Part shown: positions 1-64,000 of the stretch, one piece after another | Position numbering within the stretch: position 1 is the first letter of the stretch | Layout of the letters: each line of letters begins with the position of its first letter | Source of the DNA: Eledone cirrhosa | Taxonomy: Eukaryota | NCBI GenBank assembly: GCA_964016885.1 | Contig: OZ024753.1 | Location: 21,824,001 to 21,888,000 of the forward strand | DNA: 64,000 bases | Reading direction: 5' to 3' | Program-made: the position numbers and the translations under genes | The notes under the pieces: generated by a model | The model's input: the letters and a program-made list of their open reading frames with translations, nothing else | The model's database searches: none | What the model was told of the DNA's origin: nothing

Positions 1-399
1 GGGACCAGTATTTTTTTCCCCCTGGTAAAATGGTGTACATTATTCGATTTTTTCAGTAAAATCGGTTCTCTTAATAGAACATCAAAAATCTTAACAATAA
101 GAGGTGTGAAATGATATTCACTATATATATATACACACACACACACATATTCACTACATATATATATATATATACATATATACATACATATGCACATATA
201 TCTTTTTGTATTGCACCATAGAGCATGTGTGTTTACGTGTGTTTACGAATATATAATAACTTGTGTGTTACACCTCTATTCTTTTAACTATCATATCCTC
301 ACACGAGATACAGAAAATGCCAACAAAAACGGATACAACCCTCATCAACTCAAATGAAGAGATCCTACAGAACTCAAGAAAATCAACACCAACCTATCT

Positions 400-1626
400 T
401 TGCTGGTCGACAAACTTGACTCCACAAATAAGGAAACCGCCACCGGATACAAACCCTCCGAAATCGGCGACAAACTCCAAAACCTTTGCGATACTATCCA
501 AACTATGTTCACTACTACCAACCCAGGAAAAACCAACGAAGAACCATGTGAGATTGATTCACACAAAATGAAAATTCGAACAATTCCAAAATGGAACAAA
601 TCCCTCAGAGACAGAAAGTTCTCATTCTGGAAGATGATACAAAATCACAACAAAGCAGAGATATATGAAAAATGGCTTAACTCAACCCCTCTAACTCTCC
701 CCCGTAAACTACAAATAAAGTCCATTCCAAATGAACCCGAACCTCAAAGACACCTTAGGGAAAGAATGGCATTGGAAAAAATGAAGACAGAAATTGAACT
801 TCTTAAACTGAGGGCCCAGACAAATGAGGAAAAAATCAAAACCATCGATGAAGAGATCCTCCTGGAAATCAACAACAAAACTGAAGGCCCCAAGGTAGAG
901 AAGATCTCCAAATTATGGAAAGGGGACTGCAACAGAGAAGAACTGAAATCCCTTCAACGCTGGGAAAAAAGTGCCGCTTGGTTCCTACACTATGAATCGA
1001 CTTTTCAAACGGATTACACCTCCAATAACCCGTTCATAAAAATAGGAAAAACCATAACTGAACCGCACAACAACTTCTCAAACCCCCAAGCCTCAAACAA
1101 ACGAAGAAGGAAGCACCACACCGAAGATGAACTTCCCAATCTCGCTACCATAAGAAGGAACAAAAACCCAAGAAATCATCTCCCCCAGAATGACATTTAC
1201 AACTTTCGCCCTTCAAGGAGACACCATACCAAATCACTCAACTACTACGCGGATTCCTCATCGTCAAACATAGGGAAAAGATACCACCGCCATGATAGAT
1301 GCAACAACTTCCCCGCCTCAAGGGGACAGCAAGGTAATTACCATTTTCTCAACTCTCACTTCCACAATGCACAACAAACCCACACCACACGATACAACCA
1401 ACAACGTAGGCCACTTATAACACCACAATACAACATGGCACATAGAAACACACACCCATACTCGCAGTACAGGAACACCCCATTCAATCTACAACCACCA
1501 ACCCGAACCACATTTTACAACAACAAGGAATATAACAAACACAGGAGACCACTTAACATCAGCAGACAACCCCTCTACCCCAACCATTTTTTAGCCACAG
1601 CACACAGATACAGGCAAACAAAATAA
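400..1626 (+). CDS. PLE ORF1, predicted coiled-coil N-half and basic N/R/H-rich C-half; start uncertain
   Basis: 408-codon ORF directly upstream of and overlapping the RT frame; heptad-like E/K/L stretch RERMALEKMKTEIELLKLRAQ. Confidence 0.7.
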   Translation: MLVDKLDSTNKETATGYKPSEIGDKLQNLCDTIQTMFTTTNPGKTNEEPCEIDSHKMKIRTIPKWNKSLRDRKFSFWKMIQNHNKAEIYEKWLNSTPLTLPRKLQIKSIPNEPEPQRHLRERMALEKMKTEIELLKLRAQTNEEKIKTIDEEILLEINNKTEGPKVEKISKLWKGDCNREELKSLQRWEKSAAWFLHYESTFQTDYTSNNPFIKIGKTITEPHNNFSNPQASNKRRRKHHTEDELPNLATIRRNKNPRNHLPQNDIYNFRPSRRHHTKSLNYYADSSSSNIGKRYHRHDRCNNFPASRGQQGNYHFLNSHFHNAQQTHTTRYNQQRRPLITPQYNMAHRNTHPYSQYRNTPFNLQPPTRTTFYNNKEYNKHRRPLNISRQPLYPNHFLATAHRYRQTK

Positions 1627-3809
1627 CACAAGACAGGGAGGAGAAACCGATAGTAATAAAAATTATCAATCTTACTAGTGCAGAACCAACACCCAACCTT
1701 ATCAACTTACTCTCCAAAGGTCTTAAATTCACACCGACCCCACTACGTTCTAACTACTATGAAATGAAGGAAGACATCACAGACTTCTGTAGAAAGTTAC
1801 GACTTAGTGAACAACTATTCAACCAGTACAATGAGGATGAATCATTAGCCAGAAATAGAAGCAATTACACCCCTTCAAAAGGTAGAAATAAAATCCTGGA
1901 CGAATTCTGTGAACACATCACAAACTTCCCTTACCAACACTTGCACAGACAAAAACACAAGCCAAACCTCAACAAGAAAGAATGGGAAGAATTAAATAGA
2001 TTAAAAACCGACAGAACCATTACAATTAAAGAGGCTGATAAAGGGAGTACAGTAGTCCTAATGGAGACAGAATTCTATATCAACTTAGCGCTCTCCACTT
2101 TGGAAAACGAAACATACTACGAAAAGGCTGAACACTACAATCAACAGAAAATTATGAGAAACCTAAAAACTCTAATCAACCAATACAAAGAAGGACTCAC
2201 TAACAAGGAATTCAGCTTCATCACAGACTTCACAAGTAAATCCAGCCTTTTCTACGGTATCCCTAAAGTACATAAAAGCGAATCAATCAGTAAGGCATGC
2301 AAGGAAGCCACAGACATAGTCATCAATGTCCCCTCACCCAATGATCTCAAATTAAGACCTATAATAGCAGGCCCCGCTTGCGAAACGCACCGTCTTAGCA
2401 ACTTCATTGATACCCTTCTCAAACCCTTCCTCAAGCACATCAAAAGCTATATAAGGGACGACCTAGATATGCTCAATCACCTCCCTAATATGCCACTTTC
2501 TGAACAAACCCTACTAGTGACGTTCGATGTAGTCAACCTATACTCCAACATCCTCCACAACCTAGGAATAGAAGCTATCCAATTATGGCTGGATAATTTC
2601 CACAATGAACTCCCACAACGCATCAAAAAAGAATTCGTGATAGAGGGACTCAAATTTATCTTGGAGAACAATTACTTCGTTTTCAATAACAAACCCTACA
2701 GGCAGAAATCTGGGACCGCTATGGGAACGAAAACAGCCCCTACTTATGCCAACCTAGTCATGGGATACCTGGAAATCACCCTCTACACTAAAGTCCTAAA
2801 CAAATTTGGAAACACCCTCCACTTACACATTGAAAGGAACTGGAAGCGATATCTAGATGACTGCTTCATCCTTTGGCACGAAAACATCGAAAAACTTAAA
2901 GAATTTCACACCCTTATAAATGGGCTCAACACAAATATTAACTTCACCATGGAATACAGCCATCAACAACTCCCCTTCCTCGACATCCTCATTAAGATCC
3001 ATAACAAAAAAATAGAAACAGACATATACTACAAGCCCACAGACTCCATCTGCTACTTACGGCTACAAGAACTAAAGGACACACTCATAGGCAGGGACTA
3101 CCCTGCATCACTAATTGACAATGGAATCCAACGTGCCCTAAAACTCAGTACCCAGGACCTTAGACACCCTAAAGTAAATCAACCAAAACTAAAAGCTCTT
3201 CCATACATCTCCACACACAACCCCCTCAACAATGAGGCCTTTGACACCATCCTCCAGAACATCCCTGTATTGAAAAAGGACCATAGAATGAACCAAATTC
3301 TACGAACACACGATATCATAAAGAGCAAAAGACAATCCAAGTCAATGAAAAACATCTTAACACATGCCAAAGTACTGCCAACCACAACAACGAAACCCAC
3401 AGTAAAAAAATGCGATAGACCCAACTGTGGCATTTGCATCAACCTAATAGAGGGTACGGAATTCTATTTCAAAGATGGACAACGTTTTATAGTAAAACAC
3501 AATTTCACATGTGCATCGGAAAATCTAATATATGTATTAACTTGTTCAGGTTGTCGAGAACAATACATAGGCCACACCAAAAACAGCCTCCGCCAACGCA
3601 TGACTGTCCATAGATCCCAAATTAAAATACGGGAATACAGGAAAATACCACTGAGTGAACACATTGATACCTGTGCCGCCCAAAATCATCCCAACTTCAG
3701 AATCTTTCCCCTCTACAAATTTAAAGATAATGCCACCCACACCCAGCGCATCAGCAAGGAATCTTACTTCATTAACAAATACGGACCCCGTCTAAACACT
3801 TCTCCCTAA
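1557..3809 (+). CDS. PLE reverse transcriptase plus Zn-finger plus GIY-YIG endonuclease (first ATG 1764)
   Basis: Frame open from 1557: IINLT..LLSKGLKFTP, ADKG, LRPIIAG, FDVVNLYSNI, QKSGTAMG, RYLDD, CDRPNCGIC, LIYVLTCSGCREQYIG; the thumb S-x-HP segment seems deleted in frame near 3045. Confidence 0.9.
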   Translation, partial: HQQTTPLPQPFFSHSTQIQANKITQDREEKPIVIKIINLTSAEPTPNLINLLSKGLKFTPTPLRSNYYEMKEDITDFCRKLRLSEQLFNQYNEDESLARNRSNYTPSKGRNKILDEFCEHITNFPYQHLHRQKHKPNLNKKEWEELNRLKTDRTITIKEADKGSTVVLMETEFYINLALSTLENETYYEKAEHYNQQKIMRNLKTLINQYKEGLTNKEFSFITDFTSKSSLFYGIPKVHKSESISKACKEATDIVINVPSPNDLKLRPIIAGPACETHRLSNFIDTLLKPFLKHIKSYIRDDLDMLNHLPNMPLSEQTLLVTFDVVNLYSNILHNLGIEAIQLWLDNFHNELPQRIKKEFVIEGLKFILENNYFVFNNKPYRQKSGTAMGTKTAPTYANLVMGYLEITLYTKVLNKFGNTLHLHIERNWKRYLDDCFILWHENIEKLKEFHTLINGLNTNINFTMEYSHQQLPFLDILIKIHNKKIETDIYYKPTDSICYLRLQELKDTLIGRDYPASLIDNGIQRALKLSTQDLRHPKVNQPKLKALPYISTHNPLNNEAFDTILQNIPVLKKDHRMNQILRTHDIIKSKRQSKSMKNILTHAKVLPTTTTKPTVKKCDRPNCGICINLIEGTEFYFKDGQRFIVKHNFTCASENLIYVLTCSGCREQYIGHTKNSLRQRMTVHRSQIKIREYRKIPLSEHIDTCAAQNHPNFRIFPLYKFKDNATHTQRISKESYFINKYGPRLNTSP
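1587..1593 (+). promoter_or_regulatory. candidate -1 ribosomal frameshift heptamer T TTT TTA
   Basis: X XXY YYZ phased in ORF1 (CAT TTT TTA) within the ORF1/ORF2 overlap; ORF2 is in the -1 frame. Confidence 0.55.
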
Positions 3810-4281
3810 GACGAACCCACAACATACACACGTCAACATACATACCTACATCAGCACACATCTCTACCCACATATAAACACAATGACACACGTAAACACA
3901 CATGCTCTATGGTGCAATACAAAAAAATATATGTGCATATGTATGTATGTATATATGTATATATATATATATATATATGTAGTGAATATGTGTGTGTGTG
4001 TGTGTGTGTATATATATAGTGAATATCATTTCACACCTTTTATTGTTAAGATTGTTGATGTTCTATTAAGAGAACCGATTTTACTGAAAAAATCGAATAA
4101 TGTACACCATTTTAACAGGGGGAAAAAATACTGGTCCCCCCCCCACACACACATATATACACAAACACATACACATGCGTACACCAACATACAAAGAGAC
4201 TTATACACACACACACACACACACTTCTCCGTATAAGACAAAAGCTGAAAAATATCCTTTGACCTTCGAATGACTCTGCTG

Positions 4282-4342
<61 letters not shown>

Positions 4343-4438
4343 GCGCGCACACATACACACACACTTATCTTAATAGCCATTTGACACACATCGCTGCTGG
4401 CTATTGTCGCAGCATCGAATACCTTACTACTACTACTA

Positions 4439-4504
<66 letters not shown>

Positions 4505-5037
4505 ACACACACACACATATTTGTTGTGAAAGAGTCATTTCTCAATCTTGGCGCAAAACCAATTTTTTATCCACATGACCTCTACCGACCAATCAAAATT
4601 GTTTTGACCAATAATTTTTGCTGGAGTCACTTTTCTAACATTTTAACATAAAAACAGTCTTGGCGCAAAATCAACTTTTTACATTCACATGACTTCTACC
4701 GACCAATCAAAATTGTTTTGACCACAAGCATTTTTGCAACACAAAAATAACGCTGGAGCCAATTTTTTTAACATAAAAACAGGTAGAATTCCCAAAACTA
4801 ATCAGATCAGAGCAAACAGCACGGACACTCTATCTCAAAATTATTTTTGAAAAGCATTTAGAAATGCGCAACCGGTAAAAACTTAAAAACTTAAAACCAC
4901 AACCGAATACTAACCCATACAATCACTAATACTCTTTTATTCCTAATTAAACCATTTTTCAACTGTGAACAATTTGTCAGCATTTTCTATTCCGTTTACG
5001 AATATATAATAACTTGTGTGTTACACCTCTATTCTTT

Positions 5038-5041
<4 letters not shown>

Positions 5042-5114
<73 letters not shown>
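5042..5114. repeat. (TA)n microsatellite shared as target by elements A and B
   Basis: perfect TA run between two tail-to-tail PLE 3' ends. Confidence 0.98.
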
Positions 5115-5122
<8 letters not shown>

Positions 5123-5154
5123 AGATCAAAAGATGGTTAAAGGAGTTCCATGTA

Positions 5155-5221
5155 TTTTATTATGCGCATTTCAAAAACAAACATCATCATGCAATAATAT
5201 TTGTGTTTTCATCAGATAAAA
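5155..5221 (-). ncRNA. type I hammerhead ribozyme, palindromic stem III TGCGCA
   Basis: TTTTAT-CTGATGA-stem II-GAAA-TGCGCA-TA-ATAAAA on the minus strand. Confidence 0.85.
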
Positions 5222-6409
5222 CAGAACATGATATGAAGGCTAAAAAACACTTGTGGATAGTGCAGTTTTAAATCAACATATGAAAAGTAGTTTTAGATTG
5301 ATGTGTGATATTGGGAAAAATATTTTATTTAGAGAGGGGGGTGGAAAGGATGAAAAAAGGGGAGGAGATGAGAGTGAAGGTGGAGAGGGAGAGATGGGTG
5401 ATAGAGAGAAAGAGATAGTTCTTATAACTGAGAGAAGATATATTGTTTTACATAGAGAGGTTGAAAACCGTTGGAAGATAATGTATAAATTAAAAGAATT
5501 TGAAAATTAACGAAGGGAAAAATATGTACGAGGAAAAAATATTTTATTTAGAGAGGGGGGTGGAAAGGATGAAAAAAGGGGAGGAGATGAGAGTGAAGGT
5601 GGAGAGGGAGAGATGGGTGATAGAGAGAAAGAGATAGTTTTTATAACTGAGAAAAGATATATTGTTTTACATAGAGAGGTTGAGAACCGTTGGAAGATAA
5701 TGTATAAATTAAAAGAATTTGAAAATTAACGAAAGGAAAGAGAGGGAGTTGATATGTATTGAGATTAAAAAGTTTGAAGATAGAGAGAAAAAATAATAAT
5801 TGCGGATGAATATTCTAACGTCAAAAAGGTGTATGTTTATAAGTATTATGGCAATTTCAAAATTAACAAAGAGAAAAAAATTATTAAGGTTTGTGTGTTG
5901 AAGTTAAAGTTTGTATATTGAAGGAATTGATAATATGTGCGAAGAAAGAGTTAATATGTATTAAAATTATTAAGGTTTGTGTATTAGATGATTTGAGAAA
6001 AATAATGTGAAGTTAAGGTTTTTATATTGACGGAATTGATAATTTGTGCGAAGAAAGAGTTAATATGTATTAAGAATGAGTTAGTTGATGGGAAGAAAAA
6101 AATATATTATTAAGGATGAATATTCTAGCGTCAAAAGAAGGAGAGGGAGTTAATGTATTGAGATTAAAAAGTTTGATGATGGAGAGAAAAAATAATAATA
6201 ATTACGGATGAATATTCTAACGTCAAAAAAACAAATGTATATGTTATGAAGGATTTTACAAGGTGAAGATAGAATGAGGGTAAGGAGTAAACAAGTATTA
6301 TAGAGTGTATAATGCCCTTTGAAGTAAGGTAGGAAGATGGGTATATTTTAAAGAGTTGTATGTATATGTGCCTTTGAGAAAAGATTCTAAATTGATAAAG
6401 AATTGAATA

Positions 6410-8215
6410 TTAGCAGTATACTTTGTGAAAAGTCCTATGGAATTTATGCAGGCAGATAGAAAACAAATCTGTACGTCTATTTATTATAGAATCTAGATTA
6501 GAGATAATGGTAAATTTTTCATTTAGGCAGAGATTACAGATTTTAGATAGAGAGCTGTTCAAGTATGAGGACGCAGAAGAAACCTTCTTCCAAAAGATGG
6601 TTTATTTAATGTTTTTGTCTTTCAAGGACCATATGAGTTCTGAGAGAGCCGTGTTGGTTCTTTTAAGTTTGTATTTAAAAGATGAATGATGATTATAGAG
6701 ACGAGCTTTAAAAGAGGTGGAAGTGGAGCCAAAATAGGTGAAGGAATTGGTGCTAGTTATAACTTTACATTCATAAATTAAGTTTTTATCAAGACAATGG
6801 TTGTTGAGAGGACATTTATTTTTAATGCGGCAGTTGCAATTAGAGAGATTATTAATGAGTGACCTAGTGTTATCTATAGAAGGAATTGGATTGGAGAAGT
6901 TGTTTGCGATAGGAATAATAGGAATAATAGTTTCTTGATTTAGAGTTGGATTATGAACATTTAGCGAAGTTGTGTTTGACGTTGTATTTGGGTTTACAGA
7001 AGTTAGCCTAGGGTTTACAATGACGTCGGGAGTACTATTACTGTTATTATGAAATTCAATGTTGGAAGGAAGAGATTTAGTATTTAGTATTTTATTGTTG
7101 TGTTTAGAGATAATGTTGGGAATATTGGAGGATGTAGAATAAGAAAATTTGATGGTGTGTTTGTTAAATATTTTACTATAGATATGTGAGGGAGGGAAGC
7201 ATTTATTTAAGGCACTAAAAAATAATTTAGGAATATTGTTATTAATAGAGATGGAGAAAGGAGCATTATACCAGATTATGTTTTTGTATCTAGGTCTTTT
7301 ATTAAAATTATTGGAATGATCATGATTAATTATTCTACTGTAAGTTTTTCTAGAATTTGTTTCTTTACTATATTTGATTTTATCTGGATAACCGGCTTTA
7401 GAAAGTGCGTTATTATAGTAATTGGCGTTAGCATCAAAGATGTTTTTATTAGAAGATATGTTAGATATTCTTTTTCCAATATTACTAACTATAGCATTCT
7501 TGATATTGGTAGGATGGTTAGATTTAAAGTTAACATAATTTAGGTTCTCATTGTTTTTATGGTAAGGGTAATATAGGCCAGTGTCAAGATTAAGAGATAC
7601 ATCCAAGAAATTAGCTAGTTTGATACTATTATCAAATTCAATTTTTAGGTTATGTTGGTTAAAGAGATTACGTATATTGTTCTTAATAATATTAAGGTTA
7701 ACTATATTGCAATTTAAGATAGTAAAGAGTCCATCGTCACGATAAATTCCACCGCGAAGTTGAGGAATTTTCCGACTCAAAGAGTTCAAAATAAAGATAC
7801 CAATTAAATCAGTCAATTGGGATGAATCGGATGCTCCCATTGTGATGTCGAAGTTGTTAGAGGTATCGGCTCTGGTCCAATATTCGTTGTTGAACTCTAG
7901 GATGGTTTTACGTGAGGTGAGGATGATGTGAAGTTCATCTGTGGTGATGTCAGAATATTTAAGTGCGAAAGATAGAGCATTATTGAGAAGTGAAGGCGAA
8001 ATGGAGGAATAGTAGCTGGCAATATCAAATTGAATAAATTTTAGTTTGTTTTTATTATCCAATTTGTTGAACCAGCCAATCACTTCAGAAGTACCAAACC
8101 ATAAATTTAGGTTCAAAGAAGAGCAATTAGAACTAACCTGTGGGATAATTCTATCCAAGATGGCTTTACTAACAACCCCCAGATCAGATTTAGAGGGGGC
8201 GATTAATCTAACAGG
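6410..8215 (-). pseudogene. PLE RT plus GIY-YIG, in-frame TAA at 6602-6604
   Basis: FIQFDIASYYSSI, FDITMG, GGIYRDDGL, SNHP, CNCR..CPL..C, LIYECKV..YFG; after the stop the frame continues TIFW..CNLCLNEK..CLHK to 6410. Confidence 0.88.
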
Positions 8216-8426
8216 TAGTTCAGTGATATATACCACCAAGTAGTGCTGGGCAGAAGCAAGGTGGACAAACGTCTGTGCATTTAGAACTCAACTGGCCCTC
8301 GTCAGGACGATCTATCCCGGTCTTGCTTGCGGTATTTCTTTTTGCTCTCTGAGTTCAAATACCGCCAAGTTCAACTTTGCCTTTCATCTTTTCGAGGTCG
8401 ATAAAAAAGTACCAGTCGAGTCTGAA

Positions 8427-8535
8427 ACCCAACGATGGACTGGCGTCCTGATCAGTGGGTAGTCCTGTAGTCGCTGTTGCTTCACACCACGGAAACCGGA
8501 ATAAGTACCGGCTTGATGAGCATCCGGCCTCTAGA
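8427..8535 (+). mobile_element. SINE fragment resembling a V-SINE-type core
   Basis: CGATGGACTGGCGTCCTG...GCTTCA..ACGGAAACCGG.ATAAG, recognised from memory only. Confidence 0.4.
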
Positions 8536-9039
8536 CAGCACTGGGGTCATTTCTTCCTCTATATCTCTTTCTCACTTCCATTCTCTCACCTTCTCTTCTT
8601 TTCTTGAGAAATCTGCCGTGTTCAGACCTAGAGAGGAGATGAACTCCACTAGGTTTTAAAAAGAGCCCCAGGAATGCTGCATGCCATTAAGGCGTCCCCT
8701 ACGACACTCGGGAATTACGGGGTCATGCATGCACACTATATATATATCGAATACTAACAAATGAGGGATAATCATGAAAAGAGACTAGTGTATTATCCTT
8801 ATCTCTTTCAACCCTCACATTCATCTAAAGTTTCAGATAGTTCCATTACTCTGATAATACCCCGAGACAACGAAGAAGAATTTACGTGGAGGATGGGTTT
8901 GATATGGATAGCAAATCTCACTTAATTTGTATGCAACCCTCTTACAACAGCAAGAGCACTTTCGGAAATTTAATTGTTGAAGGAAAAAGAAAATATGGGA
9001 TATTGATTGTTGGAATACGTTTGATCATATTCCTATTGG

Positions 9040-9135
9040 GTCAAGGCTGACCTGAAACTGTTGGGTTAGGCTGACCTGAAACTGTTGGCTCAAGGCTGAT
9101 CTGAAACTGTTGGCTCAAGGCTGACCTGAAACTAT
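9040..9135. repeat. minisatellite, ~25 bp unit, 4 copies
   Basis: AAGGCTGACCTGAAACTGTTGG repeated. Confidence 0.85.
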
Positions 9136-9369
9136 TCTTCATAAAAAAATCTCTATTTATCCTAGCAACTCAGACAGGCATAAGAACATAAGATGTAGAG
9201 ATTGACAAACATAGCAACTAGGAAGAACAATACCATTTCTAGATATTTTCTACAATTCAGACAGATAGAATACTGACCCTCAAGGACCTAATACATGAAA
9301 TAGCATGAGCCGTGGAAATATCGTTACTCAGTGGGAATATATTTACATCAAGAAAGTCGAAAAAGGATG

Positions 9370-9680
9370 AACCATGGAGATAGCCTGGCTCAGTGAGAAT
9401 ATATTTGAATCAACAGTTGAAAAAGGATGAATTATGGAGATATCTTGGCTCAGAATAAACCATGGAAATATCGTGGCTCAGGATAAACCATGGAAATATC
9501 GTGGCTCAGGATAAACCATGGAAATATCGTGGCTCAGGATGTACCATGGAGATATCGTGGCTCAGGATATACCATGGTGATATCGTGGCTCAGGATAAAC
9601 TATGGAGATATCGTGACTCAGGATAAACCGTGGTGATATCGTGGCTCAGGATAAACCATGAAGATATCGTGGCTCAGTGA
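9370..9680. repeat. minisatellite, ~28 bp unit
   Basis: CCATGGARATATCGTGGCTCAGGATAAA repeated about 9-10 times. Confidence 0.9.
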
Positions 9681-10547
9681 AAATAGATTTACATCAACAA
9701 AGTTGAAAGACTTTTACAATGAACTGTATATTTTTACATTTCTTGTTAAATCGTTTTATTGAAAGAAACCAATTGTTGATTTAATACAAGTTGTTTCAGA
9801 TTGGCTCATATCATTAACTAGCTGTAAATACGGACAGTAGTTTAAATTGAACAAAAGCGAGAACGCTAATTACATCGAGACGCTCTATAATTGAAATCCA
9901 GATTACCGATGTTTGGGAAATTTTCAGATTTGTTAAATATCCGAGGAAAATAAAAATGTGATTTATTTATACTATATAATCTATGTTCAGGAATTTACCT
10001 GTCACGGTTTAATAACTATGTATACGGTAAAACCTAATTAATGGTTGCAGGTGTTGTCGTGATAAGTAGTTGGAGGTAGGGGGCGGAAATCCCAGAATAA
10101 TTGACAAGAGATAAATAGCTATCCAGTAGAAGAAGCGGTGTGAGTAAAGAATGAGGGCATCGAACTGCCATAATGATTCTCATGTTTTTCGGATTAGGTA
10201 TATTGAACAGTAGGGATTTTATCTAAAGGACTATCTATATACACAACATTAGTGAGGATATAGCAACAGTTCCCAGCCTGGGGTTCTGTAGCAGTCTTAG
10301 GGACGCCGTATATAGCGTTTCTTGAACATTTGTCAGGGCATTCTTCTAGGAGAAGGCAACTCAGGAAACTGGGATAACTCCGATATAAAAGCTGCGGCTC
10401 AGTAGTTACCGATGATGTTGATCTTTTCTTCTTTTCGGGTTATAGCTACTGTCGCCTGAGAGCGTGAGATTGGCTCGGTGCACAGTCTTTCCTCACTTAA
10501 AAAAAAAAGCACTTTCTCGCACAGGCATTGGACGATAGAATTAATTA

Positions 10548-10738
10548 ATTGTTTCTACGTTAGGCACAAGGCCAGCAATTACCCAGTGCATTACTGGTAC
10601 TTTATTTTATCAACCCCGTAAGGATGAAAGGCAAAGGCAAAGTCAACCTCGGCGGGATTTGAACTCAGATCGTAAAGGGACGTAACTATGCTAGAAAGCA
10701 TGGCGTCCGACCCTCTACCGATACTCCCAATCCACCGC
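10548..10738 (-). mobile_element. tRNA-derived SINE (major family)
   Basis: A box TGGSAGTATCGG, B box GAGTTCAAATCC, body GCCTTTCATCCTTACGGGG..GATAAAATAAAGTACCAG, (AAT)n-like tail; more than 10 copies in the window. Confidence 0.88.
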
Positions 10739-12549
10739 ACGATAGAATTAATTAATTAATTAATAATTATTAATAATGTTATATCGTGCAATGGCCATAC
10801 TCGATAACGAGGGGGCAGCCATCATGTATGTATGTATGTATGTATGTACGTATGTATGTTTGTATGTGTGTATGTATGTATTAGTGTAAATATGTTTGTA
10901 TTACATGTTTGAGTCAGGACAGTTGCAGCTATTTAAACATAACTGACATATTCAATAATTATCACAAAAACAAAACAAAAACAAAAACAAAAGAAAAATC
11001 TTTTTTATTTGGAGATCAATAATGATTATTTTTTCAAATTCATTTAAAATTTAATAATTGTGTTACATTAGAATATTAGAGATCGTATGTTATTTAGTGT
11101 GGAGGAGGCAGTGTTGATGGACATATTTAAGGTGGTGGTGGTGAGGCTTCCAACAGTGGTGAAAGAGATGCAGAGAGAGAGAGAAAGGGGGTGACAGTGG
11201 TAAGAAACTCTCAGGAGGGCTGGACAGCAGAAGGTCTTCAGAGTATAAAGCGAATGTTTCGGTCCTTATCTTCTTACACTCAAGGGGGCCGGGCCGCATT
11301 CAGGTCATGATTCACTCACGAGAGCGAGAGGGGGCGGGGGCATATTCAATCAGGAGTTACAGTGGGGGCGGGGGGACTTCCACAAATTGTGTGAGAGAGA
11401 GAGGAGGGGAAGGCACTTTCAAACCGGATGTAGGGGTATGTTGACTTCAGCGCGATTTGAATTCAAAACGTTCTAACGTTAGATTGACCATCGTTTTAAC
11501 GTTTCTTCCAATTCGGAGCCTATATCCATGGACCCTTAACTCCCTATAAAGTCACTGAGGTGCCGCAGTGATTTAAGCGTGTCTTGGATGTATAAACATG
11601 ACAGATCATATTCCTCTCCAGGCCAGACCGTAACCAGAGAGAGTGAGTGTGTGTGAGAGAGAAAGAGAGGGAGAGAATTGGATATATAGGAAAAATCAGC
11701 CCCAGTACTGAAATATTACTCTGTCTACCACAGTAGGATTTGAACTCAGGTGGCAGAATGTTGGAACGGATACCTCAAGACATTTTATCTAACGATTCAC
11801 CAATTCACCGCCTTTTATCACCTAAAAACACAATAGTTTGCTGCACAAATTTTAATATAAAGTTTCTAAAAATGTCTAAATATTAAAGATATACATTGCA
11901 TGGTTCCATAACTGTTAGAGGTGTCGTATGGGCGCCATATTGACATCCAGTGGGTTTTGGGCATTCCTTAAATCTGGTGGACCCCATCTCCTTTCTAGGT
12001 GTGAATAGAGTAGATTTCTTTTAGAAACGGAGAGAAAATGAAAGAATCGAAGTGAGAAAGAGATATAGAGGAAGAATCGACCCCAGTATTTAACTGGTAC
12101 ATTTTTTTTATGACTTCGGTGGGATTTGAACAAAGCAGAGAGCCAAAACAAATACAGTAAAGAATTGTATCCGACGCTCTAAAGATAGGTATTACTGTCT
12201 TATAAATCATACGAATTCGTACGAGTGAATGACACTAAAACATTTTCCAAATATATTAATATTCCTCATTTTTAATATTCTCATGTGAACATTCTGTTGA
12301 TTACCTCCGTAAATCTATTATTACAATCAGATGTGAAATATTTTGCAACTCAGGTGCCGAAATTTTTGAAGAAATAATTGAAAATGTTTATAATTTCATT
12401 TTCTCAAATACGTGAACAGTTTTCTTTGTCATCCTATTTCTATTGCGATCTCTCTCGTATACATATATACAGAATACATATATAGCTGCCCTGTCGTTAT
12501 CGAGTATGGCCATTGCACGAAAAAATAAATAAAATAACGACAATAATAA

Positions 12550-12912
12550 TAGTTTCTACTTTTGGCACAAGGCCATCGATTACTCCAGTGCACCACTGAT
12601 ACTTTATTTTATCGACCTCGTAAAGGCGAAGTTAACCTCGGCGGAATTGAACTCAGAACGCAAAGGGCCATAACTATGCTGCAAAGCATGATGTCTGACT
12701 CTCTACCGATACTGCCAAACCACAATAATAATAATAATTGTTTCTACTTTTGGCACAAGGCCAGCAATTAACCAGTGTATTACTGGTACTTTATTTTATC
12801 GACCCCGTAAGGATGAAAAGCAAAGTTAACCTCGGCGGGATTTGAACTCAGATCATAAAGGGACGTAACTCTATGCTTCAAAGCATGATGTCCGACTCTC
12901 TACCGATACTGC
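12550..12912 (-). mobile_element. two tandem copies of the major SINE
   Basis: copies at about 12550-12722 and 12738-12912. Confidence 0.85.
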
Positions 12913-13011
12913 ATAATAATAATAAAATACACACACACACACACACACGATAACAATTAACATACATCCATACATACACACATACATACATACATACATA
13001 TAAATATATGT

Positions 13012-13329
<318 letters not shown>

Positions 13330-13620
13330 GTGGAACACTGGAAGGTGATATACGTAGTGGATATCCAGGCGACGAGTTAGGTAGAAGTGGTTACACAACA
13401 GTTTGTTCACCATACCGAGAACATACCTTCGCGGATCTTCAGCTCGGGATGTGTATGGTTATAGGAACAGAAAGGACAACCGTACGAACGCGCATGCGCA
13501 GAAACTCGCTCACTTCACACAGGCAATACTAGACTGCGTGCGGGAGATAACTGCGAAAGTCTGGAAAGTTTTTAGGTTGAAAATAAAATTAAAAGAAATT
13601 AAAAATTATATTACAAAGAA

Positions 13621-15320
13621 TCAGTCCGGAGCCTTGTAGTTATGCTATAGATGTTTGGTGACGTGTGGACAACGTGTGAAAAATTCACTTCTCGTGTTTA
13701 GGCAATCACTATTGCGTAATCTCTTTAGGATAGTTATTCGTTCGTCAATACATAAGCCACACGTCGGATTTCCCCTTGCGTATGGCTGGGACTTAGTGAT
13801 GGCTTTCCATTGAATGGAGTAGCCTATACTTGAGTCCTTGAGCGACCATGCGTGGCTCGCGAGTTTTGTGGATGAACGTCTGTCCAGGTATCTGAAGGTA
13901 GACTGGTGGTTCAGGAAACGCGCCTTGAATCGGCCCTCCGCCACGCCCACATAGGATTTGACCTCCTGTGGTTCATTTGGTCGGTTAGAAGTGACCACAG
14001 CTTCATAGATTACAGCTGGTGTGTGGCATTGCTGTTGAAGAGGGCAAGCTTTAGGCTTACGGCAAGAGCACCCTGGTGGGGTGTTGCTCCTAGTGCTGCT
14101 GGTGATGTGGGCCTTCATGTTCTTAGCGCAGGAGTATCCTAGTTTAACTTTGTGTCGGTTAAAGATGGAGCGATATTTATGACCTATGGGGAAGTGTCTA
14201 TCTAAGAGGGCTAGAAATGTTTTTCCTACATTGGTTTTAACGTTGAGTGAGAAGGGAGGAGAGAACCAGATAGTTTGTCTATTGATGCGCTTACTTTTCT
14301 TAATGGTGTTGTTGCTAGTGGGAGAGTAGGTGATAGGTTGTGAGAAGCCGCTGTTAACCAACGCCGTGTTATAGTAGGGTGCCGCCCTGTCAAAGATAGC
14401 CTGAGAGGAGAGGTTTGAGATTCTAGTACTGATATTCTTAACGAAGTTTCTAAAAACAGTGGGAGGGTGGCATGAGTCCTTGTGAATGTAATTAAGTTTC
14501 TCGTTTAGCTTATGGAAGGGTCTGTGGGTGTGTGTGCGAAGGTCTAAATTAATGTCTAAGAAATCTACGCTAGAGAGGTTGGTGGCTACTGTTATCCTAA
14601 GGCCTAACTCATTGAAGGTAGAAGCTAAGTCTTTTTTAAACCGGTCGAGGACGTGACCACTTTTATGGCTCGATAAAGTCAGTCCATCGTCACGGTATAT
14701 TCCCGTGTGGAAGTCCGTGAATCTAACACGTAATATGTCTAAGATAAAAAGGCCAACCAAGTCACATACGTCAGCACTGTCAAACTATCCCATGGAGACG
14801 TCGAACAGGTCTGAAGATGTAGACTTCTTTACCCAGGCTACTCCGTCGTTGAAGAGGAGAGTTTTCCGGCAGTGAGCGATGATTTCCCTGTCTAAACCAT
14901 CGACGGTGGTATAAGTGGTAGCGAAGTCCAACGCTCTGTTTAACAGGGTCTCTGAGATCGACGGGTAAAAATCGACAATGTCAAACTGTGTGAACTTCGC
15001 TTTTTTGGATTTTAAGGAGTTAAACCACTGAATTACGGAGTCGCTGTTCTCCCACTGGGGCAGGTTGGACTTGGTCCTCATGGTCTTAACTATGTTTCTA
15101 AGTATGGCCTTACTGACTAGTCCCATATCTGTGCGTGCCGGGTTTATTAGTCTACATGTGGGGTTAGAATTAAAGTCTACCTTGTGATCTTTCAGGGTGA
15201 GGAACGCCTCACGCTTAGCTAGAGATTGTAGCTTCTTATCTACCTTAAGGTCGGTGGGTTGGCGAGTTCCTTGGCTTCTTTATTAATGTCGTGGTAGGCC
15301 ATAGGGTTAGCTTTCTTATC
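13621..15320 (-). pseudogene. PLE RT plus GIY-YIG with TAG stops at 14785 and 13645, 5' truncated
   Basis: TLKDHK, QFDIVDFYPSI, FDVSMG, GIYRDDGL, SCHP, CSCR..CPL..C, VIYEA..YVG, CGLC, CPH. Confidence 0.9.
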
Positions 15321-16303
15321 TAATAAGGCTATCTTTGACAGGGCGACACTCTACTATAACACGGCGTTGGCTAACAGCAGCTTCCCACAACCTATCACCT
15401 ACTCTCCCACTAGCAACAACACCATTAAGAAAAGTAAGCGCATCAATAGACAAACTATCTGGTTCTCTCCTCCCTTCTCACTCAACGTTAAAACCAATGT
15501 AGGAAAAACATTTCTAGCCCTCTTAGATAGACACTTCCCCATAGGTCATAAATATCGCTCCATCTTTAACCGACACAAAGTTAAACTAGGATACTCCTGC
15601 GCTAAGAATATGAAGGCCCACATCACCAGCACCCCTAGGAGCAACACTAGGAGCAACACCAGGAGCAACACCCACCAGGGTGCTCTTGCCGTAAGCCTGA
15701 AGATTGCCCCCTTCAACAGCAATGCAACACATCAGCTGTAATCTATGAAGCTGTGGTCACTTCCAACCGACCAAACGAACCACAGGATGTCAAATCCTAT
15801 GTGGGCATGGCGGAGTGCCGATTCAAGGCGCGTTTCCTGAACCACCAGTCTACCTTTAGATACCCAGACAGACGTTCATCCACGAAACTCGCGAGTCACG
15901 TATGGTCCCTCAAGGACTCAAGTATAGGCTACTCCATTCAATGGAAAGCGATCACTAAGTCCAAGCTATACGCAAGGGGAAATCCGACGTGTGGCTTATG
16001 TATTGACGAACGAATAACTATCCTAAAGAGATTACGCAATAGTGATTGCCTAAACACGAGAAGTGAATTTTTCACACGTTGTCCACACGTCACCAAACAT
16101 CTATTGCATAACTACAAGGCTCCGGACTGATTCTTTGTAATATAATTTTTAATTTCTTTTAATTTTATTTTCAACCTAAAAACTTTCCGGACTTTCGCAG
16201 TTATCTCCCGCACGCAGTCTAGTATTGCCTGTGTGAAGTGAGCGAGTTTCTGCGCATGCGCGTTCGTACGGTTGTCCTTTCTGTTCCTATAACCATACAC
16301 ATC

Positions 16304-16343
16304 CCGAGCTGAAGATCCGCGAAGGTGAAACAATTGTTCTCGG
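16304..16343 (+). ncRNA. minimal type I hammerhead, stem III CAATTG
   Basis: CCGAG-CTGAAGA-TCCGCGAAGGT-GAAA-CAATTG-TT-CTCGG. Confidence 0.8.
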
Positions 16344-16371
16344 TATGGTGAAACTAACTGTTGTGTAACCA

Positions 16372-16419
<48 letters not shown>

Positions 16420-16421
<2 letters not shown>

Positions 16422-19078
16422 AAATACGTAGTTAAGAAAGCCACAACAATGCAGAGGGAAATCTCGAGGTAGGAAGTGAAAGATAGATAGGAAAAACAGG
16501 TGAAAGTGAAAATTGAGAGAGACAAAGATGAAAACAAAACAAAGGTAGAAGGGTTACCGTAGTGGAGATTTAATCCCAATATTTCGGGCTCACGCCCATC
16601 AACGGGGGAAAGTTCCAAAATGGGGGGAACAGGCCAAGCGGAGAAAGTTGTGATGTCGTTAAGACAGGAATGCCGTTATGGGGAGAACATTATTTAAAAT
16701 TTAAACGAGGGAAAGAATGCGCGTGCGCGTGATAGGCTGTGGCAAAAGCTACTGACCAAATGGGTTAAATCAAGAGGGTGCGCTAGCGTGTGAAAGCCGT
16801 AAGATATGTGTGTGTAAATATATATGTGTGTGTAACTGTGTGTGTATAAGTGTAAGTGTGTATATGTGTGAGTGTGTGTGTGTGTGAAAGATAGTGGGCT
16901 GTAGAAGCTGGAAATCAAAGGGTGTGAAAGGTGGTAGGTTGTAAAACATGTGTGCGTGTATAAATATAGATGTGTGTGTGTAAGCGTATGGGTATACATG
17001 TGTGTGTAACTGTGTGTGTATATGTGTGAGTGCGTTTGTGTGTGAAAAATAGTGGGCTGTAGAAGCTGGAAATCAAAGGGTGTGAAAGGTGGTAGGTTGT
17101 AAAAACATGTGTGCGTGTATAAATATAGATGTGTGTGTGTATGCGTATGGGTATGCATATACGTGCGTGTGTGTGAAGATAGCAGGCCGTAGGCTGTGAA
17201 TGGTCACTATGGTTAAGTTAGCCATGTCAGCTCATTTCTCTCAGCCCGGTTGTTAAGTGGGGGTCTGAGGTTCTTAATAACAAGTGCTTCCTTTATCCTT
17301 AAGGATCCGATGCTGCGTTCAGTCGCTAGGACTGTGACCAAGGGTCTACCCTGTGGGTTTCCACATTTAAGGATGTGTTTACGGAAGGAAGATGCGTTGG
17401 TGTTGATATGTTCCTTGATACGAACATGTAGGGGTCGGATGGTGCTACCTATGTAAAACTTGTTACATTTATCGCATTGAATCTTATATACGACATAGGT
17501 GCGTAGGCAATCTGCCCCCCGTATCGGGCAGTTGCTGAGAGAACACGTCCCATCTGACTTGTCGGGTTTGTTGGAGAGGCATCTTCGCAGCGAAGGTCCT
17601 GTGTTGGCCAAATGTATGTCAAGTCCCTCCGTCCGTATGGCCCTGCGGATGGCGTTCGTGGTATATTCACTCAGGTGGGGGATTTTAAAGAAACACCTGC
17701 TTTTATTTAAGTTTCTAGTGGGTGTCTGTCTATTGGGTCTGGGGTCTCTAATTCCGTTAATCAGTCGCTTGGGATAACCATTAGATCTGAGTAGATTACG
17801 GAATTGCGTGGTATGGGTGAGACCACCCATCGGGTCGCTGCATCTGTTAGTGATCCGTGTCAGTTCATTTAGGACATAGCCTCTCTTAGCGTTGTTGGGG
17901 AGGGCTGAGTTATAATGCACAAATAAGTCCTTGCACGCTGCTTTGCGGTAGAAGGTGGTGTTTATGTCTCCTTCTTCCGAGATGTTGATACGGAAGTCGA
18001 GGAGGGCGAGTGACCCGTCTTCTCCTGGGTGTTCGATGGTGAAATCGACGTGATGGTCAGTATCGTTGAAGATTTGGTGAATTTCATTCGCCATCTCCCG
18101 GGAAGAAGTAAGTATCAGGATGTCATCAACGTATCTGGAGTAGAAGGCGACGGCGTTGGGTTGGCAGGTATTGAGTGCCTTGCGTTCCAGGTGGTCCATG
18201 TACGAGATCGCAAGTATGCCGGACAGACTAGAGCCCATAGGTAGCCCAGAGATTTGTTTGTACGTGTGGCCGAGGAAATTGAAGAGTGCATTATCCACAA
18301 CGAAGGAGAGGAATTGGTGGATGTCCGTGTGTGTGAGTCCGAAGCAGTGTAAGTTAGATGCTCGGACTCGTTCGGTCAACAGATCGACAGCTGGGGATGC
18401 TGGTACGGAGGTATAAAGGGCGACCACATCAAGACTGAAGGCATAACCATTGTCCTTTCTGGTGTTGGGCGCCAGATGGTGTAGTCGCTCCAAGACCTCC
18501 TTTGAGCTGCAGACGTGGGCTGGTAGTGTGTGTAGAATGGGTTTCAGTAGTGTGGAGAGCAGCCACGATATTTTGTAGAGTGGGCCCTCCACGCTAGAGA
18601 CAATGGGCCTGATTTTCAAATCGGGTCCTTGTTTATGTGTTTTAACCAGGTGGTAGAAGGTGGGTAATTTGCTGTTTCGAATCATTATGAAGTTTTTTAC
18701 CTCGTTTGACACAGATGTTAGTCCATATGGTGTTAATGCCTTCCTCGATTAGAGTCGAGGAGGTCCCTGTGACTTTTGAGTAGAGGCTCTGGTCATTAAG
18801 ATGTTGGAGAGCTAAGTTGTTGTAGGTCTCTCTCGACATGACACAGAATTCTTTCCCCTTGTCAGAGGGAAGGTACACAAGGTTCCTGGATCTTAGGTTG
18901 GTGAGAGTATTAAATTGTGCATTGGTGAGGTTGCGTTTATTGTGTGTGTGTGTGTGTTGGGAAAGGATGTTAGAGATAGAATGTTTCAACCTGAGTAGTT
19001 TAGTGTCAAGTTCGTGGTTGGTGGGTGGGGGTGGAGTGGGTTGTCGAGGTGACACGTGGGGAGTGTGCTCACTCAACT
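16420..19078 (-). mobile_element. Penelope-like element E (YVDD type), 5' truncated
   Basis: RT/EN ORF, CA-rich 3' UTR, 3' end abuts (TA)n. Confidence 0.88.
17213..19076 (-). pseudogene. PLE RT plus GIY-YIG, frameshift near 18700
   Basis: PSDKG, KIRPIVS, SLDVVALYTSV, QISGLPMG, RYVDD, VVYKIQCDKCNKFYIGST, LNNR. Confidence 0.9.
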
Positions 19079-19431
19079 AACATTAGGATTTACCTTAGTA
19101 TAATCCCAATTATACGTTTGGGGTGCTAACTATACGTATTTTGCGGATAGCCAGTTGTATTATTTTATATGAGACATAATTAAAATACATCTCTCTTTCC
19201 AAACGATCGTTTCATTATAAGTTTTCTACAAATTGGGAAAATAATGTCCAGGTTGTGTAGAAGCCTACACATAGTCCGTAGGAATATATGTAGGTGGGCA
19301 CTTATAAATCATCAGTGGATGCCCGACAAATATCGATAAAGAAAACCTTACCGATATTAATGTTCAGCGATGGTACCCCTCCGTGCTATATATATTTGTT
19401 TTGCAAATGAAATCGTGTGTCGAAACAAATA

Positions 19432-19793
19432 TTGTTATACTTGGGGAGGGTCATATTGTGGTAATAATATTTCCAGAAATAATAACAGGACACTCACTGT
19501 TTCCTTGGTTTTCGCTTCTGTATCTTTTATATCTCCACAGTTAATTTATTTGGCAATCAATGTTTATCATTGACTGACCAACGGTTAAAAATACAGATAT
19601 AAATATATAGTCTATCAAAGTTCTTTCGTTGTACATCTACAACATCATAGTGGTGCTATTATTATCTTCCCTCCTATTGTAATGTATTGTAATGGCGTAG
19701 ACCAACCCAAATCAAAGAGTGAGTGTGTTTTATTATACATTTCTGGCAATATTATAACAATATGACCCTCCCAAATATAACAATATATATATA
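19432..19793 (-). mobile_element. inverted 3'-end fragment of the PLE family at 53040-55575
   Basis: 19432-19670 is the diverged reverse complement of 55100-55575 without the SINE; 19705-19793 re-inverts the tail. Confidence 0.7.
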
Positions 19794-19821
19794 TACATCA
19801 TACACACGTAAACATCCATAC

Positions 19822-19890
<69 letters not shown>

Positions 19891-20667
19891 TACAAAGATG
19901 TTTATATGCATCTCCACACATATGATAGGTTATGCTATTATCTTGGTAAAACTCTTCCCCATCAGTATTCACTGTATACATCCATCTCTTGTCGATACCT
20001 ATCTATTTCTGTTGTATAAAATTATGTTTACTATATTCTCTTCAAATAATTCTTTGAATTGTTGCTTTATAATAACCGTCTACAGAAATTAAATGACAGC
20101 CTGTTGTTTGAATGTCTTCGTTTCTAGGTTTTAGAAGGGAGTAAATTTCTCGACGCCGATTGATCACCTGTCCATTCATTTCAAATATGATACATAAGCG
20201 GCCATCGTCTTGGTGCTGTCACTTGTTTAGTTCAGTTTTTCTCTTACGCACGACATCTATCACATAGAAATCCATTTCTTAAACATATATTACTTTCACA
20301 CGCGCTCCTGTCATAAACCTGACGTCTGTATTTCATTTTGAATATATAGGTTGTGTCATTTTCAGATGTTTTCTTTTCCTACGTGTGTAGTATAGTTACA
20401 GCTTACTCTGTTGATAAAGCGACCGTCTCTCACAGACTCTATTCTACAGCTTAAGGCACTAAAGTTCGCACACCCTGTCCACCTATCTTATTTAAAAGCA
20501 CCATGAGTGCTTACTTTGCACTTTAGTAGAAATCTAAAACTATGGATATTTTCTCGGTGTAAAATGTTTTCACGAGGATATTTCCCTGGAACCACTAAAA
20601 TTAACGAATATCTCCTCTTGCTGACATTGCTAAATATAGGAACAGGCTTTCATTTTACACTCTAGAC

Positions 20668-21020
20668 CAGCGTTTCTCAACTTGTTCTTAACCTTGTGGA
20701 CCTCATGAAATAGTTCTCATATCTCAGGGAACCCTTGCATAAAAATTATTATAATTAATATCTAAATGTATTAGCTTATTTATCAGTTTCTTGAAGATCC
20801 CTAGCGGCCTCTTGCAGATGCCTAGGGTACCGGGGAACATGGTTGAGAAACCCCCTAGCGGCCTCTTGCAGATCCCTAGGGTACCGGGGAAGACCGGTTG
20901 AGAAACACCCTAGCGGCCTCTTACAAATCCCTAGGATACCGGAGAACACCGGTTGAGAAACACCCTAGCAGCCTCTTGCAGATCCCTAGGGTACCGGGGA
21001 ACACTGGTTGAGAAACCTTG
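20668..21020. mobile_element. hAT-type non-autonomous DNA transposon with tandemly amplified right end
   Basis: TIRs CAGCGTTTCTCAAC / GTTGAGAAACCTTG; 8 bp TSD CTCTAGAC / ATCTAGAC; four ~55 bp repeats 20797-21016. Confidence 0.8.
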
Positions 21021-21282
21021 ATCTAGACGTAGTTACTTCGTATGGACGCTAATAGCGATGCCAAATATCTTTCATTTCCGATATGTTACAACAAACTGGA
21101 TTATATCAGTGAAATCATCCACATTTCCAAGATATACTAAATTATACTAAGTTAAAGAGACATTCTTATTTGGCCAGCTAACCATCCTATATATATATAT
21201 ACAATAAAATATTGATGCAATTCCATTCAAGAAATCAACGTACTTTATCCGCATAAGAATTATGGAGTATTTATAGAATAAT

Positions 21283-21459
21283 TGTTTCTACTTTAGGCAC
21301 AAGGCCAGCAATTACCCAGTGCATTACTGGTACTTTATTTTATCGACCCCGTAAGGATGAAAGGCAAAGTCAACCTCGGCGGGATTTGAACTCAGATCGT
21401 AAAGGGACGTAACTATGCTGGAAAGCATGGCGTCCGACCCTCTACCGATACTGCCAATC
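21283..21459 (-). mobile_element. major SINE with TSD AGAATAAT
   Basis: family consensus match; flanking direct repeat. Confidence 0.9.
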
Positions 21460-21510
21460 AGAATAATGAAATACAAAGTAGTTTAGATGTTAAAATTCCT
21501 TTATTGAAAG

Positions 21511-21588
21511 GCCGTTATATATATTCCGATGACAGCAGAGGCCACGTGATTCCGTGTTTAATCCACTGCCATGATCTCATCAGACAGC
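21511..21588 (-). ncRNA. degenerate hammerhead, stem III TATATA
   Basis: GCTGT-CTGATGA-(ATGGCAG..CTGTCAT)-GGAA-TATATA-TA-ACGGC; GAAA mutated. Confidence 0.5.
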
Positions 21589-22283
21589 TTCTTACATAAT
21601 AAGGTTACTTTTGTTAGACAATTCAAGTTCGAAATGACAAGGGAACGGACGAACACGATGTTTATGAAGCGATCGGCCGTTCCCCTATGAGCTTCAATCA
21701 GTTCCTACGGCTGTGCGCAGACGTAAAACAATCCACCCCCAAAAGACCACAGCAGCCCAGTCCTACACAGTCCTCTTAAAACGGACACAGAGTACATGCT
21801 AGCCATCTCTATTGGTGTGACAGGCTATTTCGGATGTGTGGTAGTTGGACTATGATTCCCAACAAGTTTAATACCACCCTCACAGTTCATCTTCGACTTC
21901 AGCCGCCAATAGAACAATATTTTATTATAAAGGTTTAGATATTACTGTCTTCCAATGAACATCAGAAATTAGGATTTAAAATTTAGGTTGAAATAAAAAA
22001 TACTAATCTAAGTAGAGAATATTTGATAATCTAAATACACCGCAAGTAGATATTATCTAATATCACATGGATTTGTAACGAAATATACTTATTCACAGAC
22101 AGGAGAATTTACCAAGCCCTGCCAACATATTATGAACTTAAATTCTGGTTTTACATATAGTTCTTTCACTAAGTATTCTTTCCTCTCTCGCTATATCTCC
22201 ATTGTTAATTCATGTCATAAAAGATATTATCTATAAGTTTGTTATAATTATCACGCTTCGTACTTTAAGATATGTATATATAT

Positions 22284-22655
22284 AATTGTTTCTACTTTAG
22301 GCACAAGGCCAGCAATTACCCAGTACATTACTGGTACTTTATTTTATCGACCCCGTAAGGATGAAAGGCAAAGTTAACCTAGGCGGGATTTGAACTCAGA
22401 CTGTAAAGGGACGTAACTATGCTAGAAAGCATGGCGTCCAACCCTTTACCGATACTGCCAATTCAATGTATATATATAATTGTTTCTACTTTAGGCACAA
22501 GGCCAGCAATTACCCAGTGCATTACTGGTACTTTATTTTATCGACCCCGTAAGGATGAAAGGCAAAGTCAACCTCGGCGGGATTTGAACTCAGATCGTAA
22601 AGGGACGTAACTATGCTGGAAAGCATGGCGTCCGACCCTCTACTGATACTGCCAA
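22284..22655 (-). mobile_element. two tandem copies of the major SINE
   Basis: about 22284-22462 and 22479-22655. Confidence 0.9.
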
Positions 22656-22719
22656 ATGAGAGGTATACAGATATATGTGCATACATACATATACATGTAT
22701 ATATAAACATATATTTTTC

Positions 22720-23413
22720 ACAAGTATGTGAGATGGTATGTTGTCGACCTTAACCAGTGTTGCTCTATGATTATGAGAGACAAGATAATCGAAATAATTA
22801 AATTGACACAATATCAGAGCTATGTAAAATATTATAAAATAAGAAGGAATAATAGACACAATATACCTTCGTCCCGACTGTACAGTTTCGCTAGTCACTA
22901 TGCAACAATGTTATATCATAGATATGTAACATTGTTGTGAGGTAAGCCAGCTTATCAAGGGAGCACCTCAGTGAAGAGCCCTAACTACATAGGGTTACCT
23001 CTCATTATTGTCTCTAACTCCCTCACGGTAGAGTAACCACGGAAGTATAGTGACTGCTTTCAAGCAAACACTATATACACTTCTATTCAACCTTACCACC
23101 CCTCTGTAGCCTCTGTATCATATTAATATCCCCCTCCGCCTTCTGAGATATTTTTCACTGCTACAAAGGATTAATCCTCTTTCTTGACCGGTGTATCACA
23201 TGATAGAGTCTCCCTCCGCCTTTTTGAGATTTTCTCGCTTGCTACGGACGTATGTAGTTAGGGCTCCTCCCTGAGGTGCTCCCTTGATAAGCTGGCTTAC
23301 CTCACAACAATGTTACATATCTATGATATAACATTGTTGCATAGTGACCAGCGAAACTGTACAGTCGGAACGAAGAATAAATAGGTATATTGTGTCTATT
23401 ATTCCTTCTTATT

Positions 23414-23420
<7 letters not shown>
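22720..23420. mobile_element. non-coding inverted-repeat HHR element G
   Basis: arms 22830-22991 / 23251-23420; apparent tail on the left only; right end in (TA)n. Confidence 0.8.
23280..23370 (+). ncRNA. type I hammerhead with U3-A8 core (mirror copy 22872-22962 minus)
   Basis: TCCC-TTGATAA-GCTGG..long hairpin..CCAGC-GAAA-CTGTACAG-TC-GGRA. Confidence 0.75.
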
Positions 23421-23475
<55 letters not shown>

Positions 23476-23478
<3 letters not shown>

Positions 23479-24343
23479 TTAATTATACTATTTATGGTTA
23501 TGTAAATACAAAAACCTTTTGCAGTTATATATATTTTTATACAAACCCTAAATAGTGGTAGGCAGTAATATATTACTACCTTATTACCAGTAAGTTAAGT
23601 AGCTCAATGTAAAAACATCAGATGATTTACAGAGCAGTTATATGAAATATAAGAATCAAAGAACTGTTCAAAACATTTTTATGCTTACAACTGTTTCCTC
23701 CAAACCGAGGTTTGGAATTCTTCGGAGCAATTTATTAATGAATGAACACTTATATGACCTCCTTTTCACCCAAGAGACATACAGATACATATGCAAATAT
23801 TGTGGGTCAACATTCATTACACAATTAGAGATTACATTCATATTAAAAGATACAATCAAAAATACAGGTTAAAATACAACATGAAAATAAGCGGTTATTT
23901 TTAATGCTTATATTATTTCTCCACACACAGACTATAACAATCATATAAAGAATTTGCCACCAGATCAACCAACCTAACACTCTTGTTTACCTACTTAAGT
24001 GCTTCTACTACACGTAACTCTCTGCCACACTATATAAACAAGACGCACGTGCTTGCCACACATATAACATTTGCACTATATAACCGCTTATTTTCATGTA
24101 TTTTAACCTGTATCTTTGATTGTATCTGTTAATATGAATGTAATCTCTAAGTGTGTACTGCCACTCTAAATGCTGTAATGAATGTTGACCCACAATATTT
24201 GCATATGTATCTGTATGTCCCCTGGGTGAAAAGGAGGTCATATAAGTGTTCATTCAATAATAAATTGCTCCGAAGAACCCAAACCTCGGTTTGGAGGAAA
24301 CAGTTGTAAGCATAAAAATATTTTGAACAGTTCTTTGATTCTT

Positions 24344-24351
<8 letters not shown>
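23476..24351. mobile_element. short inverted 3'-end copy of the PLE family at 55626-62280
   Basis: left arm 23476-23897 (-) with ~165 nt tail; right arm 23898-24351 (+) without it; (TA)n on both sides. Confidence 0.9.
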
Positions 24352-24402
<51 letters not shown>

Positions 24403-24724
24403 ATATTAAATAAATGGAAACTATATTTATAAAACCATATTTATTCTATTATATATATTTCAAGGGTACCAAAACTTTGCTACGCTCTCATCAGATAAAA
24501 TATAAAGATTGTTTTATAAATATTGACATAACCAGGAAAGAAGAACTTAACGGTTCAAGTTTTTCCTGGGTAGTGAAGGAAAGAAGGGAAAGAGTAGAAA
24601 AGTCAAATATTTCAAATTATTAAGATGAGTATGCAAATGAGGTTGAATCAGTTATAAACATTTATATTTGTTGAATTACCAACAAATTGAATATCCCTTT
24701 TACTTATATATATATATATATATA

Positions 24725-26052
24725 TCTGTATATATATAAAATTAAGTATGTGTGTGTGTGTGTGTGTATTACCTATAGGGGCCTACATCTTACGACCGAT
24801 TTTCATGACACTTTACAGGCTCATAGATTAGTCATCGGGGAGTGTTTTCTATATATCAGCGTATAATTTTTATTTTATTCCGGGGTCATTCTGCAGATAA
24901 AAATCGATATGGGGGAGGGGGTCGCTTTTTTTTAGGTATCGTAAAATAAGATTTTTGGCTCTAGCTCCCATATTTTGCCACCGATTTCGTTCAAATTTTA
25001 AATCAAAATAGAATTTATCATTGCACATCCTGTAATGGCTTTATCTTTTGCATTTGTTGTTTAGGGACGGCGTGGCAGCCGCTTAAATATTAAAAAATAC
25101 CACTTTTAGAGTCAAATTTCCACTTTTTCGGCTCTCGCTCCCACATTAATCAACCTACTTTGTTCAAATTTTACACTACGCTAGATCTAATTATTTTACG
25201 TCTTAAAGTGGCTTTAAATTTTGGATTTTTTGTTCAAGAACGGCGTGGCAGCCGCTTAAATATTCGAAAATACGACCTTTTCGGCTCTAGCTCCCACATT
25301 TTTCAACTGATTTCTTTCAAATTCGAAACTTCGGCTCCACCTCTCACATAAATCAATTTATTTGGTTCAACCTTTATACTACGATAGAACCTATCATTAG
25401 CTCCCACATTTTTCAACTGATTTCGTTCAAATTCGAAACTTCGGCTCCACCTCTCACATAAATCAATTTATTTGGTTCAACCTTTATACTACGATAGAAC
25501 CTATCATTAGCTCCCACATTTTTCAACTGATTTCGTTCAAATTCGAAACTTCGGCTCCACCTCTCACATAAATCAATTTATTTGGTTCAACCTTTATACT
25601 ACGATAGAACCTATCATTAGCTCCCACATTTTTCAACTGATTTCGTTCAAATTCGAAACTTCGGCTCCACCTCACACATAAATCAATTTATTTGGTTCAA
25701 CTTTTATACTACGATAGAACCTATCATTGCACATCTTATAGATGGTCAAAGGCAAAACGATGGCTACTGACGTCGTCTGAGCTTTTAGTTGTGTATTTGA
25801 GAATTCATCGGTTTCCAAATAAGTAGCGTGAGGAAATTTGGCTTAGTGTTAGAGGTCATTACCTCCCTCCCCCAGCATGCCCCTTCGCCAGTCACCCACG
25901 TTTCTCGGTGATAGAGGTCATCACCACTCTCCCCCGCAGGGCCTGTGCGTGGCCATAGATGAGTCATCGAGAAGCAGTCGCTAAGATCAACACCTTTTCA
26001 TCAAAGCAGATATTATTTTACCTACCCAGGCAACGCTGGGGACTGCTGCTAG
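24725..26052 (+). mobile_element. non-autonomous Helitron-type element
   Basis: 5' TC..TATATATAAAA; 3' hairpin CCCAGGCAACGCTGGG followed by CTAG; sits between A and T; four internal ~110 bp tandem repeats 25287-25730. Confidence 0.7.
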
Positions 26053-26053
26053 T

Positions 26054-26085
<32 letters not shown>

Positions 26086-26199
26086 TTATATTACTTAATT
26101 CAATCAAAATGTCAACTACTAATTTCCATTTTCCAATCTTAAGGCCAATTGTAATTTCAAATATGTAAAAATAATATCTAGACCTTAGAATTTAAGTTC

Positions 26200-26457
26200 A
26201 TAATATACTATAAAAGACAAAAAAATTAAAAACGTCTTGCAAAATTATTCTATTATTAAGAATAAACGACAGCTGACAAGGGCTTAGCTGCAACCCACAA
26301 TTATAGAACCTCACGTGAAAATATGTAACCGACCTCATTACGGAACGTGCAGCTACCTACTGGAAGGCCATGAATTCTACTTCAAAGACGGGTCTATCTT
26401 CAGAATTAAGAATAACTTCTTGGGAAACTCGGAAAACTTAATTTATTTCATAACCTG
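26200..26457 (+). pseudogene. fragment of a Neptune-like PLE linker/EN region
   Basis: GTCSYLLEGHEFYFKDGSIFRIKNNFLGNSENLIYFIT aligns with element A GICINLIEGTEFYFKDGQRFIVKHNFTCASENLIYVLT. Confidence 0.75.
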
Positions 26458-26673
26458 ACATCGAGTTTCAACGTCACCGGTGCCAAGCTTATCAGCCATA
26501 ACCACAACATCGGTGGCGTGGAAGGGGAGACTGGTATACATGGGTGACTGTTGGTCTTCCACAAACCTTGACCGGACTTATGTTTAGGAGGGGAACTTTC
26601 TTGGTGCAAATCTCATTGTCATTCGTGATCGAAGAGGGTCTCCCCCTCCTCCCCCTCTCTCTCTCTCTATATA

Positions 26674-26965
26674 TATGGAAAACGAAGAATCAGTAATGCA
26701 TCGAAACACAATTTATTAACGTATTACAATTGTTTCTCCGGCGAACAGCTCAGGGTGCGATCTGTTTAGGATCGAACCTGACTCTGGATTCGCAAGTTAC
26801 TCAGATAGATCGCACCTCGAGCTCTTCGCCGGAGAAACAATTGTAATACGTTAATACATTGTGTTTCGATGCATCACTGATTCTTCGTTTTCCATACTAT
26901 ACTCTGCTCTGAAGGAGCTCAACCGGCATACCGCCTATGGGCGCATCCAAGCAACCTTACTACAA
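26674..26965. mobile_element. miniature inverted PLE-end element with the 3' half of a hammerhead
   Basis: arms about 26674-26765 / 26805-26896; tail 26897-26965 on the right only; GAAACAATTGTA in both arms; TA-flanked. Confidence 0.75.
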
Positions 26966-27402
26966 ATATATATATATATATGAGAAAATTGGAGCGCTGC
27001 GTGGTTGCGCGTATATATATATATATGACAGGTGACATTCAAGGTGGCCCTCTCTCTAGGATTTCGACTCAGAAGCCAAGGGACGGAAATAAACACTGCG
27101 GAGTATTTATGCCAATTCCTCATTTAGAGTAGTTTAGAGGGTCTCTAGAGAGAGGGGGAGGGAGAGTGCTAGAGAGAGATAAATAGGTGGAGGGAGAGAG
27201 AGAGGGGACGATGGAGAGAGAGAGAGAGAGGGGATGATGGAGAGAGAGAGAGAGAGAGAGAGAGTTAGATATTTTTACGAAAAGAAAGGTGCGTGACGGT
27301 TAATCTGGTTGTTTGATCTCAGAAAAAGATGGAAGACGGTAAAATATGTTTTAAAGCCACTGACGCTCTCGCGCACAGGAACACCGATGTATATATAATA
27401 AA

Positions 27403-27550
27403 TGTTTCTACTTTTGGTACAAGGCCAGCAAATATCCAGTATATTACTGGTACTTTATTTTATCGACCCCGTAAGGATGAAAGGCAAAGTTAATCTCGGC
27501 GGTATTTGAACTCAGTTCGTAAAGGGACGTAACTATGTTGGAAAGCATAG
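27403..27550 (-). mobile_element. major SINE, 5' truncated
   Basis: family consensus match. Confidence 0.85.
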
Positions 27551-27654
27551 TAAAGGGACATTAATAATATATATACCACTATATATATGTATCTACATAC
27601 TTATATACATACATAAACATACATACATATTTATATATGTATGTATTTATATAC

Positions 27655-27704
<50 letters not shown>

Positions 27705-27710
27705 TCGTAT

Positions 27711-28440
27711 ATATATAAATGAAAGGTATAGAAAGTATTGTAGCAAGAAGCACACAATATTCCATAATATATAAGTGACTATAGCGTCAAAATGGGAAAA
27801 TAGTTAACGTAAGATGTGGGAAAAATAATTCAAACTCAATTCAAAAAGAATCAGGATATAGATTTATCCAACAGAATTTAGTGAAATCCAGAGAAAAATC
27901 AATAGAGCCTTAACTCATGATAAAATAAAGTATAAAATACTCATCCTTCAATTTGGGACAACTACAAATGCTCTGTATAGTCTTGGAAAAGACTATTTCA
28001 CGTAAAATTTCAGTGGAGATGGTTACGGTTGGAATACGATCCTCAGCACTGCTCAACACGATAGCCAGATTCTCACTGATTAATATGCCAAAAAGGGAAT
28101 TTAAAAGCAGGCTAGTTTACCATCAAGCGTGATTATGAAAATGAAACGCACATGTGGAAAAACAGGGCTGGTGACGTCAGAATGAGTCGAATGTTTGTTT
28201 ATATGAAACAACAGTCAAAAACATTCCGAAAAAAAACTCTACAATAAGGAGTTCAGCAAAAAGCAATATTATCGCGGTTTTTAAGAAAAAACATATCGGG
28301 ATTAGTCACAAATAATTTAAGAACTCTAGGAAAGAAATGCAAGTATAAATATATAAATGAATGGTATAGAAAGTATTGTAGCAAGAAGCCAACAGTATTC
28401 CATAATATATAAGTGACTATAGCGTCAAAATGGGAAAATA
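27711..28440 (-). mobile_element. retrozyme-like family H copy 1, ~640 bp unit plus ~90 bp terminal redundancy
   Basis: 27711-27802 repeats at 28351-28440; HHR 27970-28052 (-) with CTGAGGA and imperfect stem I; homologous to 50843-51702. Confidence 0.75.
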
Positions 28441-28964
28441 CATAAATAGACGCACGCACACATATATATAGACACATAGATATATATATATATGTAGAGA
28501 CACAAACACACATATATAGACACATACACACACACATATATATGTATATATATATATATAGAGATAGATACATGGTGGCTGCCAACTTGTTTTCGAGTAC
28601 GGCCACTACTTTATATCCATGTAGGAGAACCCCTACCGATGCGCTGAACGAGTGTGACTTTTTAGTCCAGCCAGCAACTTGAAAACACTACACTTGTGAC
28701 AATTATTGACACATAGTGCTGGGCCCATGGTACCATGTGACGACAAGTGCAGAGAGATCTCCAGATATAAAGCAATGCCTGTGCCGTGAAGCTTTTATAG
28801 TGAGCAAAGGCACTGCCCAAAGCCAGTCCCACTCTCTTAACCAAGATGATATTTACCAAAAAGTAGAACAAGTCAACATCATTGGATACCATCAGAGTTG
28901 CAGGTGTTATATCAGAGTTTTCCTTCTCCTAGAATTCTGCCTTGACAAAGGCTAAGGGGGTCAT

Positions 28965-29191
28965 CTCATACATATATATATAGACACATACACATATATA
29001 TAGACACATACATATATATTTATATAGACATATATATATATATATACACATACACACAGACATATATAAACACACACACACACACACATACATATATATA
29101 TACATAGACACAAACACATATATATATAGACACACACATATATATATAAACACACACATATATATATATAGACACATACATATATATATAA

Positions 29192-29228
<37 letters not shown>

Positions 29229-30535
29229 TACATATATATATAGACACATACATATATATATATATAGACACACACATATATATATATAGAGAGAGAGACA
29301 TACATACAGACATATATAAACACACACATATATATATATACACATAGACACACACACATATATATAGACACACACACACATATATATATAGACACATACA
29401 TATATATACATATATATATAGACACATACATATATATACATATATATAGACACACATATATATATATAGACACACACACATATATATAAACACACACATA
29501 TATATATAGACACATATATATATATATAGACACACACATACATATAGACACAAACACACATCGACACACACACACATACATATAGACACACACACACACA
29601 CACACAGACACACACACACACAGACACACATAGACATACATATGGACACACACACACACATATAGAGACACAAACATATAGACACACACACACACAGACA
29701 CACATACATACATATGTGTGTGTGTCTATGTACACACACACATAGACACACACACACATAGACACACACACACACATAGACACACACATAGACACACACA
29801 CACACATAGACACACACACATATATAGACACACACATACAGACACATATAGACACATATAGACACATATAGACACACACACACATACAGACACACATACA
29901 CATATAGACACACACACACATATAGACACACACACATACAGACACACACACATATAACACACACACACATACAGACACACACTCGTATAGACACACACAT
30001 ATATAGACACACACACATATAGACACAGACACACACAAACACACACACATACAGACACACACACATATACACACACATACAGACACACATACATATAGAC
30101 ACACACACACACAGACACACACACATAGACACACACACACACATATATAGACACACATATACAGACACATATAGACGCATATAGACACACACACACATAC
30201 AGACACACATACACATATAGACACACACACATATAGACACACACACACACATACAGACACACACACACATATAACACACACATACATACAGATACACACT
30301 CATATAGACACACACATATATAGACACACACACATATAGACACACACACACACACATATAGACACACACACATACAGACACACAGACACATATTGACACA
30401 CACACACACATAGACACACACACATATATAGACACACACACACATATAGACACACACACACATACAGACACACACATATAGACACACACATATATAGACA
30501 CACACACACATATATAGACACACACACACACACGC
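28965..30535. repeat. complex TA/CA/GACA microsatellite field
   Basis: low-complexity sequence; explains the spurious CV/YI ORFs. Confidence 0.97.
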
Positions 30536-30745
30536 ACGGTGTAAAATGTGAGAGAATCAGACTTAAAAGAGATTTGAAGGAAAAAAGGTTAATTTAGATA
30601 ATTAGTTGAAAATTAATGAAATCTTTAAGAGGTAAGCAGCTGATCAGTTCATTAATTAGTCAACATTTAATTGTTGTTAATCTGTTGGGGGGGGGGGGGG
30701 GTATATTACATTCCTTGTTTTCTACGTTTTTCATTTTATGATGTA

Positions 30746-30924
30746 AGAGGTTCGGCTGAAAAGTTCATAGGCTGACCAAGATACTCTCATGGAATGACCA
30801 AATGTGGTTTATTTTTCAAAGGACAATGCAGTTATTAGGAAGAGTTGAAATCAATGCATGTAAGATTTCACAGCTCTGGCATCACTTCCTTCATAGACAG
30901 CATATGAACTTCTCAGCCGACTCT
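30746..30924. mobile_element. mariner-type MITE
   Basis: TIRs AGAGGTTCGGCTGAAAAGTTCATA / TATGAACTTCTCAGCCGACTCT with TA on both sides. Confidence 0.75.
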
Positions 30925-30968
30925 TACATGTCAACTTTGGGAATTGCAGTGCGATAGAATGGTGTAAT

Positions 30969-31478
30969 GGCGGTGGAATGGTAGCGTGGTTAGAAGGGCA
31001 GATAGAATGGTAGACTCGTTAGAACGTCAGATAGAATGGTAGAGTGGTTAGAACATCAGATAGAATGGTAGAGTGGTTAGAACGTCTGATAGAATGGTAA
31101 ACTCGTTAGACCGTCAGATAGACTGGTAGAGTGGTTAGAACGTCAGATAGAATGGTAGAGTGGTTAGAACATCTGCTAGAATGGTAGACTCGTTAGACCG
31201 TCAGATAGACTGGTAGTGTGGTTAGAACGTCAGATAGAATGGTAGAGTGGTTAGAACGTCAGATAGAATGGTAGAGTGGTTAGAACGTCAGATAGAATGG
31301 TAGAGTGGTTAGAACGTCTGATAGAATGGTAGAGTGGTTAGAAGGGCACATAGAATGGTAGAGTGGTTAGAACGTCTGATAGACTGGTAGAGTGGTTAGA
31401 ACGTCAGATAAAATGGTAGAGTGGTTAGAACGTCAGATAGAATGGTAGAGTGGTTAGAACGTCTGATAGAATGGTAGA
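30969..31478 (+). repeat. 29 bp minisatellite derived from a SINE head
   Basis: TGGTAGAGTGGTTAGAACGTCAGATAGAA repeated about 17 times, beginning GGCGGTGGAATGGTAG. Confidence 0.85.
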
Positions 31479-31615
31479 CATACTTATATAGACATATTAT
31501 ATAGACATATTTATATAGACATATTATATAGACATACTTATATAGACATACTTATATAGACATATTATATAGACATATTTATATAGACATACTTATATAG
31601 ACACATATTTATATA
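31478..31615. repeat. 15-16 bp minisatellite
   Basis: ATATAGACATAYTTAT repeats. Confidence 0.85.
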
Positions 31616-32080
31616 TTCACAATTCTGATCTAGTTTCTCTTAGTTTTCTCTGGGTTTAATGTCGTCCTCTGTCGTTTTAGATTAGTTTCCAGTCCACCAA
31701 AGATTCCACTCAATAATGGAAAGTAAAATGAACTGAAGCAAGATAAAGAAATAAGTTAGCCAACCATAAGTAGGACCGGAGATATTGACTTTTTAGTTGT
31801 GCTCTTTAAAATTTGGGTTTCATACATTTCATCTCTCTCATTCTTGTCTCTCCCTCTCTTTCTTGCCCCTCTCTCTTTTTTCTATCTTTCTTACTTTTTC
31901 TTTCTTCCATCTCCCTCTCTATCACACCCACACACCCACACACGACCAGACGCACACAGACACACGACCACACAGACATAGACACACGCACACACACACG
32001 ACCACACAGACACACATACACACACACAGATACACACACACACACACACACACACGCACGACCACACATACACACACACA

Positions 32081-32145
<65 letters not shown>

Positions 32146-32923
32146 ACGCACACAGACACACACACTGGCACACACACCGGCACACACACGTGGGAGAGGT
32201 AGTGAGAGGAAGAAGGCGATACATACCAAATGCAATTATGATGATTCTCTACGAAAGTCCATTACAAAAGAAGAAGAAATCTAAGTCTTCTCCATATTTC
32301 TGCGATAGATTAAATAAAGGATTTCTTTCTTCATACATGTCCAACTTAGTTTAGAAATTTGATACTCATAATATCATCCTGAAGCTATTTATGAAATGAT
32401 ACGTTTCTTGTATTATTCTCATGGTAATGGAGATTGGTTTAGAAATCAAAAGATACAAGATATGTGAGCCGAGCATAAAACAAAGTTTCATATCTTTTCT
32501 TGTTTTTCTAAATTACCCCCTCCCCATCAATTGGGAAGATATCAGTTAATGTAAATGCGACAATATCAGTATTAGTTATGTTGTATATTGATATACTGAC
32601 AAACAAAATGGCTGATCTCACAAGTAAACATCTAATTCCAAATTGTGCTTCGTCACTCTTTCTTAACTTCTTACTCTCTTTCCCTCTCTCATACATATAC
32701 GAATACGTATACAATGTACACAGACACACATACACCCACGCACAAACACACACACACATATATATGCAATGGAGTCACCCGTCGAAAACGACGTGTGAGT
32801 GATGAACAGAAGATAAAGTAGATTTCAGGATATTGGCCAAACGTTATTCCATTTGTTGAGCACATGTAATTTCAGGCCTGGAGCATTGTTACAGGGTACA
32901 GACAATATGTCAATCTTCCAGAT

Positions 32924-32984
<61 letters not shown>

Positions 32985-33356
32985 ACCACCACCACCACCA
33001 CCACCACCACCACCACCACCACCACCACCACCACTCTCTCTCTCTCTCTCTCTCTCTTCCATTCTCCTTTTCTGTCTCCTCTCCCTCTTTCTATATCTCT
33101 CTTTCAATATACTCTGTGACAACCACTATCTCTTTCTCTGAATCCTTCTCTCTCTGTTTATAAAGGTACCCAGAAAACCCCATATCTCGGGAACTCGTGC
33201 TTCGATTTACCCGAAACTAGTTTTATTCCATTTGTATCCTCATTTCAGGGGAAACTCCCTGATAAAGTATTTTCCCATTATGCACTCTTTTGGCTGTATT
33301 ACATTAGAGACAAGCAAGCAAACAATCATATACTTTTAGTAATATATAGATAGATA

Positions 33357-35245
33357 TGTTTCTTTATTAGCCACAGGGGCACAAAAGAAGGGGACAAATA
33401 CAAAGGGGAAAGTTTACATACAATAAAACGTGTAAAATATTATCACAAATGCAATTTAAAAGTTAATCGATTTTCCCCAATAGCGGGAGACATTTCATAT
33501 GGGTAACACCCCGAAAAAATGTGCAACCCTCATCTCCAGGAGTACGAAGAGTTTGTACCCCTTTCCTCTCTTCCTATTTTTCCTCAACCTACAGGCTGAT
33601 ATAGAGAGAAGGCCCATTCACTCGGGCCATTCTCGCCACTTTCACCCACCTTTCATAAAACTTTCTGGGGTACAGCACCTCTATCTCCATCCTGATTCTT
33701 CTTCCAAAGTGGTATTTGAAAAAAAGAATCAGTTGTTGGCCGGAGAGAAAGGTGTCTGACCTCAGCCCTTTTAACCTTGTCCACCATACAACCTCTTTCG
33801 CCATAGCTATCACACAAAGGAAAACCGCCTCTCCTTCGATTTTGAAGGAGGGTGGCGGTTTGATCATGATAATGGACTCGGTAGTCAACCGGATTGGTCC
33901 CACACGCGACAATAGTCGTTCTACATAGTCCCACAGCTCGGTAACGCCCAGGCAGTGTATGAATGCGTGCTCGACGGTTTCTTCGTCTCGCACGCATCTC
34001 GGACAGATCTTTTTCGAAGGGTCCCTGCCCGGGCGCCCATGTCTGTAGAGCTTGTCTCGAACTGGTAGAGCTCCTCGGTAGCACTGCCAGGCCAGGGACT
34101 TTTTGAAGTTGTCCATTGGTCCCGGGCGGAAGGTCCTACCGAACAGACTGGCCAGTTTGTCTTCCTCTACGCCTAGAGTTTCTCCGAGCACCTCGTCGCA
34201 CTTGCTGCGGATCAACCCTCTATAGAATGACGAAGTGGAGTCTCCACTGATCGCCGGGTCCACCTGTCAGAGGGCAGTGAGCGCCTGAGCACATTCGATG
34301 TGCCAGTCGCCCATTTTCCTCGGTCTTTGCTTGACCCAGGACTGCAGCTTTACCGGTCCTTCCGTCCAGTGTCCGACGACGCCATCGGAAAGCATCGGTT
34401 TGTCTCTCCACGATCCGAGTTGCAAACCGATGGTCTTGTCCCGGTTCAGCTTCGCTCCTGTGAATCTTTCGTATTCCTTCAGTAAGGTGCCGACTTCCTC
34501 GATTTGCGAGGTGCTCGACACCATCACTCTCATGTCGTCGGCGTAGGCCGACGTCGCTTTCCGCAGTCCCGGTTCCAGAGGGATGCCCTGAAATAGCTCC
34601 AACTTCCGCAGTAGTGGCTCGAGAGTCAGTACGTACAGAAGGGAGGAGAGATGGCATCCCTGTCGAATGGATCGCGTGATATGGAACGGCTCCGAGAGGT
34701 AGCCGTTCACCTTGAACAGATGCACATTGCAGCAATCCAGCCCCTGAACACGGGTCCGAAGCCTGCCGCCTCGAGCACCGCATCCAGGTAACGATGGTCA
34801 ACTCTATCGAAAGCCTTAGACTGATCCAAGTTGATCAGGGCCCCACCGAAGCCGGGTTTACACGATACCCTCTCTATGATGTATGAGGTGGGGGTTGTCG
34901 TGTATGGACCTGGTCGGGATTGCGCATGTCTGCGCTTCTTCCACCAGGTTTTCGACGACAAGCGCCAGCCTCTTTGCCAACACATTGGCCAAAATCTGTA
35001 ACTCTGTGTTTAGCAGAGTTATGGGCCGGAAGTTGCCTATGTCATCCTCCTTATTCTCGTCCTTCCTGACTAGCATGACTACGCCCCTGGTCACAGAACT
35101 GGGAATTCTCCCGTTCTGCTGTCAGTTGCAGTAGACCGCTTCCAGGAGACCGGAGAACAAGTCCGGCATTGCTACGTAAAATTCGTAGCGTAGACCGTCG
35201 AGACTTGGAGATTTGCGTTTGCCGCATTGGCTCAGCGCGTCCCCT
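33357..35245 (-). mobile_element. Tx1/L1-clade LINE, 5' truncated, frameshifted RT and C-terminal CCHC finger
   Basis: NFRPITLLN, LDQSKAFDRVDH, IRQGCHLSSLLY, SAYADD, CPRC..EETVEHAFIHC; AATAAA near the 3' end; GATA repeats on both sides. Confidence 0.88.
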
Positions 35246-37021
35246 ATCTCAATAGATAGATAAATAGACATGACTTCTACGGGACTAGAACTTTCATTTA
35301 AGGCAATTTTCGCACTTTGTCTCTAAATTAAAAATCACAATGTTAGAATGTCAGATTAATGCGTAGCAGTATTTGTTCCTTCTCTTTCAGTTCTGAGTTC
35401 AAATCCCGTCGAGGTCAACTTTTCTTTTCATCATTTCATGGTTAACAAAAGTACTAGTTAAGTGTTCTTCCTCTTAACCCGTAACTCCCGAGAGAGCCGT
35501 AGGGGGGTCGCATTGACATACCACGTTTCTAGGCAAAGAAGAACCAACCCACATTTTGAAAACCTGACGGAGCTCATCTCATCTCTAGATCTGAATACAG
35601 AGATGGATAGAAAGTGAGCAAATGGGAGGAAGAATTGACCCTGTAATAGACTGATACTTTTTTTATCGACCTTGAATGGATGAGATGCAAAGTGTACCTC
35701 GGCGGGATTTGAACTCAGATAGCTGAGAAGAATACCGTAAAGTATCCAACCCGCATTCTAACGACTCTGCCAATTCACAGTTTTATGTGTTGGGGTCGAT
35801 TTAATCAACTTTCCCTTCCCCCAGAATTACCGGCCTTGTTTCTGAATTAAATATCCTTATGACTACAAGGATCTCCATAACTTTAAACTTCAAAAGAACA
35901 ATTTCGTATGAAACTCACTTTTATCTTGAATTCCATTTCCAAAGATAAAATAGAGAATGACTTCTGACATTGTTAGAAGACAGGTTGGAATGAGAATGGT
36001 CTTTCCAATTGAATTCCCCGTATAATATATGCATTCCTGCATGACATGAAGAAAACGGAAGTGGAATTCGTTGAAATTTGGAATCATTTTGTAAAGATGA
36101 ACAGAAGAAATTAAATAATGGTCGTAATTCAGTTTGTGTGTCTACCGTTTCTACAAAGTTACTATCGATCTATAGATAGAGAAATAATAAAATAGGTAGA
36201 AGGCAGATTGGAGAAAATGGTTTTCTGAAGTGGCTAAGCTAACTATTGAAGAATGTTTACTTTGGAGCTAATTTCTAGTTTCAGTCTCCTATGAATGATG
36301 ATAAAGACTTTGTAAGAAAAATAAATATTTTATTTCTAACAACGAAGAGACATTTATTTAATAGTCAACTCGTTGAAGCTTAATGTGTAATGATTCAAAG
36401 AATACATAATGACTGTCTGTTGCTTGAAAGAGAATATTTATTTCTGGAAGTCAGTTGTTCAGTAATTTCATCGCAAGCTTTCACAGTCGACTTCCAAATT
36501 ACCTCCACGCCAAAATTATAATCCAAAATACTTTAGTCAACTTGTAATTGTCTATTTAGTGTTGATAGTTAGGCACATGTTGCTTTTACAAATGAGAGTG
36601 TTCAGAAACTGTTCATTATTTAAATATATTACCACCTGCTTCTAGTTTATTCTTTCTGTTCGTCCCACGTTATGTCTAATGGTTGGTTGCACTCAACCAA
36701 CCATTAGATATAACGTGGGACGAACAAGTTCACATTATTATTATAGATTCTTTATGGTATAGAGTTACTTCCCTTTACGATCAGAGTTCAAATCTTACCG
36801 ACGTTAGCTTTGCCTTTCATCTCTACATGGTCGATGAAATAAAAAACCAGTCATTCTCTGGGGTCGACTTCCTTCAAAAGCTGGCCTCGTGCCTAAATCA
36901 GAAACCATTATTCTGCGTCGGGTTTGATCCTACTACATGGTATACCAGGCAATAGATTCTACCGTAGCTTCATTACGATAGAGGTTTGTGATTGGGAGTA
37001 CACTTTGGTTGATTTAAACTA

Positions 37022-37352
37022 CAGGGGAACCTCGTTTCACGACCCTAATTCGTCCCCGAAGGCCTTTCATCAACCAAAATGTTCATAAACCGAGACAATT
37101 TTTCCCACACGAAATGTTGAGAAATACAGAGAGAGAGACTGTGTGAACGGCAGATAGATATCACCATTGTAACTAACTACACAGCAAGTAACACTTTCCC
37201 GCTGATACTCCCAGCTTGTCGCCAACCGTTGTTGTTGGCTCGTGTTCATTTCTTGAGACACCATTCGTGAACCGAGACGTTTTATGTTCGGAAATATTGT
37301 TCGTGAACCGATTTGTTCGTGATGAGAAAGAACGTGAACCGAGGTTCCGCTG
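37022..37352. mobile_element. Tigger/pogo-type MITE
   Basis: TIRs CAGGGGAACCTCG / CGAGGTTCCGCTG with TA TSD. Confidence 0.75.
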
Positions 37353-37554
37353 TATTTGAAAGTTAGTCTGTTAGATTATAATATGACAGCTGCAACTTGA
37401 TAACGCCAGTCTTCTCCATTTGGTGGCTGTGGTGGTCCGTGTTCGGTAAGGTGGGTGGTCCAGGTTCACTCTGCCGAATTTGGAGGTTGGTGCAGTAATG
37501 CGTCAGCTCCAACATTCAGTCACCAGAAGAAGGGAGGTAATTTGGTAATCAGAA

Positions 37555-37985
37555 GAAGGGTGGCAGGTGTAAAAGCAAAACTCTATCTTCAATTCGCTAT
37601 TAGTACCAACCCTTACCTATGGTCATAAATTTTGGGTAATGACCGAAAGAATACGATCGCGAATACTAGCGGCCGAAATAGGGTTCCTCCGAAGGGTCTT
37701 TGGAGTAACATTACTCGATAGAGTGTGTAGCTCGGAGATCACAGAAACGATACTGGGGACATGTGGTTAGAATGTCTCAGGAAAGAATCGCTTGGGCAAA
37801 TCAACCGACAGGAGACCCAGCGATAGACCCCGAGCAAGATGGTTGGATAGCATCCTTGAACTTGACTGGTCACCCTTGGAGATCAAGCTGGATCAGTTTG
37901 AAACGGTTGCTTCTGGTAGGACACGCTGGAAGGAGGGTTTCAGAACACTGCTCCACGACGAAATGGGCGAAAAAGAAGAAGAAAG
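37555..37985 (+). mobile_element. RTE-clade LINE 3' fragment
   Basis: VPTLTYGHKFWVMTERIRSRILAAEIGFLRRVFGVTLLDRV; (GAA)n tail. Confidence 0.8.
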
Positions 37986-38260
37986 TGATGGTGGTGGTGG
38001 TGGTGGTGGTGGTGGTAATGGCGGTGGTGGTGGTGGTTTTGTGGTAGTGGTGGTGATGGTAGTGGTGATGCTAGTGGTGGTGATGCTGGAAATGGTAATG
38101 GTGGTAGTGGTGGTGATAGTGGTGGTGGTGATGTTGGTGGTAGTAGTAGTGGTGGTGGTGGTGGTGGTAATGGTGGTGGTGGTAATGGTAGTAATGGTGG
38201 TGGTGATGGAGTTAATAGTGATGGTGGTGGTGGTAATGGCGGTGGTGGTGGTGGTGGTGT
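37986..38260. repeat. degenerate (GGT)n microsatellite
   Basis: direct observation. Confidence 0.95.
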
Positions 38261-38631
38261 TCCTCGTCGTGATTTTGTTTAGCAGAAGTCATGAATGCAG
38301 TTTGTCGTTCTCTTTAGGGTTATTGTGAACTGATTGGAGCTATAAAGTCTTATTGTCGTATATGTTATTCAAAGTGTCAGCCTCGTCATATACTGTTTGG
38401 GTATATATCACTCTAGAACACTTAGTTAAATAACTGTTCATCGTCGCAACTGGTGTTATATCGAGCATCGTCTAGGGGTACATTACCAGAATATGTCTAT
38501 TTGTAGAGACTGTAGACTGTGACTTGGAATAGATTTAGCTGATATTTCTAGCAAGTTGAATGACAAAGTATAGACTTTCTTATTGTTCCTTATCACACTT
38601 GCTGTGATGGACGACGGAACTTTATACGATG

Positions 38632-38991
38632 TCCCTACGTCTCTCCCGGGAGTTACGGGTTAAGAGGAAGAACACTTAACTGGTACCTTTGTTAACCATG
38701 AAAAGATGAAAAGCAAGTTGACCTCGAGGGGATTTGAACTCAGAACTGAAAGAGAAGTTACAAATACTGCTACGCATTAATCTGACATTCTAACATTGTG
38801 ATTATTAATTTAGAGACAAAGTGAGAAAATTGCCTTAAATGAAAGTTCTAGTCCTGTAGAAGTCATTTCTATTTTATTTTTATATCTTGTTATTGTCTCC
38901 TCCTTATTGAGGACGCCTTGTTATGTAAACTCCCCCCATTGTACTTGTCCCACTTTTTGATGCCCTGGTGGCAAATAAAAAGAAAATTATC

Positions 38992-39048
<57 letters not shown>

Positions 39049-39200
39049 AATATATATATCACTAAAAGTCTGTGATTGTTTGCTTGCTTGCTTGTTTGTA
39101 ATGTAATACAGCCAAAAGGGCGCATAATGGGAAAACACTTTGAAAGAAAGTTGTCCCTGAAATGAGAATACAAATGGAATAAAACAAGTTTCGCGTAAAC
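38632..39200. repeat. inverted duplicate of 33205-33420 joined to 35262-35503
   Basis: reverse-complement similarity on both sides of the (TATC)n run. Confidence 0.8.
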
Positions 39201-41692
39201 TGTTTTGTGATATTTCGGCTCTCTGCTCTTCGAGTTCAAATTCCGCCGAGGTTAATTTTGCCTTTCATCCATTCGAGCTCGATAAGAAAATGTACCAGAG
39301 TATTACTGGGGTTGATTCTTCCTCTATATCTCTTTCTCACTTCCATTCCCTCACTTTCTACCCTTCTACGGATGAAATCTGTGTTCAACCTGAAGAGGAG
39401 ATTGTCTCCGCTAAGTTTTAAAATGCTCTAGAAACGCCGTATGTCAATATAGCGCTCTTACAACTTCCCTAAGGGTTACGGGTTCATGCATGCATGCATC
39501 CATGCACACGCATGATGTCAACCATCGATAGGAATTTGGTAGTAAAGGAAAATGTTGTTAACTACTGGAGTCGTAGGGTCACTCTCTTGAAACACGTCAT
39601 GTTTTGGACATTTGAACCATGCCGTAGCTTATCCCTCTCCAGGTCGGAACGCAGCTGATTTCTTACAGAGAAGAAAGTGTGAGGAAGAAAGGAAGGAAGA
39701 ACCCACCCACATAATGGGCTGGTGCTTTATTTATCGATCTCGAAAGGTTGAAATTCAAAGTTGACATTGGCGGGAGTAGAACTCAGAATGCAGTGAGTCA
39801 GAACAAATATCGACGCTCTACCGACTACCAATTTGCCGATGAGTTGGGTAATGAAATGTAATATCACCGTCCCCAGCACTAGAACATTTTACTCGGTGGG
39901 CGAAAACAACTTCGTATTATAATACCATTTACCATTCTAAACCGTTTCGTGTATTGACAGAACGTTATCATAAAACAAGTTATAAGAAGTAAACTCTCAA
40001 CTGACAAGAGAAGCTCTCTAAATACACCAAAGCTGTATTATTTATAGAAAAGTAGCAATGACGCATACATTTTTCTAATGAAGTGTAAGTAGTTCTGAGT
40101 CTGACAGTGATAGCGTCATTACAATTTCCACTGACGTTGTAAACACATGTTGCCGATATGTATATCACGCTGAAATGTGGGAGGAATTTACGGAAACTGA
40201 ATTATGCTTTCCATTATCTACGTAATGTACTGAAATTATCAGAATCAAATGATTTTTTCTGATTGCTGACGCCTTGTTGTTGCAGTTATTTAAATCTCCT
40301 CCACACATGACAACCACGATCTACGAGCCCCATTATCGAAGGCGCTCCTCCTGTGACTATCCCATGTTTTCATAAATGTCTAGGGTTATATTTGTCTACA
40401 GTAGTACTTCCTGTTTTCAAAGTCCTTCCTATTGGCAAAGTTTTAGGGGGAAATTATTTAAGGCTCATTTCCTCAAATACCGATCAACCATCAGCTTAAA
40501 ATTCAGTCATTAACCCTAATTCCCCAAACTGATTTTAAAATACTTACCTATGGTGTAAATGTTGTTTTGGAAGAGTCGTTCGAAGGTTAGCGTTGCGATA
40601 TTCGTTATGGTCCTCAGCTCTCTGAGTTCAAATTCCACCGAAGTCAGTTTTGCCATTTAGCCATTCGAGGTCGATAAAAAAGTTCCAGTCAAGTCCTGAG
40701 GTCAATTCGTTTTTCTATATCTCTTTCTTACTTCCATTCTCTCACTCTGTATTCTTCTTTGGATGAAATTTGTTGTATTCAGACCTGGAGATGGGCTCCG
40801 TCAGGTTTTATAAAATGTCCTAGAAACGCCGTCCTGATGACTCTCACGGGCAAGCAAATGTCGTGCTATGAGACCGTGCGTTGAAACTGTAGAAGTTACA
40901 TTGTGGAAGAGAGGTTAATCGTTGGAAATACACACAAAACTAATTAAAACCACTTCACATTTATCATTTACTTTTGTTTTTTTTTTGTCAAATTTTCCTT
41001 CGCCCCGTTTGACCATGTCGTAAAGAAAATTTTACAAGAAATAAATGTAATTGAAGTTAAGAGTTTCTATATTTTCTGTTAAGGGTATTATATTTTCGTT
41101 GAAAGGAGAACTAATTTTATATGATCTCGTTTGTGGAATCCGAAAAATAACTTCTGAACCACAAGTGTAAATGTAAAAAAAGCATTGTGTGCTTCATAAA
41201 GTCGGAAGATGAGAAAAATGAAATACGTCAAATCTAGGCTATAACATTTATGTCGATGTTTGCATCATCAATCTCTCATACAACAACACGAGATTTCACA
41301 TAAGAACATTGCGAACAACGGTTATTAATGAGAAATGGATTTTAGTTATACTCTAAGATTAACAGGGAAAACAGCAACACTAACAACAAAAACTATTGCG
41401 GTTCCAGTTCTAGTTTAAATTATGTTGCATGATTTATTGTTCCTTGTATGGTTTCCTTTCATATCAGATCAAATTTGAAACGATATGACACGGTTTATAC
41501 ATTTATAACACAATTGATGACAAAAAATATAAAATAACGTTCTATGTTTTTAGAATAAATTGGAAAAAAAAATGATAGCTGATCAGTTACATTTTTCACG
41601 TTATACAATATTTCATTCAAGCATAAAATGCTCACACATGCATGTGTAAACACGCAGTCACACACACGCACACACACACGCACACACACACG

Positions 41693-41836
<144 letters not shown>

Positions 41837-41935
41837 CATACACAACCACAATGTTTATACACATAAAGAAAACTATATCAGAATCTAAACATTCCTAACA
41901 TGAAATTATGTAGAGAAAAATATATATATATATAT

Positions 41936-42903
41936 ATAACTGAACAAAAAGGTAAAACGAACACAGACATATATATATGTGTTCAAATCGTAATGGAACA
42001 AAATCGCTAAGGTGAAAATAATACTAACTACAGACAATAGGGTTTGCTGGACTCAATTTAAGAACAAATTAAGAAAAATAAATACAAACCAGTATTGTGG
42101 TAACTACCATCACCCAGACGGTCTTTGATAGAACCGTTTCGCAATATTATTTGTGAAGAGGTATACCAAATTCCAGGCTCATCAGTGGGTGAAGAAATTA
42201 GTATCCTCCTCACTTCTAAATCAAATAGAAAACTGGAAAGTCTGTGTATATATAACGCACATGGTTCCCGAACTTAGTGTGTCGCGCATACTTACGCCAC
42301 TAAAAATAGCAGCCGGGTCTACACGACATTTGAAATAGCTCTACGAATTAACGGAGCCGAATATATCAAAACTATGTATTGAGTTAGAAACTCAAAATAG
42401 TCTCATTACAGTAATTTAATCGTGTAGACCCGGCTGCTATTTTTAGTGGCGTAAGTCTGCGCGACACGCTAAGTTCGGGAACCATGTACGTTATACATAT
42501 ATACACACTTTCCAGTTTTCTATTTGATTTAGAAGGAGGAGGATACTAATTTCTTCACCCACTGATGAGCCTGGAATTTGGTATACCTCTTCACAAATAA
42601 TATTGCGAAACGGTTCTATCAAAGACCGTCTGGGTGATGGTAGTTACCACAATACTGGTTTGTATTTATTTTTCTTAATTTATTCTTAAATTGAGTCCAG
42701 CAAACCCTATTGTCTGTAGTTAATATTTTTTTCACCTTAGCAATTTTGTTCCATTACGATTTGAACACATATATATATATATATATGTCTGTGTTCGTTT
42801 TACCTTTTTGTTCAGTTATATACGGCTCGGAAAAACCTTTTTCCTAGAGCTAATTTACTGTAATGAGACTATTTTGAGTTTCTAACTCAATACATGCTTT
42901 TGA
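41936..42903. mobile_element. non-coding inverted HHR element, ~520 nt unit
   Basis: arms 41936-42326 / 42420-42821; tail 42822-42903 on the right; tail end re-read at 42361-42415 (-); TA-flanked. Confidence 0.9.
42555..42637 (+). ncRNA. canonical type I hammerhead (mirror copy 42110-42192 minus)
   Basis: TCACCCA-CTGATGA-GC..GC-GAAA-CGGT..ACCG-TC-TGGGTGA; GUC cleavage after 42630. Confidence 0.9.
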
Positions 42904-42985
42904 TATATATATATATATATATATTTGTATCTCGAGATAAACAAAATCATGCATAATGCGCACGTACACATTAATACCCCCCCCC

Positions 42986-43019
<34 letters not shown>

Positions 43020-43184
43020 ATATATATACATACATGCCAAGAAACATCTATACATATTTGTTTATTTCGATGCTCATACCAGACTCACAATAATATTGTT
43101 CAGCGTCACTAATTGTCTGCACAATCGTTGAAACCTGGGGTAGTGGCAGACATCAGTCGAATAAATATTATTATATTATACCAC

Positions 43185-43378
43185 AGGGTGGTGGATTGGC
43201 AGTATCGGTAGAGGGTTGGACGCCTTGCTTTGATGCATAGAGTTACGGCCCTTTCCAATCTGAGTTCAAATCCCGCCGAGGTTAACTTTGCCTTTCATCC
43301 TTACGGGGTCGATAAAATAAAGTACCAGTAATGTACTGGGCAATTGCTGGACTTGTGCCAAAAGTAGAAACAATTATT
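43185..43378 (+). mobile_element. major SINE
   Basis: family consensus match. Confidence 0.9.
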
Positions 43379-43386
43379 ATATTATA

Positions 43387-43920
43387 CGAACGGGTTTCAA
43401 ATCGTTCGTGGAAAAAGGACAATTGGAAAAAACGGTTTAAGCTATGATGTTTATTTTTCAACATATCCTCCCCCTAGGTCAATACACATCTGCAAGTGTT
43501 GATATCAGCTTTTAAGTCCATCTGTGTAAAACTAAGGGCCATGTGATTTAAACCATGTTAAAACAGCTTTTTTTTACATCTTCCACTGGGGGATCATTTT
43601 CAACTTCATTTCTTCCACTTCTAAAACAACTCATCTATTTGTAGGTCGTTGATTTCTTTGGCGCATTGTCCCCATAAACTTGCACTATAGTGACAATGAT
43701 TTGGCTGCTCTTCCACCCTAGCTCCACCTTGAATTTGATGTTTTGATGGAAGACATATTGCTCGAGCAGGTGCTGACTCCTGACTGGCGGTGCCGTGTTG
43801 CAACATGTATTTAAGGGTTCATGTTAGAACATGTTATGATATGTTAGTACAAGAACGTTGAGATCAAAATCCCTGCATATTTTCAGTTATGTACTTTTTC
43901 CACGAACTTTTGAAGCCCCC
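43387..43920 (-). mobile_element. internally deleted mariner element
   Basis: TIRs TTCAAATCGTTCGTGGAAAAAG / CTTTTTCCACGAACTTTTGAA; minus-strand remnant FYTDGLKS*..CIDLGGGYVEK* typical of the mariner C-terminus. Confidence 0.75.
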
Positions 43921-44593
43921 CCCCCCCCCCATATACTGTATTTTAGAATACTTTGCAGTATTCGTTTCGGCGCTCTGCTCCCTGAGCTCCAATCCTGTCG
44001 ATGTCAAGTCTGCCTATCATCCATTCAAGGTCTATAAAAAAGTACCAGTCAAGTACTGGGGTCGCACTTCAATTCTCTAATTTTCTATCCTCCTCTGGGA
44101 GAAATGTGTTCAGTTCAGACCTGGAGTCATTGGCTCCGTGAGGTTACGGGACCATACCATACATATTGAATACTGAGTCGGTGTCTCATCAGGAGGGGAA
44201 GTAACTATGTAAGTGTTGCGGTTCTTAAAACGAGATTCTTGTCTTTTGCCGATAGTCAACCCTGGTTCCGACAGTATATGAATAAATAAAGAAATAGGGG
44301 TGAAGACAGGAAAATAAACACATACAAACAGTCCTATCTCATCAGTCGATCGCTAGAGATAAGTTGTTTCAGTTCTTGAAGATCGATATAACTGGTTCTA
44401 GTGCACTATATAGATTTCCTAAGAGGAACGGGAGAGAACCCCAGTTGAATAAGGTACTCAAAAAACATAGAGAAGGCATATATTTATTTTATATAGAAAT
44501 GTCTTCTACGGCTCGAAAACTATTTCAATCGTTTCAAATGATCAAATCCAGATGATTTCAAACAAAGGAAACATATCTACTCTTGTAGAAATC

Positions 44594-44739
<146 letters not shown>

Positions 44740-45387
44740 GTGTGTGGATCCGGAGGTAAATTGGGGGTAGCTACAGTAAGTAAGGTACTCAATACATTTG
44801 TAGAGTGAAAATATAAATATTTAATATAGAAATCGCTTCTGCAGGACTAGAATTGTTTCATTCGTATGAAATCATCAACTCTGATTCTGTATATCTTTAA
44901 GTTAAAATAATTTTGTCTTGTGTTCGTATAAAATACGAGGACTTCTTAAATGTCGTTTTGTGAAATGATATAACATAATTGATTTTGTTGTTGTGTGGAG
45001 GGAATTCAGTCCAAATATATCTTACTGGTACCATGTAGTATTATTTGACTGCTTTGGTATATTATAGATAATTAGAATAGAGTTGCAGATGAAAATGGGA
45101 CTAAACGTCGAAACATGTCAGGTTAATGAATCAAGAGTAAGGGAAGATGAGAGAGAGCTGAAGAAGAGAGGAAATATTGGGCTTGAAGAAACAGAAATAA
45201 TTATTGGAATGAGAAATATGTTCGTTGATAGCATTTAGAATGTAGAAAGAAATTGTGAATAAATGGTTTCATTTTTATTCTGTGGATAGATGGACAATAA
45301 CATACTCGTTAGAAAGGTTTTTAATTCACAAAAATACATATATTAGAGTTGGCAAAACACTATGTATAAGCACCTACATGCCTGCAT

Positions 45388-45499
<112 letters not shown>

Positions 45500-45500
45500 T

Positions 45501-45724
45501 TAATTAGAAAGTGAACAACACAAAATATAACTACTCCATTACCAAAGGTTTCTGGGTCACAGGCGATAATAATATACGTCTCGATCGTTCGTCAGATAGA
45601 GATGTTATTATAACCTTTGGTAATGGAGTAGTTATATTTTATGTTGTTCACTTTCTAATTAAACAGCTCTGTTCTATACATAGAGCACTCTTTTTTCCTT
45701 TGATTTTCCTTTGGAATTACCTAA
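45501..45724. mobile_element. miniature inverted element with one-sided tail, within CA/TA repeats
   Basis: arms 45501-45550 / 45612-45662; tail 45663-45724 resembles 52966-53030; CTGACGA on the minus strand in the spacer. Confidence 0.65.
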
Positions 45725-45874
45725 CACACACATATACAAATATGCATATACAGACACATACGCACATATACGCATATTTACACACACACATATGTACATA
45801 AATTTTCTATGTACATACACGCGCACACAAACAAACATATATATGCAAGCATACATCGTTTAATTATAACCAAC

Positions 45875-46270
45875 AAGGGGAGGTAAGTGTAAAAGTCAAA
45901 CTCGCTGTCTTTAATTCGTGCCATCCTTTACCTAAGACCACGAATCTTACGTAATGAACGAAAGAATACGATCGCGAATACAACCGGCCGAAATGGGGTT
46001 CTCTGATGGGTCTTTGGAGTAATGTTACTCGATAAAGAGTGTAGGTCGGAGATCAGAGAGTCACTCCAGGTAGAGCTGCTACTTCTCCGAATTGAGAGAT
46101 CACAGCTCCGATACTATCGACACGTGGTTAGAGTGTCTCAGGAAAGAATTGCTGGACAGATTTTACGGACAAAACTAACCGAGGTTGCTTCTAACAGGAC
46201 CCGCTGAAAGGAGTATTTGAAGACTCTCCACACGACCCTCTCAGAAATAAGTGGGCGAAGAAGTAGAAGT
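45875..46270 (+). mobile_element. RTE-clade LINE 3' fragment
   Basis: homologous to 37555-37985; LLLRIERSQLRYYRHVVRV. Confidence 0.8.
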
Positions 46271-46648
46271 TCACATTATTTTCAAATGATCATTTCCAGC
46301 CGTTGATTTCTATTTCCTATATGCAAATGAGAATCTCCAGTAAATGTTCATAACACAAATTCTATGTAGGATATAGTCTATTTCCATATTATTACCGGTT
46401 GAGTGAAGGTCACTGATGTGAGATTAAGGAATACCAAAACATCTGTCTGACATTCTCGATTGCTACTGAGTGACATGTTCACTGACAAAAAGCGAGAAAA
46501 AATATTTTTTCGTAAATATATTTTTTTCTTTTATAGCGGAGCTCCCAAATAATTATTGTATGATAACATATAGTATATGCTTTCATATACACCTATTACG
46601 TCAAACGCTGCCATAGGGCTACTGCCAATATATATATATATATATATA

Positions 46649-47900
<1,252 letters not shown>

Positions 47901-48402
47901 ATGTTTATAGTTGATTAAGAGCACTCAACAGTTCCTGGAGCAAATAATCAATAAAAGTAAGCATTAAAAAAACTCCATATGTAATTATGCATATACATAC
48001 AAAACCATACACACACATATGTAGTTGGTTGTGTGTGTATATATATATACACACAACAAACTACATATGTGTGTGCGGACACTAGGAACCCATATAAAAA
48101 TAATAATTCAGTGGATGGAATATATTTATCTCCAAATTATTTGTTGAGCGAAACTTGCCAAAATTTACTGCTATGGTTCATGGTAGTAGTTAGGCTCTTG
48201 TCATAATACCACCCCACTCCTCACTGATTAACCTCAGTGTCACGTGATTGATTCTTTAGAATTTGCCACTGACCAAGTAGGCAGTGAATTTTTTCAGTGC
48301 CCTGGAATTTAATCCCCGCTAGCTTTGTTCCATCCACTGAATTATTATTTTTATATGGGTTCCTAGTGTCCGCGCATTGCCTGGGAACTTAGCTGAGAAT
48401 AG

Positions 48403-48484
48403 ACTTCCTGATGACGTAAGGACTTCTCTATAGTTACATTACGTAACTATATTTATTCCCTTACAGAAACTAATTAGTTGGAGT
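48403..48484 (+). ncRNA. type I hammerhead, stem III CTAATTAG (unit 1)
   Basis: ACTTC-CTGATGA-..GTAAGG..CCTTAC-A-GAAA-CTAATTAG-TT-GGAGT. Confidence 0.85.
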
Positions 48485-48940
48485 GAAAATTTTAGTAAGT
48501 AAGTTAATTTTTAATTTTTAAAATTTTCTTATTTTACGTCTTTCATATAATTGTTCTGCATTCCCCTGCATAGAACCACAAAGGTACTAAGACATAACAT
48601 ATATTTCCTAGCATGGGTATACATCTGTATACATATGTTGGTAGATATACGAATTCTCTATATTTATCTCCAAATTATTTGTTGAGCGAAACTTGCCAAA
48701 ATTTACTGCTATGGTTCATGGTAGTAGTTAGGCTCTTGTCATAATATCACCCCACCCCTCACTGATTAACCTCAGTGTCACGTGATTGATTCTTTAGAAT
48801 TTGCCACTGACCAAGTAGGCAGTGAATTTTTTCAGTGCCCTGGAATTTAGTCCCCGCTAGTTTTGTTCCATCCACTGAATTATTATTTTTATATGGGTTC
48901 CTAGTGTCCGCGCATTGCCTGGGAACTTAGCTGAGAATAG

Positions 48941-49021
48941 ACTCCCTGATGAAGTAAGGACTTCTCTATAGTTACATTACGTAACTATATTTATCCCTTA
49001 CAGAAACTAATTAGTTGGAGT
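48941..49021 (+). ncRNA. type I hammerhead, stem III CTAATTAG (unit 2)
   Basis: ACTCC-CTGATGA..GAAA-CTAATTAG-TT-GGAGT. Confidence 0.87.
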
Positions 49022-49190
49022 GAAAATTTTAGTAAGTAAGTTAATTTTTAATTTTTAAAATTTTCTTATTTTACGTCTTTCATATAATTGTTCTGCATCC
49101 CCCTGTATAGAACCACAAAGGTACTACGACATAACATATATATTTGCTAGCATGGGTACACATCTGTATACATATGTTGGTAGATATACT

Positions 49191-49870
<680 letters not shown>

Positions 49871-49948
49871 GTGGTCTTTCAACCCTAGTAATTTTAGACA
49901 CACGATTTACGTGTATGTATGTTGTCGTGTATATGTGTATATAAGTGT

Positions 49949-49979
<31 letters not shown>

Positions 49980-50165
49980 TATGTGTATGTATACATTTTT
50001 ATATGTATGTGTATGTGTATGTATGTGTATATATATATATATGTGAGTGTGTTTATATATATGTGTGTGTGTATTTTTATTTATGTGGTGTTGTAACCCT
50101 TTGTACTTATGTGTGTGTGTATATTAGTGTGTGTTGTGTATATTAGTGTGTGTGTATATATATAG

Positions 50166-50730
50166 GAAGCACTTTGGATCAAACGCCTAGGGCCACAGTT
50201 AAACAACGGATCCGAGAGAAGCTAAATGAGGTGGTTGGTTTAAATAAACAAACGATGCAGCAACACACGCACACACACACACAAGTGAGACAGCAACACA
50301 CGCACACACACACACACAGTAGCATTCCACCATACGAACATACTACACTGCCAATACAAAAGAACAAGGCAACAACACACGCACACACACACACACTCAA
50401 GCGAGACAACAACACACGCACACACACAGACACAGTAATATTCACCAAACAGGCAGAGAATACTATGGACTGACAGCTAGCGCCACCCCACTCCCACAAT
50501 TGAAAGAACTATTTCGGCCGCCGACCTCTGCTTGACCAACCCCATTTCACGCGCACGCGCGCTCTGCTGAATACCTCAGATATTCAAAACAACGAACAGC
50601 GGAGGACACGTTTCGCACCTTTCCGACAGACAACCCCCCCCCCCCCCGGAAAAAAACTCAGTTGATGGATGTGAATCCGAAATATATAGAGACAATTAAA
50701 TCTCTCCCAAGGTAACTCTATCTCGTGTTA
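50166..50730 (+). mobile_element. 3' fragment of a PLE related to element E
   Basis: EALWIKRLGPQLNNGSERS*MRWLV* versus E EALVIKNLRPPLNNRAERNELTWLT*; shared 3' structured motif. Confidence 0.7.
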
Positions 50731-50842
50731 TTATTTTTATTTTTATACCTTTATTTTTTATTTGTCGTATGCTCTACTATTTGAATACCCCTTCTTTCTC
50801 TTTATTTTTATTTTGTGCATGTATTTTGTGCATGTATTTTGT

Positions 50843-51702
50843 ATTAATGTGAGCAAGAAGCCAACAGTAATTCATACATATATATAAGTGACTATTACGT
50901 CAAGATGGAAAATATTTAAAATATTTAACGTAAGATATGGGAAAATAATTCAATCTCAATTCAAAAAAAGTCAAGACAGAAATTTTATCCAAAGATTTTG
51001 TGTAATCCAGGGAAAGAACCAATAGAGTCTTAACTCAGAATAAAATTAAGGGTAAATACTTATCCTTCAATTTGGAAAAATGTACAAAAGCTCTATATAG
51101 TCTTTAAAAGACTATTTCACGAAACTTTTCAGTGGGGTTAGTCACGATTGGGTCGTTCATCAGTAGAGCTCAACACGATAACTAAGAACCACAGCTAAAA
51201 TATGCCAAAAGGGAATTTAAAAGCAGACTAGTTACACCTCGTGTGGAATTAAGATAATAAACACACATGGAGAACAGGGCTAGTGACGTCAGAATGAGAC
51301 GAATCACTGTTTACAAGAAACATCAGTCAAAACATTCCAAAAAAAAAACTCGACAAAAAATATGGAGTTCAGCATAAAGCAATATTATCGCGGTTTTTTA
51401 AAAAAAAAACCGGGATTAGTGACAAATAATTTTAAGCATTCTAGGAAAAATTCCGAGTATAAATATAAATGAAAATAGAGAAATTAATGTGAGCAAGAAG
51501 CCAACAGTAATTCATACATATAAGTGACTATTACGTCAAGATGGAAAATATTGAACGTAAGATATGGGAAAATAATTCAATCTCAATAAAAAAAAGTCAA
51601 GACAGAAATTTTATCCACAGATTTTGTGTAACCCAGGGAAAAATCCAATAGAGTCTTAACTCAGAATAAAATTAAGGGTAAATACTTATCCTTCAATTTG
51701 GA
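50843..51702 (-). mobile_element. retrozyme-like family H copy 2, ~640 bp unit plus ~220 bp redundancy
   Basis: 50843-51075 repeats at 51483-51702. Confidence 0.82.
51090..51169 (-). ncRNA. canonical type I hammerhead
   Basis: GCTCTA-CTGATGA-ACGA..TCGT-GAAA-TAGTCT..AGACTA-TA-TAGAGC. Confidence 0.9.
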
Positions 51703-51710
51703 ATATATAA

Positions 51711-51796
<86 letters not shown>

Positions 51797-51801
<5 letters not shown>

Positions 51802-52082
51802 GGTTAAACAAGGTTCAATGAATAAATCAAAGAATGAGTTTTACAATAGATTGGAAGCACTCCACAAGATTGGTTTTCCGGTGTTATTAATATTAATTCA
51901 AAATAATAACAAAAATAGACATTCGTGTGATCAAGTATATTTTATTATACATATTTCAGAGGTACTAAGTTATTTACAACAGTACGTCTTCATCAGATAA
52001 AATAAGATGATGTATGCATGGCATACCCTGACTTAGTAGATGGTTAAGATTCAGTCATGGCATGACTGAATCTTAACCATCT
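51797..52082 (-). mobile_element. family L HHR end fragment terminating in a snap-back hairpin
   Basis: HHR 51938-52004: TATTTTAT-CTGATGA..GAAA-TATGTA-TA-ATAAAATA; palindrome 52038-52082; tail matches 63224-63308. Confidence 0.75.
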
Positions 52083-52094
52083 TATATCCACATT

Positions 52095-52290
52095 GGTGGA
52101 TTGGCAGTATCGGTAGAGGGTCGGACACCATGCTTTGCATCAAAGAGTTACGGCCCTTTATGGTTTGAGTTCAAATCCCGCCGAGGTTAACTTTTCCTTT
52201 CATCCTTACGGGGTCGATAAAATAAAATGACTGTAATACACTGAAATAATTGCTGGCCTTGTGTCAAAAGTAGAAACAATTATTATTATT
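52095..52290 (+). mobile_element. major SINE
   Basis: family consensus match. Confidence 0.88.
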
Positions 52291-52537
52291 ATTATTTTTA
52301 TTTTTATTTTAAATTTTGCCGTCTTGTATCGCTGTGAACTTAATAATATTTTTTATTTTTTTATTTTTTTCTTAATCCTTATTTTTTATTTGCTTATTTG
52401 TATGTGACGGCCTATTATGATTATTTATTCTTATTTGTGTGTGTGCATATGTATCCTTTTATATGTGAGTACGTATGCATGTGTGTATATATTTGTGTAT
52501 GTATGTGTGTGTGTATGTATGTATGCGTATGTATATA

Positions 52538-52596
<59 letters not shown>

Positions 52597-52874
52597 TGGT
52601 GTATTTATGTATGGATATATATATATATATGTATGTGTGTGTATATGTGTCTCTGTGTATATATATGTGTATATATGCGTGTATATATGTATATATATAT
52701 ATGTATATATGTGTGTATATGTGAGTGTGTGTGCGTGTGTGCGTGTGTGTACGTGTATGTTGTTATATATTCTTATTTATTATCCCCCTCCCCCTTTTTT
52801 TTCTTCCAACCTCATTTTCATATCTGTTATATTTTTGTTGTTCAAATCCACTGTCAATAAAGACACCAGGACTT

Positions 52875-52934
52875 TTTCATTCTGATGAATGAAAGCAATT
52901 TTGGTTGCTTTCAAGAAACCACTGGTAAATGAAA
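52875..52934 (+). ncRNA. type I hammerhead of family I
   Basis: TTTCATT-CTGATGA-A-TGAAAGCAA..TTGCTTTCA-A-GAAA-CCACTGG-TA-AATGAAA. Confidence 0.88.
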
Positions 52935-53040
52935 TAATTATTTTATGTTGTTTATTACATAACTAATAAGATCTGTAACCTACATAAAGCACTCTTTTTT
53001 CCTGGACTGCTCTGACGGAATCACCTCATTCACACACACA

Positions 53041-55571
53041 ATGGCCAACCGCCCTTGTAGGAGCTCCGCAAAGACCACAAGACAGTCGACGACCCGACAA
53101 CAGGACCACCAACAAGACCTGTATGCGGAGCAAATATAGCTAGCAACTACAGGATCTCATACTTCCTCTCAATGGTTATACGCCCCATAATCAAGGTGTC
53201 CCCAGATGTATGTGACAGTACAGAGGAAATCCTCAGCAGAATCAGTGAGTGCAACAAAAACAGGAACCTATCCAACTGCATAATAGGCAGTATGGATGTG
53301 GTATCACTGTACCCATCCATTAACATTGATTTTGCTGTGGAAAAATGTGTGGAGATGATCATTGAGAGTGAGGTGGAGTTCTGCGACGTCGACACAGACG
53401 AACTGGGCCTCCTACTTACACTTACCTACGACACTGACTACCTAGACAGCCATGACCTTAGACGTTTCTGCCCCAGTAGACCCATAAGAGGTAGACCCCC
53501 CCCCCCCCACACCATAACCTAAATGGCTAAAAAGACTCCCATGGGAAGGTGGATTGGGTGGACCAAAGCTATACGGACCCCCCAAAACAATGATCAGGTA
53601 ATAAAAATGGTCGCAATAGGGGCTATTATCAAAACTACCCTAAAGGGCCACATATTCAAGTTCAACGAGAAGATCTACACCCAAAATGAGGGAGCAGCCA
53701 TTGGCGTCAGCATAGCTGGTGACGTTGCCAACCTTTTTATGGTATGGTGGGAAAGGAGACTCAAAGATCTCCAGAAGAGAGCACTAACAAGTTTGATTTA
53801 GAACGTAGCACAATGGAAAGCATCCAGCAGATAGCTAACTCCATACACCAGAGTATAACTGTAACTATCGACTATCCTTCCACACACCCTAACAATAGAC
53901 TACCTGTATTAGACACGGAACTCTGGATTAACACTATAGGCGAGAGAGCCCAAATTCTCCACTCACACTATGCTAAACCCATGGCCTCCAAATACCTGAT
54001 ACTCAAAAACTCAGCAATGTCCAGTAGTGCTAAGTTTAATATTCTGATCGCAGATTTGGTACGAGTGATGAAGAATGTGTCCAGCATGTGCGACCCAACA
54101 GAAATGGAAAGACACATCCAACACTTCATCAACCGTATGCAGTTCTCTGGCTACAACCAAAGAGACAGAGTCAGAGTATACGAAGGAGCCACGGTGAAGT
54201 ATAAGACCCTCATAGAACTGGACATGAAAGGAATTTGTCCATTATACAGGAGCAAATCATGGAATAGCTTAGATAGGACTAGACATAAGATAGGGAAGGC
54301 CACATCATGGTACGACAACCAGAGATACCAGAGCGTCATGTTTGTGGACGCTACCCCTGGAGGGAAATTAGCTAACCAGTGTAGAAAGGCCCTGAGAAAG
54401 ACCCACTTAAAGGTTAAGGTGGTAGAAAAGCTAGGAACCACCATAAAATCCCTGATCAGCAAAACCTACCCTTTTAAGAAAACCCACTGTACCAATAGGA
54501 AATGTATCATATGTAAGGTGAACCCCCGGATAAACTGTAAAACTAGAAACGTAGTCTATAGCATAAGATGTACAGAGGGTACTTGCAGAAACATGACAAC
54601 AACATACATAGGCGAGACAGGTCGTAGCATAGGTGAAAGGATAGACCAACACTGGGGGGAACTAAAAGGACGAAAAAACGGATCAGTACTATACGAACAT
54701 ACCAGACAACAACACAACGGTAACATAGACAACATAGTTCGAATAATATCTAAACATAGAAATGACCCAGCAGATAGGCAAATCAGAGAGGGCAGTTAAA
54801 TAGAACTTAGAAGGCCAAGGCTAAACAGAAATAATGAATGGAATAACAACACCCAAACAAACAACACTGACGTAACAGAAGTATAAATAAATAAATAAAT
54901 AAATAAATACATACACAAGCACAATAACAACAAATACATATACACTAGTAAACTAATATTGAATACATTAACCAATACACAGTTACTCAAACAAGAACAC
55001 ACATCAAACAAAACACTATACACACGAAAGCGCATGAGCAGAGAAGACAAAAAATAAACAAATAAATAAACAGACTAAATAAAGATGGCGTAGGCATACA
55101 ATGCAACGGGAGGAAACATAATAGCACCACTGACGATGTTGCAGATGTGCAACGAAAGAACTTTGATAGACTATATATATATGTGTTTGTGTCTATATTG
55201 TATCTGTAATTTTTTTGTTTCTACTTTAGGCAGAAGGCCAGCAATTACCCAGTGCATTACTGGTTCTTTATTTTATCGACCCCGTAAGGATGAAACGCAA
55301 AGTCAACCTCGGCGTGATTTGAACTCAAATCGTAAAGGGACGTAACTATGCTGGAAAGCATGGCGTCCAACCCTCTACCGATACTGCCAATCCACCGCCC
55401 TTATATTGTGTCTGTAATTTTGACCGTTGGTCAGTCAATGGTAACTTTGAGGACCGAATAAATTAAATTAACCGATATAAAAGACACAGAAGCGAAAACC
55501 AACCAAACAGTGAGTGTGTTCTGTTATTAATTCTGGCAATATTATTACAGAAATATGACCCTCCCCAAGTA

Positions 55572-55575
<4 letters not shown>
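53041..55575 (+). mobile_element. degenerate Penelope-like element of a fourth lineage, 5' truncated
   Basis: RKDHK..GPPTRPVCGA, IGSMDVVSLYPSI, QNEGAAIG, VVYSIRC..YIGETGRS; the catalytic DD region appears deleted near 53765; HHR-like motif 55121-55174; ends in (TA)n. Confidence 0.82.
55216..55400 (-). mobile_element. major SINE inserted in the PLE tail with ~19 bp TSD
   Basis: TATATTGTRTCTGTAATTT at 55194-55212 and 55402-55420. Confidence 0.9.
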
Positions 55576-55628
<53 letters not shown>

Positions 55629-58325
55629 TTAATTATACTATTTATGGTTATGCAAATACAAAAAACCTTTTGCAGTTATATATATTTTTATAAACCCTAA
55701 ATAGTGGTAGGCAGTAATATATTACTACTACTTTATTACCAGTAAGTTAAATAGCTCAATGTAAAAACATCAGATGATTTACAGAGCAGTTATATGAATT
55801 ATAATATTCAAAGAACTGTTCAAAACATGTTTATGCTTACAACTGTTTCCTCCAAACCGAGGTTTGGGTTCTTCGGAGCAATTTATTATTGAATGAACAC
55901 TTATATGACCTCCTTTTCACCCAGGGGACATACAGATACATATGCAAATATTGTGGGTCAACATTCATTATAACATTTAGAGTGGCAGTACACACTTAGA
56001 GATTACATTCATATTAAAAGATACAATCAAAAATACAGGTTAAAATACAACATGAAATTAAGCGGTTATATAGTGCAAACGTTATATGTGTGGCAAGCAC
56101 GTGCGTCTTGTTTATATAGTGTGGCAGAGAGTTACGTGTAGTAGAAGCACTTAAGCAGGTAATCGAGAGTGTTAAGGTTGTTGATCTGGTGATGAATTCT
56201 TTATATGATTGTTATAGTCCGTGTGTGGAGAAATAATATAAGTATTAAAAATAGTGTAAGCATTAAAAATATTGGAAATGCGTAGCGAAGCGATGATATG
56301 GGTTTCATGCACTGCGACATTTTCATAGTCTGGGGAGCGTATTTTTCAGATTATACGCCCCTCACATAATCCACAACGATTCGATATTGGGCGTTTGACA
56401 ATCCAGTTAGAGAATCGTATTCTGATGTTCTTTGCCTCAATACAGGAGGATGTTACGTTGCGAGAATCGACATCGAAATACTACCCGGAAGTGTGTGTGT
56501 GGCTAAGGGGAGTTAATGCATGAGGGGAGGTAACTCATTGGTTTCTATTACTAACTATTAAATTGTGTCTCAAAATAGACCCTAACTTATATGGTTATGC
56601 GCCAATTCTAAAAAATTTCTAAAAATTTAAAGTGTTTTATCTATAGAGTAGTCTATTAAGTTGTGCTGAAGGTGTTCTTATTATGGTGATTAACCCCCAA
56701 CGTAGAGTGCCACAAATGAATATTATACACGACGAGCGAGAATTCTAAATTAATGATCTCTGTGGTTGCAGTCTACTCAAGGAACCAAGCAAGGTGATTG
56801 CAGAATCACTTCAACACACAATGATCTCTTGTAAGTTCTGGGTCATTGCTTGCTACATTGGATGTCGAAAGATAATCATCACCAGGGCCGACCAGAGGTC
56901 AATCCACAGTCCTCATGACTCCAAACTGACCATCAAATCATACACATATGTACAACCCATACGCCACTTGCAATACATTCATTCACTGCACCCAGCGTAC
57001 CGGTCATACAGCTCATCAGCGTTACTAGATTAATTAGTTTTTCATTTGTCCAACGATGGCACTTCCTCCGCACAGCACCAACAATACAGTCAATTCAATG
57101 CTTAAATTAACTATAAAGTGGTGTAGTGCAGTTCAAGCAAGTGGATGTTGTCACACCTAAAGTAGAAGTACAAAGGGGTATTCCCCCTGTGAAGGGTTCT
57201 AGAGGGATGTCGCGATTTGTGTTATATTAGATCAATGAGTGTTGGGTATGTGGTATAAGGTGTGCCCCTGGTGTTTGATGCTAGAGGTGGTGTTTGGTTC
57301 AAGTCCGACATTGCTATATATTGGGCTTAAAGTTTTGGAAGGAATGTCTGAAGCGGTGCTGGCAAGTTGCAAACACTTCAGATTTTTTGTTAAGTAGGTT
57401 ACGGTTAGAGAAGATAATATTGTGGGTCTCTAGTATACAGAGGTTACAAAATTTATTAGGTGGTTTGTACGAAGTTGCGCTACCTATTACTTCCCATTTG
57501 AGTGTGTAAGGTTTATTTTTAGTTTTTAGATAGTGTATGTAACTAGATAGTGAGGTGGAGTTGGCTAGACTGTGCTTTTTGAACGAGTGGATGTGCGAAT
57601 TATATCTGATTTTGAAGCAGTTAGAAGTGGAGCCTACATAGGTTTCTGAAGAGTTGCTAGTTGTGACGCTGCATGAGTATATGATATCCTTGGTTAGGCA
57701 TTTTTTATCTAAAGGGCAGGTTCTATTAGCTCTACAGTTACAATTATCCTGTGTGTTAGTCTGCTGGTTATAATGCAGTGCAGAAGTCCGGGTGGTAGCT
57801 ATAGGATTTTGGACATTCGGGTTGTCGACCCCGGTGTTATTTCTTATACTAGTGGTATTTCTATTATTACTGCCGTTACTATGGTTGTTTGCTACAGAGG
57901 TATTTAGAAGGTTTACCTCCTGTTGTGATTTCGTTTGTTGGAAGTAAGAATTTATTTTACTTTTATTGCTGCTAGCTATGTGGTATGCTAAGTTAGGCGT
58001 CGTAGAGTATGAGATTTTAATAGTGTTTTTGTTTAAAAGGTTATGGTACTTGTGTCCTAGAGGGAAGTTCTTATCTAGTTAATAGTATTAATTATACTAT
58101 TTATGGTTATGCAAATACAAAAACCTTTTGCAGTTATATATATTTTTATAAACCCTAAATAGTGGTAGGCAGTAATATATTACTACCTTATTACCAGTAA
58201 GTTAAATAGCTCAATGTAAAAACATCAGATGATTTACGGTTTTTGTATTTGCATAACCATAAATAGTATAATTAATACTATTAACTGCTCCATACTGTTG
58301 AGCTGACATACAATAAATTACCAAT

Positions 58326-60763
58326 ATGCTAATCAAAGACCAACTCCCCATGTCAACCAAGAACATACCAATACCATCCAAGAATACATATGAGAAATTG
58401 CTGATCAACAGTGTAAATTAATTTATCAATAGAGTGAGAGGGAGGACATTCCATTATGATAGAAACAGATCTAACAATGTTAATAATACTAACAAATTTG
58501 ACTCCTTCGGCTTTAAAACCTTTAAAAGCCCCCCTCATAACACACTACTTAACTCCTTTGAAAATGACCTAGTAAAACTAGTTAAGAACATTAAATACAA
58601 TAAGCACCATAATAGAAGCAACACCTTCTTAAACAAACTTAACACCGCTATTAATGAATTCAAAACTAGTAATAAAATTATTGTACACGCAGATAAAACT
58701 AATAACATATACAGCCTAGATTATAATACTTATAGAAAGTTTATATATAATGAACTACATAAAAGCTACAAGAAAACTACTTTGAAAAACTTAGAGGATA
58801 TTAATATAGAGGGATATAATATAGTGTCTAAACTAGGACTTCAGAGGCATACACAATCATACACCCCCCCCCTAGATTCTCTCTGAAGGATCATAAGGAG
58901 GACTTCATTAGCAACCCCTCGATTATACTTATCTGCCCTTCCAAGTCCGACATTGGTATTATCAGCAAGAAAATTTTAGATAAAATCATCCCACAAATTA
59001 AACACAACATACACCTTAAACAATGGGGAAATACGGGTGAAGTTATTGAATGGTTCAAAGATATCAAGAATAATAAGGACAGAAAATTAATTCAATTTGA
59101 TATCAATTCATACTACACCTCTATTTCCCCTATCCTATTAAATAAGACACTAATCATGGCCATGAACAATAGCGACCTGACTAGAGCCCAGATTGATGTC
59201 ATCCTTGCGGCCCGTAAAACCATAATCACCTTCGAGGACCAACTATGGACCCGCAAGGATACGCACAACAACTTCGACATAACCATGGGATCTAGTGACT
59301 CGGCGCAGGTCACTGATTTGGTCGGCCTATACCTACTTAATGAAATCCATAAGGACCTCCCTTACCTCAACGGTGGTTTGTACCGCGATGATGCACTTCT
59401 ACTTATAGAATATAATAAATTCAATATAGAAAGAACTAGAAAACTATTGCACAAGACATTCAAAGACTTTAACCTTAGTATCACCATGGACAAAAACACT
59501 AAAAATGTTAACTTCCTAGACGCCACACTATACCTAGACTCAAAAATATATATACCTTTCCATAAGCCCAACGAAAAACTCATTTACGTGGATACCAAGT
59601 CTAATCACCCTCGATCAATATTAAACTCTATCTCTAAGGGGGTATCCAATAGAATCTCTAATCTATCCTATGACGCAAACATATTTAGCAAAAACTCACA
59701 ATATTATAATCAAACATTAGCTAGATCCGGCCATAATATAGAGATTGAGTTCCTACCTAAGAAAACGCATAGCTACAACATCATTTCCCACAATATGTCC
59801 ATGAGGAAACCTAATAATATGAATAGCAACCACACGTACACTAAAGCGGAGGGTGCCACCAGAAGTAACCATTACCACGGAAACTACCGTAGTACCTTAG
59901 GAAGAAACAACACACCAGACACTAAAAACAAAAATAGAAGAAATAATACATTTTTCAACCCTCCTTTCAACCTAAATGTCTCCACCAACATACCTAGGGC
60001 TTTCTTCTCATTACTAGATAAAAACTTCCCTCTAGGGCACAAGTACCATAACCTTTTAAACAAAAACACTATTAAAATCTCATACTCTACGACGCCTAAC
60101 TTAGCATACCACATAGCTAGCAGCAATAAAAGTAAAATAAATTCTTACTTCCAACAAACGAAATCACAACAGGAGGTAAACCTTCTAAATACCTCTGTAG
60201 CAAACAACCATAGTAACGGCAGTAATAATAGAAATACCACTAGTATAAGAAATAACACCGGAGTCGACAACCCGAATGTCCAAAATCCTATAGCTACCAC
60301 CCGGACTTCTGCACTGCATTATAACCAGCAGACTAACACACAGGATAGTTGTAACTGTAGAGATAATAGAACTTGCCCTTTAGATAAAAAATGCCTAACC
60401 AAGGATATCATATACTCATGCACCGTCACAACTAGCAACTCTTCAGAAACCTATGTAGGCTTCAAAATCAGATATAATTCGCACATCCACTCGTTCAAAA
60501 AGCACAGTCTAGCCAACTCCACCTCACTATCTAGCTACATACACTATCTAAAAACTAAAAATAAACCTTACACACTCAAATGGGAAGTAATAGGTAGCGC
60601 GACTTCGTACAAACCACCTAATAAATTTTGTAACCTCTGTATACTAGAGACCCACAATATTATCTTCTCTAACCGTAACCTACTTAACAAAACATCTGAA
60701 GTGTTTGCAACTTGCCAGCACCGCTTCAGACATTCCTTCCAAAACTTTAAGCCCAATATATAG
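58326..60763 (+). pseudogene. PLE RT plus GIY-YIG, full span, with TAA at 58419, poly-C frameshift near 58865 and 15 bp EN deletion
   Basis: MSTKNIPIPS, ADKT, LKDHK, QFDINSYYTSI, FDITMG, GGLYRDD, SNHP, CNCR..CPL..C, IIYSC..YVG, CNLC, CQH. Confidence 0.9.
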
Positions 60764-62192
60764 CAATGTCGGACTTGAACCAAACACCACCTCTAGCATC
60801 AAACATAAGGGGCACACCTTATACCACATACCCAACACTCATTGATCTAATATAACACAAATCGCGACATCCCTCTAGAACCCTTCACAGGGGGAATACC
60901 CCTTTGTACCTCTACTTTAGGTGTGACAACATCCACTTGCTTGAACTGCACTACACCACTTTATAGTTAATTTAAGCATTGAATTGATTGTCTTGTTGGT
61001 GCTGTGCGGAGGAAGTGCCATCGTTGGACAAATGAAAAACTAATTAATCTAGTAACGCTGATGAGCTGTATGACCGGTACGCTGGGTGCAGTGAATGAAT
61101 GTATTGCAAGTGGCGTATGGGTTGTACATATGTGTATGATTTGATGGTCAGTTTGGAGTCATGAGGACTGTGGATTGACCTCTGGTCGGCCCTGGTGATG
61201 ATTATCTTTCGACATCCAATGTGGCAGGCACTGACCCGGAACTTACCAGGGATCATTGTGTGTTGAAGTGATTCTGCAATCACCTTGCTTGGTTCCTTGA
61301 GTAGACTGCAACCACAGAGATCATTAATTTAGAATTCTCGCTCGTCGTGTATAATATTCATTTGTGGCACTCTACGACGGGGGTTAATCACCATAATAAG
61401 AACACCTTCAGCACAACTTAATAGACTACTCTATAGTTTAAATTTTTAGAAATTTTTTAGAATTGGCGCATAACCATATAAGTTAGGGTCTATTTTGAGA
61501 CACAATTTAATAGTTAGTAATAGAAACCAATGAGTTACCTCCCCTCATGCATTAACCCCCCTTAGCCACACACACACTTCCGGGTAGTATTTCGATGTCG
61601 ATTCTCGCAACGTAACATCCTCCTGTATTGAGCCAAAGAACATCAGAATACGATTCTCTAACTGGATTGTCAAACGCCCAATATCGAATCGTCGTGGATT
61701 ATGTGGGGGGGGGGGCGTATAATCTGAAAAATACGCTCCCCAGACTATGAAAATGTCGCAGTGCATGAAACCCATATCATCGCTTCGCTACGCATTTCCA
61801 ATATTTTTAATGCTTACACTATTTTTAATACTTATATTATTTCTCCACACACAGACTATAACAATCATATAAAGAATTCATCACCAGATCAACAACCTTA
61901 ACACTCTCGATTACCTGCTTAAGTGCTTCTACTACACGTAACCCTCTGCCACACTATATAAACAAGACGCACGTGCTTGCCACACATATAACGTTTGCAC
62001 TATATAACCGCTTAATTTCATGTTGTATTTTAACCTGTATTTTTGATTGTATCTTTTAATATGAATGTAATCTCTAAGTGTGTACTGCCACTCTAAATGT
62101 TATAATGAATGTTGACCCACAATATTTGCATATGTATCTGTATGTCCCCTGGGTGAAAAGGAGGTCATATAAGTGTTCATTCAATAATAAAT

Positions 62193-62239
62193 TGCTCCGA
62201 AGAATCCAAACCTCGGTTTGGAGGAAACAGTTGTAAGCA
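62193..62239 (+). ncRNA. hammerhead-like motif with CCGAAGA core (copies 55834-55880 -, 23682-23729 -, 24266-24312 +)
   Basis: TGCT-CCGAAGA-ATCCAAAC-CTCG-GTTTGGAG-GAAA-CAGTTG-TA-AGCA. Confidence 0.7.
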
Positions 62240-62274
62240 TAAAAATGTTTTGAACAGTTCTTTGATTATTATAA

Positions 62275-63308
<1,034 letters not shown>

Positions 63309-64000
63309 TATATATATATATATAATATAAACCCATCCACCCATACAAATATATTTATTTATTGTATATTTAAATATTTGAGTATCATCTCCTTTATTCC
63401 TTCTGTAAACATCTATTTATCACATTCTCATTTATTTCCACCTCACCTTTCTCTTCTTCTTGCTTTCATTGTTTGGCTTCCCTTTCCTTTTCAAATAGAA
63501 TTCTGTGATTATTATTTTTTATTGAAAAATGTTAGCTGTTTCTCATCTAAATTTAAACCATGCTATCTTCTACCATAAATAAGACGTTCAACTTTGATGT
63601 TATTCAGGGGAATAACTTTAAAAATAGATTTCCGAGTCCTTTTTAATGACAATATCTATTGTACAGTCGGAATAATAATATCCTCTCTAATTTCATGAAA
63701 ATATTCTTTTATCATTATGTTAAAGTACACATTTAAAGAGGTTTTTAGTTCTTTTGAAATACGAGATGATGTCTTATGTAAGGACACTAAAGTTGTATAT
63801 TTTCCAAGACTTTTATTCTGTGACATCATAACATTGAAAACTATCTTTAAATGATTTTTAATCTCCGAATGTTTTATTGCATGTCTTCTAAATGTCTTTT
63901 AACATCACACACACAAGGAGTGTCTCATCTCTGATAAAAGGAATAAAACTAAATTAGAAATGTCTTCATAGGAATATTGCCAGTGGGTTTCTATGCACTA

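Follow-up and report, generated by a model that had tools for sequence, protein, structure and literature searches.

A short bulged hairpin lies directly behind each of the two sites at which reverse transcription would start in an insertion within the 64,000-nt stretch of Eledone cirrhosa DNA analyzed here (the window). The explanation that we favor, with a probability of about 0.6, combines a decayed Penelope-like element (PLE) of the Hydra clade, hairpin-guided priming at two sites, and one re-initiation event. We are highly confident that the hairpin is conserved, also in relatives from other animals. Our literature searches turned up no published description of the hairpin pair behind both start sites, and it goes unmentioned in the text and supplement of PMC8557442. 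By itself, the element is an unremarkable, inactivated member of a clade already described, and there are published precedents for crossing of the junction, for a truncated arm in inverted orientation, for a tail on one side only, for RNA in tandem or circular form, and for non-coding partners driven by PLEs.

The limits of the element as first read were confirmed to within 1 nt. Its unit is 4169 nt long, no arm is longer than one unit, and two alternative 3' ends lie 168 nt apart, A (tail-less) and B (tailed), with each arm using one. The features are as follows (window positions).

55576-55625, no strand: (TA)n target, left flank; final 3 nt common to the tail end
55623-55790, minus: tail, 168 nt, outer end of the tailed arm; spans start site A (55791) to start site B (55623)
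55754-55787, minus: hairpin A, 3 nt 3' of site A; 4-bp outer stem, 2-nt bulge, 6-bp inner stem
55791-58079, minus: minus-arm body, inverted and 5'-truncated; reverse complement of 60013-62282
55834-55880, minus: hammerhead copy with the same U4C core as that at 62193-62239; one stem II mismatch, fails the descriptor
57314-58078, minus: 3' part of the ORF with undeleted endonuclease (GIY-YIG structure model)
58077-58081, minus: putative extra switch point; 5 nt beyond site B, the last 3 nt being microhomology
58082-58237, minus: second tail copy (tail positions 9-168), stopping within the 5' strand of hairpin A
58238-58281, plus: minimal pseudo-LTR of the plus arm, the last 44 nt of the tail
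58282-58325, plus: 5' UTR, 44 nt
58287-58303, plus: hairpin B, 5 nt 3' of site B and 39 nt before the ATG
58326 (ATG) to 60763 (stop), plus: ORF, RT and C-terminal GIY-YIG, broken
60764-62282, plus: 3' UTR, 1519 nt; tail-less end at site A, in (AT)n
62193-62239, plus: candidate hammerhead, minimal type I, core U4C; the cut is predicted after 62235, which leaves 47 nt to site A
62278-62312, no strand: (AT)n target, right flank

Alignment bore out the plus-arm order of the original prediction (tail end, 5' UTR, ORF, 3' UTR, tail-less end) and the tailing of the minus arm, whose 168-nt tail occupies 55623-55790. A second tail copy is present at the inversion point as proposed, with its boundary at 58237/58238, 1 nt to the left of the position given; this junction is blunt and has no microhomology. 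The tail copies match one another at E 1e-70 and the tail end at E 3e-15, far beyond chance, and the minus-arm body is 97.3% identical to 60013-62282 over 2294 nt (32 substitutions, three indels). Three features had gone unremarked before: the 5-nt run of the second copy past the tail end, the hammerhead at 62193-62239, and both hairpins. A second, short insertion of the same family (23473-24355) has a tailed minus arm (23473-23898) and a tail-less plus arm (23896-24355) that overlap by 3 nt, with (TA)n on either side; all four ends of the two insertions lie in (TA)n.

The element is almost certainly a decayed insertion of a Hydra-clade PLE. The clade is defined by a C-terminal GIY-YIG endonuclease, a DKT motif, CxCx5C, the lack of CCHH, a hammerhead, and (TA)n targets (PMC8557442). 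The focal protein has DKT, YRDD, CxCx5C, CxxC, and CxH and lacks CCHH, and in a by-eye comparison it is colinear with Hydra-1_Obim. A search with the YRDD RT returned 232 relatives (E ≤ 0.001). The change from DKG to DKT (ADKT in the focal protein) is DK[TS] in 84/84 long relatives, and the N-terminal RWK position, which reads RGR in the decayed focal copy, is RW[KR] in 65 of the same 84. Nine residues (C3, C5, C11, C101, C104, E107, N120, C129, and H131) are invariant across 57 alignment rows. A structure model of the C-terminal endonuclease (pLDDT 93.5) best matched I-TevI (Z 9.4, rmsd 2.4, 89 aligned), and the top four of 48161 chains were I-TevI, T4 EndoII, the UvrC GIY-YIG domain, and PD-T4-3 (Z 9.4-5.7); no cysteine pair lies between the GIY- and YIG-equivalent strands. 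Other searches returned less: the Pfam GIY-YIG match to the endonuclease was weak (E 0.036), a Pfam search of the main ORF gave no match, Foldseek had no match at E ≤ 0.001 with T4 EndoII ranked first, and a PDB profile search produced a single weak match, a retron RT (E 0.015). In a quick tree with long outgroup branches and composed without named references, the YRDD group stood apart from two other window PLEs (SH-aLRT 100), and BLASTP to the YLDD and YVDD elements of the window gave nothing better than E 0.65. The unit of 4169 nt exceeds the <3 kb typical of the Hydra clade, where size is a tendency and not diagnostic.

Naiad, our initial guess, was dropped on domain order: Naiad/Chlamys elements have an N-terminal endonuclease, DKA, CxC, and no canonical hammerhead, and here the endonuclease is C-terminal and the motif DKT. 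Neptune, Nematis, and Penelope/Poseidon (CCHH in the endonuclease, DKG) were rejected on the DKT motif, the missing cysteine pair, and the BLASTP result. The PLE identity first proposed thus stands on motifs, fold, and targets, with the clade corrected to Hydra, which had been missing from the references suggested for comparison. The description as an autonomous-type element with a full ORF holds for length and fails for coding: the ORF carries a TAA (58419-58421), a frameshift in a C9 run (58864-58872), and a 15-nt endonuclease deletion after 60458 that has no counterpart in the minus arm and is flanked by 3-nt microhomology. As judged from its sequence, this copy cannot encode a working protein.

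Both hairpins follow one plan (GCTC, stem, loop, stem, 2-nt bulge, GAGC) within about 10 nt 3' of each start site, and hairpin B lies 38-55 nt before the ATG in 5/5 families. By energy alone, hairpin B is weak (−3.5 kcal/mol in a 40-nt window). We fixed a hairpin descriptor and then applied it blind to 25 perfect-core hammerheads in 13 new independent loci, a set formed without three mismatched-core matches in the loci. Eleven of the 25 met a microsatellite 32-57 nt after the cut and had no hairpin; at the 14 sites that continued, the hairpin was found in nine (background about 0.02; binomial 2e-12), two of these matches sharing one family. Eight of the nine lay at 41-62 nt, and three more sites held a variant. 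Covariation was seen in an alignment of hairpins that had been selected for pairing, where four of the six pairs change on both sides (0/500 shuffles); inner pairs 3-4, which the descriptor does not require, were paired 25 times against 9.9 in shuffled sequence (0/20000). GCTC occurs ≤16 nt from site A in six of nine window families, a result reached by any 4-mer in 37 of 20000 random draws. Hairpins are visible by eye in 4/6 of the File S7 consensus ends of PMC8557442.

The strict form of hairpin A is missing in four of the nine window families, including the non-coding unit 62310-63135 and the Hydra-ORF family 13327-16374, whose ends are normal. A covariance model of the hairpin (E ≤ 5) found no match in 62310-63135, 26670-26966, 46647-52965, or 13327-16374. 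With the loose descriptor the window has 32 matches where shuffles have 14.8, which puts roughly half of them down to chance.

The insertion plan extends beyond the focal family. One tail-less arm is paired with one continuing arm in 11/11 inverted pairs examined within the window and in six of eight resolvable pairs of other loci; the exceptions are L005 926/4771, with both arms tail-less, and L010, with both apparently tailed. These counts leave out the pair truncated by the window start (1-242), the pair 35262/38874, which bears a SINE, two direct-repeat elements, and those inverted pairs of L002 and L006 whose ends did not resolve; site A of 49327-49751 was placed by eye, and non-Hydra controls having both ends amount to two sites. 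Two further window features are used below.

41937-42904, no strand: non-coding closed unit of about 505 nt with a hammerhead; longest ATG ORF 33 aa
42825-42850, plus, and 42357-42338, minus: hairpins A and B of this unit

The original prediction had the focal element share its junction-crossing plan with non-coding elements, and it does so with 62310-63135 and 41937-42904; in both, the junction-crossing arm is the tail-less one and ends near the 3' foot of hairpin A. PLEs have already been described with this layout (PMC8557442, Fig. 2 legend). A non-YRDD window element (YLDD/DKG) shows the same plan (243-296 equals 4996-5048, with ends in (TA)n), so architecture alone does not single out YRDD types as mobilizers, as had been supposed. 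Independent support for YRDD PLEs in that role comes from the shared hairpin: 41937-42904 has both hairpins and two further ORF-less pairs have hairpin A, though 62310-63135 does not. The focal 3' end has no direct sequence match to the non-coding ends, and BLAST of 16 element ends and seven tails showed no homology between the focal and non-coding families.

PLE proteins nick both strands of AT-rich DNA, begin reverse transcription at two sites within the RNA, which set the limits of the tail, and depend on RNA 3' of the start site (PMC11167929). Within this framework the hairpin may be a signal telling the enzyme where to begin, and we infer that it probably positions the RT. The RT would bind the hairpin, and a nicked (TA)n strand would anneal to the TA-rich RNA just 5' of it and prime synthesis. 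One target strand would prime at A and the other at B, and the two head-to-head cDNAs would be joined and filled in. The A-primed cDNA would have copied the whole unit plus 44 nt of upstream tail; because it includes those 44 nt, its template would have crossed the tail/5' UTR junction. The B-primed cDNA would have broken off at 60013, primed again from a three-base match at hairpin B's foot, and come to a halt within hairpin A, yielding the second tail copy. Since a B start in this model needs hairpin B downstream, the 2.4-kb tailed arm would need either strand transfer or an RNA running from ORF through tail into the next 5' UTR, which an uncut tandem or a ligated circle would provide. ORF-less units that keep the hairpins would be moved in trans by the same protein.

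The hairpins might instead be kept for another job (promoter, DNA-level endonuclease recognition, RNA stability, or translation), with TA-rich sequence alone setting the starts. The position of hairpin B 38-55 nt before the ATG would suit such a role, as would the regulatory activity of the Penelope tail region (PMC2377424), its requirement for EN recognition of DNA (as cited in PMC11167929), and the Hydra family with normal ends that lacks hairpin A. We consider this improbable, however, as no ATG lies downstream of hairpin A, the distance to an insertion end is equally short for both hairpins, the four focal arms made no use of other TA-rich stretches of the unit (e.g., within the tail), and the pairing covaries as RNA or single-stranded DNA would.

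Re-initiation at B is the reading of the second tail copy toward which we lean slightly. The copy extends 5 nt beyond the tail end into 5' UTR sequence, of which only 2 nt beyond site B are independent of the microhomology. It is joined to the ORF interior by 3-nt microhomology (58077-58079 = 58284-58286 = 60013-60015), with 1729 nt skipped. An intron was rejected as the source of this gap, as none of four registers gives GT/GC...AG. The switch point lies 5 nt beyond site B, right at hairpin B's 5' foot, a location shared by six of 4169 positions (counted post hoc), and B-started arms likewise stop inside hairpin A in L009, L010, and L011. With one end of the second tail exactly at that foot and the other inside hairpin A, re-initiation is favored over random deletion.

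Alternatively, the second tail could be the remnant of a complete second arm that lost 1729 nt by microhomology-mediated deletion, with no RT switch; either a near-perfect 4.3-kb palindrome was inserted, or the gap already existed in the source copy. Long palindromes lose sequence near their center, the join has 3-nt microhomology, and the plus arm holds another such deletion, the 15-nt one in the endonuclease, which indicates that ordinary decay makes such joins here. Comparable deletions are reported in PLE copies (PMC3846280). This alternative seems to us on the unlikely side, given a breakpoint exactly at the foot of hairpin B and stand-alone B-to-A pieces elsewhere: L009 6310-6361 and, in the window, a solo tail between (TA)n runs at about 63226-63308.

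Tandem RNA is the standard PLE model (PMC11167929), and circular PLE RNA was proposed in 2014 (PMC4209133); read from the DNA, the focal anatomy would fit a circle, an uncut tandem, or strand transfer alike. Because the tail/5' UTR junction is present in DNA and in any partial-tandem linear transcript, RT-PCR across it would not discriminate among these. The focal hammerhead has the Hydra-type layout. A strict core scan overlooked it owing to U4C, and Rfam found no hammerhead or other meaningful family, either in the window or, at gathering score, in eight loci. None of 1000 shuffles of the last 200 nt passed the hammerhead descriptor. All four family copies have U4C and two of the four pass the descriptor; the hammerhead is not the minimum-energy fold, and energy folding alone does not give the three-way form.

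A monomer released by two hammerhead cuts and ligated into a circle, with two RTs engaged at hairpins A and B, is possible but unlikely in our estimation. A cut linear monomer would yield only 47-nt (A) and 215-nt (B) cDNAs, so the long arms need uncut or ligated RNA. Moreover, two hammerheads are separated by 2487 nt in L001, a hammerhead cut site forms the end of one cDNA, the arms of 62310-63135 and 41937-42904 that cross the junction end close to hairpin A's 3' foot, and circular retrozyme RNA is documented (PMC7229834). On the other hand, genomic partial tandems that would yield suitable linear RNA exist (L001, L007), the U4C core is reported to cut far less well in vitro (PMC3088659), and the anole element needs no cleavage and gives no reads ending at the cut (PMC11167929).

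A linear, terminally redundant RNA with strong-stop transfer would require neither a long tandem nor a circle. The transcript would begin near hairpin A; the RT would start at the 5' site B, copy the tail, run off, and switch to the tail copy at the 3' end in the manner of retroviral first-strand transfer, so that stops in hairpin A would mark the RNA 5' end. The four B-started pieces ending within hairpin A (the focal one and those of L009, L010, and L011), the single-unit limit on focal arms, and the start of Penelope transcripts in the pseudo-LTR (PMC2377424) are consistent with this. It is nevertheless rather improbable, because of one case, L009 6252-6361, whose tail-less arm starts at the hammerhead cut site, some 50 nt 5' of hairpin A, and whose other arm ends inside that hairpin, a pattern that fits a roadblock on ribozyme-cut RNA, and because the pseudo-LTRs of L001 and L007 extend upstream of the hammerhead.

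As a clade-wide signal, hairpin-directed two-site priming has roughly even odds without a circle and is doubtful with a circular template. One subunit would serve each target strand, the bound partner would act as a roadblock, and re-priming at hairpin B would build pseudo-LTRs. If true, one rule would cover tails, inverted arms, and partial tandems, and the hairpins would be the smallest cis signal through which non-coding hammerhead units make use of the protein. How PLEs come by tails, inverted arms, and pseudo-LTRs has been debated without an answer for two decades, and one in vitro study identified two internal start sites without showing what determines them. A short covarying hairpin in a fixed place behind both starts, in many Hydra-clade families, can be mutated directly in the existing assay. 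It also marks true element ends for annotation, where published consensus sequences put the tail at either end, and offers a route to assign non-coding hammerhead elements to a mobilizing clade.

Among known systems, the Hydra clade (including Hydra-1_Obim, Hydra-1/2_Ajap, Hydra-1/2_Amil, and Hydra-1_Crog; Craig et al. 2021, PMC8557442) shares with the focal element a single ORF with C-terminal GIY-YIG, DKT, CxCx5C, CxxC, and CxH without CCHH, (TA)n targets, a hammerhead-like motif near the 3' end, and an inverted 5'-truncated copy, described there for Penelope-13_HM. The focal element differs in its 4.2-kb unit (vs. <~3 kb, the excess coming from a 3' UTR of 1.5 kb and from Asn-rich inserts), RGR in place of RWK, a U4C hammerhead, and a broken ORF. 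PAc, the Poseidon element of Anolis carolinensis (Frangieh et al. 2024, PMC11167929), likewise has two internal RT starts that define the tail, cutting and extension of both DNA strands, an AT-rich target, a requirement for RNA 3' of the start site, and a predicted dimer. It belongs to another clade, however, its tail is 30-40 nt inside the ORF (59-168 nt and non-coding here), and it starts in an AC-rich stem loop without target homology, whereas here 1-5 nt at each end are common to (TA)n, and the start is followed on its 3' side by the hairpin. Penelope of D. virilis and Pen2 of A. vaga (PMC2377424, PMC3846280) resemble our element in a pseudo-LTR derived from the upstream copy's 3' end, an adjacent inverted arm with the tail at one end only, microhomology joins and deletions, and Asn-rich ORF inserts; the direct pseudo-LTR here is only 44 nt, and the inverted arm is 2.6 kb with a second tail. 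Non-autonomous Chlamys (PMC8557442) is likewise a non-autonomous PLE derivative. Finally, non-LTR retrozymes (PMC7229834; bioRxiv 10.64898/2026.07.22.740005) are short hammerhead units without coding capacity, for which mobilization by PLEs has been proposed, with circular RNA demonstrated for some such non-autonomous units; by comparison, the window units are inverted single insertions, not arrays of at least two units, and their link to a clade runs through the shared hairpin instead of pLTR homology.

We compared the window with itself, and the predicted layout of the focal Penelope-like element (PLE) was upheld: a tailed minus arm, a second tail copy and a plus arm that ends tail-less. The element is bounded by a (TA)n run on either side. 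We name the end without a tail site A and the end with a tail site B.

Parts of the focal element
55623–55790, minus strand: tail of the minus arm, 168 nt (self-comparison)
55791–58079, minus strand: body of the minus arm, corresponding to 60013–62282 reversed (97.3%)
58082–58237: second tail copy (self-comparison)
Plus strand: start of the plus arm, the last 44 nt of the tail and then a 44-nt 5′ UTR
58326–60763, plus strand: ORF
Plus strand: 3′ UTR of the plus arm, 1519 nt, ending at 62282 without a tail

The ORF, predicted to be full, is full length but dead, with an in-frame stop (TAA at 58419–58421), a frameshift within the C9 tract (58864–58872) and, in the endonuclease of the plus arm, a 15-nt deletion not present in the minus arm. 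A Pfam search gave no match for this ORF. The protein has 232 relatives (30%–47% identity among the matches listed), and two named ones are from argonaut. It carries the motifs DKT, YRDD, CxCx5C, CxxC and CxH and no CCHH, the combination by which the Hydra clade is defined (Craig et al. 2021, PMC8557442). Structural matches of the modeled endonuclease (pLDDT 93.5) were I-TevI (Z 9.4), T4 EndoII and UvrC. In a quick tree of 35 rows without named references, the focal RT grouped with the YRDD members, apart from the YLDD and YVDD elements of the window. The focal element is a dead Hydra-clade member in an already published layout, in which partial tandems adjoin an inverted truncated copy and a tail stands at one end (PMC8557442, PMC3846280, PMC2377424).

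According to published work, the RT can start at two internal sites, and the sequence lying between them is the PLE tail; both strands of the DNA are cut and extended, and the RNA is assumed to be tandem (PMC11167929). We examined 11 inverted pairs in the window, and in every one of them one arm ends at site A and the other continues. The far end is clear in nine of these. Hydra-type and ORF-less families have tails of 59–168 nt, and the sole family tied to a non-Hydra element has one of ∼35–40 nt. Outside the window, 6/8 resolvable pairs kept the one-tail rule; the exceptions were one pair with two tail-less arms and one with two tailed arms. A short insertion of the focal family (23473–24355) shares both ends, A and B, with the focal element, and informative sites among the arms of the two grouped by insertion three times and across insertions once. 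Separately, 28 nt (61223–61250, plus; 56854–56827, minus) hold six of the 32 arm differences, a clustering matched by 8/20000 random placements. The minus arm has A at all six, opposite G (four, each followed by G) or C (two); A-to-I editing of the template RNA could be the source, with the two A/C changes not accounted for.

In the focal element, one 9-mer is found after site A and again after site B; the 8-nt core of this 9-mer does not occur elsewhere in the window beyond the focal family. GCTC follows site A in 6/9 window families, and any 4-mer was as frequent in 37/20000 random draws. It forms the 5′ strand of a bulged hairpin (outer stem 4 bp, 3′ bulge 2 nt, inner stem 1–7 bp), which we call hairpin A just 3′ of site A and hairpin B just 3′ of site B. 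Under a strict descriptor the hairpin was found at site A in five of the nine families and at site B in two of three; the descriptor also matched many chance places in the window (32 vs. 14.8 in shuffles). No match was found in the Hydra-ORF family 13327–16374, which has no recognizable hairpin A, or in the closed non-coding unit 62310–63135, and we counted these as evidence against.

An independent set consisted of 13 loci (L001–L013) found after the descriptor, from genome contigs filed under bacterial bins. They hold Hydra-type retrotransposons on contigs filed as bacterial genomes, most likely animal DNA. Their 25 perfect-core hammerheads include 11 that meet a microsatellite 32–57 nt past the cut, with the hairpin absent. 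The other 14 had a strict hairpin in nine cases (binomial 2e-12 at a background of 0.014 per 110 nt, two hits being from one family), a variant in three and none in two; the latter are one family, with no adjoining Hydra ORF. A second hairpin lies 38–55 nt upstream of the ATG in 5/5 families with a 5′ end. Among 20 examples chosen for pairing, 99.2% of alignment cells were paired, with two-sided changes at 4/6 hairpin pairs (0/500 shuffles). Inner positions 3–4, outside the descriptor's demands, gave 25 pairings vs. 9.9 (0/20000). By eye, the hairpin is also seen in Hydra-2_Amil, Hydra-1_Ajap (two), Hydra-2_Ajap and Hydra-1_Crog. Our literature search, its scope set short of subscription papers and Repbase reports, found no published description, and the words hairpin and stem-loop are absent from the available text of PMC8557442 and its supplement (one figure page carries no text). 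The paired hairpin appears to be clade-wide in Hydra and apparently has no earlier description, and it offers a direct way to test how PLE tails and inverted arms arise.

At 62193–62239 we predict a minimal hammerhead of type I, arranged as in the Hydra clade (0/1000 shuffles passed). All four copies of the focal-family hammerhead have U4C, a core change with reported lower activity in vitro (PMC3088659). A second hammerhead-like core occurs in the long 3′ UTR at 61058–61096 (plus; 57019, minus), with a 7-bp stem II, GAAT in place of GAAA, and stems I and III not clear.

The second tail copy begins where hairpin B has its foot, 5 nt beyond site B; a switch would land at this point by naive chance in 6/4169 cases (post hoc). 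The copy is joined to 60013 via three shared bases and terminates within the 5′ strand of hairpin A. B-started pieces ending in hairpin A were also found at three outside loci (L009, L010, L011). A later or inherited deletion could have left the same copy: past B, just 2 nt of the join are independent of microhomology, and the plus arm holds another deletion with 3-nt microhomology. We consider deletion the less probable origin and favor re-priming at B followed by a stall at A, with a probability of roughly 55%. A solo tail at about 63226–63308 (plus), between two (TA)n runs, begins with hairpin A; it is related to 51797–51890 (minus), within a tailed hammerhead-bearing end (51797–51996).

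The original prediction regarded YRDD-type PLEs as the likely mobilizers of non-coding units; movement of non-coding hammerhead units by PLEs has been proposed (PMC7229834, PMC5680766, bioRxiv 10.64898/2026.07.22.740005). The layout does not single out YRDD types, because the YLDD/DKG element of the window also crosses its own junction and ends in (TA)n. What speaks for the idea is the non-coding unit 41937–42904, which has a hammerhead and both hairpins. This lends real support to movement of the unit by a Hydra-type protein, but not by the dead focal copy; no sequence homology was found between this unit and the focal element.

If hairpin B is needed, the 2.4-kb tailed arm would require RNA continuing into the next unit. 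At L001 two hammerheads lie 2487 nt apart, and at L007 an ORF end, a hammerhead, both hairpins and the next ORF follow one another; genomic tandems able to yield unit-spanning RNA therefore exist. In a tiny inverted pair at L009 (6252–6361), the tail-less arm starts at the hammerhead cut and the tailed arm stops inside hairpin A, so that, from this one pair, cut RNA is able to act as template. Given cut RNA, long arms would need uncut RNA, ligated RNA or strong-stop transfer. Circular PLE RNA has been proposed (PMC4209133); a circular template may have served here too, which we think rather doubtful.

Other PLEs were noted in the window. A non-Hydra element (YLDD, DKG) at 1–5041 encodes RT-EN in a 750-aa frame, preceded by a frame of 422 aa; the sequence of its (TA)n-abutting 3′ end recurs at its 5′ end (243–296 = 4996–5048), with no hairpin past the junction. 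Two more Hydra-type coding families have canonical hammerheads: 13327–16374 and 5122–8287 (minus)/49327–49751, the latter with a long 3′ UTR that contains tandem repeats. Non-coding direct-repeat units at 27707–28440 and 50843–51703 (minus) have a hammerhead or core and match the hairpin weakly (E 0.06–0.07), and a 538-nt tandem dimer, also non-coding, at 48121–49209 has a weak match at its start. A decayed non-Hydra PLE (53000–55580, plus; 19429–19840) has a hammerhead core at 55130, a SINE inserted at 55215–55398, and a short inverted copy with a 35–40-nt tail and no hairpin. A 190-nt SINE-like repeat is abundant, at about 20 places across 10535–55398 on both strands.

Finally, Asn-rich segments are inserted in frame between the thumb and the endonuclease of the focal protein (about 59780–59950 and 60130–60350, plus), at positions that it has in common with a few close relatives. 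Comparable Asn-rich inserts have been described in A. vaga Penelope.
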